From positions 4,128,001-4,192,000 of the forward strand of contig OZ244048.1 of assembly GCA_965215265.1 (NCBI GenBank): a DNA stretch of 64,000 nucleotides, read 5' to 3'. The notes beneath the pieces were generated by a model that saw nothing but the letters and a program-made list of their open reading frames with translations, was not told the origin of the DNA and ran no database searches. The translations under genes were made by a program, and so were the position numbers. The stretch comes from Candidatus Poribacteria bacterium (GTDB lineage Bacteria; Poribacteria; WGA-4E; WGA-3G). Below are positions 1 through 64,000 of this stretch, in pieces; within the stretch, counting starts at the first letter, position 1; each line of letters opens with the position of its first letter.

Positions 1-17
1 TTACCGGATGGAACACG

Positions 18-809
18 TTGATAGCATCGGCACAAACACAGAGCCACGGACATTTCGCAGACTTCGGCGGTACTGTCTCCACTCATCCCGAATTGTGGCT
101 CCGCTTGACAAGACTTGTTGAGAGCATCTGGGCAGATGGATTTGGACTCTACTGGCAAAACCGGCACCCTATTACCGCCTGCACGGCTATCATCTTAATC
201 GGAATTATTGCAGCCAATTGGCAAACATGGACTACAGAAAATCTTTCTAGACACAACTCTCCATCTCTGAATCTAGCTTTTATCGGATGTGTTGTCTATC
301 TCGGATGGATATTTCTAGCCCAGAACGTTATCCATAAGAGCCGACATATTTTACCGTTGTTGCCGTTTCTAAGCTTAGGCATTGCATTCGCCTGCAACCA
401 AATCATAAGATTCCAGACTCGACTTCGATATCCGGTTTCCTGGGGTGTTGTTATCATCTTTTTTCTCTGTTATAGTTATGTCACGCTACATACTGTTGCT
501 CAACACAAAAAACCGACAGCGATTGCGCAAGTACATGAATATCTGCGCGACAAACAGGATGAACAGGGTGATAAACTGCATATTGTATGCGTGCCGTTGA
601 TTAAATACTATTTGGCTTCACAAGCAATAGATGCAATCTATATGCCGATTAAAAGTGAGGCAGACCTCGCCCAACTTGATGAATTGGAGACTGAGTTTAT
701 TGTTATCGGGAGCCCGCTGCCAAATCAAGTACCTAAAGTGAAAAAGACGTTCTACCACAACCCGTATGTCAATCGGATGTGGCCCGAATTGCCCTTATTT
801 GAGTACTAA
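18..809 (+). CDS. Membrane protein, C-terminal part (ArnT/PMT-like GT-C glycosyltransferase fold); probably begins before the window
   Basis: Several hydrophobic helices and an 'RHILPLLPFL' motif typical of GT-C membrane proteins; no good RBS at 18. Confidence 0.55.
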   Translation: MIASAQTQSHGHFADFGGTVSTHPELWLRLTRLVESIWADGFGLYWQNRHPITACTAIILIGIIAANWQTWTTENLSRHNSPSLNLAFIGCVVYLGWIFLAQNVIHKSRHILPLLPFLSLGIAFACNQIIRFQTRLRYPVSWGVVIIFFLCYSYVTLHTVAQHKKPTAIAQVHEYLRDKQDEQGDKLHIVCVPLIKYYLASQAIDAIYMPIKSEADLAQLDELETEFIVIGSPLPNQVPKVKKTFYHNPYVNRMWPELPLFEY

Positions 810-829
810 ATCTGTAAGTACAAAACGCA

Positions 830-2236
830 ATGGATAACTCTACTATTTATATTCTCGGCGGCGGCCCTGCTGGGCTGACGACCGGATACTACGCAAAGAA
901 AAACGGTTTCCGTAATTTCACTATTTTTGAAGCAGGTGAACACACCGGAGGAAACTGTCGTACGCTCAAAATCAAAGGGACAGATTGCAGGTCTAGCATT
1001 CTGCAAAAAGGTGATTTCCGATTCGACACCGGGGCGCACCGCTTCCATGACAAAAATTTACAAGTTACCGAAGAGGTAAAAAAACTCCTTGGCGATGATT
1101 TGTTACGGGTTGAAGCACCGAGCAAAATTTTTTTTGAAGGTAAATTCTACCGGTTCCCACTCCTGCTGAGCGACCTGCTCCAAAAACTGGAACCGGAGAG
1201 CTTACTAAGGATTGTATGGGAGAAACTACTTAACGCTAGCGGGCATCAGAAAAAAGCAGAAAACTTTGCCGAGTTTGCTATCAACCAGTACGGAAAAACG
1301 TTGTCGGAACGGTTCCTACTAAACTATTCTGAAAAACTGTGGGGCCAACAACCACATAAACTCTCTATCGCTGTCGCAGGTAATAGACTTAAAGGACTCG
1401 ATCTGGGCAGTTTCCTCCGTTCGATGCTATTAGGAACACCGAAAAATCCGAGCCACTTGGACGGATCTTTCTTTTATCCAAAACACGGCATCGGCATGAT
1501 TAGCGATAAGTTGTCCGAATTTATCGGGGCTGAGCATATCAAGTTGAAACACCGAATCAACCGATTAATCCATAAGGGACAGAGGATCGAGCGTATTATC
1601 ATAAACAGAGGCACGGGGCCACCGAATCCTTCCGCAGTGCAGGACAATATTGAGATACCTGTCTCCACAGTGATTAATACATTACCGCTGTCCCTTTCAA
1701 TACGGATGTTAGAACCGCCAGCACCACCACATCTCTGTGCTATTGCAGATAGAATTAAATACCGACACCTTGTGCTCTGTGTATTCTGTTTGAACCGCGA
1801 CGCTTTTTCGGAGAACGCTTCAATCTATTTTCCAAGTGAGGAATTTCCGTTTACGCGTTTGTACGAACCCAAAAACCGAAGCCCGCGGATGGCACCCAAA
1901 GGACAGACAGTCATCGTGTTAGAACTGCCCTGCTACAGCGATGATACCGTATGGAGTCTGCCAGAAGCATTATTACAAACCGAGGTTTGGGAAGCATTAC
2001 AGCGCGTCCAACCAATATCACAACTGGAGGTTCTCCATTATCAAACCTATAGGCTGCCCTTCGCCTATCCTGTCATTGAGGTGGGGTTTGAAGATAATGT
2101 CGCACGCCTTGTTACTTACTTTGAAACATTCGAGAATCTGTATCTGACTGGGAGGAATTCTCTGTTCCGCTATCTGCACCTGCATGACTTATTTAAAGCC
2201 GGAAAGGACGTGGTTGAACGGATTGCAAACACTTAA
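830..2236 (+). CDS. FAD-dependent oxidoreductase (protoporphyrinogen oxidase / UDP-galactopyranose mutase-like)
   Basis: N-terminal GGGPAGL dinucleotide motif, FDTGAHRF, C-terminal GRNSLFRY. Confidence 0.8.
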   Translation: MDNSTIYILGGGPAGLTTGYYAKKNGFRNFTIFEAGEHTGGNCRTLKIKGTDCRSSILQKGDFRFDTGAHRFHDKNLQVTEEVKKLLGDDLLRVEAPSKIFFEGKFYRFPLLLSDLLQKLEPESLLRIVWEKLLNASGHQKKAENFAEFAINQYGKTLSERFLLNYSEKLWGQQPHKLSIAVAGNRLKGLDLGSFLRSMLLGTPKNPSHLDGSFFYPKHGIGMISDKLSEFIGAEHIKLKHRINRLIHKGQRIERIIINRGTGPPNPSAVQDNIEIPVSTVINTLPLSLSIRMLEPPAPPHLCAIADRIKYRHLVLCVFCLNRDAFSENASIYFPSEEFPFTRLYEPKNRSPRMAPKGQTVIVLELPCYSDDTVWSLPEALLQTEVWEALQRVQPISQLEVLHYQTYRLPFAYPVIEVGFEDNVARLVTYFETFENLYLTGRNSLFRYLHLHDLFKAGKDVVERIANT

Positions 2237-2288
2237 AATTGTATCCGCACACCGAAAGCTGTTCGCTAAACTATAATAATTGGTACTC

Positions 2289-2317
2289 TTGACAATAAAA
2301 CTCAAAATTTGTATAAT
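2289..2317 (+). promoter_or_regulatory. Sigma70 promoter
   Basis: TTGACA-17bp-TATAAT, perfect consensus. Confidence 0.7.
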
Positions 2318-2400
2318 GCAACGCATATTGTGAGTCCTTGATGGCAAAGCGGATATGTCAAATTGCAAGTAGAATGCAAGGTGCAGGAGGAAAAGAATGG

Positions 2401-3030
2401 ATGGTGGCTGTATCAGAAAAGAGAGTCGTACAGAAAGTTCGTGGATATTTCGAGAATCTCAAGACTTCTGTCTTATCTGATTCTCGCTCTTATTCAATCA
2501 AGACAGAATACCCTATTCAGATGGGCAGTGACAATCGAAGAGCTGATGTTGTTCTTAAACAAGACTTAGTTTGGTTCTCCCAACTTTCAGGAGAGACGGA
2601 AATAGTTATTGCTGAGCGTAAAAGAGAAGGAACAACAAATAACGGTATTGAACAGTTACAATCTTACCTCTGTGCAACAGATACGCGTTTTGGTATATTT
2701 GCTAATAGTCTATACCCTACTAGATGGAAATATTATGAAAATTATGGACGCAACCATTTTGAAGCTATTACCCACGGAGACTTTGAAAAGAAAATCGTTA
2801 GTGAAGAAAACGACAAGGTACGCAAGCAGGAGGAAATAGAAGATCGGATTAATAAAGCAATAGAAATCCGGGAACGAGAACTCAGGGCTGAATATGAAAA
2901 GAAAGAGAATCAGCTAAAAAATGAATATACAATGAAAGAAATTACGCTACAGAATCAGCTAGAAGCAGAAAAAAAAGAGAGAAAAGTGGATTTTGGGTCG
3001 GTTTCTGCATTGGTATCATTATATGTATAA
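2401..3030 (+). CDS. Type I restriction HsdR N-terminal-like PD-(D/E)xK nuclease domain plus coiled coil
   Basis: EYPIQMGS..RADVV..AERK..EQLQSYL..FGIFAN pattern; AGGAGG upstream of ATG 2401. Confidence 0.7.
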   Translation: MVAVSEKRVVQKVRGYFENLKTSVLSDSRSYSIKTEYPIQMGSDNRRADVVLKQDLVWFSQLSGETEIVIAERKREGTTNNGIEQLQSYLCATDTRFGIFANSLYPTRWKYYENYGRNHFEAITHGDFEKKIVSEENDKVRKQEEIEDRINKAIEIRERELRAEYEKKENQLKNEYTMKEITLQNQLEAEKKERKVDFGSVSALVSLYV

Positions 3031-3154
3031 TAATAGCCGTGTGGGCATCGGCATAAGAAACATAAACTTTTATTTAGAATAGAACTCGGATAACTCTGAA
3101 TGCACGCGTGAAAACCAAAAATGAATAATAAATTGGGAAACCGATCAAAAAAAT

Positions 3155-3184
3155 TTGACATCAGTTTATAGAATATCGTATAAT
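3155..3184 (+). promoter_or_regulatory. Sigma70 promoter of the heme-uptake operon
   Basis: TTGACA-18bp-TATAAT. Confidence 0.55.
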
Positions 3185-3227
3185 ATATACAGTTGATTCA
3201 AAAACTGTCTGAATCCCTATCTAAATA

Positions 3228-3246
3228 GATAATGAGTCTCATTTTC
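3228..3246 (+). promoter_or_regulatory. Fur box 1
   Basis: GATAATGAGTCTCATTTTC, 15/19 match to GATAATGATAATCATTATC, upstream of heme genes. Confidence 0.7.
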
Positions 3247-3397
3247 ATTTTGTAGAGCGGGGTATTCGGACACTTAACTTCCTCCATGGGAAAGGGAGAT
3301 GCTTGCTGAAGGGGCGGAAAAGCCATATCCGCTGCGGTAAAACATCTTCCGATAGTCGGCGGCGGGGAACAAGATACCCCGCCTTGCCATAGATTTT

Positions 3398-3416
3398 GAT
3401 AATGATTTTCATTTTC
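3398..3416 (+). promoter_or_regulatory. Fur box 2
   Basis: GATAATGATTTTCATTTTC, 16/19 match to the Fur consensus, just before the RBS of 3430. Confidence 0.75.
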
Positions 3417-3429
3417 AACAAGGAAAATT

Positions 3430-3786
3430 ATGATAACAGTTGCAAACCGAATCTATGTTGCGCCTGAATATCGGCAGGCTTTTGAGGAGTGCTTCCGAAA
3501 CCGAGCACGCCTCGTAGATGGGATGCCGGGATTTATCTCAAACCACGTTTTACGTCCTGTCAATGAGGGCGAACCGTACGTTGTGTTTACCCTCTGGGAA
3601 TCACGGAAGGATTTTGACAACTGGGTAGAGTCCGAAGAATTCCAGAAAGGGCACGCGCAATCCGGTACGTTGCCCAAAGAAGCATTCACGCAAACAAATA
3701 AACTTGAACTTCACGAGGTATTTCTTGATTCCACTCGGCCTGAGCTGGAAGAGGAACCACCAGGGAAACCTTTCAAGGTGCATTAG
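3430..3786 (+). CDS. Heme-degrading monooxygenase, IsdG/HmoA-like (ABM family)
   Basis: NRI..FEE.FRNR..MPGF..WES..F..W..SEEF..GH pattern; first gene of the heme operon. Confidence 0.8.
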   Translation: MITVANRIYVAPEYRQAFEECFRNRARLVDGMPGFISNHVLRPVNEGEPYVVFTLWESRKDFDNWVESEEFQKGHAQSGTLPKEAFTQTNKLELHEVFLDSTRPELEEEPPGKPFKVH

Positions 3787-4093
3787 AAAAGTGCAGAAAA
3801 AGCGACGCTAGAAACAAGGTATGCTCCCAATTGCCAATTATTAGCGATTACCTCTGTTTCTAATGGAATCAAACAGAAGCAGCGATTTGCATTCAGACTT
3901 TCCGTTTGATGTGTTTCGGACTTTTGGCGTTCGTCTATTACAACGTACTGCGTCCCGCGCCTTTTCTGCATAAATTAGGATACCCTATTGCACCCGCAAT
4001 TGTCAAGGAAATTTCGTCTGTAGTCGTGGTAAGGCTAGTATTATGAGAGTGAAGTCCCCGCTTTTTGGGGCAATGGAAAACAGAGTGAATCAG

Positions 4094-4801
4094 ATGCGAA
4101 AAACGACAACTTCAACACCTCAAGCAGATGGGTATGAACGAAGGGTTCGCCGGCGTTCACCCTACTTATTCCTTCCATTCGCTTGGAGCAGAGGGGCCTT
4201 TCTCAAATGGCTTCGCCGAACGCACGCTTGGCTTGGACTCTGGGGAGCTACTTTGGGGATACTATTCGGCGTTACTGGGATTTTGCTTAACCATCGGAGT
4301 GTCATGAAAATTAACGCTGCCAAAACTGAGCAGACAAAAACGGAACTGCCCCTTCCTGAACCGAAGCCTAAGAACATTGAAACGTTCGCAATGTGGCTAC
4401 AAACTGAACTTGAGCTCGAAAAAAAGTGGAGCCGCATACGTTCACAGAGCCCCCGAGAAATCAGTTGGGACGGAAAATCAGTCACACAACCGGAAAGATG
4501 GAGTGTCAGTTTTAGCAATCCGCAGCGCAGCTACAGCGCGCAATACTGGGTCGGTAATGCTTATGTGACTCTCACTCGGTTTGACAGGAATGCGTTTGCC
4601 TTTCTTAATCGCTTACACATGGCGAGCGGCATGGGGGCTGCTTGGATACTTCTCGCAGATTCAATTGCCGGTAGTTTTATCGTCCTCTCTCTCACAGGTA
4701 TATTGCTCTGGACACGGTTACACGGGCCACGCCTTCTCGCCGCAGGGCTGGGTTTGGGTTCCTTGATGCTCGCGCTCTGGTTTATTTGGCGTGTAATGTA
4801 A
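4094..4801 (+). CDS. PepSY-associated TM helix protein (iron-regulated membrane protein); start uncertain (4043/4073/4094)
   Basis: LRRTHAWLGL, TGILLNH, LNRLH and LTGILLW motifs. Confidence 0.8.
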   Translation: MRKTTTSTPQADGYERRVRRRSPYLFLPFAWSRGAFLKWLRRTHAWLGLWGATLGILFGVTGILLNHRSVMKINAAKTEQTKTELPLPEPKPKNIETFAMWLQTELELEKKWSRIRSQSPREISWDGKSVTQPERWSVSFSNPQRSYSAQYWVGNAYVTLTRFDRNAFAFLNRLHMASGMGAAWILLADSIAGSFIVLSLTGILLWTRLHGPRLLAAGLGLGSLMLALWFIWRVM

Positions 4802-4836
4802 TCTATTGCGGCGTGACAAAGGAGAATGTTAACTTT

Positions 4837-6834
4837 ATGAATTTCAGACTTGACTTTCTAGTATGGACGTGCAGACCGCACACAACACGGTTTTTACTCA
4901 TATTGTTTGCGTGCGTTTGGTTAACAACACAAGCAATCGCAGAAGACCTACATGAAACTTCTCAAACGGAAGCAGATGTTAAACTTGATCCGGTTGTGGT
5001 AACCGCCACAAAGACCCGCCAATCTCTAAAAGATAGCCCGGTTCTCACACATCTCATTACGCGAGCGGAAATTGAAGCAACCGGAGCAGAAAATCTTGGA
5101 GAAGTCCTTGAAAATCAGGCCGGTATCATCGTTCATCGAGATGGCCATGGGGACGGCATACAAATTCAAGGCCTCGACTCTGAATATGTACTCATCCTCG
5201 TGGATAGCGAGCCGCAAATTGGACGCATTGCCGGCAAACTTGATCTGGCTCGAATCGCCGTTGAAAATGTTGAACGCATTGAGATTGTCAAAGGCGCATC
5301 TGCCTCCCTATTTGGGAATTCCGCATTAGGCGGCGTGGTTAACGTTATTACTCGTAAAGCAATCGCTCCGTTTTCACTACAAATATCCCAAAATGTTGAG
5401 CAAAACAGAACGTTTGATAGCAGGGGCACCATCGCCCTAAACGGAGACAGCATCAATACGCTTTTCACACTTAGCAGCAATCGGAGAAACCCCATTGATT
5501 TGGATACATCCAACCTCGATACCACTATTGATGGTTACACCAATTGGACAGGTTCTGCCCGGACCGCATATCAATTGACTCAGCAGACAACCGCAGTTTT
5601 TTCCGGACAATACTTGATGCAAACGCAAGAGGGAATCAGCGTAAACGATTCTATAGCGTTCGACCGGCTCGGAGACATCCAAAACTTCAGTGGAAGCCTT
5701 CGGGTAGAGCATCAATTCAAGAAATCGCGACCCTCTCGCGTAGAACCGCAGTTTACACCCCTTAAATTGATCGGTAAACTTTACGCCACACGCTATGACG
5801 ATGAATCCACCGTCCTTGAAAGAGAGAACAACGTCATAACCTCTCAAAACCTGAATGTCCAAGATTTGCTAAAGGGCGGAATTCAGTTTGACACCGTCCT
5901 TTGGAAGAACCATCAGTTGAGTTTAGGAGGCGAATTAATCTTTGAAAACCTACAATCCCAGCGGATTATAGGCGGTGAAAGCAGCCTTTTCACCAATTCA
6001 TTTTTTATTCAGAATGAATTTCGACCTATTCCAGCCTTTGCTTTGGTTGTAGGCGGACGTTCGGACACCCATTCAGAATTTGGAACCCATTTCAGTCCAA
6101 AGTTAAGCTCAATGTACCGCGTAACAAACGATTTGAGAATCCGCGCTTCGTATGGACAAGGATTTCGAGCACCTGATTTCAAAGATCTTTATCTCGATTT
6201 TACGAACGTTACTTCCGGTTATCAGGTTTTAGGAAATCCTGAGCTACAGCCCGAATCTTCACATAATTCGAATATCGGATTGGAATATCGGGTATCCGAT
6301 CAATTAAACGGTAGCATCCAATTATATCGCAATGACCTAACCGATCTGATTGAGGCAGAACGAGTCGGCACAAGCACAGCAGGGGGCAGCAAATTCCAAT
6401 ACAAAAATATAAGTGAAGCTTTCACGGAAGGATTTGATGCTGAAATCGTTATAGGAGCACCCGGCGGGTTCTCCGGGGCGATAGGTTATGCTTATTTGAG
6501 GGGCGAAGATAAAGCGACCGGCTTACCCCTCTTGAATCGTTCTACACACAGCGGAACCCTCAAATTGGCGTACCTACATGTCAAAAGTGATTTCCAAGTG
6601 GATTTGCACGGACGGTATGCCAGTCAATGGGGCTTCTTTGACGACGGAGACAACGTTTTAGAACCTGAGGAATTCGCACCGAGTTACTGGATATGGAACG
6701 TCCGCACATCAAAGAGGCTTTTCAAATCAATTAAAGCCTCTATCGGATGTAATAACATTTTCGATTTCAAGATTCCGACATTTTATACCTTTGTTGGCAG
6801 ATCGTTTTATGGCGGGCTCTCTTTAGGATACTAA
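4837..6834 (+). CDS. TonB-dependent outer-membrane (heme) receptor
   Basis: VVVTATKT TonB-box region, plug ERIEIVKGASASLFG..GGVVNVIT, FRAP and NPEL motifs, terminal Tyr; AAGGAG RBS. Confidence 0.9.
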   Translation: MNFRLDFLVWTCRPHTTRFLLILFACVWLTTQAIAEDLHETSQTEADVKLDPVVVTATKTRQSLKDSPVLTHLITRAEIEATGAENLGEVLENQAGIIVHRDGHGDGIQIQGLDSEYVLILVDSEPQIGRIAGKLDLARIAVENVERIEIVKGASASLFGNSALGGVVNVITRKAIAPFSLQISQNVEQNRTFDSRGTIALNGDSINTLFTLSSNRRNPIDLDTSNLDTTIDGYTNWTGSARTAYQLTQQTTAVFSGQYLMQTQEGISVNDSIAFDRLGDIQNFSGSLRVEHQFKKSRPSRVEPQFTPLKLIGKLYATRYDDESTVLERENNVITSQNLNVQDLLKGGIQFDTVLWKNHQLSLGGELIFENLQSQRIIGGESSLFTNSFFIQNEFRPIPAFALVVGGRSDTHSEFGTHFSPKLSSMYRVTNDLRIRASYGQGFRAPDFKDLYLDFTNVTSGYQVLGNPELQPESSHNSNIGLEYRVSDQLNGSIQLYRNDLTDLIEAERVGTSTAGGSKFQYKNISEAFTEGFDAEIVIGAPGGFSGAIGYAYLRGEDKATGLPLLNRSTHSGTLKLAYLHVKSDFQVDLHGRYASQWGFFDDGDNVLEPEEFAPSYWIWNVRTSKRLFKSIKASIGCNNIFDFKIPTFYTFVGRSFYGGLSLGY

Positions 6835-6911
6835 GACAAAACACCTATGAGGCAGATATTATCAGAGTCGTCTCATAGGGCAACTGAGCATACTAAGTAA
6901 GGAGCTATTTA

Positions 6912-7541
6912 ATGAAAAGACTCATGTTTTTCACAACTTCACTGATTATTTTCTCCTTCAGTTGTGTGATACTGAACACGCATGCTGAAATTCATCAAAA
7001 CACCTTGACGATTGATGCAACCGATAGAGACAATTGGGTTTTTGTCAATCTATTAGCGAACGAGACCGTGGAGATCGACGAGCCCAAAACCTCAATGAAG
7101 TGGGATCTCGGTTTCAAGCGTACCGAAGTCATCGTCAATGGAGGCACGAGTGGCCCAGGAGAGGGCAGTGCTCTCGCATTGAAGGACATTGCATTCGAAG
7201 AAATCCACGAGGCACCAGAGGAAGACTACGTTTCGGATACCGAGCAAATCGCAACGATTGCGCGGGACGACGGTTGGTACACCTACACTGGGCCACCGAA
7301 TCACTGGATTTTGCCTAATTCCAAGATCTATATCTTGCAGACTGCCGATGGCAATTTTGCAAAAGTTCGTTTTATCGGATACTACCAGAATAACGAAACC
7401 AAAGACGGGGCGGCACACATCAGCATAGAGTACACTTTACAGGACGATGGAAGCCGCAGCTTTGATGGTGCTCAACCCACGAGCATCGATGCACGACAGA
7501 AGTTAACCACAACGTGGGCAGAGATTAAAGATTTACAATAG
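6912..7541 (+). CDS. hmuY: HmuY-family hemophore with signal peptide and C-terminal 'KLTTTWxxIK' tail
   Basis: IDAT..WVF, WDLGFKR..NGGTSG.G.G, GWYTY, TADG.FAKV. Confidence 0.8.
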   Translation: MKRLMFFTTSLIIFSFSCVILNTHAEIHQNTLTIDATDRDNWVFVNLLANETVEIDEPKTSMKWDLGFKRTEVIVNGGTSGPGEGSALALKDIAFEEIHEAPEEDYVSDTEQIATIARDDGWYTYTGPPNHWILPNSKIYILQTADGNFAKVRFIGYYQNNETKDGAAHISIEYTLQDDGSRSFDGAQPTSIDARQKLTTTWAEIKDLQ

Positions 7542-7641
7542 TTTATTTATCGTTTATTTCCTATCTTGTTTGCATCCTTACAAAGCAAGCAGACAAGGTA
7601 TTTCAATACAGTTTTCGCACGGAAACTTAAAGGAGTTAAAA

Positions 7642-7872
7642 ATGGCTTGCAAATCCGAATTTTTATCACAACGCAACGTCTGTGCTATCTATCAATGCTT
7701 TGATGGACACCTTCATTTCAGATACAGAACCTTGGATATCATCATGGATACTGAAGATTTTTATCAAGTCGCGGAAGTGTTTACCGAAGCGTTGCGAATT
7801 TTACAGAAGGCTAAAGAACCAGTGATTGAGGAAATTGATTTGAAAAAAATGGATGTGTCAATAAAGGTTTAG
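7642..7872 (+). CDS. Small Cys/His-containing hypothetical protein within the heme operon
   Basis: AAGGAG RBS; 76 aa; C..C-x4-C-x3-HxH. Confidence 0.6.
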   Translation: MACKSEFLSQRNVCAIYQCFDGHLHFRYRTLDIIMDTEDFYQVAEVFTEALRILQKAKEPVIEEIDLKKMDVSIKV

Positions 7873-7884
7873 ATATTGTTCGTA

Positions 7885-7919
7885 TACAGGAGCCCCACAA
7901 CCTTTATTGGGCTCCTGTA
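7885..7919. repeat. Hairpin formed from the two termini of the dispersed palindromic repeat family
   Basis: TACAGGAGCCC ... GGGCTCCTGTA perfect 11-bp inverted repeat. Confidence 0.55.
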
Positions 7920-7939
7920 GACAAAAAGGGAGAATTACC

Positions 7940-8623
7940 ATGAAAAAAGTCTGGAATTTCGTCAACCAGCAGCACGTCATTACGTGTCTGTTATGCTTAT
8001 CCATTTTCACGTTTGCCAATTGTAGTTCGACTGAAGATGAGAACCCTCAGCAGCTCCTTCTGGAATCAGAAACCGATGAGGTGACACCACCGTCTACTGT
8101 ATCAACCGATGCAGAAACCGTTAAAGAACCTATTGGATTGGAAGCCGTAACGTTTACAATTGATGCAACGAGTAAAGAGTCGTGGGCGTACTTCTCTTTT
8201 AAAAGCGGCGATGTTGTTGAAGTTGCCGAACCAGAAAATTCAGAAGAGTGGGATATCGGTTTCCAGCGAACTCAAGTCAAACTCAACGGCGGCATTAGCG
8301 GACCCGGCGAAGGCAGTGCAGTTATGCTGACAGAGACAACGTTTGAAGCAGTGACAGAAGCACCAGCAGACGGATACCTGTCGGATACTGCTGACACACT
8401 CGCAATCGTTCCCCAAAGCGACAAAGGTTGGTATATCTATACAGGTCCACCCACACATTGGATTTTACCCTTGGAAGATCGAGTCTTCGTTGTAAAAGCA
8501 GCGGATGGAACGTTCGCCAAGGTCCGTTTTGTCGGGTATTACAAGGATAATCAGAATAAGAAAGACAGCGGCTTCGTGACGTTTGAGTACAGCCATCAAA
8601 CGGACGGAAGTCCTAATTTTTAA
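7940..8623 (+). CDS. hmuY: HmuY-family lipoprotein
   Basis: Lipobox-like FANC; WDIGFQR..NGGISG, GWYIY; paralog of 6912. Confidence 0.8.
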   Translation: MKKVWNFVNQQHVITCLLCLSIFTFANCSSTEDENPQQLLLESETDEVTPPSTVSTDAETVKEPIGLEAVTFTIDATSKESWAYFSFKSGDVVEVAEPENSEEWDIGFQRTQVKLNGGISGPGEGSAVMLTETTFEAVTEAPADGYLSDTADTLAIVPQSDKGWYIYTGPPTHWILPLEDRVFVVKAADGTFAKVRFVGYYKDNQNKKDSGFVTFEYSHQTDGSPNF

Positions 8624-8809
8624 GCACAAAACTCGCCCCATTCCATTTTTAATCAGGACGCTAAAGAACTTTACACTGAATAACTGAACACCGAGTTCAC
8701 GAATCGTTGGGCATGGAGAATGATGACGCATCAGAATCTCCTAACCTTTATAGCAGTCTTCAATCTCATGCCCGACGACTCATTTTACAGATTACAGAAG
8801 GAGTCAAAG

Positions 8810-9772
8810 ATGCAAAGAAAGGCGTTTTTCTTACCATACCAATGGCACAGTGCGGCTCTTTTAGTTCTGCTTGGCACCATTTTCTCTTATGCTGCAGCAG
8901 CAGAACATGTTGAGGTTACCGATGCGAACGGTAAAAACATTATCATTACTTCATCGGAACGCATTGTAAGTCTCAACGGCAGTACCACCGAAATCCTGTT
9001 CGCGCTGGGTGTCGGAGAAAAAGTGGTTGGTTGCGACGCATCTTCCACTTACCCGAAAAATGTGAAAGAGAAACTTCCAAGTGTAGGATATCAGTACGGA
9101 CTCAATGCCGAGGGAATTCTCTCATTGAAACCGACCTTGGTAATTGGGAGAGACGACATCAAACCGCCGCAGGTGATTGAACAACTCCGTATGGCGGGCG
9201 TAACTGTCTTATTGCTTAAGGAGCCCCGGAACTTCGAGGCGGCCAAGCAGCGTTTACTTACTATCGGGAAAGCCGTTCGAGCCGAAAGCAGCACTGAAGA
9301 ACTTCTGGTAACACTAGACGCGGATATAGAGAAATTAGAGACGAAGCTAGCAGAACGGGAAGGGCACCCCAAACAGAAGGCACTGTTTCTCTATTTGCGC
9401 GGAACCCAAACTGCTTTTGTGCTTGGGAAAAACTCCGCACCTGGCGCTATGTTTGAGATTGTCGGTGCTGAAAATGCAGCCGCGCATATCAAAGGCAGCA
9501 AGCCAATGACAGCAGAAGCGATAATTACCGCGCAACCCGATGTATATGTGCTGTTTACCAGGGGATTGGAATCCATTGGGGGCGTTGATGGATTGCTTAA
9601 ATTGCCTGGCTTACTACATACACCCGCAGGCAAAAACAGACGCGTCATCAGCATGAGTGGACAGTATCTATCCGGATTCGGCCCCCGCTGCGGACGAGCC
9701 GCGCTTGATCTATTCCAAGGTATCTATGAAACGGAAGGACATTTCGTCGCAACAGGGGATCAGGAAGATTAA
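8810..9772 (+). CDS. hmuT: Hemin ABC transporter substrate-binding protein
   Basis: RIVSL.GS.TEILFALG, VGY..LNAEGILSLKP, GFGPR; AAGGAG RBS. Confidence 0.85.
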   Translation: MQRKAFFLPYQWHSAALLVLLGTIFSYAAAAEHVEVTDANGKNIIITSSERIVSLNGSTTEILFALGVGEKVVGCDASSTYPKNVKEKLPSVGYQYGLNAEGILSLKPTLVIGRDDIKPPQVIEQLRMAGVTVLLLKEPRNFEAAKQRLLTIGKAVRAESSTEELLVTLDADIEKLETKLAEREGHPKQKALFLYLRGTQTAFVLGKNSAPGAMFEIVGAENAAAHIKGSKPMTAEAIITAQPDVYVLFTRGLESIGGVDGLLKLPGLLHTPAGKNRRVISMSGQYLSGFGPRCGRAALDLFQGIYETEGHFVATGDQED

Positions 9773-10760
9773 GCGCACAAAGATCCTTTTTATCCTTATT
9801 GGGCTACTTCCTATATCTGTATGCATTGCAGCAGGAATCGGTGCCTATCAAATTTTACCATGGCGGATTCCACAAATACTACTTTTTCAGGAAGAGGGTT
9901 TCGCCGTACTAACCTATGTCCGCTTACCACGGGTTATCCTATCAGCAATTGTCGGCGCAATGTTAGCGATATCGGGTGCAACGCTCCAAGGTATCTTCCG
10001 TAATCCACTCGCCGATCCGGGCTTAATTGGTGTCACCGCCGGGGCAGGACTTGGCGCAACAATATGGATTGTCCTAGTTGGAGGCGGGCCTCTAGGCGTG
10101 TGGGGGCTTCCGCTTGCTGCTTTTGGATGTGGAATACTTGTCACAGTCGGAGTCTGGAAAATTGCCGATTCTCATGGGAACGTCCACACGGTAACCTTGC
10201 TTTTGGCAGGTATCGCGCTCAATAGCTTTGCCGGCGCAGGCATCGGCATCATGACGTTCCTCGCAGACGATGAGCAACTCCGCAGTTTAACTTTTTGGTT
10301 ACTCGGGGGTTTTGGGGGCGCGACATGGGCTGTCATTTTCATAACGTTTCCGATATCAATCCTCGGCTTATTTGTACTGCTGCGACTCGCATCTGCCCTA
10401 AATGCGATGAGCTTAGGGGAATCCGAAGCATATCACCTCGGGGTTTCAACGGAATCGTTGAAGCGACAAGCAGTTTTTGGAGTCGCCTTGATTGTCGGGG
10501 CAGCCGTTTCAGCTGCCGGCGGTATCGGTTTCGTAGGACTCATTGTCCCGCACCTCCTCCGGTTGATGGGTGGAGCAGACCATCGTTACGTTTTGCCCGG
10601 TTCTGCATTAGGCGGCGCGATACTGCTCGTGCTAGCTGATCTGCTCGCTCGAACTATTGTCGTACCTGCAGAATTGCCGGTCGGCGTTGTTACAGCACTG
10701 ATTGGCGGTCCTTTTTTTCTCTGGTTATTGCTCAGGTTTAAGCAGGAAATCTTGCTATAG
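9726..10760 (+). CDS. hmuU: Hemin ABC transporter permease (FecCD family)
   Basis: RLPR, LQGIFRNPLADPGLIGV, IGFVGLIVPH, ELPVG. Confidence 0.9.
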   Translation: MKRKDISSQQGIRKIKRTKILFILIGLLPISVCIAAGIGAYQILPWRIPQILLFQEEGFAVLTYVRLPRVILSAIVGAMLAISGATLQGIFRNPLADPGLIGVTAGAGLGATIWIVLVGGGPLGVWGLPLAAFGCGILVTVGVWKIADSHGNVHTVTLLLAGIALNSFAGAGIGIMTFLADDEQLRSLTFWLLGGFGGATWAVIFITFPISILGLFVLLRLASALNAMSLGESEAYHLGVSTESLKRQAVFGVALIVGAAVSAAGGIGFVGLIVPHLLRLMGGADHRYVLPGSALGGAILLVLADLLARTIVVPAELPVGVVTALIGGPFFLWLLLRFKQEILL

Positions 10761-10761
10761 G

Positions 10762-11055
10762 CTTTTCGTCTACAAGAGCCCGATGCCAATTGCTGTAATG
10801 TAAAATCCTTTACAAATCTCGCTCTTTCGTCTACAGGCGCCCAATAAAGGCGGATGCTATGTTAAATCCCATACAAATCTCCCTGAGCCTTTTGGTGCTT
10901 TGATTTTTAAAGACATAACCTAAGCAGGCTCCGACGAGATGTACACAGTGATTGACACAACATCAGGCATTGTGGGGCTCCAGTATACAAAAAGGCGAGA
11001 TTTACACAGTAATAAACAAAACATAAAGCGTGCTGGTACGGAGATATACGAAAAT
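10762..11055 (+). repeat. Dispersed modular palindromic repeat (two left arms, core, right arms)
   Basis: TTCGTCTACA..TACAAATCTC left arms; GACGAGAT..GGTACGGAGATATAC right arm. Confidence 0.65.
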
Positions 11056-11847
11056 ATGATTGAACTAAAACAGATCGGTTATTGCATCGGTGAGAAGTGG
11101 TTAGTCCGTAACATCAGCGTCACTATTGAAACAGGAACACTGTGCTGCCTTATCGGACCTAACGGTGCCGGTAAATCCACCCTACTGCGCTTGATGTCAG
11201 GCGAACTTGTCCCTACAACCGGCGAAATACGGCTCTTCGGCAACCCCCATCAACCGATTCACAACTACGAACCCAGAAAATTCGCCAAAATACGCGGATA
11301 CTTGCAACAAAAACGGGAGATGAACTTCCCTTTTACCAGCTTGGAGATTGTTCTGCTCGGACGCTATCCGCACCTTAACGGAAAAAAAGAGAGTCGGCGT
11401 GACGTTGAGATTGCGGAAGACGCACTCTACGAAGTTGAAGCAGATACGCTCTCCGAACGGCTCTATCTGACTTTATCCGGCGGAGAGGCAAGTCGCGTCG
11501 ATGTCGCACGGATTCTCGCACAAAGCCCCCAACTCTTTTTATTAGATGAACCCACAAATCACCTCGACCCAAAACACCAAATCCAGATACTCAATTTGTG
11601 TAAAATGCTTTGTGCGACAGGGAAAACTGTCATTACCGCAATCCATGATTTGAATCTCGCAGCGATGTATGCCGATAGGCTTTTGATGTTAAAAGACGGT
11701 GTTCCTGTAGCGTGTGGCACACCGAAAGCGGTATTAACTTTGAATCAGTTATCTGAAGTCTACGGTATCTCATTTGACATCTTGTCACATCCGAGCGGCA
11801 CCCCGTGGGTTATTCCAAAGTTAGATTGTTTTGCGAGAAAAGACTAA
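11056..11847 (+). CDS. hmuV: Hemin ABC transporter ATP-binding protein
   Basis: GPNGAGKST, LSGGE, LLDEPTNHLD, HDLNLA. Confidence 0.9.
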   Translation: MIELKQIGYCIGEKWLVRNISVTIETGTLCCLIGPNGAGKSTLLRLMSGELVPTTGEIRLFGNPHQPIHNYEPRKFAKIRGYLQQKREMNFPFTSLEIVLLGRYPHLNGKKESRRDVEIAEDALYEVEADTLSERLYLTLSGGEASRVDVARILAQSPQLFLLDEPTNHLDPKHQIQILNLCKMLCATGKTVITAIHDLNLAAMYADRLLMLKDGVPVACGTPKAVLTLNQLSEVYGISFDILSHPSGTPWVIPKLDCFARKD

Positions 11848-11964
11848 GCAGCATGCTTTGCTTGAACAAACGTTATTTCACACCAAGCGCTCTACAGAAA
11901 GTCACGAATTGCAGCTAGTCCCTACTAGAAGAGACATCCTCGCATGATACTGCAAAATCCGCGT

Positions 11965-12133
11965 TGAGTCTCGGCAAAAAAAAGTTTGCCAAAAAGTGTT
12001 GTTTTCTGATAGAATGTTTTTGTCTATTTTTTCAGAAATAAAAAAAGAGCCAAAAAGTGTTGTTTTCTGATAAACTTTACCGTTGCTATAACGGCATAGA
12101 TACTGTACATCATCGTACGAAAGGATATTTGAA
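11965..12133 (+). promoter_or_regulatory. Promoter repeats and leader shared with the inverted module at 24.6-25.3 kb
   Basis: GCCAAAAAGTGTTGTTTTCTGATA twice; homologous to the reverse complement of 25200-25285 and 24620-24685. Confidence 0.55.
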
Positions 12134-12742
12134 ATGAAAGATTGGAAGAACCCGCAAAAATGTGTGGTAGTTTTATTAGGGGGGCTGGTGTTAGTGTTTG
12201 CCTGCTACGGGCTGGTAAGAGCGCAACACGGCTTGATGCCGGCTCCCTCAGAGACGCGGCACGTCTCCCCGCCGGTTGGGGGGCTTGCAGGGCTCGAGAG
12301 TGACTTGCCTACAGTGTCCGCTGACTCGGTTTCTCCTGAAACGGTTGCAGAGTGGTTGTCGCTGTTACGTGCCAACAATGACGGCTCAGCCGTCTTTGCG
12401 CAAGGGATAGCAAACCTCGAACAGGTGCTAACCGAGATGCAGCCTGTGGCGCGGCCGCGGCTGTTAGCGAACTATCCGAATCCGTTCAACCCAGAGACGT
12501 GGATACCGTATCAGTTGGCAGTGCCAGCGGATGTAGAGGTGTCCATCTATGCGTTGGACGGGCGTTTGGTTAGGACGTTAGCGTTGGGGCATCAAGCGGC
12601 GGGCCGCTACGAGAGCAAGGCGCGCGCCGCGTATTGGGATGGGCGTAACGAGCATGGTGAGCGTGTTGCGAGTGGTATCTATTTCTATACGCTGCGTGCG
12701 GGTGATTTCTCCGCCACGCAGAAGATGTTGATAAGGAAGTAA
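12134..12742 (+). CDS. Secreted protein with FlgD-Ig / T9SS-type-A-like C-terminal domain
   Basis: Signal peptide; LLANYPNPFNPETWIPYQL...YWDGRN..GE.VASGIYFY...MLIRK. Confidence 0.85.
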   Translation: MKDWKNPQKCVVVLLGGLVLVFACYGLVRAQHGLMPAPSETRHVSPPVGGLAGLESDLPTVSADSVSPETVAEWLSLLRANNDGSAVFAQGIANLEQVLTEMQPVARPRLLANYPNPFNPETWIPYQLAVPADVEVSIYALDGRLVRTLALGHQAAGRYESKARAAYWDGRNEHGERVASGIYFYTLRAGDFSATQKMLIRK

Positions 12743-12891
12743 AGGGAGAGAGAGGTGTAAGGGGGTGTGTGCCGTCTGCGTTTGACGCGGCGGCCCCGCC
12801 TCCAAGCACTCATATTTAGCGGCGAGCATTTCGCGGCATTTAGAGGTATGTAATGTATGATAAAAACGTGTCAAAGGTTTGGAGGTGTTTG

Positions 12892-15630
12892 ATGTATGCT
12901 AAAAGCGTGTCAATGATGTTGTCGATGTTGGCGTGTGTTCTCACGGTTTTGAGTTTGGGCGTTTTGTGCAATGTGTGTGCGCAAGGGGTAAGCGTGGCTG
13001 CGGATGTCGGCATGCTTTCGGCTGTGAAAGGTGATGCGGATGTGAATGGTGATGGCCGTGTGGATATAGTGGATTTGGCCCTGGTAGCGGCGCGCCTGGG
13101 AACCCGCGGTAACAGTTCGGCAGATTTGAACGGGAATAGGGTAGTGGATATAGGGGACGTGGCGTTAGTAGCGGCGGGGTTTAACGGTGCAGCGTCTGCG
13201 CCTGCGGTGCCTGCGTCTGCGCCTGCAGGAATGGTGCTCATCCCCGCGGGCGAGTTCCAGATGGGCAGCGATGCTGCTGATGCGCGGGATAACGAGCAGC
13301 CTGTGCGGAGGGTGCATGTGGACGCGTTCTATATGGATACGCACGAAGTGACTAACGCCGAGTATAAAAGTTTTGTGCTGGCGAATCCCGAGTGGCAGAA
13401 GACGCGGATTCCACGTGCACTCCATGATGGTAATTACCTAAAACGTTGGGAAGGTAATAACTATCCAGTGGGTAAGGGGGACCATCCTGTGACGTATGTG
13501 TCGTGGTATGGTGCGATGGCATATTCTGCGTGGGCAGGGAAGCGTCTTCCAACGGAGGCGGAATGGGAGAAAGCGGCACGCGGTGGGGAGGCAGGTCTGA
13601 AGTATCCGTGGGGAGACACGATAACGCCGAACGATGCGAACTACGATAGGAATGTAGACGATACGACTTCTGTGGGGCGTTATGCTGCGAACGGGTATGG
13701 GCTGTTCGACATGGCTGGGAACGTTCACGAGTGGTGCCTTGATGAATGGGATAAGACATTTTATGCTGCGTCTCCGTCTCGTAATCCGCTGCGTGGTGTG
13801 TCTGGTAGTACGCTTGCGAATGTGGCTGAGATTGTAGCGGACTACACAGGCGTAAATGTGAACTTAAAGCGGGTTTTGCGGGGTGGTAATTGGCGTGCTG
13901 ATGCACGTTACCTGCGCGTCACCGATAGGTTCAAAAGGGAGCCGACGTTCACGGAAAGCTTCGCCGGGTTTCGTTGTGTGAGTGCAGAGCCACCGCCGGA
14001 GCTCCCCACACCGCCGGAACCACCCACACCGCCGGAGCCACCCGCACTGGAGCCGGAGCCACCCGCACCGCAGGCACCTGCAGGGATGGCACTCATCCCC
14101 GCGGGCACCTTCCAGATGGGCAGCAACGATGCCGAGGCCGATGGTGACGAGCAGCCTGTGCGGAGGGTGCATGTGGACGCGTTCTACATGGATACGCACG
14201 AAGTGACGAACGCCGAGTATAGAAGTTTTGTGCTGGCGAACCCGCAGTGGCGGAAGACGCGGATTCCGGATGCCCTCCATGATGGTAATTACCTAAGCGA
14301 TTGGGACGGTAATAAGTATCCTAAGCGTAAGGGGGACCATCCTGTGGTGAATGTGTCGTGGTATGCGGCGATGGCTTATGCGGCGTGGGCAGGGAAGCGT
14401 CTGCCAACGGAGGCGGAGTGGGAGAAAGCGGCGCGCGGCGGTTGGCTAGGGTTAAAGTATCCGTGGGGAAAGACGATATCCTCTGTGCATGCGAACTACG
14501 GTAGGAATGTAGGGGACACCCGTCCTGTGGGGAGTTATGCGGCGAACGGGTATGGGCTGTTCGACATGGCCGGCAACGTTTACGAGTGGTGCCTTGATGC
14601 GTATAATGATGATTTCTATTCTGCGTCTCCGTCTCGTAATCCGCTGAGTGGAGTGTCTGGCAGTATGCTCGCGAATCTGGCTGAGATTGTAGATAACTAT
14701 ACCAATATTGAGTCTCATCGCGTGTTGCGTGGCGGTAGCTGGTCTTTTGATTCACTCTTCCTGCGTGCCGCTAATCGCCGCGGAGATACCCCTACGGACA
14801 CCAATGGCAGCTACGGGTTCCGGTGTGCGAGGGCTGTGACTCCTTCCGTGCCGCCGGCACCTGCAGGGATGGCAATCATTCCCGCTGGTGCCTTCCAGAT
14901 GGGCAGCAACGATGCTGAGGCCCATGGTGACGAGCAGCCTGTGCACACGGTGCATGTGGGCGCGTTCTACATGGACACACACGAAGTGACGAACGCCGAG
15001 TATAAAAGTTTTGTGCTTGCGAATCCCGAGTGGCAGAAGACGCGGATTCCGGATGCCTTCCACAGAGGTAATTACCTATGGCATTGGGAAGGTAATAACT
15101 ATCCAGTGGGTAAGGGGGACCATCCTGTGACGTATGTGTCGTGGTATGCGGCGATGGCGTATGCTGCGTGGGCAGGGAAGCGTCTTCCAACGGAGGCGGA
15201 GTGGGAGAAAGCGGCCCGCGGTGGGTTAGTTGGTAAGAAATACCCATGGGGGGACACGATAACGCCGGACGATGCGAACTACGGTAATAATGTAGGCGGT
15301 ACAACGGCTGTGGGGAGTTATGCTGCGAACGGGTATGGGCTATATAATATGGCCGGCAACGTGTCGGAGTGGTGTCTTGATGCGCATAATGATGATTTCT
15401 ATTCTGCGTCTCCGTCTCGTAATCCGCTGAGTGGAGTGTCTGGCAGTACGCTCGCGAATCTGGATGAGATTGTAGATAACTATACCAATATTGAGTCTCA
15501 TCGCGTGCTGCGCGGCGGTACCTGGGGCTTTCTTTCACGAACCCTGCGTGCCGCGGATCGCATCAGGTCTTCACCAACGCACACGACCGCCTACCGCGGG
15601 TTCCGGTGTGCGAGGGCTGTTACGCCTTAA
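12892..15630 (+). CDS. Secreted dockerin + three tandem FGE-sulfatase (SUMF1/CLec-fold) domains; candidate DGR target
   Basis: DVNGDGRVDIVDL dockerin; 3x FQMGS..RLPTEAEWEKAARGG..NGYGL.DMAGNV.EW..RGG.W..GFRC; GGAGG before ATG 12892 (alternative start 12853). Confidence 0.9.
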   Translation: MYAKSVSMMLSMLACVLTVLSLGVLCNVCAQGVSVAADVGMLSAVKGDADVNGDGRVDIVDLALVAARLGTRGNSSADLNGNRVVDIGDVALVAAGFNGAASAPAVPASAPAGMVLIPAGEFQMGSDAADARDNEQPVRRVHVDAFYMDTHEVTNAEYKSFVLANPEWQKTRIPRALHDGNYLKRWEGNNYPVGKGDHPVTYVSWYGAMAYSAWAGKRLPTEAEWEKAARGGEAGLKYPWGDTITPNDANYDRNVDDTTSVGRYAANGYGLFDMAGNVHEWCLDEWDKTFYAASPSRNPLRGVSGSTLANVAEIVADYTGVNVNLKRVLRGGNWRADARYLRVTDRFKREPTFTESFAGFRCVSAEPPPELPTPPEPPTPPEPPALEPEPPAPQAPAGMALIPAGTFQMGSNDAEADGDEQPVRRVHVDAFYMDTHEVTNAEYRSFVLANPQWRKTRIPDALHDGNYLSDWDGNKYPKRKGDHPVVNVSWYAAMAYAAWAGKRLPTEAEWEKAARGGWLGLKYPWGKTISSVHANYGRNVGDTRPVGSYAANGYGLFDMAGNVYEWCLDAYNDDFYSASPSRNPLSGVSGSMLANLAEIVDNYTNIESHRVLRGGSWSFDSLFLRAANRRGDTPTDTNGSYGFRCARAVTPSVPPAPAGMAIIPAGAFQMGSNDAEAHGDEQPVHTVHVGAFYMDTHEVTNAEYKSFVLANPEWQKTRIPDAFHRGNYLWHWEGNNYPVGKGDHPVTYVSWYAAMAYAAWAGKRLPTEAEWEKAARGGLVGKKYPWGDTITPDDANYGNNVGGTTAVGSYAANGYGLYNMAGNVSEWCLDAHNDDFYSASPSRNPLSGVSGSTLANLDEIVDNYTNIESHRVLRGGTWGFLSRTLRAADRIRSSPTHTTAYRGFRCARAVTP
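15502..15630 (+). other. DGR-like variable region (VR) with invariant 3' end (IMH-like)
   Basis: Codon positions 1-2 vary and position 3 is mostly fixed when compared with paralogous segments 14719-14826 and 22262-22364. Confidence 0.65.
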
Positions 15631-15643
15631 ATCTTTACCCCGT

Positions 15644-15663
15644 CCGAGCTGCATGCAGCTCGG
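15644..15663 (+). other. GC-rich palindrome after the VR (DGR target hairpin-like)
   Basis: CCGAGCTGC-AT-GCAGCTCGG; homolog at 22200-22219 has a compensatory pair. Confidence 0.65.
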
Positions 15664-15689
15664 CTTATGCGCAGCGAAAGATAAAAGCA

Positions 15690-15735
15690 GAGGTGTGATG
15701 GTGAGTAGGCCGTGTGCCGAATGCTATCACACCTC
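15690..15735 (+). repeat. Hairpin repeat R, copy 1 (loop-E-like structured element)
   Basis: GAGGTGTGATGGT-GAGTA-GGC-CGTGT-GCC-GAAT-GCTATCACACCTC followed by a pyrimidine tract. Confidence 0.75.
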
Positions 15736-15785
15736 TTTCTCTTTCAGGCGATACCCATTTCTCCGCCTGATTTGTTTCTCTTTGC

Positions 15786-15814
15786 TTGACAATGATTCCC
15801 TGATGTGTTATCAT
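15786..15814 (+). promoter_or_regulatory. Sigma70 promoter for rpn
   Basis: TTGACA-17bp-TATCAT with TG extension; retained in copy 2 and in the minus-strand remnant. Confidence 0.55.
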
Positions 15815-15878
15815 AAATAAGAAGTAGGAGTTTTGAGAAGGGAAGCACTTGACAACTGATACGTTTTAGGAGTATAAT

Positions 15879-16979
15879 ATGCAAAAGGGGGACATCCACG
15901 ACTTTTTGTCCGAGATGTCTGTTGCGAACTTTTCCGATCGGAGTATACGCCGCTTATTAGAAAACAGGGAAAACGTCCGGGGCTTGTTAGAAATCGTTGC
16001 GGCAGAACTCGCAGCGTTGATTGACTTTGAGCATCTGGTTCCAATGAATAGGAGCCTGCTGCCCGCCACTCTCCGAGAACAAGAGGCAGACATTGTATAT
16101 CGGGTGCCCTTCAAAAGTGATAGGGATGAGGGTGCGGCAGAGCTGCTCCTCTATCTGCTGATTGAACACCAATCGACGGTAGATGAGACGATGGGATTTC
16201 GTGTGCTTTTCTACATGATGCTGATTTGGGACGCGGAGCGGCGGCGGTGGGCGGCAGAGAAGATGCCGAGAAGAGAGCGTGTATTGCCGCCGATTCTGCC
16301 CGTGGTATTTTACACGGGGGAGCGGCGGTGGGAGAAGCCACTGACACTTGAGGCGCTGATGAATTTGCCCGCGGCGCTCTCTCGATTCGTTCCGAGATTT
16401 GACATCCTATTTCTGAATCTGAAAGGCACAGACAAGGCGACGCTGACAGAGGCGGCGCATCCGTTCGGTTGGCTGATGAGAGTGCTGCAACAAGGAGATT
16501 CAGACAAAGCGTCTATAAGGCGTGCCTTAGTGGAGACTTTGACGCAGTTGGCGGCGCTTGATGCGGCGGATTCGGGGCAGCGGCGGGAAGCGATAATGTA
16601 TCTGGTATCGCTGATTGTGCATCGGCGTCCAAAGGAAGAGCAAGAAGAGTTGATAGAACTGGTAGACCGGCATACGCGTGATATGGAGGTAGCACCGATG
16701 GCAGAGACAATGGCCGAATTCCTCTTAGAACGAGGCATAGCACAAGGCATTGAACAAGGCATTGAACGAGGCATTGAACGAGGGAGAGAACAAGGGGCGT
16801 GCCAGACGGCTATCAAAAATATAACCGCCGTCCTCAACGCACGATTCCCTGACCGTGATATAGAGCCTGCTACGCAGAAACTCGAAACCCTTTCTGATCT
16901 CGAACACCTCGAGCAATTGCTGCTGATAGCCGTCAAAACCGACAGTTTTCAAGCATTCCTACAGGCGTTAGAACTATAG
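15879..16979 (+). CDS. Rpn/YhgA-like recombination-promoting PD-(D/E)xK nuclease (Transposase_31)
   Basis: LREQEADIVYRV, LLIEHQST.D..MGFR, LPPILPVVFYTGE..W; GIEQ/GIER repeats. Confidence 0.9.
   Translation: MQKGDIHDFLSEMSVANFSDRSIRRLLENRENVRGLLEIVAAELAALIDFEHLVPMNRSLLPATLREQEADIVYRVPFKSDRDEGAAELLLYLLIEHQSTVDETMGFRVLFYMMLIWDAERRRWAAEKMPRRERVLPPILPVVFYTGERRWEKPLTLEALMNLPAALSRFVPRFDILFLNLKGTDKATLTEAAHPFGWLMRVLQQGDSDKASIRRALVETLTQLAALDAADSGQRREAIMYLVSLIVHRRPKEEQEELIELVDRHTRDMEVAPMAETMAEFLLERGIAQGIEQGIERGIERGREQGACQTAIKNITAVLNARFPDRDIEPATQKLETLSDLEHLEQLLLIAVKTDSFQAFLQALEL
16698..16979 (+). CDS. Putative in-frame internal small protein RpnS (antitoxin)
   Basis: GGAGGT at 16685, ATG at 16698 in frame; conserved in all three rpn genes. 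Confidence 0.55.
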   Translation: MAETMAEFLLERGIAQGIEQGIERGIERGREQGACQTAIKNITAVLNARFPDRDIEPATQKLETLSDLEHLEQLLLIAVKTDSFQAFLQALEL

Positions 16980-17125
16980 AAACGCATGCACCGAACGCCA
17001 TGGCCGGCCCCGGGCTGCTCTTGTCGGGGTGTCAGGTAGGAACCCTACCGTTATTATGCCCTCTGACAAGCGGAGCATGGAAGGTTGCGTACTATACCGT
17101 GTGAGATGAGCCAAAGATAAAACCC

Positions 17126-17171
17126 GAGGTGTGATGGTGAGTAGGCCGTGCGCCGAATGCTATCACACCTC
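17126..17171 (+). repeat. Hairpin repeat R, copy 2
   Basis: Same as copy 1 with loop CGTGC. Confidence 0.75.
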
Positions 17172-17314
17172 TTTCTCTTTCAGGCGATACCCATTTCTCC
17201 GCCTGATTTGTTTCTCTTTGCTTGACAATGATTCACGGATGTGTTATCATAAATAAGAAGTAGGAGTTTTGAGAAGGGAAGCACTTGACAACTGATACGT
17301 TTTAGGAGTATAAT

Positions 17315-18451
17315 ATGCAAAAGGGGGACATCCACGACTTTTTGTCCGAGATGTCTGTTGCGAACTTTTCCGATCGGAGTATACGCCGCTTATTAGAAAA
17401 CAAGGAAAACGTCCGGGGCTTGTTAGAAATCGTTGCGGCAGAACTCGCAGCGTTGATTGACTTTGAGCATCTGGTTCCAATGAATAGGAGCCTACTGCCC
17501 GCCACTCTCCGAGAACAAGAGGCAGACATTGTATATCGGGTGCCCTTCAAAAGTGATAGGGATGAGGGTGGTGAGGAGCTGCTCCTCTATCTGCTGATTG
17601 AACACCAATCGACGGTAGATGAGACGATGGGATTTCGTGTGCTTTTCTACATGATGCTGATTTGGGACGCGGAGCGGCGGCGGTGGGCGGCAGAGACGGT
17701 GCCGAGAAGAGAGCGTGTATTGCCGCCGATTCTGCCTGTGGTGTTTTACACGGGGGAGCGGCGGTGGGAAAAGCCTCTGACACTTGAGGCGATGATGAAT
17801 TTGCCCGCGGCGCTCTCTCGATTCGTTCCGAGATTTGACATCCTGTTTCTGAATCTGAAAGGCACAGACAAGGCGACGCTGACAGAGGCGGCTCATCCGT
17901 TCGGTTGGCTGATGAGAGTGCTGCAACAAAAAGATTCGGACAAAGCGTCTATAAGCCGGGCGTTACGAGAGACTTTGACGCAGTTGGCGACACTTGATGC
18001 GGCGGATTCAGGGCAGCGTAGGGAAGCGATAATGTATCTGGTATCGCTGATTGTGCATCGGCGTTCAAAGGAAGAGCAAGAAGAGTTGATAGAGCTGGTA
18101 GACCGGCATACGAGTGACATGGAGGTAGCACCGATGGCAGAGACAATGGCCGAATTCCTCTTCGAACGAGGCATAGCACAAGGCATTGAACAAGGCATTG
18201 AACGAGGCATAGCACAAGGCATTGAACAAGGCATTGAACGAGGCATTGAACGAGGGAGAGAACAAGGGGCGTGCCAGACGGCTATCAAAAATATAACCGC
18301 CGTCCTCAACGCACGATTCCCTGACCGTGATATAGAGCCTGCTACGCAGAAACTCGAAACCCTTTCTGATCTCGAACACCTCGAGCAATTGCTGCTGATA
18401 GCCGTCAAAACCGACAGTTTTCAAGCATTCCTACAGGCGTTAGAACTATAG
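17315..18451 (+). CDS. Rpn family nuclease, tandem copy 2
   Basis: Near-identical to 15879 with 36 nt more of the 12-bp GIEQ/GIER repeat; internal GGAGGT-ATG at 18121/18134. Confidence 0.9.
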   Translation: MQKGDIHDFLSEMSVANFSDRSIRRLLENKENVRGLLEIVAAELAALIDFEHLVPMNRSLLPATLREQEADIVYRVPFKSDRDEGGEELLLYLLIEHQSTVDETMGFRVLFYMMLIWDAERRRWAAETVPRRERVLPPILPVVFYTGERRWEKPLTLEAMMNLPAALSRFVPRFDILFLNLKGTDKATLTEAAHPFGWLMRVLQQKDSDKASISRALRETLTQLATLDAADSGQRREAIMYLVSLIVHRRSKEEQEELIELVDRHTSDMEVAPMAETMAEFLFERGIAQGIEQGIERGIAQGIEQGIERGIERGREQGACQTAIKNITAVLNARFPDRDIEPATQKLETLSDLEHLEQLLLIAVKTDSFQAFLQALEL

Positions 18452-18597
18452 AAACGCATGCACCGAACGCCATGGCCGGCCCCGGGCTGCTCTTGTCGGG
18501 GTGTCAGGTAGGAACCCTACCGTTATTATGCCCTCTGACAAGCGGAGCATGGAAGGTTGCGTACTATACCGTGTGAGATGAGCCAAAGATAAAACCC

Positions 18598-18643
18598 GAG
18601 GTGTGATGGTGAGTAGGCCGTGCGCCGAATGCTATCACACCTC
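18598..18643 (+). repeat. Hairpin repeat R, copy 3
   Basis: Identical to copy 2; homology ends about 18663. Confidence 0.75.
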
Positions 18644-18952
18644 TTTCTCTTTCAAGCGATACCGAAGACACATACCACTCTCAAAAAAAATGGGCGTAAG
18701 TGATGATTTTGACAGAAGTAAACAAGACAAGACGATGGAGCAATCCTTGCTAAAGTTGTGTGACTCGATTTTTGGGCGGGGGCGGAGGCGCGTGGATTTT
18801 GCCTCAAAGGGGTATCCAGAACAGAATTTTTGACATCATCGGAGTCAGCCTTAACGATGACAAATCGGTCCTGCGCGATTCCCTCAAAGAGAATGAACGC
18901 CCGTGGTGGTAGATTTCACAGTGCTCGCAACTTGAAGCCTACTGAATACAGA

Positions 18953-20131
18953 TTAACGCCTTGCGTGCTGCGACTCCGCCGGCGCGCGGTAGGCAACCGA
19001 CTCAAGATGCGGGGTCTCCAACAGCACATGTCCCTCAAAACGCGAAGTCAGACAACTCTCCAAGATACCGCTAACGAGCATCGTTCGTTCCGCTGGATAC
19101 GGCGCAACCCCCGTTTCAAACAACTCCTCGATCCGCGAGATGAGACAGGCAGAATAGGTAACGTTCGGAGTCGGAGTTAGGAAAAACTGTGTAGAGACCG
19201 GCACCGGTTCATCCTTCAGTTGGGCGGCGAAGCAGTAATCGCGCACTGCACCGTTGAGCATGAGCAGGGTGGCTTTCAAACCATCGCGGTAATGAATGGA
19301 ATAGGCAGCAGGATTCTCTACAAGGCGTTGCAGCTCCCCGCCACTTAGCAGGTTTTGCGTTCTACCGTCCTCAAGCGTTAACCCGCACGGCGTGTCGCTT
19401 CTGGAGAGTGCGGCTTCTAAAAGCGCGTACGAAAAGGCCCCTGTTTCTTCCCAAACATCAGCGCCATCTACGAGCCGGACGGCAGAGACACCGGTTTCGC
19501 CGCCCCGCCGCCGTTCGAGCATGCACTGCATCGCCTCTAAGGCGTGATAATCCATCGGATCGGAACCGCCAACCCCTACCATTAGTGCCTCACTTATGTC
19601 GCAATCAAGCGGCAGTTCTACATCGGGCAATCGCCAAGTCACAGGCAGCGAGGAGCCTGCGAGCAACCCGAACTCGAGCCGGCGCGCATCGTCAACCATC
19701 TCCTTCGCCTTCTCAAAACTGTAAGAGAGGTGTTTGTCATTAAAGAGAGGCACCGCACGGCCATCCTGCTCAAAGACAGCAACACACTCCTTGAAAAAAT
19801 CGTATCGTGGATAAAGCACCTGCCCCTTTTCATTACATGGGTAATCGCCGTGTTCTCCTATAAGGAGAACCGCATCAACGGCAAGTTCATCACCACCGCA
19901 GCGGAGTGCCTCAGCAATCGTCGGATAGACAGTGAACCCGAACTCTCTCGCTCTGTCAAGACTCTGGTCACCTTCCGGTCTCTGATCAACGTAGAGCGAA
20001 ACGACCCTCATATCTGGGCGGTGCCACCTGCCTTTATGCGGATACCCCACGAGGAATCGATCCGCGAAGTGTTGTGCGTGCGATAGATAACGGTAGATAG
20101 TGGTAATAACAGCGATCCGTTTGGTAGCCAT
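18953..20131 (-). CDS. Conserved hypothetical protein (Rossmann / Gfo-Idh-MocA-like N-terminus)
   Basis: SHAQH..DRFL.GY, VDAVLLIGEHGDYP.N.KGQ.LYPR, FNDKHLS, AGSSLPVTWR; GGAGG RBS. Confidence 0.8.
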   Translation of the reverse strand: MATKRIAVITTIYRYLSHAQHFADRFLVGYPHKGRWHRPDMRVVSLYVDQRPEGDQSLDRAREFGFTVYPTIAEALRCGGDELAVDAVLLIGEHGDYPCNEKGQVLYPRYDFFKECVAVFEQDGRAVPLFNDKHLSYSFEKAKEMVDDARRLEFGLLAGSSLPVTWRLPDVELPLDCDISEALMVGVGGSDPMDYHALEAMQCMLERRRGGETGVSAVRLVDGADVWEETGAFSYALLEAALSRSDTPCGLTLEDGRTQNLLSGGELQRLVENPAAYSIHYRDGLKATLLMLNGAVRDYCFAAQLKDEPVPVSTQFFLTPTPNVTYSACLISRIEELFETGVAPYPAERTMLVSGILESCLTSRFEGHVLLETPHLESVAYRAPAESQHARR

Positions 20132-20154
20132 GCGTCCCTCCAGGGCCGGCGTAC

Positions 20155-21348
20155 TTAAGTCCGCCAGAACGTTGATTCGCGAGTAGGCTCATATCTAATG
20201 TCTAAATGCGGTGTCTCCTGCTTTTCCCCACCTGCGAAGCAACTATCAACGCCGGCTGCAACGAGTCCGGTTGTTAACAGTGTCCGCTCAACAGGATAGG
20301 GTACCCGACCTGTTTCAAACATTTTCTCAATGTTGTTAACCAACGGCGAGAAGAAGTTTGCTAACGTTGTACGGACGGGCGGCATCGGGAGATACATCTG
20401 CGTTGAAAGCACCGTATTATCAGTGCCGATAGTAGCAGCGAAGTTGAAGTCTTGCACCAACCCATTCATCAAAAACATCGTGGATTTTAGGCCGTCATAG
20501 TGTTCATAGTGATAAGCGATCGGGTCTTTCACAAGCTCTTTCAGCTCATCTAACGTCGGGAAGATGTCGTTAAATCCAGCACGCGAAGGGGTGAGCGTAT
20601 GACTCCGACAGAGCGCGGCTTCAAACAGCTCACGCGACCAGAGTTGGGCGTGGTATGCTTCCCAAAAGGTTTCACCGCGATATGCTTGTAGCCATTTAAC
20701 ACCGGTTTCGCCACCTTTACGCCGCTCTACCATACACTGAAGCGTCTCTAAGGCGTGGAAATCGTAACTATCTATACCGCCATAGCCAACACACACCGCC
20801 TCTGAAACCGGGACATCGTAGGGCATCTCAATTGAAGGAGTGCGCCACGTAACGGGCAGAGAGGATCCCGCCATAAACGGGAAATCCAGCTCTTGGGAAA
20901 TGTCATACATCTCGCGTGCCCACTCCCAATTCCACGAGAGATGTTTATCATTAAAAGTCGGGACACCGCGACGGCTCCGTTCGTAAACCTCAGCCATCTC
21001 CTTGAAGTGTTCGTAGCGCGGATAGAGACGTTGCCCCTTCTCGTTAGCCGGATAATCTCCGTGCTCGCCGATAAGTAGCACCCCATCGACAGCGAGTTTA
21101 TCACCGCCGAGCGTCAACGCCTCCGCAATTGTAGAATATGCCGCTACTGACGGATAACGTCCCAACCGTTCGCGGCTCAAGTCGTTTTCACCGAGCTGCT
21201 CAACATATAGAGAAACGAGCTGCATCTCCGGATAGTGGTGGCAGCTATTCCAACCGTAGCCTTCCAAGAACCGATCCACGATATGTTGTGCATGCGAATA
21301 TTTGTGATAAATTGTCGCAATCGCTGCGATTTTGGGACGTGTTTTCAT
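20155..21348 (-). CDS. Conserved hypothetical protein, paralog of 18953
   Basis: Same motifs; AAGGAGG before ATG 21348. Confidence 0.8.
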   Translation of the reverse strand: MKTRPKIAAIATIYHKYSHAQHIVDRFLEGYGWNSCHHYPEMQLVSLYVEQLGENDLSRERLGRYPSVAAYSTIAEALTLGGDKLAVDGVLLIGEHGDYPANEKGQRLYPRYEHFKEMAEVYERSRRGVPTFNDKHLSWNWEWAREMYDISQELDFPFMAGSSLPVTWRTPSIEMPYDVPVSEAVCVGYGGIDSYDFHALETLQCMVERRKGGETGVKWLQAYRGETFWEAYHAQLWSRELFEAALCRSHTLTPSRAGFNDIFPTLDELKELVKDPIAYHYEHYDGLKSTMFLMNGLVQDFNFAATIGTDNTVLSTQMYLPMPPVRTTLANFFSPLVNNIEKMFETGRVPYPVERTLLTTGLVAAGVDSCFAGGEKQETPHLDIRYEPTRESTFWRT

Positions 21349-21435
21349 ACTTCCTCCTTTAGACCTCACAAGACTTCATTTTTTCTGCACAATTCTAATA
21401 AGGCGTATATTAAACTCTTTACAACGAGATTTAAA

Positions 21436-21533
21436 TCCTCTGATGTTTTGTATCATAACCTAGAAAGGCTCAGACGAGATTTGTGCTAGGTTTTTCAAAA
21501 ACATCAGGTGGTGACGTGCTGCCGTAGCCGAAA
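21436..21533 (-). repeat. Dispersed palindromic repeat family (left arm + core)
   Basis: GGCTCAGACGAGATTTGTGCTAGG is the reverse complement of the left-arm motif. Confidence 0.5.
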
Positions 21534-21754
21534 ATCTCGCCATGCCATGCATTATCCACATCCGAAAGTGTCCACGTGTCTTTGAAAGCAGCCCCTGCCG
21601 CCTGGCTTCCGATAGGCGCTCAGTGAAGCCACCATCAGGGTTCCGTTTTGAGAAGGTCCGAAAGAGGACGGAATCCTTTAAATTTGAACCATTTTTTTCG
21701 CTCTACCGTCTGAAGTTACTTTCACTGTTATTAATCTGTGAGACAGATTCCGCA

Positions 21755-21842
21755 GTTTTCCTGATTTTCTAATAAGCAGCGTATACTCCGGTCCGGAAAG
21801 TTCGAAACAGACATCTTTGACAAAAAGTGCCGGATGTCCTCC
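21755..21842 (-). pseudogene. 5' remnant of an rpn gene
   Basis: Reverse complement GGACATCC..ACTTTTTGTC..GATGTCTGTT.CGAACTTT..CGGAGTATACG..GCTTATTAGAAAA matches the first ~90 nt of rpn 15879; preceded by the homologous promoter region. Confidence 0.75.
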
Positions 21843-21976
21843 TTAAACGCGACAGGGGCATGCGTTTTTTTCCTCAAAACTTATACTTTTTATTTATAAT
21901 AACACATCCGTAAATCATTTTCAAGCAAAGAGAAACAAATCAAGCAGAGAGAAATCTGCATCGCCTCAAAGAGAAA

Positions 21977-22022
21977 GAGGTGTGATAGCATTCGGCACAC
22001 GGCCTACTCACTATCACACCTC
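21977..22022 (-). repeat. Hairpin repeat R, copy 4 (inverted)
   Basis: Reverse complement of R with a G-U to A-U change in the stem. Confidence 0.75.
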
Positions 22023-22181
22023 AGGTTTTATCTTTCGCTGCGCATAAAACGAGCCGCACAAGATACGGGTTGGCCCAGCACAAAACCGAACCGGGTTCAG
22101 CACGCACCAAGCAAAAAATAAGCAGATAATTAACAGATAGTTAATATTTTACCCTATTTATAACGCTTTTTTAACTATTAG

Positions 22182-23348
22182 TTAATAAATTATGCCGACC
22201 CGATCTGCACGCAGATCGGAAGGGGTAAAGGAGTAAAGATTTAAGGAGTTACAGCCCTCGCACACCGGAACCCGAGGAGAAGCCCGTGACGTAGGTGCAT
22301 TCCCGTAGCGATTAGCGGCGCGCAGGGCGTGCATTAAGTCCCAGCCACCGCCGCGCAACACGCGACGTGACTTAACATGTGTAAAGTCGTCTACAATCTC
22401 ATCCAGATTCGCGAGCATACTGCCAGACACATCACTCAGCGGATTACTAGACGGAGACGCAGAATAGAAATCCGCATTATACGCATCAAGACACCACTCC
22501 CACACGTTGCCTGCCATATCATACAGCCCATACCCGTTCGCAGCATAACTCCCCACAGCCGTTGTACCGCCTACATTATTACCGTAGTTCGCATCGTTCG
22601 GCGTTATCGTGTCGCCCCACGGGTATTTCTTACCAACTAACCCACCGCGGGCCGCTTTCTCCCACTCCGCCTCCGTTGGAAGACGCTTCCCTGCCCACGC
22701 AGCATAAGCCATCGCACCATACCACGACACCCACGTCACAGGATGGTCCCCCTTACCCACTGGATAGTTATTACCTTCCCAATCGGCTAGGTAATCACCA
22801 TCATGGAGGGCATCCGGAACCCGCCCCTTCTGCCACTGCGGGTTCGCCAGCACAAAACTTTTATACTCAGCGTTCGTCACTTCGTGCGTGTCCATGTAGA
22901 ACGCGTCCACATGCACCGTGTGCACAGGCTGCTCGTCATCCCAGGCATCAGCATCGTCACTGCCCATCTGGAAGTCGCCCGCGGGGATAAGTGCCATGCC
23001 TGCAGGTGGCGGCACTGCTTTTCCCAGGTGCCCCGCTACCAAGGTTAGGTCGAGGATATTCACAACACCATCACCGTTAACATCAGGATTCCGCTCCTCA
23101 TCGGTAACGGCCACCGCCCCAAAATGAGACGCAACCCCAGCCAAATCAAGCACATTTATGACTCCATCGCCATTGAAATCGAAAGCCTTTAGCGTCTCAA
23201 AATCCGAGGCTTTGACGGAAGGCACACTCAAAAGCATTGGTATAAAACTCAGGGTGACAAACCACATCAAGTGTCTCTGCGGCTTGGCGGGTGCCTTTGT
23301 GAAAGGAACCTCACGTGTGACAGGTTTCTGCTCCAGAATATTCTTCAT
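22182..23348 (-). CDS. Dockerin + FGE-sulfatase/CLec protein, frameshifted inside its variable region (ancestral stop at 22241)
   Basis: FGE motifs; the VR is 103 nt versus 108 nt in paralogs, so GFRCARAVTP* is out of frame. Confidence 0.8.
   Translation of the reverse strand: MKNILEQKPVTREVPFTKAPAKPQRHLMWFVTLSFIPMLLSVPSVKASDFETLKAFDFNGDGVINVLDLAGVASHFGAVAVTDEERNPDVNGDGVVNILDLTLVAGHLGKAVPPPAGMALIPAGDFQMGSDDADAWDDEQPVHTVHVDAFYMDTHEVTNAEYKSFVLANPQWQKGRVPDALHDGDYLADWEGNNYPVGKGDHPVTWVSWYGAMAYAAWAGKRLPTEAEWEKAARGGLVGKKYPWGDTITPNDANYGNNVGGTTAVGSYAANGYGLYDMAGNVWEWCLDAYNADFYSASPSSNPLSDVSGSMLANLDEIVDDFTHVKSRRVLRGGGWDLMHALRAANRYGNAPTSRASPRVPVCEGCNSLNLYSFTPSDLRADRVGIIY
22200..22219 (-). other. Palindrome after the VR of the minus-strand FGE gene
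   Basis: CCGATCTGC-GT-GCAGATCGG on the coding strand. Confidence 0.65.
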
Positions 23349-23432
23349 AGATTTTTCTCCTTTTAGAGTTGTTTAAAGCTCAGGACTTTGCCGCACTTTG
23401 CAGGCGGGCATTCTGCACCTCAAGAGAACGCC

Positions 23433-24620
23433 TTAATCGCGAATTAAGCGCAGAATGTTCTGGACGAAACGGGCTTTCGGCATTGCGCCCCCAAACTGGC
23501 CAACAATTTCACCATTTTGGAACACAATATATGCCGGTATTCCGCGCACCTGATATTTTCTGTGAATTTGCGGGTTAGAATCAATATCCAACTTCGCAAT
23601 GGCGAATGTCTTTCTGTGCTCCGATGCAACTTCGTCTACAATCGGCACCATCTGCCGGCAGAATGGGCACCAGCCTGCCCAAAATTCAACCACAATCGGG
23701 AACTCAGACTCCAACACAATCCTATCAAAAGTGGCATCCGTGACCTCAATAGGAACGCCGGTAGTGGTTTTAACACTTGTACTAAATACTATGTTAACCT
23801 CTGCTGCGTTTCCTGCAGCGTCAGTCACTTCGCCAATGATGATATAGGTAACTTCATTGTCCAGCTCTTTGCCTCTCACCAGGGTTAGGATTGCTTTATT
23901 GCCTTCAACTTTGCCTGACCAGCCGACATCATTACCGGTTTGCGTTCGCAGACCTATCCGTCCACTCACGGTTTCACTAAACTCAATTTCTATCTTCGCG
24001 CGGCTGTTAATCCTTTCAGGGTCAACGTCCCTGTCACCATCAGTGATGTCACCCCCTGTGACGGAGGGGGCTGCGGTATCTGGTTGCAGGACAGTGTAGC
24101 TCAATGTGTGGCTACCGTCAACCCAAGAGAGTGTTAAGTCTAGAGGCCCCGGAATAAAGGGACCCATAATTGTCACGATTTTACCAGCAGTAGTCACAGT
24201 GCCACTGTTCACGGTGACATCAGCCGGCGCATTGTCAAAAACAACGGTGATACTCCCATCAACGGCGAGGCGTGTCCCGCTTGTTGGCTCTATGCTAACA
24301 ACCGCTGCTGGAGGACGCACGGCTTTGCCCAGGTGCCCCGCTACCAAGGTTAGGTCGAGGATATTCACAATACCGTCACCGTTAACATCAGGATTCCGCT
24401 CCTCATCGGTAACGGCCACCGCCCCAAAATGAGACGCAACTCCAGCCAAATCAAGCACATTTATGACTCCATCGGCATTGAAATCGGAAGCCTTTAGCGT
24501 CTCAAAATCCGAGGCTTTGATAGAAACACACAACCCCGCGACAAGCAACAAGCTAAGAATAGATACAAATTTCCTATTCATTACCACGATGCCTTTTTTC
24601 GGGTTCATCCAATCTTTCAT
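23433..24620 (-). CDS. Secreted dockerin + Ig-like domains + thioredoxin
   Basis: Dockerin repeats; DTAAPSV Ig-like region; VEFWAGWCPFC..VRGIP thioredoxin. Confidence 0.85.
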   Translation of the reverse strand: MKDWMNPKKGIVVMNRKFVSILSLLLVAGLCVSIKASDFETLKASDFNADGVINVLDLAGVASHFGAVAVTDEERNPDVNGDGIVNILDLTLVAGHLGKAVRPPAAVVSIEPTSGTRLAVDGSITVVFDNAPADVTVNSGTVTTAGKIVTIMGPFIPGPLDLTLSWVDGSHTLSYTVLQPDTAAPSVTGGDITDGDRDVDPERINSRAKIEIEFSETVSGRIGLRTQTGNDVGWSGKVEGNKAILTLVRGKELDNEVTYIIIGEVTDAAGNAAEVNIVFSTSVKTTTGVPIEVTDATFDRIVLESEFPIVVEFWAGWCPFCRQMVPIVDEVASEHRKTFAIAKLDIDSNPQIHRKYQVRGIPAYIVFQNGEIVGQFGGAMPKARFVQNILRLIRD

Positions 24621-24731
24621 TTAAAAATATCCTTTCGGACGATGTGTCCGTTGTCGATGCGGTTATCGCACCAGTTAGGTTTATAAAAAGCAGCGACGAA
24701 GGTAGATGCTGCTTGAGTTAATAAAAGGGTT

Positions 24732-24762
24732 AAGTTACGTGAAGTAAGGGGGGGGGGGTCAA
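24732..24762 (-). promoter_or_regulatory. Candidate promoter with a poly-C11 tract in the spacer
   Basis: TTGACC-19bp-TAACTT on the minus strand; G11 at 24748-24758 on +. Confidence 0.4.
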
Positions 24763-24984
24763 TCGTCTTAACAGGGACTTAAAACACACGACAGCACGGC
24801 ATACGCACGCGTTCGCGCCAACACTGCAACCCCGCACCACGGGGCCAGGCACTCTGCTCTTCTGGTAAACGGACTCTCGGTGTTTCATCTCTTCGAGTTC
24901 TCGTATCTTTCAGCACATCACCGACAGATTTAATGAGTATCTTTTTACAAATCTCGCCGGAGATTTTCGCGGTTTTTCGTATTT

Positions 24985-25320
24985 TTCAGTTTAGCCGAAA
25001 ACAACGCTTTTTGTCAAACTTTTTTTCTCTGACTCAAAACGTATTTTGCATTATCGCACAACGAACGTTTTTTGGCAAACTTTTTTTCGAATTAAAAAAG
25101 GGACGAACACATTTTAGCCGAAAACAATACTTTTTGTCAAACTTTTTTTCTCTGACTCAAAGGTTAGTTTGCATTATTGCACAATGAACGTTTTTTGGCA
25201 ACTCTTTTTTCCGAAATAAAAAAGAGGCAAAAACATTCTATCAGAAAACAACACTTTTTGGCAAACTTTTTTTTGCCTGACTCAAAATGAACGTTTTTTT
25301 GTCAACTCTTTTTTCAAATT
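24985..25320 (-). repeat. Tandem ~61/122-bp promoter-like repeats
   Basis: Repeated A-tract-TTG(A/C)CA-17/18bp-(TAAACT/GATAAT/TAGAAT) on the minus strand. Confidence 0.7.
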
Positions 25321-25324
25321 TTTG

Positions 25325-25465
25325 GGTCTCTTTCAGCACGTCACCGACGGTTTTTTGGTCTCTTTCAGCACATAAGACAATGCAAAGCAGAGATTGGCTC
25401 TGACGAGATTTACACACGAGCCATCAAAGCAGAAGCGTTGACAGTACGGAGATATACAAAAAAAC
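25325..25465 (+). repeat. Dispersed palindromic repeat family copy
   Basis: GACGAGATTTACACACGAGCCATCAAAGC...GTACGGAGATATACAAAA. Confidence 0.65.
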
Positions 25466-25629
25466 GTTCCTAATTTTTGTTGATATCCTCTTCGTGATAA
25501 ACGGAAATTCGATTTTCGCTAAGTGTCCTATTGTATACTGCGGAACCGAACCTAACTCATGTTTTAGGAGACGCATCTAGTAAAGCAACACCCTATTTCA
25601 CACTCAGGGAAAGATGCAAGAATCTGAAC

Positions 25630-26154
25630 CTACGGAGACGGTATCGCGGAATCGACGTTCAGCGGTTTCTCAATCAACACAACCGGGGCTTGACAGCAGT
25701 CACAATTCCCCGGTGCAACGGCACGAATGTAGCAAGTATCACAATAGTAGTAGAGCTCATGCACAATACCGTCACGAACAGAGAGAAATTTGACAACCTC
25801 CAGTAGCCGCGTTTTCGGAAAGACACGTCCTTTGATTATCAATGTTTTTTCGTGAAGTCGCGTATCGACAAACAATGCCTCTGCAAGTGATGTCCGAAGA
25901 ACTGTGTAGTATTCACCCCCCTCAGTTTTTAATCCATAGAGGTGTTGATGACTATCGAAAAGCTGCACATTATAGTGTTCGTGCATTTCTTCCAATAGGC
26001 AGACAATGTTTCCTTGAAACTCGACTTCTCGAATTGATAGCGATTGAGGCACGGGGGTGCTCTGCTTTTCGGCTGAACGCGTGATTCCGTTCATCAACAT
26101 GCCAAGCATAAATAAAAAACTGCACAATAGGAGCGATTGAGTCGTTTTACGCAT
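25630..26154 (-). CDS. Secreted hypothetical protein with a C-terminal Cys cluster (metal binding)
   Basis: Signal peptide from MRKTT; YYYCDTC..PGNCDCCQ; start overlaps the PhyH stop. Confidence 0.65.
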   Translation of the reverse strand: MRKTTQSLLLCSFLFMLGMLMNGITRSAEKQSTPVPQSLSIREVEFQGNIVCLLEEMHEHYNVQLFDSHQHLYGLKTEGGEYYTVLRTSLAEALFVDTRLHEKTLIIKGRVFPKTRLLEVVKFLSVRDGIVHELYYYCDTCYIRAVAPGNCDCCQAPVVLIEKPLNVDSAIPSP

Positions 26155-27034
26155 CACGATTTTCCTCTTCTGCCCATCTTTTGGGACCTGGACCGGGTTG
26201 ATGGTTTTCTCGAATCTGCTTAAACATTTCAGGTGTCGTGACAACGTTCTCCGGATACATGCGGCTCCGTGCAAGGAATCCGGCCTCGGGTTGATAGCCT
26301 GTCGGTTTAGAGGCATCTTGATAACGCGTATCAACACTCCATCTTACTTGGTTGCTGACATTCGGAATGGAGCGGTGCGGTGTCAGATTCGTAAAAAGAA
26401 GTACGCTGCCAAACTTAACGGGGATAACAACCGGTTTCACTTCAGGTAATGCATCCGGGGGTATATCCAAGTACGGACGTCCCTTGACGCTGCGATGTCG
26501 AAGAACACCGTCACGATGTGCGTGTGGAATCACTTCAAGGCAGCCATTTTCAACCGTTGCATCTATCAGCGGAATCCAGATTGTGAGTTGTAATACAGCA
26601 TCGCACGCCGGCTCCATATAGCCTGCGTCTTGGTGCCACGGTACTAACGTTCTATCATGCTCAGGCAGCTTGGGACGGACCCGATATGCCGGATGACACA
26701 TAATCTCAGGCCCGACAAGCGATTCCGCGATGTCAAGCAGCTTCGGGTTAACAAGCAGATGGAAGAGCGCAGCACCCGTGTGTGCACCGCTAAATAACTT
26801 CTGAAACACGCCCGTGGATTGCTCCGTAATTTTTGCCAAGCGCGTGTCAAACCCTTCCGCTTTAAACTCGGAGTCAATCTCCTTTTGTGCATAAAGATCT
26901 GAGGCACCTGTATCGATTATGGAGTCAAATTCTGCAATGAGTGGGTTGAGGTCCTCAGGCGCGAGGGCATCTTCAACAAGAAGATAACCGTTGTCATTAA
27001 AATTCTGCATCTGGATGTCGGTTAATGCTTTCAT
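26147..27034 (-). CDS. Phytanoyl-CoA dioxygenase (PhyH) family protein
   Basis: F.DNGYL, PWHQD, WIPL.DAT.ENGCL.VIP, HRS.PN.S..RWS. Confidence 0.9.
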   Translation of the reverse strand: MKALTDIQMQNFNDNGYLLVEDALAPEDLNPLIAEFDSIIDTGASDLYAQKEIDSEFKAEGFDTRLAKITEQSTGVFQKLFSGAHTGAALFHLLVNPKLLDIAESLVGPEIMCHPAYRVRPKLPEHDRTLVPWHQDAGYMEPACDAVLQLTIWIPLIDATVENGCLEVIPHAHRDGVLRHRSVKGRPYLDIPPDALPEVKPVVIPVKFGSVLLFTNLTPHRSIPNVSNQVRWSVDTRYQDASKPTGYQPEAGFLARSRMYPENVVTTPEMFKQIRENHQPGPGPKRWAEEENRDA

Positions 27035-27044
27035 AAAAAAACTC

Positions 27045-27464
27045 TCATATCTGGACTAGTTCAATGAGAATGCCATCCGGGTCTTTCGCGCAAATAACAC
27101 CGGCCGCATCCGGCGCACTCACAGGTTCGGATAAGAATTCTACACCGTGCTGTTTTAATTTTTCAACCGTCTCCTCAATGTTCTCAACAAAAAAGGTGAG
27201 CCAGCGAACGCCAGCAGAAAAACCTGCAGCTGGGGATGCCGGTGGGGGTTGTATCTCCATCAATTTGATCAACGTGTTGCCGGCTTTGAGGCGCACCTGC
27301 CGGAAACCCATCGGCGCAAGCCCTACCTCGCGTGCAAGCGATTCAGGGATATCCAGCTCCAGCACAATTTCAAAACCTAACTGTTTGTGGTAAAAGTTGA
27401 GGGATTCCGCAAAATTGCTACATGTAATCGCAATGTCAACGGTCGGATGCGATAAGGTTAACAC
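27045..27464 (-). CDS. VOC / glyoxalase family protein
   Basis: SLNFY..LGF, F.VENIEE...L...GV, KDPDG.LIEL. Confidence 0.85.
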   Translation of the reverse strand: MLTLSHPTVDIAITCSNFAESLNFYHKQLGFEIVLELDIPESLAREVGLAPMGFRQVRLKAGNTLIKLMEIQPPPASPAAGFSAGVRWLTFFVENIEETVEKLKQHGVEFLSEPVSAPDAAGVICAKDPDGILIELVQI

Positions 27465-27676
27465 GTGGCTTGACCTCCTCTGATATTACAAATTTTTGAG
27501 GATGAAGACTGCCTCACGAAACTGCCCAAGGGGACGTGCGTTATAGGTAAACTCGATAGGAATGACAATTCTCTGGCGTAAAAGAGCCGCGGCATCCGGA
27601 ATCGGAATTGAGAAAACCAGCCTGCCGTCTCTCTTCGTCTGAATTTCCGCTACAATGCTGCTTAAACTCACCCCTC

Positions 27677-29065
27677 TTATTCTTCAGCGAACTGAGGTCT
27701 TCCGAGTGCATCGGTTCTACCTTGGCGTTTATAATGTGGCAGATGTCCGTCAGCATCGGCTAGGATACGTTCTCGCGCGAGCGAGATGCGCTCAGGGCTC
27801 TGGTCCGCGATGTTGTGCTGACAGGCTACGTCTACCTCCAAATCGAATAGACGTATATCTTGTTGGAAATTGACACTAGAAAAATACCAATTCTTCGCAT
27901 CTTTGTACCAGACAGAGTTGACATAGCGGCAAGTGAGGTATTGACGTGACTCAAAACCGCTTTTGCCTTCAACCAATGGAAGTAGACTTTGCCCTTGAAT
28001 TTCCCCGGCCGGCTCGACTTGGCTGGCGGCAATCACAGTCGCCGGAACATCGAGCGTATAGACGAATTCGTCGCAGGTTGTGCCAGCATTGATACCAGAA
28101 GGATGGCTCACTAATAACGGAATATCCATTGTGCCGGGGTACATAAAGTTGGCGGGTTTGCCAGTGGCTTTATCCGGATTCTCCGCGAAGTTAGTGCCGT
28201 GATCGCTGAGGAAGATAATGAGCGTGTTTTCCCGCAATCCGAGCCGGTCGATAGTATCAACCAATTTTCCGAACCACGTATCAACGAGCGTAACCAGACC
28301 GGCATAGTTTGCTTTGACACTCGGCAGCCGTTCTTCAAGTTCTTCGTCCTTGAGAGCGCCGTAAGGCAAATTGAGACAAATCGGTTCGCGATGTTCGCGG
28401 CTCCCGTAGATATCGTAGTAGTGGATCGGCGCTTCCCACGTTTCGTGAGGAGTAAACCCATCTACATAGAGGTAAAAGGGGGTATTTTTATGATTATGTT
28501 CAACGAATTCTATTGCAGAGCGGAACAAGCGTGCAGCAGGCCACATTTCTTCAGGCCGTTCAGGTTGGACGTTCACAATATGCGCACGAACGCGCTCCGG
28601 ATTCCCCCGGTAGCGCGAGAGCAGCTTCGCATCGGCGTGGGCACCACCGCGGTACCTATCTTCGGCTTGCCCCCTTACAAACTCCCACTGCCGAAACCCA
28701 CGCGTGAAGTTCATCCCAGGCACAAAATAGTGCGGTACATCGGCAAAAAAACCAGTGTGATACCCATTTTGGACGAGAGATTCAGCAATCGCCGGTTCAT
28801 CCGAAGACATGGGCTGCCATCCGGGTGTATAGACATTGTCCCACGGTACCGGTGTATAATTCCGGAAAGGAAAGGCACGTCTGCCGGTATGTAAAGTGCG
28901 GCGCGTCGGAATCGTTGGTAAGCATTCCGGATGCGCGTTCGTAAATCTAACGCTCTCTTTGGCAAACCGTGCTAAATTCGGTGTCTGAATCCAATCGTTG
29001 CCGTAAGGGCTAAGGTAAGCAGTTCGAAGCGTATCTGAAACCACGACGACAATATTCCAACTCAT
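27677..29065 (-). CDS. Sulfatase-like hydrolase (alkaline phosphatase superfamily)
   Basis: VVSDTLR, TPNL..FA, LPTIPTRR..HTGR, TPHE, SDHG. Confidence 0.85.
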   Translation of the reverse strand: MSWNIVVVVSDTLRTAYLSPYGNDWIQTPNLARFAKESVRFTNAHPECLPTIPTRRTLHTGRRAFPFRNYTPVPWDNVYTPGWQPMSSDEPAIAESLVQNGYHTGFFADVPHYFVPGMNFTRGFRQWEFVRGQAEDRYRGGAHADAKLLSRYRGNPERVRAHIVNVQPERPEEMWPAARLFRSAIEFVEHNHKNTPFYLYVDGFTPHETWEAPIHYYDIYGSREHREPICLNLPYGALKDEELEERLPSVKANYAGLVTLVDTWFGKLVDTIDRLGLRENTLIIFLSDHGTNFAENPDKATGKPANFMYPGTMDIPLLVSHPSGINAGTTCDEFVYTLDVPATVIAASQVEPAGEIQGQSLLPLVEGKSGFESRQYLTCRYVNSVWYKDAKNWYFSSVNFQQDIRLFDLEVDVACQHNIADQSPERISLARERILADADGHLPHYKRQGRTDALGRPQFAEE

Positions 29066-29086
29066 CTTTCTGACCTCCTATCTGAA

Positions 29087-29386
29087 TTAAGCCGTATAAT
29101 CAAAAACTAATACATCCTCAACGAGCGGCCGGATGTGCTCACCGGCGACTTGCCGATGAAACGGATGCGGCAAGTAAGCATCTCGCGCAGTCTCATCCGT
29201 AAACCGGACGATGAAACCGTAATCATACCCCTGATTTTTGCCTTCCGGGCTGTTGTTAGTACCAGCAGTAATCGATGTTATCCCCGGAATCTCGCCTGCC
29301 ATTCTCTGCAGTGCCTCGCCCAAACTTTCCAATTGCGTTGACGTAATCCCCGATTTCAACTTGAGTAAGACGATGTGTTCAACCAT
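29087..29386 (-). CDS. Dabb family (stress-responsive A/B barrel) protein
   Basis: HIVLLKLK, IPGI..I.AG.N.SPE, YLPHP.H, VFDY. Confidence 0.85.
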   Translation of the reverse strand: MVEHIVLLKLKSGITSTQLESLGEALQRMAGEIPGITSITAGTNNSPEGKNQGYDYGFIVRFTDETARDAYLPHPFHRQVAGEHIRPLVEDVLVFDYTA

Positions 29387-29633
29387 AATGCTCCCTTTCT
29401 CAGAACAGATGAAAACCAAATTGTATGGAAAATTAAACAAATTTGTTATATAATATATAAGTATCACATAATTCGTGTTTTTTCTCAACTGGTTAAATTT
29501 ATGTGGGAGAAACATTGAATTCTCCGTAATATACTCCGATATGACGGGGCATGAGGGCAAACTCAAGCATTGTCTTGAAAAACCGCAGTGCCCACGTCAT
29601 AAGGTACAAAGGAAAACGAAATGGAGGTCAAAA

Positions 29634-30247
<614 letters not shown>

Positions 30248-30349
30248 TCTGCCAGCGGATTGCTCTATTTGCTGCACAGTATCTACTATCTTGTGAGCCG
30301 AGGTTAGGAAACATCGGCTCACACGCACATCCTGCGTTCTGCCTTGCTC

Positions 30350-31036
30350 ATGAATATTCAGACTGCCGATTTCCAAGATTTCTTGCAACAATTGCCTGAA
30401 AATAGCGTGGATCTGATTTTAACCGATCCGCCATATATTATCAGCCGGTCCACCGGTTTTAAAACCCTCGGACAGAAAAGCGTCGAACGACTTGCGGTGA
30501 GTATGGATTTCGGAGAATGGGACCATGCTCCTGTTGATTTAAACATGCTTTGCCAACAAGGTTACCGGGTTTTGCGCAAAGGCGGTACAATCGCTGTTTT
30601 TTACGACTTGTGGAAAATTACGCCCTTGGCCGAAGCACTGACGCGTGCCGATTTTAAGCAACTCCGGTTTATTGAATGGTTAAAGCTGAATCCGGTACCG
30701 CTCAATAGCCGCTCTAATTACCTCTCAAATAGCCGCGAGATCGCCGTACTAGGCGTGAAAGGCGGCAAACCTACCTTCCATAGTACCTATGATAACGGCG
30801 TATATCGATTTCCTATCCACCGAGAGAAACGGTACCATCCGACACAGAAACCCTTGAAATTAATAAAAGCACTCATTGAGAAACATAGCAACCCGAACGA
30901 TTTAATTGTAGATCCTTTTCTGGGTTCCGGCACAACAGCTGTCGCGGCGATTCAGACAGGACGGCGATTCTCGGGGTGTGATATCAATGCGAAGTACGTC
31001 AAAGTCGCACAGCAGCGAATCCAGGATGCCGTGTAA
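30350..31036 (+). CDS. Orphan DNA methyltransferase, N6-A/N4-C, beta class
   Basis: LILTDPPY ... HPTQKP ... DPFLGSGTT. Confidence 0.9.
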   Translation: MNIQTADFQDFLQQLPENSVDLILTDPPYIISRSTGFKTLGQKSVERLAVSMDFGEWDHAPVDLNMLCQQGYRVLRKGGTIAVFYDLWKITPLAEALTRADFKQLRFIEWLKLNPVPLNSRSNYLSNSREIAVLGVKGGKPTFHSTYDNGVYRFPIHREKRYHPTQKPLKLIKALIEKHSNPNDLIVDPFLGSGTTAVAAIQTGRRFSGCDINAKYVKVAQQRIQDAV

Positions 31037-31183
31037 CCTCTTTTGAGGGGCCCCCTTTAATAACTAACAGATAGTGTGCAAGCATCTAAACCTTTAAACC
31101 TTTCGTGCCGGGGTCTGCGCGGCTACCACGTTCAAACCTGCACAAACTATAAAATCCTCACATTTGCCCGATTTCGTGCAGCA

Positions 31184-31221
31184 CGTGCTGTATCTGCCCT
31201 AAATGGGGCAGATACAGCACG
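31184..31221. repeat. 16-bp inverted repeat (REP-like or terminator)
   Basis: CGTGCTGTATCTGCCC / GGGCAGATACAGCACG. Confidence 0.6.
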
Positions 31222-31374
31222 GTAAGGCGCAGATATGGGACGCGTTTAATGGCACGCTATTTGCACGTATCCCCTTATCAACTAAAGAAAGTATAGCATC
31301 CCGACCGCTGCTAATTACAGCCTAAACCGGTTTGCTTGATTACATACAGTTGCTAATAGGTAGGAGGATTTCTG

Positions 31375-33276
31375 ATGAAGATAAAACCAGTACTCTACAG
31401 AGTGATATTCCTGATTTACACGGTGTTTGTCTTAATTCCGAACAATTTCGCACAAGAAGTTCCGCAGTGGGGTTTGCCTAACAATGCGAAAGCATATCTC
31501 GGATATGGTAAAATAAATGATATAAAATTCTCACCGGACAGCACTCGCCTTGCAGTGGGAAGTACCATGGGGGTGTGGATATATGATGCACGCACCGGTG
31601 AGGAGTTATTCCAATTTACGGAAGAGCCGCATTGCGTCTATAAAGTCGCGTTCTCTCCGGATGGCACTCAGCTTGCGACTGGGGGAACCGATGGAAAAAT
31701 TGAGTTATGGGGGCTGGACACCGGCCGCCAACTATCACTCCATGGTACCCAAATTGAGACAGTATTAGCGTTGCGTTTTTCTTCGGACAGCTCTATGCTT
31801 GCTAGCCAAGGTAGAAACGGACTAATTCAAGTCTGGGATACCAAGACTGGCAACAACTTAGCGAGTATTACAACTTCCATGCCCGGAAGAGCGTTGGCAT
31901 TTTCTCCGGATGGAGAAATACTCGCGAGTATCGGAACAGAGGGCAAAATCCGCTTGTGGCATGCACACACAGGGAATCTTCGTGCTACCCTCAAGGGACA
32001 TAAATCCACGGTCAGCGCGTTGGCATTCTCATCAAACGGGGCAGTACTCGCCAGTAGTGGTCATGGTGAGATTCGTTTGTGGGATATGAAGACTGAAAGC
32101 GCACTCCGCACGTGTAATAGAGATACAAATCTCATCCATGAATTGCTGTTTTCCACTGATGGCAAAACGCTGACCAGTGTAGATAAGTATGGGACGCTAC
32201 GTTTTTGGGAAACTGCCACTGGAAACTTACAGAACACTTTCATGAGACTTTTGGAAATGCCGGATGTCGCTTCGCTCTCGCCGGACGGCACCACTGTCGC
32301 CGCCGGATACGCGGATGGTAGTATTAAATTATGGGATACATCCACGGGACACGAGTTATTCACACGCCTCACAGGGCATATGAGTGCAGTCTCCGTTTTG
32401 GCTTTCGCACCAGACGGAGAAACAGTTGTCTGTGGCAGCAGGAATGGCACATTCCGTACCTGGGATGTCGCAACAGGCACGCAAAAACAGGCAAACTCTT
32501 TAGGGGACACTGATGCAGAATGGATGTTCTCGGTTTCCGCGGATGGTTCTACACTTGCAGGTGTAATACCCTCTGACTCAGAGGCAGAAGGTCAGTTGTG
32601 GCATAAGGCAGCTAGCTGGCAACGTCTATCAATTGCACCGAAACACGAGACAGAGATATCAGGATTAGCGCTCTCTACAGATGGAACACACCTCGCCACC
32701 GCCGGGAAAAATGGCACAATTATTGTGTTGGATGCACGCACCGGCGAGAGACTGTTTACGTTCACAGAGCATATTTACCTCGTGGATGCATTGACGTTTT
32801 CACCAGACGGAACGTTTCTTGCAAGTGGTGACCCGAGCGGCAAAATTGTACTGTGGGATATGCAGCACGGCAAAATTTTGTTGACACTGATACATCCACA
32901 TCATTTTTTCTCTATTTTCGCGATAGCACCGGACCGGAAAACCTTAGCGAGTGTTGGCATGCTTGAAATTAAATTGTGGGATGTCGAAACAGGAAACCTT
33001 ATAGACACCATAAGCACAAATGAAGATAGACTCAGAACTTTGACATTTTCACCCGATGGTAAAACGCTTGTTGGTGGAGGTTTCGGCATCACACTGTGGG
33101 ATGTAGCGAGCGGTAACCGCATAGCTCGGGTAGAAGACCCAGAACTATTGGGAATAATTCAAACATTCGCCTTCTCTCCAGACGGTTCAATATTGGCAAC
33201 GGGGAATCGGAGTGGAATCATTAGTTTGTCTATATGGAACAAAAACGTTGCCGGGGCTCCCTTCATAGATAGATGA
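31375..33276 (+). CDS. Secreted WD40-repeat protein
   Basis: Signal peptide, QWGLP N-terminal motif, about 14 diverged FSPDG..LA.G...I.LWD repeats. Confidence 0.9.
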   Translation: MKIKPVLYRVIFLIYTVFVLIPNNFAQEVPQWGLPNNAKAYLGYGKINDIKFSPDSTRLAVGSTMGVWIYDARTGEELFQFTEEPHCVYKVAFSPDGTQLATGGTDGKIELWGLDTGRQLSLHGTQIETVLALRFSSDSSMLASQGRNGLIQVWDTKTGNNLASITTSMPGRALAFSPDGEILASIGTEGKIRLWHAHTGNLRATLKGHKSTVSALAFSSNGAVLASSGHGEIRLWDMKTESALRTCNRDTNLIHELLFSTDGKTLTSVDKYGTLRFWETATGNLQNTFMRLLEMPDVASLSPDGTTVAAGYADGSIKLWDTSTGHELFTRLTGHMSAVSVLAFAPDGETVVCGSRNGTFRTWDVATGTQKQANSLGDTDAEWMFSVSADGSTLAGVIPSDSEAEGQLWHKAASWQRLSIAPKHETEISGLALSTDGTHLATAGKNGTIIVLDARTGERLFTFTEHIYLVDALTFSPDGTFLASGDPSGKIVLWDMQHGKILLTLIHPHHFFSIFAIAPDRKTLASVGMLEIKLWDVETGNLIDTISTNEDRLRTLTFSPDGKTLVGGGFGITLWDVASGNRIARVEDPELLGIIQTFAFSPDGSILATGNRSGIISLSIWNKNVAGAPFIDR

Positions 33277-33330
33277 TGCGAGTCCTTTCGACATACGTCA
33301 TCATCTCATAATTGAGACAATAAAGAGGTA

Positions 33331-33615
33331 TTAATAGATAATACACGCACCCCCAGCACAGACACTCCCAGTTTTCTGTGTCATATCACCCGAAAAATTA
33401 TCCGCCTCACCGGCTTCAAACTCCGATAAAAGTTCTGCTGCTTCATTTGTCGGTTTTGATAAACTCAGCTGCAGCGTATCATTTTGTATGAAACTGACTG
33501 TGCACCCGGAGAATAGCACCGCGATGCACAGCACAGTCATTAAAAAAAGGACGGATGCTCCGGTGCGGAGGGGTCCGTATATTAAGCATGCATATTTGCA
33601 AGCACTGTTTTTCAT
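33331..33615 (-). CDS. Small putative lipoprotein ending CAGGAC
   Basis: Hydrophobic stretch and LFSGC lipobox; starts 3 nt after the DUF362 stop. Confidence 0.5.
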   Translation of the reverse strand: MKNSACKYACLIYGPLRTGASVLFLMTVLCIAVLFSGCTVSFIQNDTLQLSLSKPTNEAAELLSEFEAGEADNFSGDMTQKTGSVCAGGACIIY

Positions 33616-33618
33616 GAT

Positions 33619-34743
33619 TTAAACCTCAACTGTCTGAAGCTCAACTTCGTCTAGTTTATTGCTGCCTAAGCCAAGTCCGCTTGCAGCATTGATATGGCCA
33701 GCCAATTTAGAGACGGAATTTAAATCCATTTCCTCACGTTTTTGGTTCACAGTCTGAAGGACAAGTACGTCGAGGATCACTGGGTCAGCACTGACAAAGA
33801 GCGTATTAAAACGCCACGTGCTGTCGGCGTGGTAGATTGGCCCGTGGTCGAAGGACGCTACGAGTCCATCAACGATATTTAGGATGAGTTTTTCCTTCAG
33901 TACCTTCTGTTCGAGGATCTCGCCGATGGCAGGATTGCAATAGATAGGCTTGGCGTGGAAGCGCCGGGTGTTATCAACACTCCCGAAGGCTAGATTTTTT
34001 AGACATCCGCTCACCCCAGCTATTGCGTGATGTTTCAACACCGGCACGTTAATCAGCACGTCTACCTCTTGCGTTACAATCCGGGAGTAACGGGAACGGA
34101 TGCTTCCGTTTTCTCTACGTGTAAAACTGTCTTTTTCGGATTCATAAAAGAACGCGTCGTCGTATCCGATGCCCTCGGTATCCGAAGCGATAATTCGTAC
34201 ATCCGCTTCATCTTGTCTTATCGGATAGCCGGCGTTAAGGAGATGTTCTGCAAATCGATCCCAGATAATAACCTGCTTTCTGAGAACGCCCGCACCGTAA
34301 AGCCCTTCAATAATTTTATCCACGATGATAGCATGTGTGCTGAGTTCAGGTCCGCCGAGGGGATTAATTTTGATTCCGACAATATCGTCCGGAAATACGA
34401 TGGCCCGCCACGCTTCTTTGGCGGAATCGCGTCCAGTAAGTTTTATCATCGCCTGATCGAGCAATTCGCCGACAGCCTCTTCATCGAGCCGGTCGTTCAC
34501 CCAAAGTTGTTGACCGATCGCTTCAACAACCGGGGTCGCAGGTTGTACCTCACCGGTCTCATCGGCATGTTGTCCGCTGACTTGCGCGACCGCCGGTAAC
34601 GTGCTGAGGGTAACTGCCCCACCGATCGCCCCAAGCCGATTTAAGAATTGCCGGCGGTTGAAGGTATGAGGCAGCTGCTCCTGCCCTGCCGCTGCTCTAC
34701 TATCAGTGATAATGTCGGCTGTAACCTGATCAAAAACTTTCAT
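33619..34743 (-). CDS. DUF362 domain protein with Tat signal
   Basis: NRRQFL twin-arginine; VGIKIN, INVPVLKHH..GVSGCLKN, DPV.LD. Confidence 0.85.
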   Translation of the reverse strand: MKVFDQVTADIITDSRAAAGQEQLPHTFNRRQFLNRLGAIGGAVTLSTLPAVAQVSGQHADETGEVQPATPVVEAIGQQLWVNDRLDEEAVGELLDQAMIKLTGRDSAKEAWRAIVFPDDIVGIKINPLGGPELSTHAIIVDKIIEGLYGAGVLRKQVIIWDRFAEHLLNAGYPIRQDEADVRIIASDTEGIGYDDAFFYESEKDSFTRRENGSIRSRYSRIVTQEVDVLINVPVLKHHAIAGVSGCLKNLAFGSVDNTRRFHAKPIYCNPAIGEILEQKVLKEKLILNIVDGLVASFDHGPIYHADSTWRFNTLFVSADPVILDVLVLQTVNQKREEMDLNSVSKLAGHINAASGLGLGSNKLDEVELQTVEV

Positions 34744-34889
34744 CGATTTATTGTCTCCTATAGGAGAAGGCAGCGGGACACTGATATTCAGATTTTGCGT
34801 CCCCCGGTTCGGTTAGCTCGGTTTACGGTGAACATCTTTGCCTTTCGCACTTATATCTTCGTGAATCGCTGCCTACTACTTACAACGTT

Positions 34890-36005
34890 TTAGAGTTTGC
34901 CTAACTCATCAAGAATCTGAGCCGGTTGGATCCTGCCTCCTAATCGAACATCAACGAACTTCCAACCAATTTTCCCATCCTGTGTTAGGATATAGGTAGT
35001 TGGACGCGCAATTCTGTTATTGAATGCATCTACGACGTTATAGTCAGAAATAGTTGTTCGCTTTGCATCAGCGAGGACCGGAAATTTGAGACCGCGGTTT
35101 TGAACCGTCCTTTTGGTGTCGGCTTCGTTATCGGAGCTGATGACGATGAGCTCTGCACCGGCGGCTTGAATCGCATCGTAGTTTTGTTGCAACTCACCGA
35201 GTTGCGCTACACAAAACGGTCACCACCCGCCACGGTAGAATATGAGCACCACCTTTTTCTCTCCGGTGTAATCCGCGAGGGCATGAAGCGTCCCATTGCC
35301 ATCCGGCAGCTCAAACGCCGGAGCGTCACTGCCCAGCCTTAACCCTTCCCCCGGTTCCAACGGTTCTACTTGCGGCAGCGGAGTCAGTTCAATATCCAAT
35401 TCAAACGTCGTAGATACCGGTATCGGTTGCAAAGTGACTTCCTGGTTTTCGTACCCTTCATGCACGATTGTCAACGTAAACGTTTGTTCAACCGGCAGGT
35501 TCTCAAAGGTGAAAACACCCCTACCCGTAGTCAATCCTTGGTAATCTTTTCCGGCTCCATCGGAAAGTTGGAGCTGAACTTCGGCAATCGGCTCTCCTGT
35601 GCCAGCATTAATCAAACGCCCGCGCAGGTGCGAAACAGGCATCTCCAACATTTCAAGCGCGACGCTCTCCAACGAAACGACTTGCCCGGCCACCACAGTA
35701 ACGTTTACCTGTTTTGATTCGTAGCCTTTCGCTGAGAATTGGAGCGTGTAGGCACCCGCTTCAATTGCAGCGAGCTTGTAACTTCCGAACACCTCAGTTT
35801 GCGCGACAACGCTACCTGCTTTTAAAAGACGGACCTGGACAGCCACACCTTCAATTGATTGAACCTCTCCACGGAGTATGCCTGTCGAAGATGTTTGTGG
35901 GGCTTCACTCTCTTTTTCTTCACCAACCGGATTCTCTGTTGTGCTACAATTCAATCCAGCCAACAGAATAATCGCTAAGATAAAGATAGTTTGTATCTGT
36001 TTCAT
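34890..36005 (-). CDS. Selenoprotein: lipoprotein with two carboxypeptidase-regulatory-like domains + AhpC/TSA peroxiredoxin-like domain (UxxC)
   Basis: FYRGGW-TGA-PFC continues in frame to 34890; SECIS-like hairpin directly downstream of the UGA. Confidence 0.85.
35181..35217 (-). promoter_or_regulatory. Bacterial SECIS element
   Basis: GTTTTGT..GCAACTC-GGT-GAGTTGC..ACAAAAC immediately 3' of the UGA at 35222-35220. Confidence 0.75.
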
Positions 36006-36040
36006 AATTGATTGATTCCCTTAATTCCGTAAATTTAACT

Positions 36041-36832
36041 TTACAGTCCTAGTTTAATTCGTCCCCAGGCGACTGTGAGTTTATCAATAGGTTCAACCGC
36101 AGCGGCAACTTGGATGCCATTGTTCATGATGGTTGCCATCTCATCTTCATCTAAAGCAACATCAAAAAGAGCGACATCATCAATAATGCCGGCGGTGTAC
36201 CTGTCGTAGTGCCGGCCGATGTGTAGCACACCTTCGCTGGTGCCGTAGCCATCTTTTGTGTTGAAAGCAATTTCGCCTTCCATCTTGCCATCAATCCACA
36301 ACGAAGCCATACCCGTATCTGCATCCGCTCTTCCTACGATAAAATGCCATTTGTCATCGCCGATAAATGTGGTTCCGTCCGCCCGGAAACTGGTTGAAGC
36401 ATTATCGCGTAAGTAGAGGGTTACCTTATTCCGGGATCCGTCATCCCATAGCAGATACCAGGGGAGGGCTTGTGAGGTATCCTCATAATTTTTTCCGACG
36501 AGCGAACCGCCCACTTTGCTACCTTTAAAATGAAGTGTAATCGTAAAGGAGGTCCCCGCCTTAAACCCGACAGTTTGTGAGTGCGGCACCTCAACCCAAT
36601 TATCAACACCGTCAAATTCAAGCGCTTTTCCAAATTTCCCATCTACCCATTTAGCACCATGGATGTCACCATCATTGCCTTGTTCTGAGGAATCCTTAGC
36701 GACATTCCCTTTGCCTTCATCAAAAAGCCACATCCCCATGATATTCTGGCTATCAATCTTCGCAACGCTGTACGGAACGATCAACCAACATAGAGCGATG
36801 AAACTTATAAACCCTATTCGTATTATACGCAT
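36041..36832 (-). CDS. LamG-like jellyroll secreted protein with 'KLTVAWGRIK' tail
   Basis: W.FDEG.G..AKDSS, GKFGKALEFDG, WHF, G.IDDVALF. Confidence 0.9.
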   Translation of the reverse strand: MRIIRIGFISFIALCWLIVPYSVAKIDSQNIMGMWLFDEGKGNVAKDSSEQGNDGDIHGAKWVDGKFGKALEFDGVDNWVEVPHSQTVGFKAGTSFTITLHFKGSKVGGSLVGKNYEDTSQALPWYLLWDDGSRNKVTLYLRDNASTSFRADGTTFIGDDKWHFIVGRADADTGMASLWIDGKMEGEIAFNTKDGYGTSEGVLHIGRHYDRYTAGIIDDVALFDVALDEDEMATIMNNGIQVAAAVEPIDKLTVAWGRIKLGL

Positions 36833-37166
36833 GACTTTTTATCCTCCTAAATCGGATTTCGATTTTTTTTGTGACGTATAGAACTCACGCAAAAACTAAA
36901 ACGACTATATCATTAAGTTCGCATCTGTTGCAGCGTAGTAACCACGTTCACTTGGGCATAGAGATATTATATCACATTATGCTACTAAAAAAACATTCTA
37001 TATTATTAGACGATTTTAAGATGTATTCGTTGAAGTGCTAGTGGTTTTCACAGCAGCACGCGCGCCTCTGATTTGTTATTGATGAGAGGACGCTGCTTTT
37101 TCCAGTTGCTCAACATCTGGTTTTACGGTACTTCTTGACTGTTTTCGTCAAAAACGCTATCATTAA

Positions 37167-37475
37167 TTGCCTGAGAAAAAGTGGACGTATCTTGCAGCAA
37201 CCTACGATGGACGCACCATGAAACTCTACTACGACGGTGAAGTGAAGGTTGAAGTCGATGCCAAAGGAAAGATTGATACCAACGATGTACCCGTCTCCAT
37301 CGGCAGAAATAGCGAAGGCAATCGAGAACACTACATCGGCCTCATTGATGACGTGGCTATCTGGAGTGTGGCATTGGATGACGCTGAAGTTAACCAAGCC
37401 ATGGAACGGGTTTTCCCCGTTGAGGCGTTGGATAAACTGTCCATAAGGTGGGGTGACTTAAAAAGTCGCTTTTAA
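37167..37475 (+). pseudogene. C-terminal fragment of a LamG-like protein
   Basis: WTYLAATYDG..GLIDDVAIW..KLSIRWGDLK with no N-terminal half, signal peptide or RBS. Confidence 0.65.
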
Positions 37476-37519
37476 GGCAGCAAGTCCCTTTTTCAGACTT
37501 ATTTTGTAAATTAATGTAA

Positions 37520-37558
37520 ATGGAGTCGGTTCATTTTATTAAAATGCACCGACTCCAT
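37520..37558. terminator. Hairpin between convergent genes
   Basis: ATGGAGTCGGT..CATTTT/AAAATG..ACCGACTCCAT. Confidence 0.55.
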
Positions 37559-37564
37559 CCATTC

Positions 37565-38275
37565 TTATAGTCCGCGGATAGACAGACCAGAAAGCGTCTC
37601 AAAAAGTTCGGAGAACTTATCGATGACGTGTCCATTCCAATTTTCAACATCCGGGCGGTGTACATCGTAGACATCGGTTAAATCGGCCCGTTTCAGGATT
37701 GGGAGCATGCCTGCAGCAGCGGCACCTGTCAATTCTTTGCTACTTCCATCACCAACATAGATGCATTCTTCTGGTTTTACCTTCAGTCGTTCACATGCTG
37801 TCTGATAGATGCCGAATGAAGGTTTCTTGATGCCTTCTACACAAGAATAAACAGCGATATCAATGAATTGTGCCAAGGGCGATTGGGGGAAAAGCGACGG
37901 AACGGCTGAACTACAGTTCGTGATAAGCCCCAGAGACCAACCGCGGCGCTTTAGCTGATCCAACACTTTCAAAACCTCTCGCCCGGGGACCAGTGAAGTC
38001 CGCGTGAATTCATACTTCAGACTGACAGCCCGCTGAATTTGCTTCGTACCGACTTTAACATTTAAACGGCCACATACTTCAACAAGATTATCTTCATCGG
38101 AATTATGGCCCCCTAAATGTCTATCATTGATAGTTTCCCCCATGACTCGCCAAAATTCTGGATACGGAACATTAAAAACCCTTGCCATCTGAACATAGAC
38201 CTGATCAGACGCGTGGCGACTGAAATTTGGAACCAACGTCCCAAACAGATCGAAGATAATGGCTGTATACGGCAT
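37565..38275 (-). CDS. HAD-superfamily hydrolase
   Basis: FDLFGTL, ITN, KKP, YVGDG...EL.GA. Confidence 0.9.
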   Translation of the reverse strand: MPYTAIIFDLFGTLVPNFSRHASDQVYVQMARVFNVPYPEFWRVMGETINDRHLGGHNSDEDNLVEVCGRLNVKVGTKQIQRAVSLKYEFTRTSLVPGREVLKVLDQLKRRGWSLGLITNCSSAVPSLFPQSPLAQFIDIAVYSCVEGIKKPSFGIYQTACERLKVKPEECIYVGDGSSKELTGAAAAGMLPILKRADLTDVYDVHRPDVENWNGHVIDKFSELFETLSGLSIRGL

Positions 38276-38504
38276 TCTCCCTCCAATTATCTACCAAGTG
38301 TCCAAACTGTCGTTATATCCGGAAAATCTGATTTATATAATAGCACATCCAAAATCTCGTATGCAATAGCAATAGAAACGTGGAATAGATTTTTGTTGAA
38401 TGGAAAAGCAAATGACGGTAAAATGAATGCTGTATTTAATAGACCGATTCGCTTTAGGATAAAGGTTGGATATAAGTTGCAACACCGAAGCAGGAGGGAA
38501 AATT

Positions 38505-40178
38505 ATGCCGAAAATGACCGGTGCTCGATTTATTGCTGAAACCGTCCACGGCTATGGAATTACACATGTCTTTTTCATGCCTTATATTGGGCCGAGGGCG
38601 TTAATGGAGATGGAAAAACTGGGGATTAAGCGGGTGCAGACGCATGGCGAGAAGGCTGCCGCGTATATGGCGGATGCTTACGCCCGTGTAAAACGGGGTC
38701 CCAGCCTCTGTATGGCGCAATCCGTGGGTGCCCTTAATCTCGCCGCTGGCTTACAAGATGCGTATCTGGCTTGTTCGCCGGTCATCGCGCTGACCGGCCG
38801 CGAAAACCAACTCAATCAGCAGCGGCACGCTTATCAAGAGGTAGATCACGTCAATCCGTTCTCTGCCGTTACCAAATACAGTGCGTTCGTCGCCACACCG
38901 GAGCAGCTGCCTTTCTATCTCAGACAAGTTTTCCGTTCGGCGATGTCAGGCACACCGGGGCCAGTACATCTCGATCTAGAAGGCATTGCTGGCTCTGCAG
39001 TCATAGACCGTGAGTATGAATTGGAGGTGGTTATTGAATCAGAATTTGCACATCTCCCTCCGTTCCGTCCGGAGGCGGAATCCGAGAAAATAGCAGAAGC
39101 CGTCCGGCTGCTTGTAGCTGCGAAACGTCCTATAATTGTGGCAGGTGGCGGCGTAACGACTTCAGATGCGAGAGCGGAGCTCGTCGCACTTGCAGAAAAA
39201 CTTTCCATACCTGTTGCAACGTCCCTTAACGCGAAAGCGATGTTTCCGAGCGAGCATCCGTTGGCTGTAGGTGTCCCCGGTTCATACTCGCGCGCCTGCG
39301 CCAACCAAGCCGTTTGTGAAGCAGATCTCGTCTTCTTCATCGGGAGCCATACCGGCGGGCAAGTAACCAATGGCTACAAGATTCCACCGCAAGGCACACC
39401 GATTATACAACTGGATATCAACCCAGAGGAACTCGGACGGAATTATCCAATTCAGTTGGGGATGCAGGGGGATGTCCGGAATACACTGCGCAGAATGCTC
39501 GAAAGTGCCGAAACCGGCGCACCGCGTACCGCATGGCTCGCCCGCATACAAAAACTAGTGAAGAATTGGAAAGAGAGCGTACAGGAAAAAGTTAACTCCA
39601 ACGCCCGGCCGATGCTACCTGAACGTCTCTGCCGAGAATTAACAGACTATCTCCCCTCAGACGCAATTCTCGTCTCAGACACAGGACATTCAGGCATCTG
39701 GACAGGCACGATGATTGACTTGAAACATCCCGACCAGACTTACATTCGCTGCTCTGGTTCCTTAGGCTGGGGCGTTCCAGCCGCAATGGGGGCGAAATGC
39801 GCGCAACCCGAACGCCCGGTACTCTGTTTCACAGGCGATGGCGGTATTTGGTATCACATGACAGAATTGGATACCGCCATGAAATGTGGCATTAACGCTG
39901 TCATCCTGGTAAATAATAATCACTCGCTAAATCAGGAACAAGGCGGCGTTGAGTCCGTTTACGGGGGGCGCACCCCTGGCTCTGATGAACTCTGGCTTTT
40001 CCCTGATGCTGACTTCGCCAAAATGGCGGAATCTATGGGGTGTTTCGGAATTACGGTGAATAAACCTACTGAGCTGGCGAGTGCCTTGGACGCGGCATTT
40101 GCAGCAGGGAAACCAGCGGTTGTGGATGTCAAAACGCACGTCGAAGGAATCGCCCCGCAAGCATGGATGCCGGCATGA
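38505..40178 (+). CDS. Thiamine-pyrophosphate-binding protein (acetolactate synthase-like)
   Basis: HGEKAAAYMADAYAR, PGPVHL, GSLGWG.PAA.GAK, GDGG..NN. Confidence 0.9.
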   Translation: MPKMTGARFIAETVHGYGITHVFFMPYIGPRALMEMEKLGIKRVQTHGEKAAAYMADAYARVKRGPSLCMAQSVGALNLAAGLQDAYLACSPVIALTGRENQLNQQRHAYQEVDHVNPFSAVTKYSAFVATPEQLPFYLRQVFRSAMSGTPGPVHLDLEGIAGSAVIDREYELEVVIESEFAHLPPFRPEAESEKIAEAVRLLVAAKRPIIVAGGGVTTSDARAELVALAEKLSIPVATSLNAKAMFPSEHPLAVGVPGSYSRACANQAVCEADLVFFIGSHTGGQVTNGYKIPPQGTPIIQLDINPEELGRNYPIQLGMQGDVRNTLRRMLESAETGAPRTAWLARIQKLVKNWKESVQEKVNSNARPMLPERLCRELTDYLPSDAILVSDTGHSGIWTGTMIDLKHPDQTYIRCSGSLGWGVPAAMGAKCAQPERPVLCFTGDGGIWYHMTELDTAMKCGINAVILVNNNHSLNQEQGGVESVYGGRTPGSDELWLFPDADFAKMAESMGCFGITVNKPTELASALDAAFAAGKPAVVDVKTHVEGIAPQAWMPA

Positions 40179-40185
40179 ACGCCTT

Positions 40186-40290
40186 CTTGTATATCTCAGC
40201 ACGTTACCCCCTGATGTTTTCCCAAAATCTTTACAAAACTCGCCAGAGATTTTCGATGTTATGATGCTAAACCTCAATTCAGCCAAGATG
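40186..40290 (+). repeat. Dispersed palindromic repeat family (left arm + core)
   Basis: GTATATCTCAGCAC...TTTACAAAACTCGCCAGAG..GATGTTATGA. Confidence 0.5.
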
Positions 40291-40703
40291 AACGGGTGAA
40301 CGTCGGAAATCGAGTCGTCGTCATGCTATATCTACGAGCAGCAAAAAGAGCACTATAACAAGAAAACGTCTCCATAGGTGAATGCGAAGCATGACCGGTT
40401 GTTTAGGCGGACGAAAAGCATCTGATGTCAAAATCGTTTTGCATGTGCGTATTTTACGATGCACTGACAACGATTGCAATCTTTTTTCTGGTTGGCAATT
40501 CATCGTTAGCCCGATGAAGAGGTTAGAATATTGATTATAACCAGAATAGTCACTTTGTAAGTAAATAATCACGTTTAAGAGAAGCAGGCCAATGATTTTG
40601 TTTAGAGGTTAACATCACATCAGGCGTTGTGGTGCTGCACTATACGAATAGAATTCCTGACAACCTCCCGAGAAGATTTCATGGAACAGAATCATTTGTT
40701 CTC

Positions 40704-41309
40704 TTAACGGCTACGCACGCTAATATCCGCAAACGCTTTTGACGGAAGATAAGTGCCTAAAACCTCTTGAGCCTTCGCCTCTGTGAGTCTTTGTGGCGTA
40801 ACTAACGCACATTTGGAACGCCCGCCTCTCCGCCAAGACATCTCAAAATCTGTATAACTGACCCTACGCTCAGAGAAGTTGTTCGGATTCTGAAGAATGA
40901 TTTCGCTAGCACGGTCATCATAACGCACCACAGGCACAAATTCCGGCTTTCGATTTTTGAATTGAATTATCACGACCGGTGCCCATCCTTTGGCAATAAA
41001 GGCTTTCAGAATATCCAGCGAGCCCCCGGAGACAATAGCGATATTATCCACTTTTCCACGCGTCGTTCCATAGATATCATCAATTCCGCCCCGACCAATA
41101 GGTGGAAACGTTTTGAAGGCATTTCTGAGGTAGGGCATCTTTCGTAAATCAACCATCGCGCTTGGCGGCAAATTCCGTTCCGGCTCCACCGACTCGGGTT
41201 CACTAACTGTGCCGGTTTCCGGAACATACGGAAACTGTCCTGTTTGAGGCGGAGGTCCACAACTTATCACCAACAGCACGAGCACGCACAGAAAAAAAAC
41301 AGACTTCAT
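40704..41309 (-). CDS. Hypothetical lipoprotein
   Basis: AAGGAG RBS; MKSVFFLCVLVLLVISC lipobox. Confidence 0.7.
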   Translation of the reverse strand: MKSVFFLCVLVLLVISCGPPPQTGQFPYVPETGTVSEPESVEPERNLPPSAMVDLRKMPYLRNAFKTFPPIGRGGIDDIYGTTRGKVDNIAIVSGGSLDILKAFIAKGWAPVVIIQFKNRKPEFVPVVRYDDRASEIILQNPNNFSERRVSYTDFEMSWRRGGRSKCALVTPQRLTEAKAQEVLGTYLPSKAFADISVRSR

Positions 41310-41322
41310 TTTTTTTACTCCT

Positions 41323-41470
41323 TTTTCGTATATCTCCGTACCGTCAACGTTTATGTCTTGTTTCATCGTGTGTAAATCTCGTCAGAGGTTAACTCGGTAA
41401 TGTCTTTAAAATCATAGACATAAACGGCTCCGAACATAGAGGCTCATCTCGGATTCATGCACGAATCCCA
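41323..41470 (-). repeat. Dispersed palindromic repeat family copy
   Basis: Reverse complement GACGAGATTTACACACG...GGTACGGAGATATACGAAAA. Confidence 0.65.
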
Positions 41471-41484
41471 GAAAACTTTCACTT

Positions 41485-42507
41485 CTAATCTGAACGCACT
41501 ACTATTTCTCGTCTTTCCTTCCAGGATTGAACAATCGCTTCGGTAATCCGCAAGGCTTGTAATCCATCCCTTCCAGTGGGAACAGGGACACGGTTCCCAA
41601 GCAGATCATCCACCAACGCAGCCATCCGCAGTGCAAACGTCCCATTAAACGCAAGTTGTTCATCACGAAAAATTGAGGGCCGGTATTCTTCTATAATCTG
41701 GTTATCGCGTTTCATCAAGGTTGCACTCGTCAGAACGTTATTAACAACGATTTCACCGTCGGATCCACAGATTTCCAACTGTTCAATTGGATGGATAAAA
41801 TCGCTATCCCAACTCGCTAGAAGTGTAGCTACGGCTTCTGTCTCATAACGGAGAGAGATTGCCATGCTGGTGTAGCAGGCATCTTCACCGGCGCGAACTT
41901 GCTGCTTTCTAGGTTTTGCCATTTGTGCACAAACGCCTACAATTTCGCCGCCAAACCACCGAAGGAGGTCAATTGCATGCGTTTCCAATTCGTAAAGTAG
42001 ATAGTACTCACCCTTCCATGTAGATGCTGGCCCACCTTGTGACAATTTCATATCCAAATAGTAGATTTGTCCAATGGCCCCGGCATCAAACCATTTCCGG
42101 GCTTGAACGTACCCGGGGGCAAAACGTCGGTTGTAGTCTATAGCAAGATGCACGCCCATCGCCTCGGCTTTCGCAACCATTGCCTCGGCTTCGTCAATGT
42201 TAAGGGCCAGCGGCTTTTCTGATATAACATGTTTTCTTGCCTCAAGGCACTCCATTACCGGTTCAAAATGCAGATGGTCTGCCGTGACAACGTCTACTAA
42301 ATCGCATTCTTCATGGGCCAGCATCTCTCTAATGGATGGATACCAATTAGCAATACCGAGTTCTGCCGCGCGGGCCCTCGCTTTGGCAGCATCTATATCG
42401 CAAATAGCCACCAGTTCGGCACCCGGATGCTGCAGATATCCTTGTTGGTGAAGATAACCAATCCCACCGCAACCAACTGCTGCAACTTTCAGTTTTCCTT
42501 TCGTCAT
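41485..42507 (-). CDS. Gfo/Idh/MocA oxidoreductase
   Basis: VGCGGIG, HVISEKPLA, NRRF.P, H.IDL. Confidence 0.9.
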   Translation of the reverse strand: MTKGKLKVAAVGCGGIGYLHQQGYLQHPGAELVAICDIDAAKARARAAELGIANWYPSIREMLAHEECDLVDVVTADHLHFEPVMECLEARKHVISEKPLALNIDEAEAMVAKAEAMGVHLAIDYNRRFAPGYVQARKWFDAGAIGQIYYLDMKLSQGGPASTWKGEYYLLYELETHAIDLLRWFGGEIVGVCAQMAKPRKQQVRAGEDACYTSMAISLRYETEAVATLLASWDSDFIHPIEQLEICGSDGEIVVNNVLTSATLMKRDNQIIEEYRPSIFRDEQLAFNGTFALRMAALVDDLLGNRVPVPTGRDGLQALRITEAIVQSWKERREIVVRSD

Positions 42508-42865
42508 GATGTTTGCTCCTTCTATTTTTGCGAGGCATCGGAAACCCCTAAGCGAGATTAACTGATAAAGTGCGCGGAACAACATGCATTGTTCAATTTT
42601 TTGTCGAGGGTAGCGAGAAGGCAGGCGAATTAAAGTAAGACCCCGCCAACGCGAGTGTTCCGGTGGATATCCCATCAGAGACTTTTTGGTCGGTTTTCGC
42701 TACAACCAGACGCATACCCCGGGCAAATACAAAAAAGCAATATGCATTTTCCACCTTTATATTATTATAATAAACTATAGCATGAAAAATAGCAAGAAAT
42801 AACTTTACTCTTAGCCTCTTTACTTTTTGTTAGGAAAATGTGATATCCGGTACTTGAAAAAAGAC

Positions 42866-42895
42866 TTGACATTCCTCAGAATCCGTATGTATAAT
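42866..42895 (+). promoter_or_regulatory. Sigma70 promoter
   Basis: TTGACA-18bp-TATAAT. Confidence 0.55.
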
Positions 42896-42982
42896 AATCA
42901 CATAGTAAATTATGCTTTGACCAGCATGGGTAAAATGCTATAATTTTTGTATAAAAATTTTCAAATCACGAGGAACAATCGA

Positions 42983-43600
42983 TTGGCACAACAGAAAGCA
43001 ACTCATATCACGTGGCATCCAGCGACTGTTACACAGGAAGACAGAGAAAAATTGCTCAACCAGAAAGGTTGTGTGCTGTGGTTCACCGGACTTTCCGGTT
43101 CCGGTAAATCAACATTAGCGAATGCAGTGGAATATCTCTTACACCAACGACAGCACCACACATATATCTTAGATGGGGACAATGTTCGTCACGGACTGAA
43201 TAAAAATTTAGGCTTCTCACCGGAGGATCGGACAGAAAACATCCGACGTATCGGGGAAGTGGCAAAACTTTTTGCAGATGCAGGCACTATTACGATGACA
43301 GCCTTCATTTCGCCCTACCGAGCAGATCGAGATCAAGCACGAAATCTCCTCCCCAAAGATAGGTTCGTGGAAATTTTCGTTGAATGTCCACTCACAGTTT
43401 GTGAAAAACGTGACACGAAAGGCTTGTACAAAAAAGCACGTACCGGAGAAATCAAGGAATTTACAGGGATCAGCGCGCCCTACGAACCACCACACCATCC
43501 GGAGATAACCGTCAATACAGAGGAACTTTCATTGCAAGAATCTGCCCAAAAAGTGGTCGCATTTCTTGAGAAAGCCAAATTAGTTCTCACAGCACGCTAA
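42983..43600 (+). CDS. cysC: Adenylyl-sulfate kinase
   Basis: [46 protein letters not shown]; TTG start after GAGG. Confidence 0.95.
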
Positions 43601-43623
43601 GGCACGGAGATGTTTATACAACC

Positions 43624-44583
43624 ATGAAACTGATTCAATTCCATCTACCTAAATTAGGTAAGCGGGTTGGGATTGTTACCCGCGAAAATGAAGTGATTGA
43701 CGTAACCAGCGAAGAATCACAGAACGTCCTTTCCCTACTGGAACTTGCCGATCAAGAACAAGTAAGCCTTGGCGTACTGCTCGCTGATATACAAGAGCAG
43801 TTGTCAGCATCCAAACCCACTCAACTCCCCCCTCTCAATCCGGCCATTAGCGCGCGGGAAGCGACCAACGGAGATAGACTCACACTTGAAAAATTAGATG
43901 TCCCTCCCAACGAAAACGCCGCTCATCTCTTAGCTCCGATTGATTCACCCGAAGTGTGGGGATGTGGGGTTACCTACAAACGCAGTGCTGATATGCGCGA
44001 TGATGACAGTGAACAAGATATCTACAGCCGCGTCTATCATGCCAACCGGCCCGAGATATTCTTCAAAGCAACACCGGCACGATGTGTCGGCCCAAACGGA
44101 TCCATCGGCATCCGGAGAGATTCCACGCTCACAGCAACTGAGCCTGAACTCGCCTATATCTTGGGCAGCAAGGGCGAGATCGTCGGGTACACACTTTGCA
44201 ACGATGTCTCCGCATGGGATATTGAACGCGAAAATCCACTTTATCTTCCACAGTCCAAAATCTTTTACGGATGTTGTGCACTTGGCCCCATGTTTGTTAC
44301 ACCTTCCGAAATTGACGACCCTTACAATCTGGAAATGCACTGTACAGTGCTACGCGAGGAAAATGTTCTCTATGAAGGAACAGTCAATACGTCCCAGATT
44401 AATTGGAAATTTGAACAACTCACTGAATTCTTATGTAGAGATAATCCTGTACCGTTCGGTACCGTGGTCTCTACCGGGACCGGCATCATCGTTCCCAATG
44501 AATTACCGCTTGCCCCCGGGGACATCGTTCAAATTGAAATTGAAGGGTTCGGAACCTTGTCGAATCCAGTGAAGCAACTGTAG
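43624..44583 (+). CDS. Fumarylacetoacetate hydrolase family protein (2-keto-3-deoxy-pentonate dehydratase-like)
   Basis: EVW..GVTY.RS, RPEIFFKA, EPEL, NDVS..DIE.ENPLYLPQ.K, TGTGI. Confidence 0.85.
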   Translation: MKLIQFHLPKLGKRVGIVTRENEVIDVTSEESQNVLSLLELADQEQVSLGVLLADIQEQLSASKPTQLPPLNPAISAREATNGDRLTLEKLDVPPNENAAHLLAPIDSPEVWGCGVTYKRSADMRDDDSEQDIYSRVYHANRPEIFFKATPARCVGPNGSIGIRRDSTLTATEPELAYILGSKGEIVGYTLCNDVSAWDIERENPLYLPQSKIFYGCCALGPMFVTPSEIDDPYNLEMHCTVLREENVLYEGTVNTSQINWKFEQLTEFLCRDNPVPFGTVVSTGTGIIVPNELPLAPGDIVQIEIEGFGTLSNPVKQL

Positions 44584-44594
44584 GAGCCTTATTT

Positions 44595-45701
44595 ATGCAA
44601 CCACCCGAAACTTTTATTGGATTGCCAAAAACCGAATTGGATACACCGGCCCTGCTCATCGACCTGGATAAGATGGAAACCAACATCCAGACGATGGCGA
44701 ACTATTTCAAAACGGTAAATGCCGTACTGAGACCGCACGTCAAAACACATAAAACGCCTATTTTGTCACATAAACAGATTGCTGCCGGTGCAATCGGAGT
44801 CACTTGTGCAAAACTTGGCGAAGCAGAAGCGGTAATCCACGCCGGCATCAGAGACGTACTCATTGCTAACCAAGTAGTCGGAAGGCAAAAAATTGCACGA
44901 CTTATTAACCTCGCTAAACATTCTGAAATTATGGTTGCTGTGGACAATACACAAAACGTGAATGATATTTCAGATGCAGCCACCGCGAAAGGTGTAACCA
45001 TCCGGATGCTGATAGAAGTAAACACTGGCATGAACCGATGCGGCGTTGAACCCGGAAAACCAACGTTGGAATTAGCACAGCACGTACGAAGCACTCCGCA
45101 CGTGAAATTTGAAGGTTTGATGGGCTACGAAGGACATACCGTCGCAAACCCGAATTACGCAGAACGTGAAGCGGCTACGCGCGCAGCTGTGCAGCTGCTT
45201 ATTGATGCGAAACGCTATCTTGAAAAGAACAGCATCTCTGTAACTATCATGAGCGGCGGCGGTACTGGCACTTTTAATATCACAGGTAGCATACCAGAAA
45301 TGACAGAAGTTCAGGCGGGCTCATACATTTTTATGGACTCAACCTACCGGAAAGTAAAGGCGGTTGGCGAACAGTTTCAGTGTGCACTGACTGTGTTAGC
45401 AACCGTCGTCAGCCGCCCCGCACCAGATCGTGTAATTGTTGATACAGGACTTAAGGTACTTGCCAAAGAATTCGGCATTCCACAACCTACCGGCTTGGAC
45501 GGAATCGAAATGACAGGTCTTTCTGAAGAGCATGGAAAAATGAACGCAAAGGAAAACGTTACTCTCATACCAGGTGATAAACTTGAAATTTTACCAACAC
45601 ACTGCTGTACGACAGTGAATCTCCATGACAAGTATTACGGGATTCGTGACGGTATTGTCGAATCTGTCTGGGAGATAGCAGCACGAGGCAAAGCACAATA
45701 A
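44595..45701 (+). CDS. DSD1 / D-threonine aldolase family PLP enzyme
   Basis: [39 protein letters not shown]. Confidence 0.9.
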
Positions 45702-45711
45702 GGAGAATAGA

Positions 45712-46026
45712 ATGATTACGACTACAACTCACAGCGTTGAAGGCAAGCAAATTACGGACTACCTCGGTATTGTTACCGGCGAAGCCATTATGGGGGCAAA
45801 TATGTTTCGCGATTTTCTTGCCGGAATTACCGATTTGGTCGGCGGCCGCTCAGGAACCTATGAAAACAAACTCGCGGATGGTCGCGAAACGGCCATTCTC
45901 GAGATGGAACAACTGGCAAGACAACGCGGCGCTAACGCTGTCGTTGCCGTTGACATTGATTATGAAGTGATCGGCGACAGTATGTTAATGGTAAGCGCAA
46001 GCGGAACCGCCGTTAAAATTGAATGA
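45712..46026 (+). CDS. YbjQ / UPF0145 family protein
   Basis: YLGIV.GE...GAN..RD..A...D.VGGRS..YE, GANAVV, ASGTAV. Confidence 0.9.
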
Positions 46027-46141
46027 AATCACTTTGTGACTGCTAGACTTGCGGATGGCACGAGTGCCCCCTACTATAAAAAACTCACTGCCGAATACTG
46101 ATAACTGATAACTCAATGTTCCTCTTTTTTGCGAATTTGGT

Positions 46142-46170
46142 TTGACAAGCATTGTTTGGCGGTGTATAAT
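46142..46170 (+). promoter_or_regulatory. Sigma70 promoter of the nos cluster
   Basis: TTGACA-17bp-TATAAT. Confidence 0.7.
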
Positions 46171-46344
46171 TATTAACGGTTTCTTTTTAATAACAGATAC
46201 CTTCATTGATTAACGAGAATCCGCATTAGCGTAAAATTCACGAAAACCACAAACTTGATTAGATATTTGGAGGGTTTACGATTGCAATTCGGAATGACAT
46301 TATGCGACGCAACACCCTCTGAAACAACGAAGGAGACTTTACCC

Positions 46345-48348
46345 ATGCAAAACAAAACGCTACACACCTTATTTTCAATTCCAGCACTAGGCGCTGTAAT
46401 TCTGGGGCTAGTACTGTATATGTTAGTTACGCCGGAAACTGCCCACCCCCAATTCCCCAATGGTGCAATGGATATTGTGCAGGAACGCCAATTAACGCCT
46501 GATGATATCAAGGCTGCCCTCGCAACCTATACACCCACTGGCAGGCATGACGAGTATGTGATGTTCACATCAGGTGGGCACAGCGGGCAAGTGATAGTAA
46601 TCGGTATGCCCTCAATGCGTATCCTTAAAGTCATCGCCGTCTTCACACCAGATCCATGGCAGGGCTACGGATACGGTGTCAAGGAATTACCACTAAACGC
46701 CGCAAACGCCGGCGTTACAGTTGATGGACAAACCCTAACCTGGGCGGATACCCATCACCCCGCATTAAGCGAAACTAAAGGCGATTACGACGGACAATAC
46801 CTTTTCATCAATGACAAAGCCAACGGCCGCGTTGCAACAATTGACCTGAGAGATTTTGAGACAAAACAGATAGTAAAAAATCCTGTGGTACACAATGACC
46901 ATGGAGCGACGATGGTAACGCCTGACACGGAATACGTCATTGAAGGCTCACAATACGCAATGCCCTTGGGCAATGAATATGCCCCGATTTCTGAATACAA
47001 GGCAAAATATCGCGGATTGATGACTTTTTGGAAATTCCATCGAGAGCAGGGACGAATTGTGACAGATCAGTCCTTCGCACTAGAACTCCCCCCTTACTGG
47101 CAAGATTTAGCCGATGCCGGAAAACTAACCAGCGACGGATGGATTTTCTGCGGCTCTTTTAACTCTGAAATGGCCACAGGCGGGATTGAAGATGGGAACC
47201 CACCTTTTGAGGCCGGCACCACCGAACGAGATATGGATTACCTGCACCTTGTCAACTGGCGGAAAGCTGAACAGGTTTTCAAGGACGGAAAAACCACCAA
47301 CATAAACGGATTCCCGGTGATTTCGCTCGAGACTTCTGTCGCAGAAGGACTCCTCTACCTCACACCGGAACCCAAGAGCCCGCACGGCGTCGATGTGAGC
47401 CCTAGTGGAAACTACATCGTTGTTTCCGGCAAACTTGATCCGCACGTCACAGTCTATCACATCAATAAAATTAAAAAAGCAATAGAAGATAAAGATTACG
47501 AAGGTACAGATGAATACGGTGTCCCTATTCTGCGATTCGATGCTGTTCTTGAAGCACAGATCGAGGTTGGCCTAGGACCACTTCATACTCAGTTTGATAA
47601 CCAGGGCTATGCATACACCAGTCTTTTCCTTGACAGTGCTGTTGCTCGATGGACCCTTGGACCAGATGCGAAATACAAAGCCCCTGAACGCCACTGGAGA
47701 CTCATTCAGCAGCTCCCTGTTCACTACAACATTGGACATCTTGTTGCTGCCGAAGGTGACACCGTCGAACCAGATGGAAAGTACCTGGTCGCGCTAAACA
47801 AATGGGCAGTAGATCGATTCTTGAATGTTGGGCCCTTACTGCCACAAAATCTCCAACTGGTTGATATATCTGATACCGGGGACAATATGTCCCTCCTTTA
47901 CGATCTCCCGCTTGGAATTGGCGAACCGCATTATGCACAGATTATAAAAGCCGATAAACTTTCGGCATGGGAAATCTATCCAGAAGTCGGATGGGATACC
48001 GTCAAACAACAGAAACATGCAAAAGCATCAGAAAAGGGCGCTATCACCCGTAACGGAAACACCGTGGAAATCTCAATGACTGCCATCCGGAGCCACTTTG
48101 AACCCGAGATTATAGAGGTTAATAAAGGCGATAAAATTGTCTGGCACCTGACGAATCTTGAACGCACCTACGATGCGACCCACGGCTTCGCGCTACCCGG
48201 TTACAACATCACCTCAAGTATTGAGGCAGGCGAAACAGTAACGCTCGATTTCATTGCTGACAAAACAGGCGTCTTCTCGTTCTACTGCACAGAGTTCTGT
48301 TCAGCACTACACTTGGAGATGGTGGGATATTTCCTCGTCAAACCCTAA
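46345..48348 (+). CDS. nosZ: Nitrous-oxide reductase, Sec-dependent (clade II)
   Basis: CuZ His motifs DTHHP, NDHG, SPHG, GPLH, NIGH, EPH; CuA motifs HGF and CTEFCSALHLEM; no twin-arginine; AGGAG RBS. Confidence 0.95.
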   Translation: MQNKTLHTLFSIPALGAVILGLVLYMLVTPETAHPQFPNGAMDIVQERQLTPDDIKAALATYTPTGRHDEYVMFTSGGHSGQVIVIGMPSMRILKVIAVFTPDPWQGYGYGVKELPLNAANAGVTVDGQTLTWADTHHPALSETKGDYDGQYLFINDKANGRVATIDLRDFETKQIVKNPVVHNDHGATMVTPDTEYVIEGSQYAMPLGNEYAPISEYKAKYRGLMTFWKFHREQGRIVTDQSFALELPPYWQDLADAGKLTSDGWIFCGSFNSEMATGGIEDGNPPFEAGTTERDMDYLHLVNWRKAEQVFKDGKTTNINGFPVISLETSVAEGLLYLTPEPKSPHGVDVSPSGNYIVVSGKLDPHVTVYHINKIKKAIEDKDYEGTDEYGVPILRFDAVLEAQIEVGLGPLHTQFDNQGYAYTSLFLDSAVARWTLGPDAKYKAPERHWRLIQQLPVHYNIGHLVAAEGDTVEPDGKYLVALNKWAVDRFLNVGPLLPQNLQLVDISDTGDNMSLLYDLPLGIGEPHYAQIIKADKLSAWEIYPEVGWDTVKQQKHAKASEKGAITRNGNTVEISMTAIRSHFEPEIIEVNKGDKIVWHLTNLERTYDATHGFALPGYNITSSIEAGETVTLDFIADKTGVFSFYCTEFCSALHLEMVGYFLVKP

Positions 48349-48349
48349 C

Positions 48350-48622
48350 ACATCTTGGTATACTGCAGCACACCAACACTCTATGTTATGATAACCTTAG
48401 CACAAAACTCGTCAGAGAGTTCCGATGTTATGAATCTAAACATCTTGGTATACTGCAGCACATCAACACTCTATGTTATGATAACCTTAGCACAAAACTC
48501 GTCAGAGAGTTCCGATGTTATGAATCTAAACATCTTGGTATACTGCAGCACATCAACACTCTATGTTATGATAACCTTAGCACAAAACTCGTCAGAGAGT
48601 TCCGATGTTATGAATCTAAACA
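48350..48622 (+). repeat. Three 90-bp tandem copies (left arm + core of the dispersed family), followed by a right arm to about 48705
   Basis: CATCTTGGTATACTGCAGC at 48351, 48441 and 48531; one mismatch. Confidence 0.9.
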
Positions 48623-48718
48623 GAGAGAGGATTTGGGTGGGCGGGCGACGAGATTGACACACGAGTACCCACGACATAAGCGGTGACGGTACGGAGATAT
48701 ACAAAAAATAAGGAGTTA

Positions 48719-51700
48719 ATGCCCGTGCAACCTGTAGGAAAAGTCCGGCAACATTGGTTAGTAAAAGTGCTGCTGATCGTCGCCGGTATCCTCTTGCTGA
48801 TTTCGCTGTTTTTTCCTTATTGGAGCGTAGAACTTGAAACGGGTATCTATCCCAAGGGACTGACGCTGCAGATCCGGCCTTATCGGCTTGAGGGCGACGT
48901 TGAAGAAATTGACCAACTTAACCACTACATCGGAATGCGGACGCTGAAAACTGCCGGGCAGCTTGAACGCGCCATCGCCATCCCTTCAATTATTCTCGCA
49001 GCTGTGTGTCTTCTCATCGCGCCCTTTGTTCCGAAAAAGTGGTCCCTATGGCTAACGTTGCCCGGGCTCGTGTTCCCTGCGATATTTCTTGGTGAGCTGT
49101 ATTGGTGGCTCCGCGAGAGCGGTCTAAATTTGCATCCCGATGCGCCTCTCAATCAGACAATCAAGCCATTCATACCGCCGCTCTTTGGCGATGGACAAAT
49201 CGCGCAGTTCAATGCAAAAGCCGCTTTCCAATTAGGCTTCTTCCTTGCCCTGCTCGCAGGGGCGTTGTCACGGGTGGCATTTTACCTGATGAAACCTCAA
49301 TGGTTAGCGAAAAGCCTGGTCGTTGATGCCGCCCTACTGTTGATGGTTTCGGTGCTCTTCCCATATTGGCGCGTGGATTTTGAAGCCAAGAAATTCCCGA
49401 AACCGCTGATTCTGCAGGTGCGCCCGCACCGCCTTGAAGGAAATATCCGCCAGATTGACAAACTCAACCAGGATTTGGGCATGCGCGAATTGGAAACCGT
49501 CGCAGAATTTGAGCGAAAAGTGGCCTTGCCGGCAATCGCCATCGCCACGTTCTGTTTGCTCATATCTCCTATTGTACACAAAAAATGGGCCTTCTGGTGC
49601 ACCCTTCCAAGTCTGCTGTTTCCACTTATATTCATTGCGGAACTCTATAGGTGGCTCCGAAACATAGGGCTAAATCTTGATCCGGAAATGGCACTCTATC
49701 CTGACGTACAACCTTTTGTGCCACCCCTTATTGGTATGGAAAAGGTAGGTTCACTCACAACTATCGCCACATTCCAAATAGGGTTCTATTTTGCTATCTT
49801 TGCCGCGTTGATAGCAGGCGTTTCACTCTATCTACAAAAACTGAAGCGACTCGACCTTCACAAGCAGCGCCTTACAATTTTCATGGGCGTGCTAACCCTC
49901 TCGATGACAATGCCGACAATGGCAGAGACGCGAATTGTCGAATCTGATACAACCATTGAGGAGACACTGAAGTTAGCTGAAAATGGCGACACAATTATTG
50001 TGAAAGGTGGGTACCATCAGGAACGTTTCGTGATAGATACATCCGTGACACTCATCGGTGAAGATAATCCGGTGATTGATGGAGCAGGTTTGGGCAGCGT
50101 TGTCATGGTGAACGCACCGGAAGTCACTATCCGTGGATTCACAATCCGCAACACAGGCATCCAACTTTCTTCCGGCGACGCGGGCATCATGATAAAAAAA
50201 GCAGAAGGCGCACTTATTGAGGAGAACCGCTTTGAAGATGTATTGTTCGGGGTTCAAGTACGAAACTCACCGTATACCCGTGTTCAAAACAACACATTTG
50301 AAGGCAAAGCCTTAGATGTGGGACGCCGCGGAGATCTCATTCGGGTTTGGTATAGTAATGGCACTCTTGTCGAAAACAATCATGTATCCGACGGGCGAGA
50401 TGTGGTGATCTGGTACTCAAAAGAGGTAACAGTCCAGCAAAACGAAGTGCGGAACGGGCGCTACGGCATTCATTTCATGTATTGCGACGACGCGACTATC
50501 ACTGAGAATCGGTTAATCGGAAACTCTGTCGGCATCTACCTGATGTACAGTTATCGTCTACAGTTGACGAAAAATTGGATTGTGGGCAACCGCGGCGCAA
50601 GTGGCTATGGAATCGGGCTCAAAGATATGCTTGATGGGGAAATCACGGATAACTTTATCGCAGACAACCGGGCCGGAATGTTCATGGATAACGCAACAAA
50701 TACCTTTAATAACAATCTGATTGCCTTCAACGATTCCGGGCTTTTAGTCCTACCCTCCGCACGAAAAAATCATTTCGCCAAAAATAGCTTTGTTGATAAT
50801 GGAGAGCAGGTAACGATTGAGGGACAAGGCTCAATTCGGAGTAATCAATGGACTGGAAATTATTGGAGTGATTACAGCGGTTACGATGCAAATCACGACG
50901 GCACCGGCGATGCACCCTACCAATCTGTGCATCTGTTTGAGAGGTTGACAGAACAACACCCAGTCCTGCGGCTTTTTACCTACAGCCCCTCAGTAAGTGC
51001 GATTGATTTTGCAACCCGCCTGTTTCCTCTATTTATGCCACAACCGAAACTCACCGATGAAGCGCCTCGCATGCACCCGATGCCTCCAATGCTTGAAACC
51101 CCTCAAAACCGAGTGTCAGCAGTCTGGCTGATCGGTTCTGCTATCTTATGTCTCTCAGGGCTCACCTGTGCCGGATCAGGCAAATGGGTTTCGCGTTTCG
51201 CAGGGCACATTTCACACAGTAGGCACCGCGAAAACCTCAAGATGGATGCGATGCCACATCACACAAGACTCGCACCTGCTATCTTCGTCCGCAATCTGAC
51301 CAAACGCTATGGGCGTGTAACCGCTGTGGACGATTTGAGTTTTGACGTGACTGCCGGTGAAACAGTTGCACTATGGGGCGCAAATGGTGCAGGGAAAACG
51401 ACGGTGCTACGGTGTATATTGGGTATCCTGCCTTTTGATGGAACGGTAACGGTAGGCAATAACGGCGAAGAGGCATCAGCTATATCCGCGTCAAATTCAT
51501 CTCGTACAGAAGGCAAAGTACTCCGTGGACAAATGGGTTACGTCCCGCAAGAGGTAAGGCTCCACAGCGACCTAACGGTGAAAGAGACAGTCACGTTTTA
51601 CGCCCGGCTTCGATCGGTACCGCAAATCGAGGTCGAGCAGCTCATGAAAGAGTGGCAGCTTTTCGAGATTCTAAATAAGCGGGTAGGCACACTTTCTGGC

Positions 51701-52171
51701 GGTATGAAACAGCGGCTGTCGCTCGCAATTGCGCTGCTCTCGAATCCACCGATTCTTTTATTAGATGAACCGACGAGTAATTTAGACAGAGAAACACGTC
51801 AGGAATTTTGGGCTGCATTGGAACATCTCAGGGCAGCGGGCAAAACACTCATCTTCTGCTCGCATCGACTTGATGAAATCACCGCGCTCGCAGACCGCGT
51901 CATCGTTATAAAGAACGGAAAAAAGGTCACAGAAGGCCCGCCCACTTCTCTTAACAGTCATCTTTCAACGGACGTGTTGTTGAATCTGACTATCCCCGAG
52001 GCGTTTCACGGGCGTGCGAAAACGCTCCTCGCGCAGCACGGTTTCTCTGTGCAGTGCAGCGGCATGAATCTCTCAGTCCACACAGCGAATAACATGAAAA
52101 TTGAGGTCTTTCAAGTCTTGATGGATGCCGCTATTCCTATACACGATTTTGAGTACTGCAGCCAATTTTAG
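48719..52171 (+). CDS. nosD: Fusion of two NosB-like membrane domains, NosD, a TM helix and the NosF ABC ATPase
   Basis: PYW..L....YP.GL..EID.LNHYIGM (twice); RGD.IR.WYS, RYGIHFMY, GNYWSDY.GYD...DG.GD; GANGAGKTT, LSGGM, LDEPT. Confidence 0.85.
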   Translation: MPVQPVGKVRQHWLVKVLLIVAGILLLISLFFPYWSVELETGIYPKGLTLQIRPYRLEGDVEEIDQLNHYIGMRTLKTAGQLERAIAIPSIILAAVCLLIAPFVPKKWSLWLTLPGLVFPAIFLGELYWWLRESGLNLHPDAPLNQTIKPFIPPLFGDGQIAQFNAKAAFQLGFFLALLAGALSRVAFYLMKPQWLAKSLVVDAALLLMVSVLFPYWRVDFEAKKFPKPLILQVRPHRLEGNIRQIDKLNQDLGMRELETVAEFERKVALPAIAIATFCLLISPIVHKKWAFWCTLPSLLFPLIFIAELYRWLRNIGLNLDPEMALYPDVQPFVPPLIGMEKVGSLTTIATFQIGFYFAIFAALIAGVSLYLQKLKRLDLHKQRLTIFMGVLTLSMTMPTMAETRIVESDTTIEETLKLAENGDTIIVKGGYHQERFVIDTSVTLIGEDNPVIDGAGLGSVVMVNAPEVTIRGFTIRNTGIQLSSGDAGIMIKKAEGALIEENRFEDVLFGVQVRNSPYTRVQNNTFEGKALDVGRRGDLIRVWYSNGTLVENNHVSDGRDVVIWYSKEVTVQQNEVRNGRYGIHFMYCDDATITENRLIGNSVGIYLMYSYRLQLTKNWIVGNRGASGYGIGLKDMLDGEITDNFIADNRAGMFMDNATNTFNNNLIAFNDSGLLVLPSARKNHFAKNSFVDNGEQVTIEGQGSIRSNQWTGNYWSDYSGYDANHDGTGDAPYQSVHLFERLTEQHPVLRLFTYSPSVSAIDFATRLFPLFMPQPKLTDEAPRMHPMPPMLETPQNRVSAVWLIGSAILCLSGLTCAGSGKWVSRFAGHISHSRHRENLKMDAMPHHTRLAPAIFVRNLTKRYGRVTAVDDLSFDVTAGETVALWGANGAGKTTVLRCILGILPFDGTVTVGNNGEEASAISASNSSRTEGKVLRGQMGYVPQEVRLHSDLTVKETVTFYARLRSVPQIEVEQLMKEWQLFEILNKRVGTLSGGMKQRLSLAIALLSNPPILLLDEPTSNLDRETRQEFWAALEHLRAAGKTLIFCSHRLDEITALADRVIVIKNGKKVTEGPPTSLNSHLSTDVLLNLTIPEAFHGRAKTLLAQHGFSVQCSGMNLSVHTANNMKIEVFQVLMDAAIPIHDFEYCSQF

Positions 52172-52485
52172 TCTACGGCAGCACAACAAAGATTGCTGTA
52201 ATGTTCAATCCACTATAAATCTCGCCAGAGCCGTTTGATGTTATGATTTTAAAGGCTATACCTAGAGCGGCTCCGACGAGATTTACACACGAGCCATCAA
52301 AAGCATAAGTGCTGATGGTACGGAGATATACGAAAACACGAGATTTACACACGAGCCATCAAAGCATAAGCGCTGATGGCACGGAGATATACAAAAGATT
52401 GAATCTAAACATCAGGAGTCTCAGACGAGATTTACACACGAATACTCACGACATAAACGTCGACGGTACGGAGATATACAAAAAG
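52168..52485 (+). repeat. Dispersed palindromic repeat (left arm, core, three right arms)
   Basis: 3x ACGAGATTTACACACG...CGGAGATATAC. Confidence 0.8.
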
Positions 52486-52498
52486 AAGGGGACGAGGC

Positions 52499-53335
52499 AT
52501 GACAAATTCAGCAATTGTAAACATTGCGATTGTGATGCGTAAAGAGGCAGCGGATTCTAGACGTAATAAATGGTTTATCCTATTTACCGTGGTTTTTGCA
52601 GGATTAGCACTCGGATTCAGTCTGCTTGGATTTTCAGGGCTTGGCACTTTCGGCATTGCCGGGTTTGGTCGAACAGTCGCAAGCTTGATTAATCTTGTGA
52701 TGCTGATCGTACCGCTTATGGGGCTTATGTTAGGGGCTATCAGCATTTCCGGCGAACGCGAGCGCGGCAGCCTACTCCCCTTGCTCGCCCAACCCATAGT
52801 GCCCACAGAGCTTTTGCTCGGCAAATACTGCGGCACAGCAGTCGCGCTCACAGCATCAATTCTATTCGGCTTTGGATTCAGCGGCATCGTTATCGCTTGG
52901 CAGGGCGGGCTCGCACAATTCAGCGATTACTTGATGCTAGTTGGATTGACCTTACTAATTGGGCTGGTACATGTAAGCATCGGATTCCTCCTCTCTGCGT
53001 TTACATCGAAAAGCACAACAGCTATAAGTATCGCACTGCTCCTCTGGCTAACCATTGTCTTTATCAGCGACTTGGGGTTAATCGGGACAGCTGTTGTACT
53101 GCGGCTCGCACCTTCCGTAATGCTGGCATTCGCATTGATTAACCCTGCGCAGGTGTTCAAATTAGCAGCAGTTCATATCATACAAGGGAATCTCGAAATA
53201 CTCGGCGCAGCAGGACTTTATGCCGCCGATGTTTTTGGAGGTTTGCTGTTACCTACACTGATAGCGTTGCTTTCCCTATGGGTATTTATCCCCCTCTTGC
53301 TGGCAATTGGTGTCTTTCGACGAAGGAGTTTCTAA
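52499..53335 (+). CDS. nosY: Cu-maturation ABC permease NosY
   Basis: KE..DS.RN.W, ASL.NLV...VPL.GL, ERE.G.L..LL.QP, GK..G, NP..F. Confidence 0.85.
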   Translation: MTNSAIVNIAIVMRKEAADSRRNKWFILFTVVFAGLALGFSLLGFSGLGTFGIAGFGRTVASLINLVMLIVPLMGLMLGAISISGERERGSLLPLLAQPIVPTELLLGKYCGTAVALTASILFGFGFSGIVIAWQGGLAQFSDYLMLVGLTLLIGLVHVSIGFLLSAFTSKSTTAISIALLLWLTIVFISDLGLIGTAVVLRLAPSVMLAFALINPAQVFKLAAVHIIQGNLEILGAAGLYAADVFGGLLLPTLIALLSLWVFIPLLLAIGVFRRRSF

Positions 53336-53799
53336 TGAAACAGAGAACAAGCGGCACGTTACGCCTCACGTTGACGGTTATCATCATGAGTGTGATAACT
53401 CTCAGTTGTAACACAAAAGAGGAAACGCTTCCACGGATCCGCTACGGAGAGGAAACCTGTGATCGATGTCGCATGATCATCAGCGAAAAACGTTTTGCAG
53501 CCGCATACCAGACCGGTGAAAATGTGATGCAGAAATTCGACGATTTAGGATGTGCTGTCATTTATCGTAACGAACACAGTGAACGGATTAAACATTTTTG
53601 GGTATATGATTACGAAGAAACCGCTTGGTTAGATACAGCACAAGTGTTCTTCGTACGGAGTACAGACCTATTGACACCGATGGGCTACGGAATTGTCGCA
53701 GTAAAAACAAAAATAGAAGCGCAACGCTTGGCGGAAAATACAAACGGTGAACTTGTAGAATTTAACCAACTTCAACACATCTTAACCGATAATCAATAA
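53335..53799 (+). CDS. nosL: Copper chaperone lipoprotein NosL
   Basis: Lipobox LSC, CDRCRMII, FDDLGC, TPMGYG; ATG overlaps the nosY stop. Confidence 0.9.
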   Translation: MKQRTSGTLRLTLTVIIMSVITLSCNTKEETLPRIRYGEETCDRCRMIISEKRFAAAYQTGENVMQKFDDLGCAVIYRNEHSERIKHFWVYDYEETAWLDTAQVFFVRSTDLLTPMGYGIVAVKTKIEAQRLAENTNGELVEFNQLQHILTDNQ

Positions 53800-53802
53800 A
53801 GT

Positions 53803-54028
53803 CTTTAGTATATCTTAGCACGTCACAAGTTGCTGCTATGTTAATAACTTTACAAATCTCGTTCCCTCGTCTACAGGAGCCCGATACAAGGCTACTGCTA
53901 TGTTAATAACTTTACAACACGAGCCATCAAAAGCATAAGCGGCGGTGGTACGGAGATATACGAAAATACGAGATTTACACACAAGCCATCACAACATAAA
54001 CGATGATGGTACGGAGATATACAAAAAA
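53803..54028 (+). repeat. Dispersed palindromic repeat family copy
   Basis: Two left arms (GCTGCTATGTTAATAACTTTACAA) and two right arms. Confidence 0.75.
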
Positions 54029-54829
54029 ATGAAAATTATTATTGCAGTGTTTACTGCTTGTTTACTGATTGTCACTGGATACCGACACCTAGTACTCAAA
54101 GAAACACGCTCAACAGCATGGGCAGCGGATGAAAGCACAGACACTTCTGTATCAAACACGGTGGAGACACCCGATACCGGCACCATTAAAGGTACAGTTA
54201 CATTTGAAGGTGACGCACCATTTAGGCGCGCAATCAACTTCGGGGCAGAATTGCAATGCAAAAAACTACACGAAGGAAAAGTGTACTACGAAGACCTTGT
54301 CGTCAGCGATGACGGAACACTTCGCGATGCCTTCATCTATATAAGAGGCAGCGTTAAGGGTGAATTTAAACCGACAACGGAACCCGTTGTCATCGATCAG
54401 AAGGGATGCATTTTTATACCACATGTGGTAGGGGCAATGGTCGGACAACCAGTAGAATTTCTGAACAGCGATCCGGTCCTTCACAATGTCCGAACGGTAT
54501 CCACACAAAAGAAACCGCTGAAAGAAACACCCTTTAACATTTCCCAGCCAAAGCAGGGAATGAAGTATACCCACACCTTTACCAAAATGGATATCGGCAT
54601 CCCGCTGCGATGTGATGTTCACCATTGGATGGCGGCGTATATTCATGTTGTACCGCATCCATTTTTTGCAGTCACAGACGAAAAAGGTACTTTTAAAATT
54701 CAAGGGCTCCCGCCACGCACTTACACTTTAGAGGTATGGCATGGAAAATTAGGGACGCAGAAAGTCAAAGTCACAGTTGAAGCGGGAAAAACGCAGAATG
54801 TGGATTTTTCGTATACTGCACCCCAATAA
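54029..54829 (+). CDS. Exported cupredoxin / carboxypeptidase-regulatory-like domain protein
   Basis: DQKGCIF.PHV, NSD..LHNV, CDVHHWM, HP.FAVTD..G.F.I. Confidence 0.75.
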   Translation: MKIIIAVFTACLLIVTGYRHLVLKETRSTAWAADESTDTSVSNTVETPDTGTIKGTVTFEGDAPFRRAINFGAELQCKKLHEGKVYYEDLVVSDDGTLRDAFIYIRGSVKGEFKPTTEPVVIDQKGCIFIPHVVGAMVGQPVEFLNSDPVLHNVRTVSTQKKPLKETPFNISQPKQGMKYTHTFTKMDIGIPLRCDVHHWMAAYIHVVPHPFFAVTDEKGTFKIQGLPPRTYTLEVWHGKLGTQKVKVTVEAGKTQNVDFSYTAPQ

Positions 54830-55097
54830 AGGCAGTTGTTATGTTTAGTCCTTTACAAACCTCGCCAGAGCCATTCGAGCTATTGAATCATAACAACGTA
54901 AATCCCTGGCGAAATTTATCTATAGATTGGCAGGATAAGGTAATCAGGTCCCAATGGGTGGCAGGAGAGACAAGAATACCGAACCTGCCAACACAAGTAT
55001 TAGCAAAACATAAACCGTTATGGTACGGAGATATACGAAAGATCAAAACAGAGCACGTTGATGTGCTGAAATATGCGAAAAAGGGAGATATACGAAA
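54830..55097 (+). repeat. Degenerate copy of the dispersed repeat family
   Basis: TTTACAAACCTCGCCAGAGCC; GGTACGGAGATATACGAAA; GGAGATATACGAAAAA. Confidence 0.55.
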
Positions 55098-55099
55098 AA

Positions 55100-56302
55100 A
55101 TGAGATTTGTGCAAGCATTATCATTAAATCCGTCTTTGTGGTGCTGCTGTAGACGAATTATCCTTCTCAGCCTGTTTACTGTCGGAGGTGTTCTGTTCAT
55201 GCATCCGCACGCCGAAGGATATATCACAAAACGTTATACCGTCGAAAAAATCATCCAGGAAAGTAGCAACGTCGTTTTCGGAACCGTGACAGAAGTCGAT
55301 GCTAAACGACGCACTGCAACGGTTAAGGTTGAAGAAAATCTCAAAGGGACTAACGAATTTAACGAGATTAAGATCCGGTTTGATGTCTATAAAGGTGAAA
55401 AAGATCAGCGGCGCGAAATTGCAGCACTGTTAAAGAGAGATAAACCGATTATCTTCTTTTATCTCCATGAACGCGGACGGAGAATTGATGCACTTGGACA
55501 TATAGACGGGACTTGGTTTCAGACCCAAGCGACATATCGGAACAATAAACCACCGCGCTGGTGGATGTTCACTCACCTTGAAATATATCTCAATAAGGAT
55601 GAAGTCTCGAAAAGAGAATCAACACCGGATTTTCAGAAAGAACTACGGGCCGCCCTGAAACCACCAGAAGGGGTCGAGTTGACTCACATGTTGGTACTTA
55701 AAGCCGAGCGCTACGATTCCGAACACCGAATCCTATCTCAGATTAAACAAGTTGGAAAACAGTGGATGGCATATCAGGATACCCGAAACCGGGATTTACC
55801 CGGAATTGAGGACACCGACATCTTGTGGCTCGGCTTCCGCGCACTCTCCGAAGGGCGCTACACGCTCAACAAAACACAAGAAATTCGGATTAAAAAATTT
55901 GTCCGAGCAGGCGGTGTCGTGATTGCCTCTGGGCAGGATAGCGATACCGACCGGCCATGCAGAACCGGTTGGTTACCAGAACCGCTCCGTGGTGTTGAAA
56001 GCAAGTCCCGCAATGATTTTAAACCCACATCCCGCGCCGGCGAACTGTTTAAAGCACCACACCGCATCCGCTCCGGGCAGCTTGTCCTTGACGATTCATG
56101 GGACGGATGGAACCAGAAATATGAAGTACTCGCAACTACTAATAACGGAAAGGAAATTGTTGTCGCTAAACTGAAATATGGGAAAGGGATGTACCTCATT
56201 ACGAGTCTTCACAATCGTAATAATTCGCATGTTTCTAAAAATCGCCGGATGCTGGAGAACCTGATGCATTTCGCTATAGAATTTCTGAGTCAATCTAGAT
56301 AG
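55100..56302 (+). CDS. Hypothetical exported protein (possible GATase-like C-terminal domain)
   Basis: Long ORF with signal-like N-terminus; FVRAGGVVIA and YGKG.Y motifs. Confidence 0.65.
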   Translation: MRFVQALSLNPSLWCCCRRIILLSLFTVGGVLFMHPHAEGYITKRYTVEKIIQESSNVVFGTVTEVDAKRRTATVKVEENLKGTNEFNEIKIRFDVYKGEKDQRREIAALLKRDKPIIFFYLHERGRRIDALGHIDGTWFQTQATYRNNKPPRWWMFTHLEIYLNKDEVSKRESTPDFQKELRAALKPPEGVELTHMLVLKAERYDSEHRILSQIKQVGKQWMAYQDTRNRDLPGIEDTDILWLGFRALSEGRYTLNKTQEIRIKKFVRAGGVVIASGQDSDTDRPCRTGWLPEPLRGVESKSRNDFKPTSRAGELFKAPHRIRSGQLVLDDSWDGWNQKYEVLATTNNGKEIVVAKLKYGKGMYLITSLHNRNNSHVSKNRRMLENLMHFAIEFLSQSR

Positions 56303-56309
56303 CACAACT

Positions 56310-56625
56310 CTTTAGTATCTCTTAGCACAACAAAGACTGCTTTTATGAACACCTTCGCACAAATCTCGTCTGAGCCCTTCGCGGTTTAGATTCTAAACAG
56401 AGAAAGCCTCCGACGAGATTTATACACGAGCCTTCAAAAGCATAAGCGATGATGGCACGGAGATATACAAAAGATTGAATCTAAACATCAGGAGCCTCCG
56501 ACGAGATTTACACACGAGCCTTCAAAAGCATAAGCGATGATGGTACAGAGATATACGAAAAAACGAGATTTACACACGAGCCTTCAAAAGCATAAGCGAT
56601 GATGGCACGGAGATATACAAAAACG
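56310..56625 (+). repeat. Dispersed palindromic repeat (left arm, core, three right arms)
   Basis: 3x ACGAGATTTA(C/T)ACACGAGCCTTCAAAAGCATAAGCGATGATGG. Confidence 0.85.
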
Positions 56626-56669
56626 TCAGCCTTTATTGTGCTGCACCATACGAAAAGAGGTAACCTCAC

Positions 56670-58190
56670 ATGCGAAAAGCCATATTATTAATGCTGAGTT
56701 TTCTATTGGTCTTAGTTAACTTCGCGAACCCCGCACATGCTGTGATTCCGCAGCTCCTCGGGCCCCTGTCTGCGTTGCTTAGCATCATCCCGCAGATTCT
56801 CGCCTTTGTTGGCATTGCACTCATAACCGTGCTTGTGTTCGCGCGAGATACCACGAAGATGTTTTTCTACCGTCTTCGAGACTTCGCAGTAGCACACAAA
56901 GCGATTGCTTCAGGCGTCGCACTGGTTACCCTCGTCGCACTAATGTGGAGCATCTACTATCTCATCGGGCCGCTGACAAAGCCTGTCACAACCGCAGTTA
57001 ACACTAACACTATCAGGACAGGTACTCCAATTAGCCCTTGGACAACCTTCAGAGGAAATCAGAACCGCACCGGCTACGCGAACGACGTACCGGGTCCAGC
57101 ATCTGGAAATCCAGTTTGGATTTTCGCTGCGAAAGACGCTGTAGCGGTTGACTTTTCTTCATCTCCCGCCGTTACCGGAAATCGGCTCTATATCGGTGCC
57201 TCTCGCGGCTCAATCTTTGCACTTGGCGGCGCAACCTATTGCATTGACATAGAGAAAGGCGAGGAACTCTGGCGACACGATTCGGATATCCCAATTTTCT
57301 CCTCTCCTGCTGTCGCTGGAGGCCGTGTCTACATCGGTGAAGGATACCACCAAGATAGTCGATGTCACCTCCGTTGTCTGGATGCAAAAACTGGGGAACT
57401 GATATGGAGTTTTAGGACAGAAAGCCACGTAGAATCAACGCCTTTCATCAGTCAAGGTAAGCTCTATTTTACAGCCGGGGCAGATGGTGTCTATTGCGTT
57501 GATGCCCTAGAAGGAAAACTCATCTGGCACTACCCGGCGGTCCATGCAGATATGTCACCCTTGGTTCATAAAGGCAAGGTCTACTTCGGCACCGGTTATG
57601 GCGATTACCGTGTTTATGCTGTTGACGCACAAACCGGCAAAGAGATTTGGACTATACCTATGCCTTATCCTGTCTGGGGCAGTCCGAGTATTTACCAAAC
57701 CCTCGTCTTTTTTGGACTCGGTACGGGCAATTTTTCCGATAGTGCCTCAAATCCCAACGGCAGGGTTGTAGCGATTAACGCTGATACCGGAGAGAGTGTA
57801 TGGGAGTATGAAGCAAAAGATGCTGTGCTAACCGCCATTGCAAGCCATAACGGGTACGTGACGTTCGGCGCTCGTGACGGATTTGTGTACACGCTTATCG
57901 CGAAAGACGGAAAAAAGCATTGGGCAACAGAGCTCGGAGCACCCGTTGTTTCTTCACCTGCTGTAGCAGCGAATAACGTTTATGTTGCCGCACAGAACGG
58001 GCGCATTTACGCACTCTCTGTTGATGACGGGGAAGTAGAGTGGGAATTCAATATGCGAGATGTAGCACGAGGAATTGAACTCTACTCGTCGCCCGCAATC
58101 GCAAACGGCCATCTGTACATCGGCTCTAGCGACCGGTACATCTTTTGTTTGGGCGGAAAGGGTAGCAAGCAGCACCACACAGACCGGTAG
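56670..58190 (+). CDS. Membrane-anchored PQQ-like beta-propeller (BamB-like) protein
   Basis: W.TFRGN..RTG, repeated SSPAV..G.VY.G and DA.TG..IW; N-terminal TM helices. Confidence 0.85.
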   Translation: MRKAILLMLSFLLVLVNFANPAHAVIPQLLGPLSALLSIIPQILAFVGIALITVLVFARDTTKMFFYRLRDFAVAHKAIASGVALVTLVALMWSIYYLIGPLTKPVTTAVNTNTIRTGTPISPWTTFRGNQNRTGYANDVPGPASGNPVWIFAAKDAVAVDFSSSPAVTGNRLYIGASRGSIFALGGATYCIDIEKGEELWRHDSDIPIFSSPAVAGGRVYIGEGYHQDSRCHLRCLDAKTGELIWSFRTESHVESTPFISQGKLYFTAGADGVYCVDALEGKLIWHYPAVHADMSPLVHKGKVYFGTGYGDYRVYAVDAQTGKEIWTIPMPYPVWGSPSIYQTLVFFGLGTGNFSDSASNPNGRVVAINADTGESVWEYEAKDAVLTAIASHNGYVTFGARDGFVYTLIAKDGKKHWATELGAPVVSSPAVAANNVYVAAQNGRIYALSVDDGEVEWEFNMRDVARGIELYSSPAIANGHLYIGSSDRYIFCLGGKGSKQHHTDR

Positions 58191-58331
58191 AAATACAAAA
58201 AAATAAGATAACAAAAATTCAACTGCACAAACTAAAAATATTAACCCTTACAACGCACTAATTCGCGTTGTAGCAAGCAAATTCGCGCAGCTTGCCAGAA
58301 ATGCACGACAATTAAAACAAGGAGAATTAAA

Positions 58332-59159
58332 ATGAACAAACTAACGGCCATACTAACGATACTGCTCGTTACAGCAGCCGCTGCAGATGCCCAGTGGCGT
58401 AGCAAAACACATGACGTTTACAATGCACTCACTGGCGTTGAGGTTGAAATTGATGGAGACCTTGGTGAATGGGACGGCATTTTAGAAGCCGTAACAGGCA
58501 CCGACGGAACGCCTTTCTGTGGAATCGAATATGCAGGAGATGTGTTCCAAGAACACGCCGGCGGTAAATGGGAAGGACCTGATGATCACGAAACCTGTTT
58601 TATGATTGTCTGGGACACGGATGCCGTTTACATCGCGCTTATCGTCACAGATGATGAGCATGAACATGCCGAAGCTGCAGCATGGAACGGCGATGGCGCA
58701 CAGCTCGCCTTTGAAATGAGCGGCAAACGGGGTGCTGGACAGCCGTTGCGGTTATACAATATCGGATTAGACGATAAAGCCGAAAGCATCATCGCAAATG
58801 CACTGAATGAGAACCCCGGTGGAGCAGGTATTGTCCCTGATGATGACATCGCCGTTGTACGGGCAGAAGATGACAAGAAAACCTACTATGAACTGAGGTT
58901 TACAGCCGAAGAACTAAACGTGAAAGGCAAAAAATTCAGTGACGGGTCTGAATTTGGACTCGGTATCTGTGTCAACGATGGCGACAAAGCCGCTGGCCAA
59001 GGAGGCCAAAAAGGCTGGAGCGGCTGGTATACACATTCTATCGTTTTCGGAAAGAATTCCGAACATACCGGACTTGTCAAACTCACCGCTGAGAGAGCTT
59101 CTGTTGAACCCTCGCATAAGTTGGCAACAACCTGGAGTACCTTAAAAAACGCTCAGTAA
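58332..59159 (+). CDS. Secreted CBM9-like sugar-binding domain protein with 'KLATTWSTLK' tail
   Basis: IDGDL.EW, WD...YI...VTDD, W.GD..Q, YE, VNDGD. Confidence 0.75.
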   Translation: MNKLTAILTILLVTAAAADAQWRSKTHDVYNALTGVEVEIDGDLGEWDGILEAVTGTDGTPFCGIEYAGDVFQEHAGGKWEGPDDHETCFMIVWDTDAVYIALIVTDDEHEHAEAAAWNGDGAQLAFEMSGKRGAGQPLRLYNIGLDDKAESIIANALNENPGGAGIVPDDDIAVVRAEDDKKTYYELRFTAEELNVKGKKFSDGSEFGLGICVNDGDKAAGQGGQKGWSGWYTHSIVFGKNSEHTGLVKLTAERASVEPSHKLATTWSTLKNAQ

Positions 59160-59178
59160 GAGTTGTTCTGAGCAAACC

Positions 59179-59224
59179 ATATCTGAAAGCCGCAAACGCT
59201 GGCGGCCTTCAGATATAACTTTTC
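59179..59224 (+). terminator. Putative intrinsic terminator
   Basis: ATATCTGAA.GCCGC / GCGGC.TTCAGATAT followed by a T-run. Confidence 0.5.
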
Positions 59225-59470
59225 CTATATTTCAGCACATCACAAGTCGCTGCTATGTTAAATCCTTTACAAATCTCGTTCTTTCGTCTACAGGAGCCCG
59301 CTAAAGGCTGCTGCTATGTTAATAACTTTACAACACGAACCATCAAAAGCATAAGCGGCGATGGCACGGAGATATACGAAAAAACGAGATTTACACACGA
59401 GTTATTATTACATAAGCATTGATGGTAAGGATTTAACATGGCAGCCGCATTTATGGGGCTGTAGACGAGA
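59222..59470 (+). repeat. Dispersed palindromic repeat family copy
   Basis: Similar to 53803-54028. Confidence 0.7.
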
Positions 59471-59475
59471 GAACG

Positions 59476-59862
59476 TTACTTGCGTATAAACATCTTGCGT
59501 GTAGCGGTGAAGTCCCCAGCGGTGAGCGTGTAGAAGTAGACACTGCTCGCCACCGGCTCCCCGACGGCGTTACGCCCATCCCAATACGCGGCACGATTCT
59601 GAGCGTGATACAACCCCCCCTGCTGATGCCCAAGCGACAGTGTCCGGACGAGCGTGCCGTGGGCGGTGTGGATGTGCACCGTCACGTCCGCCGGTTTTTC
59701 CAACTGATACGGCATCCACGTCTCGGGGTTGAACGGGTTGGGGTAGTTCGGCAAAAGGGCACTCTCTTCATTCACAACTCTATCCCCATTAACATCCGCA
59801 CGATTTTGACCTGTTGCCCCAAATGCTGCCGCCACTAAAACGAGGTCTTGAATGTTGACGTG
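59476..59862 (-). pseudogene. Internally deleted dockerin + FlgD-Ig/T9SS-like C-terminal fragment
   Basis: VNIQDLVLVAAAFG..ADVNGD.VVN joined directly to SALLPNYPNPFNPETW; no N-terminus. Confidence 0.7.
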
Positions 59863-60016
59863 CCGCTCGCCGGCGCGTTCTTCGGTGCCGGTGGCATCGG
59901 GCTAGAAAAAAAGGGTGGCATCTTTACTGCCAAAAGTGGTATAATTTGAGTAGAGTCTTCACCGCTTTTCACCGGCGGGCTGCCCAAACGGCAGGCACCC
60001 GGCATAGAGGAGAGAA

Positions 60017-61174
60017 ATGACGGAAGAAACCAAAGACGTGGACACGCAGATGCAGCATATCCGCGCGCTGCTTGATGGACGCGTTGAACACTTCGCCGAC
60101 AGGAGTGTGCGGCGCTTGCTACAAAACGGCGAAAACGTCCGGGGTGTGCTAGAAATCGTCGCCGCTGACATCGCAGCACGCATAGATTTTAGCCAACTCG
60201 TTCCACTCCCGAGAAGCCTGCTGCCAGAAGTGCTGCGGGAGCAGGAAGCGGATAGCGTGTTTCGCGTCCCGTTTAGAACCGAGACAGCCACCGAGGCGCT
60301 GCTCATCTATCTGCTCGTCGAACATCAATCGACGGTGGATACGACGATGGGGTTTCGGGTGCTGTTTTATATGATGCTGATTTGGGACGCACATCGCAGG
60401 CAATGGGAACACGACAAGGTGCCCAAACAGGCACGACGGTTGCCCCCGATACTGCCGGTTGTGTTTTATACCGGCGAGCAGCAGTGGAAAACCCCGCTGA
60501 CACTTGAGGCACTGATGGACATCCCTGCTGAACTCGCCCGGTTCGTTCCGGCTTTTGAGACGCTGTTTCTGAGCGTGAAGCAAACCGATGTCGCCACGCT
60601 GACTCAAACGCATCATCCGTTCGGGTGGCTGTTGACGGTGCTGCAAAAAGAGAGAGCAGACGAGGCGGAGATTCGGGATGCGTTACGCACGGCGATAGCG
60701 CACCTTGATGAGTTTGATACGGTTGGTGCCGAACAGCGGCGTGAGGCGATAGTCTATTTCTTGTTACTCATCTTGCATCGTCGGCCGCTATCAGAACAAA
60801 GTGGCTTAGTAGCATTAGTGGAGCAACTCGCAGAAGATAAGATGGAGGTAAAACAGATGGCAGAAACCATGGCAGAAATCCTGGTGCAACAAGGACTCAA
60901 ACAAGGCATTGAACAAGGCATTGAGCAAGGCATTGAGCAAGGCATTGAGCAAGGCATTGAACAAGGCATTGAGCAAGGTATTGAACAAGGTGCACGCCGG
61001 AATGCGATAGAAAACGTCATCGCGGTGCTCACCGCACGGTTCCCGCAGAGCGACGTGCAGACGACTCAACCGCGTCTTGAAGCGATACCAGACCTGGTGC
61101 GGCTCAAGCAGCTGCATCTCATCGCCGTTGAAACACCCAATTTTGAAGCGTTCCTGCAAGCGCTGCACACTTAG
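60017..61174 (+). CDS. Rpn family nuclease (third, diverged copy)
   Basis: LREQEAD.V.RV, LVEHQS, LPPILPVVFYTGE; (GIEQ)7 at 60905-60988; internal GGAGGT-ATG at 60844/60857. Confidence 0.9.
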   Translation: MTEETKDVDTQMQHIRALLDGRVEHFADRSVRRLLQNGENVRGVLEIVAADIAARIDFSQLVPLPRSLLPEVLREQEADSVFRVPFRTETATEALLIYLLVEHQSTVDTTMGFRVLFYMMLIWDAHRRQWEHDKVPKQARRLPPILPVVFYTGEQQWKTPLTLEALMDIPAELARFVPAFETLFLSVKQTDVATLTQTHHPFGWLLTVLQKERADEAEIRDALRTAIAHLDEFDTVGAEQRREAIVYFLLLILHRRPLSEQSGLVALVEQLAEDKMEVKQMAETMAEILVQQGLKQGIEQGIEQGIEQGIEQGIEQGIEQGIEQGARRNAIENVIAVLTARFPQSDVQTTQPRLEAIPDLVRLKQLHLIAVETPNFEAFLQALHT

Positions 61175-61248
61175 AGAGACAAACCGAAAGAACGGATATG
61201 GCGAAATGGGCACGTGCCAAGTTCCCACCAGACCCGTTCAAGGAAAAG

Positions 61249-63799
61249 TTACTTGCGTATCAACATTTTGCGTGTGGCGGTGAAATCCCCAGCGGTGAGC
61301 GTGTAGAAGTAGACACCGCTCGCCACCGGCTCCCCGACGGCGTTTCTGCCATCCCAATACGCTGCGCGTGCACGAGCTCGGTAAAATCCCGCCTGCTGAT
61401 GCCCGAGCGACAGTGTCCGAACGAGCATGCCGTGTGCGGAATAGAGCTGCACCGTCACGTCTGCCGGTTTTGCCAATTGATAAGGTATCCACGTCTCGGG
61501 GTTGAACGGGTTAGGGAAGTTCGGCAAAAGGCGGCTCTCTTGCGGTGTGAGTGCGGCGAGGAGCTGCTCGAGGACCACAAGCCCACGCTGGACACCCGCG
61601 TCTGTGAGATTCAGCTGCCGCGCTGCCTGCAGCCACTGCTGCACTTCTGCGCGCATCAGCGCCTGGCCCTGCTGTCCTGCTGCCGGTGCTGCAGGGGCTT
61701 TCCCGAATGCTGCCGCCACGAGCGTCAGATCCAGGATATTGACGAGTTCATCGCCGTTGACATCTGCACGGCTCTCCCCTGTCTCCCCAAACGCTGCGGA
61801 GACTAAAACAAGGTCTTGAATGTTGACAAGCCCATCCGCGTTGATGTCCTCCGCTGCAGCAGGGGCAGTAGGAGGACGGAGGTCCCAGAGCAGCACGGTG
61901 CCGTCCCTACTCCCACTAGCGAGCGTGCTACCATCTGGACTGAACGCTACGCTCCAGACAAGCTCCGTATGCCCGTTGAGAGTTTTGAAAGTCTCGCCCG
62001 TGTTGACATCCCACAGACGAATGGTTTTGTCCGAACTCCCACTAGCGAGCGAGCGCCCATCAGGGCTGAACGCGACGCTCCAGACAAGCTCCGTATGCCC
62101 GTTGAGAGTTTTGAGAGTCTCGCCTGTGTTGACATCCCACAGCCGAATGGTGGAGTCCAAACTCCCGGTAGCGATGTGTGCGCCATCGGGGCTAAACGCT
62201 ACGCTCCTGACGGCAGCCGTATGCCCGCTGAAAGTGTGGATTGTATCGCCTGTGTTGACATCCCAGAGCCGAATGGTGGAGTCCAAACTCCCAGTTGCGA
62301 GCGTTCTGCCATCAGGACTGAACGCCACGCTCCAGACAGCCCCCGTATGCCCTGTGAGTGTTTTGAGGTTTTCGCCTGTGTTGACATCCCACAGCCGAAT
62401 GGTTTCGTCCTCACCCCCACTAGCGAGCGTTCTGCCATCAGGACTGAACGCTACGCTCATGACATACCCCGTATGCGCAGTGAGTGTTTTGAGGTTTTCG
62501 CTTGTGTTCACATCCCACAGCCGAATGGTTTCGTCCTCACCCCCACTAGCGAGCGTTCTGCCATCAGGACTGAACGCCACGCTCCAGACCCACCACGTAT
62601 GCTCTGTGTGAGTTTTGAGAGTTTCGCCTGTGTTCACATCCCACAGCCGAATGGTGTCGTCCCCACTCCCACTAGCGAGCGTGCGCCCATCTGGACTGAA
62701 CGCCACGCTATAGACCCACCACGTATGCCCGTTGAGTGTTTTGAGGGGTTCGCTTGTGTTCACATCCCACAGATGAATGGTGCCGTCATTCAATATGATC
62801 GTTGAACGTATTGGAGATGTAGTGTTCACATCCCACAGCTGAATGGTGGAGTCCCGACTCCCACTAGCGAACGTGCGCCCATCTCCGCTGAACGCTATGC
62901 TATAGACAGGCCACCTATGCCCGTTGAGAAGTTTGAGAGTCTCGCCTGTGTTGACATCCCATAGCCGAATGGTGGTGTCCGAACTCCCACTAGCGAGCGT
63001 GCGCCCATCAGGGCTGAACGCGACGCTATTGACAGCCGCCCTATGCCTGAGAGTTTTGAGAGTCTCGCCCGTGTTCACATCCCACAGACGAATGGTGAAC
63101 TCCCCACTCCCACTAGCGAGCGTGCGCCCATCTACGCTGAACGCCACGCTATAGACATCCCACCTATGCCCGTTGAGAGTTTTGAGAGTCTCGCCCGTGT
63201 TCACATCCCACAGACGAATGGTGAAGTCCTGACTCCCACTAGCGAGCGTGCGCCCATCTACGCTGAACGCCACGCTATAGACCCTCCCACCTATGCCCGG
63301 TGAGAGTTTTGAGGTTTTCGCTTGTGTTGACATCCCACAGCCGAATGGTGGTGTCCGAACTCCCACTTGCGAGCGTGCGCCCATCTACGCTGAACGCGAC
63401 GCTATTGACAGCCGTCCTATGCCCGTTGAGAGTTTTGAGAGTCTCGCCCGTGTTCACATCCCACAGACGAATCGTGTCGTCCCCACTCCCACTAGCGAGC
63501 GTGCGCCCATCTGGACTGAACGCTACGCTTATGACAACCCCCGTATGCCCGGTGAGTAGGTCGAGCGGCTCACCCGTCTCCGCATCATACAGCCAAATAC
63601 CAATGCCACTTGCTACTGCAAGCTGAGAACCATCCGGCGAATACGCTACCTCAGTTATCCTGCCTCTGCCCAGACGTGCAATCGCCCCCTCCGGTAAACC
63701 CCACTGTGTCTCCGCAGGATACTGACCCGACGCAACAGGGAGAAAAACACTCGTTACCAGAAGAGCTAATAAACCGAATACCGTTAGACTCTTTTTCAT
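61249..63799 (-). pseudogene. WD40-repeat + dockerin + FlgD-Ig/T9SS-like protein split by a +1 frameshift near 63283
   Basis: GGAGG + ATG 63799, signal peptide, QWGLPEGA; 126-bp near-identical WD40 repeats; GGG CAT AGG TGG GAG G GTC TAT versus the normal GAT GTC TAT. Confidence 0.8.
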
Positions 63800-64000
63800 T
63801 TCACTTCCTCCAGTCATTTTTGGTTTGCCTGCATGGGTGCAAGCGGCTCTTTTTTTACAGTTTTCCACTTGGTTCTTAAAGAAGTATACCACAGATTGTA
63901 AAAAAAGTCAACCTTTTTTTAGAGGTTTGCTGGAAAGGGCCACAATAATCCCTAAAAAAAAGCATAAAGTAAAGTTCTTTTTCATCGTTAGCGGTGACGG

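Follow-up and report, generated by a model that had tools for sequence, protein, structure and literature searches.

Dockerin-linked FGE/C-type-lectin genes as probable remote targets of the single DGR of a Candidatus Poribacteria genome

The window, a 64,000-nucleotide stretch of contig OZ244048.1 of a Candidatus Poribacteria bacterium, carries two genes whose products combine a hydrophobic N-terminus, a dockerin and domains of the FGE/C-type-lectin (CLec) type. Gene A (12853-15630, + strand) encodes 925 aa with three FGE/CLec domains. Pfam recognizes three FGE-sulfatase stretches (overall E 6.5e-183) and a type I dockerin module (Dockerin_1, 27.9 bits, cut-off 22.9) at 13039-13173 (+; aa 63-107). 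Gene B (22182-23348, - strand), 388 aa as assembled, has its dockerin at 23025-23183 (-) and a single FGE/CLec domain at 22281-23003 (-). Directly 5' of gene A is a small ORF of 202 aa (12134-12742, +) with FlgD_ig and T9SS C-terminal sorting domains by Pfam. A homologue of this ORF also precedes the dockerin-FGE target in the DGR cassette of a relative (L008:2922-3521); the small ORF is a conserved partner of the target gene and is mentioned as context only. Two Rpn/YhgA-like (Transposase_31) genes stand in tandem on the + strand, one at 15879-16979 (Pfam E 2.4e-27), directly downstream of the hairpin that follows gene A, and the other at 17315-18451 (E 3.6e-28). They belong to an Rpn subfamily seen behind VR/TR ends.

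The original prediction had placed homologous segments at the ends of four FGE domains, and all four are present. Aligned to the template repeat (TR) described below, they occupy 13865-13981 (dom1), 14714-14830 (dom2) and 15497-15613 (dom3) of gene A, all on the + strand, and 22369-22258 (-) of gene B (dom4). About 90 bases 5' of the variable part are near-identical in all four copies and identity collapses beyond them, which bears out the predicted similarity of the upstream DNA followed by heavy divergence. The invariant 3' end that had been described for domains 2-4 is also found: dom2, dom3 and dom4 all end in GGGTTCCGGTGTGCGA, followed by GGGCTGTnACnCCTT. Dom1 has no IMH-like box, and its end is diverged (GGGTTTCGTTGTGTGAGTGCAG).

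As had been noted, the window contains neither an RT nor a template; both are elsewhere in the same genome, at least 2.1 Mb away. The cassette, in the order target, Avd, RT, TR, is located at 1.417-1.421 Mb, 2.72 Mb from the window along the contig; on a circular chromosome the distance would be 2.11 Mb. A profile search of the 4.83-Mb genome returned exactly one RVT_1 gene, at 1,420,096-1,420,737, and no second RT; a 25-residue RT-like fragment at 3.36 Mb is negligible. The RT ORF (354 aa) is intact, as is that of the Avd gene upstream of it (118 aa; NF033474, 120 bits, cut-off 80). The RT translation contains IGNLTSQ and YVDD, which we take to be DGR RT motifs. The TR, RVLRGGSWNNNTRNLRAANRNRNTPTNTNNNNGFRCA, lies 3' of the RT at 1,421,030-1,421,146; it is non-coding and A-rich, and it is the copy beside RT and Avd that a genome search had been proposed to find. 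The template predicted from the window agrees with it at 82 of 87 bases in a by-eye comparison, the five differences (predicted/actual) being AAC/AGC, CAA/CGA, CGT/CGC, AGA/AGG and CCT/CCA. A BLAST search of the genome with the TR revealed no second A-rich template, every other segment having at least 13 of 35 A sites changed. The comparisons with VRs are based on 35 A sites and 78 non-A sites of the TR. Its adenines are distributed over the codon positions as 18/12/4, and none of its 18 variable codons can become a stop codon by A mutation. The cognate VR, adjacent to the cassette, differs from the TR by 16 A changes and no non-A changes. TR and VR share the end GGGTTCCGGTGTGCGA, beyond which the TR reads AGACCC and the VRs GGGCTGT. 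The cognate VR and two other VRs with A changes only are three bases longer than the TR within the AAC run, so that in length the present TR does not match its best targets perfectly.

The four segments of the window differ strongly in their relation to the TR. In dom4 the differences are purely adenine-specific, 17/35 A sites and 0/78 non-A sites being changed (Fisher p=7e-11). Dom3, the C-terminal VR of gene A, is changed at 20/35 A sites and 4/78 non-A sites (Fisher p=2e-9), and the internal dom2 shows 20 A and 7 non-A changes over the same 35 and 78 sites (Fisher p=1e-7). Dom1, the C-terminal segment of the first domain, is homologous to the VRs; its 23 A and 21 non-A changes (35 and 78 sites; Fisher p=1e-4) appear to reflect ordinary divergence with a residual bias. 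The adenine-mutagenesis signature, predicted for all four segments, thus exists in dom2, dom3 and dom4 and is absent from dom1. The related prediction that the third codon position mostly stays C or T holds between TR and dom3, where the changes fall 12/10/2 on the three positions, and fails between dom2 and dom3 (12/11/9).

Comparison with paralogues separates the three segments of gene A further. Outside the dom3 VR, gene A is 92-100% identical to its two full-length paralogues; identity drops to 0.60-0.70 in the dom3 VR only, and the C-terminal dom3 is the sole paralogue-specific VR of the gene. Dom2 matches its counterparts in two paralogous genes at 93-100% identity, which means that it has been static since those gene duplications. 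It differs by one base from a copy at 4,442,298-4,442,182 and keeps the IMH-like box, without stop, spacer or hairpin. Dom2 is best described as an old (fossil) VR copy, apparently no longer rewritten. Dom1 is 98-100% identical to a paralogue at 1.563 Mb; judged by its sequence, it was never visibly rewritten and is to be set apart from the other three segments. Since dom1 is without the signature and dom2 is static, the proposal that three domains of one gene are diversified independently has to be given up in favour of dom3 alone. The four non-A differences of dom3 indicate that the present TR did not write it in the very recent past. The exact dom3 VR is found with 0 differences in 158-159-nt contigs from runs of two studies (X3 and X7; contigs only), which indicates consensus-level stability, although one run may be the source sample.

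Dom4 is five bases shorter than the TR, and in the most parsimonious alignment all five fall at TR adenines. Their loss breaks the frame inside the VR, before GFRCA. The gene B ORF, as assembled, extends to 22182; its FGE profile match ends at position 246 of 255, and its translated end is APTSRASPRVPVCEGC instead of GFRCARAVTP. Being out of frame as assembled, dom4 may be a dead copy. Its lack of non-A drift suggests that it is also the segment written most recently.

A 3' element follows the C-terminal VRs. That of gene A (15614-15663, +) consists of the IMH-like box GGGCTGTTACGCC, the stop codon at 15628-15630, a spacer and a perfect hairpin at 15644-15663 with an 8-bp stem and a 4-nt loop. 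That of gene B (22200-22257, -) has the box at 22257-22236, a stop codon at 22243-22241 that is in frame only without the dom4 indels, a spacer, and a hairpin at 22219-22200 with a perfect 8-bp stem, in which stem pair 5 has the compensatory T:A form; one base distinguishes this whole element from the one behind the cassette's own adjacent VR. The genome holds 26 copies of the element, and a reversed-pattern control gave 0 copies. The hairpin is perfect in 11 of the 26, with G:C at stem pair 5 in seven and T:A in four, and imperfect in 15. VRs with perfect hairpins have on average 2.9 non-A changes (n=10) versus 7.4 (n=14) in the others, a difference whose Mann-Whitney p=0.001 is overstated because the VR copies are related. 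The folding energies of the two window elements are not unusual relative to shuffles (z -0.26 and -1.13).

In the whole genome, 37 VR-like segments face the one TR; 24 of them adjoin a 3' element and 8 have at most two non-A changes. By this comparison the window VRs would belong to a set of about 25 targets of one template. Among 12 ungapped VRs entropy averages 1.57 bits at A sites versus 0.20 at non-A sites. Four VRs, dom4 included, have no non-A changes and are distinct from one another at A sites; frame-breaking indels are confined to two of these four and located at A positions. FGE domains number 58 in this genome versus 10 in a genome of the same genus (G001), in which no RT and no VR-like segments were found and whose syntenic locus lacks the DNA around both window targets. 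A genome of another genus (G004) has an orthologous RT, 83% identical to the present one, and 26 VR-like segments; the 20 examined have 0-14 non-A changes of 81 sites and 3' elements of the same style. Outside the family, the nearest relatives of the RT come from cyanobacteria (55-60% identity).

Taken together, dom3 and dom4 are very probably trans (remote) targets of the genome's single DGR. The TR has A exactly where their VRs vary, and the same IMH-like box, stop, spacer and hairpin follow these VRs and the cassette's own. By analogy with the BPP-1, Legionella and Treponema DGRs, an Avd-RT complex would copy TR RNA into cDNA with misincorporation opposite adenines, and the cDNA would replace a VR wherever IMH and hairpin mark a target, as in established DGRs. 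Eighteen codons, 12 of them AAY, would be rewritten without ever yielding a stop, and each VR could encode about 4e17 different peptides. An AF2 model of dom3 (57-row alignment, pLDDT 83) gives TM 0.74-0.80 against FGE structures and, against TvpA (2y3c), E 2.4e-16 and TM 0.69; the sequence match to TvpA has E 6.9e-13. The target proteins would be non-catalytic binders of the FGE/C-type-lectin fold. Their signal-like N-terminus and dockerin make it probable that they are presented as variable ligand binders on surface scaffolds that bear cohesins.

The chances that homing at these targets is still ongoing today are about even. Only somewhat less probable is that the window VRs are relics that the DGR once wrote, with the cassette now inactive or the copies incompetent, dom4 as a pseudogene and dom3 drifting. 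The frameshift of dom4, the four non-A changes of dom3 and its identity in contigs of two studies fit this, and the imperfect hairpins (15/26) and the 5-12 non-A changes of many VRs indicate that target decay is common in the genome. It agrees less well with the intact RT and Avd ORFs, the perfect hairpins of both window elements and the four VRs that differ from each other at A sites only; the A-position indels in two of these four fit a mixed-population consensus or fresh RT errors, not random decay.

Writing from another template, either an earlier TR version or a second DGR that was lost or resides on a mobile element outside the assembly, is improbable for the window VRs. About half of the genome's VRs, some 14, have common non-A alleles unlike the present TR (e.g. 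..CGTGGCGGGAGTTGG.., ..CGTGTCGCC..), and so were not fully rewritten by the TR since its present sequence arose. These alleles partly match the TRs of the relatives G004 and G024 (..GTCGCC..), and the two paralogues of dom3, itself with four non-A differences, have the other allele set. Dom4, however, equals the present TR at 78/78 non-A sites and dom3 at 74/78, including the diagnostic GCC/GTC site at which dom3 departs from its paralogues, and the genome yielded neither a second RT nor a second A-rich TR copy. Least probable is ordinary diversifying selection or paralogue divergence on the lectin binding face without a retroelement. The variable positions are a tolerant binding face, so that some clustering of changes is expected, and the mild excess in dom1 at the same positions (23/35 versus 21/78), lacking the DGR hallmark, may be of this kind. 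Such selection would hardly leave dom4 with 17/35 A and 0/78 non-A changes, confine the identity collapse to the terminal VR or conserve a non-coding 3' element behind each C-terminal VR; nor would it account for a non-coding A-rich template beside Avd and RT, or for the lack of VR-like segments in the RT-less genome of the same genus.

The present system has counterparts among several known DGRs. Bordetella phage BPP-1 (mtd, avd, TR, brt) likewise combines Avd with RT, has TR/VR differences at adenines and an AAY codon design, and has a GC-rich common end followed by divergent IMH (VR) and IMH* (TR). Its hairpin, with an 8-bp stem and a 4-nt loop just 3' of the VR, is like the one found here. 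BPP-1 differs in being phage-borne with a single adjacent target, in the Mtd fold, which is a CLec without the FGE shell, and in gene order, which is here target, avd, RT, TR. The discussion of PMC12875486 mentions slippage of AAC repeats by multiples of three, which fits the +3 length variants of the present VRs.

The closest parallel in kind is the Treponema denticola TvpA DGR, which is also cellular (non-phage) and has several targets far from the RT, with C-terminal VRs in FGE-sulfatase-type CLec folds. The present system is of a known kind, on an unusually large scale and in a Poribacteria-family genome. It sets 37 VR-like segments against a single TR, its targets have dockerins where those of Treponema have lipoprotein signals, and the lineage is Poribacteria-related. 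Passages of Wu et al. describe remote targets in non-phage lineages and also a target in which three FGE domains stand in tandem; in gene A, by contrast, only the last of three looks rewritten. For cyanobacterial DGRs, sections of Vallota-Eastman et al. 2020 (PMC7517822) count 76 remote targets across 21 genomes, each of them close to the 3' end of a CLec gene and with transposases nearby, and propose that cis elements (cruciforms, IMH) activate remote targets. As described in those sections, these systems average a few remote targets per genome, mostly cytosolic multidomain regulators, whereas here there are dozens, secreted and dockerin-linked, with a defined, countable 3' element. Thiohalocapsa PB-PSB1, according to passages of Dore et al. 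2024 (PMC10907252), has 15 CLec targets. Its nine loci comprise several RT classes, and evidence is given there that remote or incomplete loci are diversified in trans. Both organisms have in common that a genome holds many CLec targets and that duplications and transposons shape the loci; the Thiohalocapsa targets, as presented in those passages, are tied to NACHT/STAND and other conflict systems, whereas those described here are extracellular dockerin proteins, all served by one RT and one TR.

The window holds two genes with FGE domains. Gene A (12853-15630, +; 925 amino acids, with a hydrophobic N-terminus) encodes one dockerin and three FGE-sulfatase domains, dom1 to dom3, and gene B (22182-23348, -; 388 amino acids, again with a hydrophobic N-terminus) encodes one dockerin and one FGE domain, dom4. 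When the four domain ends are aligned, about 90 near-identical bases are followed by a variable stretch and then by a conserved end, and the variable pattern described for the four segments is seen in the sequence where it had been placed. The original prediction attributed this pattern to a diversity-generating retroelement (DGR) whose template would sit elsewhere in the genome. A template repeat (TR) was indeed found 2.7 Mb away, beside the genes for Avd and the RT, and the predicted template agrees with it at 82 of 87 bases (94%, compared by eye). Because a template inferred from the variable codons of one window could then be found, remote DGR targets are recognisable from sequence alone.

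The DGR cassette lies at 1.417-1.421 Mb of the genome (4,833,177 bases, one contig, on which the window is 4,128,001-4,192,000) and is ordered as an FGE target ending in ..GFRCARAVTP, an Avd of 118 amino acids, an RT of 354 amino acids and an A-rich repeat of the end of the adjacent target. The RT gene at 1,420,096-1,420,737 is the sole RVT_1 match (85.2 bits against a cut-off of 29.6), and its translation contains both IGNLTSQ and YVDD, which we take to be DGR RT motifs. No NCBIfam model matched the RT above its cut-off; the sub-threshold matches were to group II, retron and Drt models. Relatives of the RT were confirmed in genome contigs (378), and a CLec/FGE ORF with a GFRx end is found near the RT in 75 of the 80 loci kept. 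The Avd matches NF033474 DivGenRetAVD with 120.2 bits (cut-off 80), and its orthologue in a relative matches Pfam bAvd with 71.8 bits (cut-off 40). The TR starts about 80 bases 3' of the RT. Its core of 113 bases (1,421,034-1,421,146; 35 A and 78 non-A sites) reads, in the frame of the variable repeats (VRs), RVLRGGSWNNNTRNLRAANRNRNTPTNTNNNNGFRCA, and contains 12 AAY codons, with A counts of 18, 12 and 4 at the three codon positions; a stop codon is reachable by mutation in none of the 18 variable codons. The cassette's own, cognate VR differs from the TR at 16 A sites and no non-A site, and its AAC run is 3 bases longer. The cassette has the features of a DGR: an RT adjoining the template, an Avd, and a TR/VR pair with A-only differences and stop-protected codons. 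A second RT or a second TR in this genome is rejected, as neither was found by the RVT_1 search and by comparison of the TR with the genome; further RT-like sequence in a protein search amounts to a 25-residue fragment at 3.36 Mb.

The available text of Wu et al. 2018 describes remote targets as having only A-to-N differences from the TR, with minor exceptions, outside any other DGR. The dom4 VR (22369-22258, -) corresponds to this description: it differs at 17 of the 35 A sites and none of the 78 non-A sites, like the cognate VR, carries the 3' element and is over 2 Mb distant from the genome's single RT, with a frame broken by five missing bases. The most parsimonious alignment places every one of the five gaps at an adenine of the template. 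The frame is restored by the first three but not by the final two, so that the assembled ORF lacks GFRCA and extends to 22182. The dom3 VR (15497-15613, +; 20 of 35 A and 4 of 78 non-A changes) has 83% of its substitutions at A sites, its 3' element is perfect and its variation is paralogue-specific; whether its four non-A exceptions are 'minor' is a matter of judgement. It agrees with the looser definition in the accessible part of Vallota-Eastman et al. 2020 (PMC7517822), more than 50% identity to the TR and a 3'-terminal position. The remaining two segments do not correspond to the description of Wu et al. 2018: dom2 (14714-14830, +; 20 of 35 A and 7 of 78 non-A changes) is static and has no hairpin, and dom1 (13865-13981, +; 23 of 35 A and 21 of 78 non-A changes) has a differing 3' end and no IMH-like box. 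The dom1 segment is ordinary divergence, not a DGR target. The central DGR reading of the window segments is confirmed, with dom4 a remote target and dom3 a probable one.

Two full-length paralogues of gene A, of about 93% identity, are located at 1,562,003-1,565,040 and 4,444,383-4,441,371. In 60-base steps the identity of gene A to them is mostly 0.85-1.00, the end of dom1 and the VR of dom2 included, with three lower steps near the gene start (0.72-0.73). It drops to 0.60-0.70 solely across 15478-15597, which indicates that only the C-terminal VR of gene A has changed since duplication. The dom2 VR differs by one base from the copy at 4,442,298-4,442,182 and is an old VR copy, a fossil. The proposal that gene A stacks three independently diversified domains is not borne out, as only the dom3 VR is paralogue-specific, dom2 being static and dom1 no target. 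Another three-domain gene has an internal VR at 1,795,016-1,795,132, with 18 A and one non-A changes and no hairpin behind it; either internal VRs are rewritable in some genes, or this domain was newly copied from a terminal one.

Each C-terminal VR is directly followed by GGGCTGTnACnCCTTAAATCTT, which contains the stop codon, then by one or two TTTACCCC-like units and the hairpin CCGAGCTG-nnnn-CAGCTCGG. The sequence GGGTTCCGGTGTGCGA is common to the TR and the VRs, after which the TR departs to AGACCC; this divergence of the ends is as one would expect of an IMH and an IMH*. The IMH-like box and downstream stem-loop behind the VRs, distinct from the TR end, are what is looked for in target recognition elements and probably serve as such. 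The 3' element has 26 copies in the genome, 24 behind VR matches and two orphans behind unrelated genes, and its 38-base pattern occurs 25 times, its reversed control not once. The hairpin is perfect in 11 of the 26, with stem pair 5 being G:C in seven and T:A in four, a compensatory change; both window hairpins are perfect. Folded as DNA, the elements give a centroid of an 8-bp stem with a 4-nt loop at energies that are ordinary against shuffles (z = -0.26, -1.13 and -2.36), and the case for the hairpin rests on conservation plus one compensatory pair. Non-A changes average 2.9 in VRs with a perfect hairpin versus 7.4 otherwise (p=0.001), a statistic to be read as indicative only, since the VR copies are related. 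In dom2 the first 15 bases of the IMH-like box are kept and are followed by a linker without hairpin. The putative recognition elements decay as the A-only signature is lost, so that the genome may serve as a natural series for the cis features of remote-target competence. The two orphan elements, at 2,998,855 (-) and 4,393,883 (-), comprise just the last ~25 VR bases, the IMH-like box and the hairpin; both sit past the stop of an unrelated gene, with an Rpn-like gene next.

Genes of the Rpn/YhgA-like (Transposase_31) type occur directly behind VR/TR ends, in the window at 15879-16979 and 17315-18451. Nine of the 24 genomic copies lie, on the same strand, 274-481 bases downstream of a VR/TR end, and a GGCTTATG..AAAGATAAA box is common to eight of these nine, some 255-275 bases ahead of the domain start; in four cases the box is fused to the 3' arm of the hairpin. 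All VR-associated copies belong to one of two clades (15 rows, 91-97% amino acid identity). Behind the TR of G004, a relative from another genus, there is no Rpn/YhgA-like gene. On the other side of gene A, a small ORF (12134-12742) encoding FlgD_ig and a C-terminal domain of the T9SS directly precedes the dockerin-FGE target. The same pair is present inside a relative's DGR cassette (locus L008, 2922-3521 with 3555-5027), and the two look like a conserved gene pair. Between genes A and B, the ORFs 18953-20131 (-) and 20155-21369 (-) encode paralogous proteins of 392 and 404 amino acids that match neither Pfam nor NCBIfam. Contig depth indicates single copies, and both are conserved, with 85% identity in G001, a same-genus relative without RT, and up to 82% in 26 metagenome loci.

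Public sequence data bear on the window VRs through Logan contigs, which are short and among which FGE paralogues cross-map. Among the matches listed, the dom3 VR is found exactly, with 0 differences, in contigs of runs X3 and X7, and contigs of runs X3, X4 and X1 match the dom4 flanks and skip 63-72 core bases, with an allele, paralogues or the TR as a possible source. In one contig of X4 two bases are added at 22327, where dom4 has a gap, and there is an X4 loose end before 15597; an allele, a paralogue or the TR may account for either. Frame-breaking indels are confined to two of the four A-only VRs and fall at A positions (5 bases in dom4, 1 base in the VR at 4,795,100-4,795,218). Such a pattern would be expected from fresh RT errors or from the consensus of a mixed population, and it is to be taken as no more than a lead. 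In a metagenome scan anchored on the single-copy neighbour ORF 20155-21369, none of the 26 loci, the best of them 82% identical and none from the same species, had a VR-like segment.

Compared with the whole genome, the TR matches 37 VR-like segments, eight of which have at most two non-A changes; the genome has 58 FGE-domain matches. Close RT orthologues are present in two of 40 relatives, G004 (83% identical) and G024 (79%), which belong to other genera of the same family. In G004, 26 VR-like segments are matched by its own TR. Among the 20 VRs examined there, the cognate one differs at 15 A and no non-A sites, and in the remaining ones 1-14 of the 81 non-A sites are changed; the layout of box, stop and hairpin resembles that of the present genome. 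In G001 no RT and no VR-like segments were found, and FGE domains number only 10. At the syntenic locus of G001 the orthologue of 25657-27040 adjoins that of ORF 20155-21369, and the 4.3-kb segment with gene B is thus absent there; synteny with G001 stops before gene A. Relative to G001 the segment 21385-25657, which contains gene B and a dockerin-Big_5-thioredoxin gene (23433-24620), is an insertion, and synteny is also lost at 6000-18938 on the gene A side.

The VRs also differ from the TR in length and in shared alleles. Against the four AAC codons of the TR (1,421,030-1,421,146), five codons are present in the cognate VR (1,419,060-1,419,179) and in the A-only VRs at 1,795,829-1,795,948 and 4,795,100-4,795,218, and other VRs have +3 or +6 at different places. 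These differences suggest either slippage in length or the later loss of one AAC from the TR. About 14 VRs of the genome share non-A alleles unlike the present TR (CGT GGC GGG AGT TGG ... CGT GTC GCC), the GTCGCC part being as in the TRs of both relatives (loci L008, 7124-7243, and L004, 2607-2794). It seems that the present genome's TR has changed and that the VRs in question would not have been fully rewritten after that.

By sequence, dom3 matches solved FGEs (E 2.8e-34) and TvpA of T. denticola (E 6.9e-13). An AF2 model of dom3, built on an alignment of 57 rows with CLec targets taken from related DGR loci, has a pLDDT of 83 (32.5 in a single-sequence run), and Foldseek aligned it to FGE structures with TM 0.74-0.80 and to TvpA (2y3c) with E 2.4e-16 and TM 0.69. 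The Pfam FGE-sulfatase match and the model predict for dom3 a TvpA-like FGE-type CLec fold in which the VR forms the C-terminal part. That dom3 is a catalytic FGE is rejected. The stretch ..flCheSyC.. of the T. curvata FGE (6s07) aligns to a gap and to non-Cys residues in dom3; its Cys pair is presumably the catalytic pair of FGE, as the PDB entry titles 'C336S mutant' and 'C341S mutant' support. No Cys precedes GFRC in the TR-encoded segment. Since the catalytic pair faces a gap, these domains are binding modules rather than enzymes. Dockerin_1 is matched in genes A and B with 27.9 and 42.3 bits (cut-off 22.9), and the genome has eight cohesin matches, which suggests that the target proteins may be displayed on a scaffold via dockerin-cohesin pairing. 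A VR-bearing FGE target at 212,062-213,420 (-) shares one open frame of 509 amino acids with a cohesin module; at least one target is thus a cohesin-FGE and not a dockerin-FGE fusion.

The system is a DGR of the Treponema/cyanobacterial type; its targets are CLec proteins of FGE type, and some are remote. A wider reading is possible, though we hold it to be rather unlikely as a whole: one trans-acting DGR would maintain more than 20 secreted, dockerin-tethered variable lectins as a hub-and-spoke, antibody-like repertoire, conserved across two or more genera of a Poribacteria-related family, and would be absent, together with the target expansion, from the RT-less congener. In the same hub-and-spoke reading the repertoire would grow through the Rpn/YhgA-like subfamily located immediately downstream of the VR hairpin and of the TR, these nuclease genes bringing the VR with its IMH-like box and hairpin to new genes by carriage or recombination.

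A literature search brought up nothing on DGRs in Poribacteria or in symbionts of sponges; such cases may be listed in supplementary tables of the large surveys. The host lineage appears to be new for DGRs. Remote targets are undetectable by the survey approach as described in the consulted part of Roux et al. 2021. The excerpt of PMC12875486 mentions three-base slippage, with which the +3 variants of the AAC run in this genome fit. The largest number of non-adjacent targets in the available text of Wu et al. 2018 is seven, in Treponema, and one target there has three FGE domains; for cyanobacteria, the accessible part of Vallota-Eastman et al. 2020 gives 76 remote targets in 21 genomes, and for one Thiohalocapsa genome the portion available of Dore et al. 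2024 (PMC10907252) gives nine DGR loci and 15 targets, with diversification in trans. Compared with the Treponema and Thiohalocapsa figures in these excerpts, one RT and TR here face 37 VR-like segments and 26 elements, an unusual scale. The kind of system is already known; what is notable is the number of targets per template.

Follow-up and report, generated by a model that had tools for sequence, protein, structure and literature searches.

In the window, the 64,000-nt stretch of Candidatus Poribacteria DNA analysed here, a single open reading frame joins two NosB-like membrane domains to NosD and NosF, which raises the questions of whether such a gene is genuine, what its product would become in the cell and how far it stands apart from related genes. 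N2O reductase is, to our knowledge, the only biological sink of nitrous oxide, and among the major consumers of this gas are organisms of clade II. The explanation that we prefer as a whole, with a probability of roughly 0.75, is that the ORF is a genuine NosB-NosB-NosD-NosF gene, that its product is probably cleaved at an internal signal peptide, that NosD stays tied to NosF with two NosD per NosF2Y2, and that the gene belongs to a series leading from NosD-NosF through NosB-NosD-NosF to either NosB-NosB-NosD-NosF or NosB-NosD-NosF-NosY.

The locus is a clade II nosZ cluster with the order nosZ, NosB-NosB-NosD-NosF fusion, nosY and nosL:

46255..48348, plus strand: nosZ, clade II, Sec-dependent (TIGR04246, 853.5 bits, cutoff 625)
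48719..52171, plus strand: fusion ORF, ATG start, 1150 aa, no stop
52499..53335, plus strand: nosY, ABC-2 permease partner with its own gene (PF12679, 102.8 bits)
53335..53799, plus strand: nosL, copper chaperone, lipoprotein-like ...ITLSC (Pfam NosL, 44.9 bits)

The ORF listing gives one plus-strand frame from a GTG at 48683 to 52171, in which the ATG at 48719 has AAGGAG 5' of it; the 1150 residues read from this ATG agree with the preliminary description, which had announced a stop-free ORF of about that length. The true start of nosZ is likely the ATG at 46345, with an N-terminal hydrophobic segment after MQNK, and nosL likely starts with MKQ at 53335. The window nosY is 74-86% identical to the nosY genes of four tandem-NosB orthologues.

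On the evidence of the sequence, a Poribacteria-like genome carries the fusion as a genuine gene of its clade II cluster for nitrous-oxide reductase. One might suspect an artefact of assembly, polishing or gene calling, or a pseudogene in decay, since the genome was assembled as one contig of 4.83 Mb, the type of assembly that can hold indel errors, and only 2 of 40 relatives of the same order have the gene. Against this stand the assembled contigs of three studies, used here as the read support across both junctions that had been proposed as a check, which contain no frameshift or indel in the ORF. The contig of run X2, which may be the source sample, spans 48679-52222 with 0 differences and 0 gaps; that of run X5, from a second study, spans 49519-51705 with 0 differences; and that of run X6, from a third, spans 49102-51506 and differs by 12 substitutions without a gap. 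Inside the ORF, no indel was listed in four runs, the only ones lying in an intergenic repeat at 52303-52309, and strain differences in the ORF are mostly synonymous (10 of 17). The same architecture, free of stops, is common to five genomes; orthologues at 54-78% identity have no frameshift, full-length stop-free ones at 65% identity occur in genomes G032 and G038, and at least 22 more 90%-identity clusters, 1136-1188 aa long, cover at least 97% of the fusion protein. The ATPase motifs and the NosD family columns are all intact as well, and an artefact is hardly credible.

The order NosB-NosB-NosD-TM-NosF, proposed from the first inspection of the sequence, was confirmed by profile matches, repeat comparison and hydropathy, with a signal-like linker between the second NosB and NosD; the topology, which had been called coherent, is so by its loop charges, which obey the positive-inside rule for an N-in, NosD-out, NosF-in arrangement. 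The parts of the protein are these:

48719..49303, plus strand: NosB copy 1, residues 1-195, with 4 TM helices, a periplasmic beta-sheet and LNHYIGM at 67-73
49304..49843, plus strand: NosB copy 2, residues 196-375, fold as copy 1, motif degenerate (LNQDLGM)
49844..49924, plus strand: putative retained NosD signal peptide, residues 376-402, with a basic n-region, an h-region and TMA, then E
49925..51088, plus strand: periplasmic NosD beta-helix, residues 403-790 (TIGR04247; PDB 7o0y_A)
51113..51169, plus strand: NosD C-terminal membrane anchor, residues 799-817, hydropathy 1.92 over 19 residues
51170..51268, plus strand: basic cytoplasmic linker, residues 818-850, containing the ATG at 51241 (family median linker 33 aa)
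51269..52171, plus strand: NosF ABC ATPase, residues 851-1150 and the stop codon (Pfam ABC_tran; PDB 7o0y_B)

The NosD module is identified by profile: TIGR04247, with a cutoff of 300 bits, matches residues 413-786 over profile positions 1-377 of 377 at 409.5 bits, the Pfam families NosD and Beta_helix also match, and the NosD chain 7o0y_A aligns with residues 417-787 (E 1.2e-38). A signal-like segment lies directly upstream of it, and nosZ, nosF and nosY are alongside. NosD is followed by the anchor VSAVWLIGSAILCLSGLTC (residues 799-817), and a TM helix after NosD is found in 79 of 82 related ORFs, including all 10 in which NosD is unfused. The NosD of Bacillus azotoformans is likewise described as ending in a C-terminal TM helix (PMC3475470); in that organism nosD stops after the helix and nosF is separate, in the order D-Y-F or D-L-Y-F.

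The C-terminal module is a complete ABC ATPase (Pfam ABC_tran, residues 871-1020, 108.9 bits) with Walker A GANGAGKT, Q-loop PQE, signature LSGGMKQR, Walker B LLLDEPT and the H-loop His1049, and these motif residues are invariant in alignment A1. NosF (PDB 7o0y_B) aligns with residues 854-1080 at E 4e-35, ABCA and ABCB domains match equally well or better, and no NosF-specific NCBIfam model reached its cutoff; the assignment to NosF is made from gene context and the conserved NosD-NosF-NosY order. The next best ABC ATPase of the genome is 36% identical, and we found no spare NosF.

The N-terminal repeats had been called NosB-like, and this description holds. The two units, residues 1-195 and 196-400, share 48% identity over an alignment of 179 residues (E 1e-66). 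They matched no Pfam or NCBIfam family, the libraries used containing no NosB model; the assignment was made by gene position, TM count and the LNHYIGM motif. nosZ (TIGR04246), of the Sec type, ends at 48348 and the ORF starts at 48719 with repeats alone between them, and the AF2 model (pLDDT 90.3, pTM 0.81) and a hydropathy scan agree on 4 TM helices per copy. Published accounts give NosB as a polytopic protein of 4 or 6 TM helices (bioRxiv 2024.05.17.594689) with two conserved stretches, LNHYIGM and YGHN (PMC9697520), and as essential in Wolinella succinogenes (Hein et al. 2017, as reported by citing papers); it is still termed a protein of unknown function in papers of 2024 and 2026. By the published motifs and TM count, the window protein resembles the NosB of clade II nos clusters in its place directly after nosZ, in its four TM helices per unit and in the exact LNHYIGM of copy 1, a motif whose L, N, H, Y and G do not vary across all 74 sequences of alignment A2. 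It differs in being a tandem fused to NosD-NosF, in the degeneration of copy 2 and in having SGLN (copy 1) and IGLN (copy 2) in place of YGHN. Most relatives in alignment A1 also lack the YGHN His, and a second, independent tandem NosB (P0213) has the motif, and the motif therefore appears to be lineage-specific and not universal.

Copy 1 keeps on average 36.2 of 40 conserved NosB columns and copy 2 keeps 26.8; copy 2 has lost H, Y, D52 and Q155/F156 in all five orthologues and sits on a branch about twice as long. As the copies (R1 and R2) are monophyletic (support 0.999), the tandem arose by one duplication; copy 2 is degenerate. Foldseek found no match to the NosB model at E<=0.001, the best being claudins and TARPs at E 0.01-0.1 and a target-normalised TM-score (TMt) of about 0.5, and VIA-align scored TARP gamma-7 (157 residues aligned) and a designed claudin fold both at Z 11.1, with plain four-helix bundles equal; a claudin/TARP-like topology is weakly suggested, and the fold search gave no functional lead. 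In the protein atlas and a near-length search with copy 1, the clusters are unnamed or misnamed ('cytochrome C', 'copper chaperone NosL', 'hypothetical').

Between the second NosB and NosD lies the linker KQRLTIFMGVLTLSMTMPTMA (residues 382-402), followed directly by E. With the cleavage site read by eye, and with a permissive pattern of A or G at -1, an n-h-c linker with A or G at -1 stands directly before mature NosD in 17 of 17 NosB-NosD fusions. We propose that the protein inserts N-in and that this internal signal peptide exports NosD; signal peptidase I would probably cut after TMA (residue 402), releasing the NosB part as a NosB-NosB' pseudo-dimer of which copy 1 only would keep the conserved His/Tyr loop. 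FbcH of Bradyrhizobium, a cytochrome b-c1 precursor that is cut at an internal signal peptide, is similarly built as one chain in which a polytopic membrane module precedes that signal peptide and a periplasmic module comes after it; the proteins are unrelated, and the analogy, on which our literature search found no paper, is one of processing and no evidence of cleavage here.

The chain may instead stay whole, the signal-like segment being a ninth TM helix in a 10-TM chain that holds NosB beside NosD and NosY. Helix 354-396 of the AF2 model does run on through the linker, and the NosB-NosD-NosF-NosY fusions (4 of 80 loci; P0082, P0084, P0108, P0111 and P0157) carry a whole half-transporter, so a 1:1:1:1 linkage is tolerated. 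The fusion of NosB to NosD has moreover been repeated independently in at least three places on the tree, which suggests selection for proximity. However, the linker keeps a short h-region and small residues at -1 and -3, as a cleavable signal peptide does, and NosB-NosD linkers are no different in hydropathy from the N-termini of 59 free NosD proteins, with medians of 1.86 vs 1.83 over 19 residues (H19) and 2.58 vs 2.63 over 12 residues (H12). The 19-residue hydropathy of the window linker, 1.22, is below that of every NosB helix found at a threshold of 1.6, and a 379-aa NosB-NosB protein without NosD (P0143), which may be a cut gene, exists. An uncleaved chain is possible but, on balance, unlikely, and we retain cleavage after residue 402 as the probable course. 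A complex prediction with two NosY and the NosB tandem scored 0.00, 'no answer', and weighs neither way.

The canonical complex is described in a review as NosD1F2Y2, a copper-insertion ABC machine. The earlier statement that NosF acts as a dimer with one NosD per complex agrees with this review and with the PDB chain counts, which are 16 NosD chains in 16 entries and 30 NosF chains in 15. As in the Pseudomonas stutzeri NosDFY structures (PDB 7O0Y series), the window has NosD and NosF sequences that align with the solved ones, adjoining NosY and NosL partners, and presumably an ATP-driven copper hand-over. The P. stutzeri complex consists of three separate polypeptides, and its NosD has no anchor and ends 14 residues past the aligned part; in the window, of the Sec-type clade II, NosD and NosF are one ORF, joined by a TM helix and preceded by NosB. 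We propose that NosD remains covalently tied to NosF through its own anchor and that two of these chains come together as a dimer on dimeric NosY, from which we infer two NosD per F2Y2 as against one in P. stutzeri. ATP turnover by NosF would then power copper transfer from NosL by way of NosD to NosZ, the mechanism of the solved NosDFY.

One NosD per F2Y2 could be restored if an internal translation start yielded free NosF, so that a NosD-NosF chain paired with a free NosF, and the preliminary description had suggested such a start near 51241. Among NosD-NosF fusions, 23 of 72 have an in-frame ATG at the aligned NosF start, and an SD-like tetramer lies 4-18 nt upstream of 14 of these 23 vs 65 of 816 other in-frame ATGs (Fisher p 6e-10 within the same ORFs, related genomes not being independent). 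The window itself has ATGs at residues 841 and 844, but neither has an SD-like motif, in none of the five tandem-NosB orthologues do aligned positions -1 to +2 contain an ATG, and two of the five (L003 and L010) lack any Met between -12 and +2; an ATG with an SD motif elsewhere may also be a relic of a former nosF start. The start at 51241 was accordingly rejected for the window, with no upstream Shine-Dalgarno and no conserved Met, and free NosF as the answer to the stoichiometry is improbable. An internal NosF start is plausible in about one fifth of the NosD-NosF fusions elsewhere. For the window gene we keep to the proposed two anchored NosD per transporter.

How unusual is such a gene? 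The preliminary description had presumed the architecture to be rare and had stated that no equivalent was described. All 120 of the matches listed contain NosD and ABC_tran in one protein, and in 70 of the 80 species genomes that match best, spread over more than 10 phyla, a single ORF encodes both NosD and NosF. The NosD-bearing ORFs of these 80 species loci, which were ranked by match to the fused query and so favour fused forms, comprise 56 NosD-NosF, seven NosB-NosD-NosF, four NosB-NosD-NosF-NosY, two NosB-NosB-NosD-NosF, one NosD-NosF-NosY, one NosB-NosD and nine NosD alone. Among 401 evenly sampled Chloroflexota genomes, a small set in that 15 are informative, about 8-9 of the 15 nos clusters have NosD fused to NosF. 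NosD is carried by 33 of the 150 best NosB cluster representatives, and NosB-NosD, NosB-NosD-NosF and NosB-NosD-NosF-NosY fusions are also frequent. The architecture search set beforehand as the test of novelty thus found fusions already common in databases, which weakens that claim, and the presumed rarity is not borne out. In the literature that we searched, neither a NosD-NosF nor a NosB-NosD fusion is described, although supplementary gene-cluster tables could contain them; the absence of a described equivalent may hold for the literature and fails for the databases.

The NosB-NosB-NosD-NosF clade is nested within the NosB-NosD-NosF clade in the NosD tree, and we read the window gene as the one that, of those seen here, is extended furthest at the N-terminus in a widespread series of Nos maturation fusions. 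It is one more member of the fusion family, set apart by its tandem NosB, which is a trait specific to the Poribacteria-like lineage and the sole unusual part of the gene. A covalent NosD-NosF with anchored NosD is the common form in Chloroflexota and is also present in numerous candidate phyla. The textbook view of the machine derives from one clade I organism, and the geometry of one NosD per transporter may not be general.

The partners of NosB bear on its role. NosB-NosL fusions are reported in Dyadobacter fermentans and some Flavobacterium (PMC9697520); they resemble the window gene in having NosB joined to a protein that handles copper in the same maturation pathway and differ in the partner, which is the chaperone NosL there and NosD-NosF here. 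A NosL domain was absent in 43 of 43 long NosB relatives scanned. The repeated fusion of NosB to NosD, NosF and NosY, and in print to NosL, is a Rosetta-stone argument for copper delivery and points to a place for NosB in the copper-insertion module, not in electron transfer. A wider generalization, which we advance tentatively and hold to be rather doubtful, is that many clade II copper-insertion machines are symmetric (NosB)-NosD-NosF-NosY assemblies with two anchored NosD per transporter, in contrast to the asymmetric D1F2Y2 of P. stutzeri, that NosB is an integral dimeric subunit whose periplasmic loop with His and Tyr would contribute to copper supply, and that the Poribacteria tandem would mean that one active loop per dimer suffices.

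The spacers on both sides of the fusion gene hold repeats:

48345..48622, no strand assigned: 90-nt tandem repeat, 3.1 copies (TRF score 540, 98% matches)
48644..48708, plus strand: dispersed 61-69-nt hairpin repeat, one copy, boundaries approximate, ending just 5' of the fusion RBS
52272..52484, plus strand: dispersed hairpin repeat, three copies, which fill the 327-nt spacer before nosY

A 100-aa ORF at 48355-48657 was rejected as a gene, being three copies of a 30-aa unit, the translation of the tandem repeat, with a single Pfam row below cutoff. Rfam gave no match in the whole window, and the intergenic repeat is thus not a described RNA family. Bin 48588-48731 has a contig depth about 50 times as high as the ORF, with contigs joining at 48708. 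In orthologues L002, L003 and L009, nosY begins 4 nt past the stop codon of the fusion.

The fusion gene lies on the + strand in a single listed ORF running from a GTG at 48683 to 52171, and translation from the ATG at 48719, with AAGGAG just upstream, gives 1150 residues and zero stops. It is arranged with its neighbours as follows.

Features of the nos region (window coordinates)
45712-46026, YbjQ-family gene (putative heavy-metal-binding), just 5' of nosZ
upstream of the fusion gene, nosZ, Sec-type clade II (TIGR04246, 853.5 bits)
48345-48622, 90-nt tandem repeat between nosZ and the fusion gene, 3.1 copies, 98% matches
48719-52171 (+), fusion gene; NosD domain at residues 413-786 (TIGR04247, 409.5 bits, cutoff 300), ABC ATPase domain at residues 871-1020 (profile search)
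downstream of the fusion gene, nosY (ABC-2 permease), then nosL
3' of nosL, a CarboxypepD_reg-domain protein, a 409-aa protein without a family and a PQQ-like beta-propeller protein
25399-25466, 48644-48708, 52272-52484, 53911-54027 and 56409-56624, dispersed hairpin repeat

The single long ORF of the preliminary description stands, with the frame 48719-52171 open and contigs of three studies free of indels in it. Logan contigs of four sequencing runs (assemblies, not raw reads) were compared with window 48300-52600: one assembled contig of run X2, possibly the source sample, spans 48679-52222 with 0 differences, a contig of X5 (a different study) covers 49519-51705 with 0 differences, and in X6, from yet another study, a contig over 49102-51506 shows 12 substitutions and 0 gaps. 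Both fusion junctions lie inside all three spans without gaps. The indels listed for the four runs are confined to an intergenic repeat at 52303-52309, and 10 of the 17 strain differences within the ORF are synonymous. When 40 relatives of the same order were queried with the fusion protein, two genomes (G032 and G038) returned full-length stop-free orthologues of 65% identity and the remaining 38 only generic ABC matches; the nos cluster is thus patchy in the order, and G001 of the same genus is among the genomes with generic matches only.

The protein truly belongs to both the NosD and the ABC ATPase families. Residues 1-400 drew no match from Pfam or NCBIfam and contain an internal repeat, with residues 1-195 (copy 1) and 196-400 (copy 2) 48% identical over 179 aligned positions (E 1e-66); position, topology and one of the two published motifs make this part a NosB relative. 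A hydropathy scan found the NosB helices and a single helix at residues 799-817, and the loop charges are consistent with N-terminus in, NosD out and NosF in, so that the topology earlier called coherent holds. The NosF domain carries an 11-residue Ser/Ala-rich insertion (window 51440-51500, residues about 908-928), found elsewhere in the alignment of relatives (A1) only in P0010, a 73%-identical Poribacteria protein.

Fusions of this family are common in databases. Of 8000 candidates scored in a whole-length search, 1841 proteins matched; the 120 matches listed (834-1300 aa) all hold NosD and ABC_tran within one protein, 22 of them being clusters of 1136-1188 aa with at least 97% query coverage and 54-78% identity, and 4 additionally having an ABC-2 permease domain. 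Scanning a single genome per species turned up 491 relatives, of which the best 80 were retained; their titles name Poribacteria, Armatimonadota, Omnitrophota, Chloroflexota, KSB1, Tectomicrobia, Calditrichota, Acidobacteriota, Elusimicrobia, Planctomycetota, Fraserbacteria, Bipolaricaulota, Vulcanimicrobiota and Lentisphaeria. Stop-to-stop ORFs holding NosD at these loci were typed with custom domain profiles.

Architectures of NosD-holding ORFs at the best 80 loci (letters are Nos modules)
D-F, 56 loci (8 of the 56 at a contig edge)
D alone, 9 loci
B-D-F, 7 loci
B-D-F-Y, 4 loci
B-B-D-F, 2 loci (both Poribacteria)
D-F-Y, 1 locus
B-D, 1 locus

D and F therefore share one ORF at 70 of the 80 loci, in a set tilted towards fusions because the query used for its ranking was itself fused. 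A less biased view came from 401 evenly drawn Chloroflexota genomes, searched with a 297-residue junction query. Of 17 matches, 7 cross the D-F junction without a stop, one further match holds D and F together in one 803-aa frame, another lies in an 870-aa frame, 4 or 5 are clearly split, 1 is ambiguous and 2 have the F part only. The NosB alignment, run as a full HMMER search, gave 1203 cluster representatives at E <= 0.001, and NosD is also present in 33 of the best 150 (22 B-D, 10 B-D-F with the tandem form counted, 1 B-D-F-Y). NosB-NosL fusions are on record (PMC9697520), and our literature search found no printed description of a NosD-NosF or NosB-NosD fusion. The earlier remark that no described equivalent was known may thus hold for the literature and fails for the databases, within whose fusion family the tandem NosB joined to D-F is a new variant.

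NosD runs on into a hydrophobic helix in 79 of 82 ORFs, among them 10 of 10 with unfused NosD, and Bacillus azotoformans NosD likewise ends with one (PMC3475470). The solved Pseudomonas stutzeri NosD stops 14 residues past the aligned part, whereas that of the fusion continues into the helix at 799-817. Since the helix is there even when NosD is unfused, the D-F fusion comes down to a lost stop codon between nosD, already anchored, and the gene after it. Unfused D and B-D fusion are each found at three or more separate points of the NosD tree, where the B-B-D-F clade sits within a B-D-F clade.

The conserved NosB stretches are LNHYIGM and YGHN (PMC9697520). LNHYIGM is exact in copy 1 and reads LNQDLGM in copy 2; the YGHN position reads SGLN and IGLN, respectively. 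At 40 reference columns at least 90% conserved across 69 single NosB domains, the five tandem proteins (the B-B-D-F orthologues, the window's own included) keep on average 36.2 in copy 1 and 26.8 in copy 2; in none of the five does copy 2 retain D52, Q155/F156 or the His and Tyr of the motif. Because their ten copies form one clade in the all-domain FastTree (support 0.999), splitting into copy-1 and copy-2 clades, with a copy-2 branch about twice as long (0.707 vs 0.363), the tree indicates a single NosB duplication within the window's lineage, after which copy 2 decayed. Matches across both copies occur in 2 of the 1203 NosB representatives, the window's own cluster and P0143, a window-type tandem NosB-NosB of 379 aa, possibly cut, with no NosD; P0213 is a separate, unrelated tandem of 383 aa with both motifs in both copies (LNHY/LNHN, YGHN/FGHN). 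An AF2 model of residues 1-400 (74-row alignment, pLDDT 90.3, pTM 0.81) gives each copy four helices, a five-stranded sheet and the motif on a short helix, and fold searches with it returned a weak claudin/TARP-like topology and nothing further.

All 17 B-D fusions show, at sites read by eye, basic residues, then a hydrophobic segment, then A or G immediately before mature NosD, and the 19-residue median hydropathy of the linker is 1.86 vs 1.83 for 59 free NosD N-termini. On this likeness the linker is, judged from sequence, an unaltered NosD signal peptide, at which the fusion chain would be cut; a chain left uncleaved is a substantial alternative. The canonical complex is NosDF2Y2 (PMC13685413), and PDB chain counts agree, in keeping with the earlier statement of a NosF dimer with one NosD; the fused form would bring two NosD per complex. 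The internal start suggested at MDAMP is not borne out: neither of its two ATGs (residues 841 and 844) is preceded by an SD-like motif, and no Met at the NosF start is common to the five tandem orthologues. No second close NosF was found in the genome. Among 72 D-F fusions from other loci, 23 still have an ATG where the NosF start aligns, and an SD-like tetramer precedes 14 of these 23 vs 65 of the 816 remaining in-frame ATGs (p 6e-10, from related, non-independent genomes). At these 14 loci (L014, L042, L046, L047, L057, L059, L060, L061, L065, L070, L072, L073, L076 and L084), where both lie exactly at the old NosF start, they may be either a working internal start, which if true would supply free NosF, or a remnant of the start that nosF once had.

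A 100-aa ORF between nosZ and the fusion gene proved false, being a translation of the 90-nt tandem repeat. The dispersed repeat (61-69 nt) is a hairpin, CCATCA...TGATGG, with the 3' end GGAGATATACAAAA (folding energy -12.2 kcal/mol, z -2.0), and no Rfam family matched it. It occupies intergenic spacers in gene-strand orientation, often directly 5' of an RBS; at least 60 copies occur genome-wide (329 first-look candidates), and contigs are about 50-fold as deep over it as over the fusion ORF. The orthologous nos clusters are free of this repeat, and nosY there lies 4 nt past the stop of the fusion.
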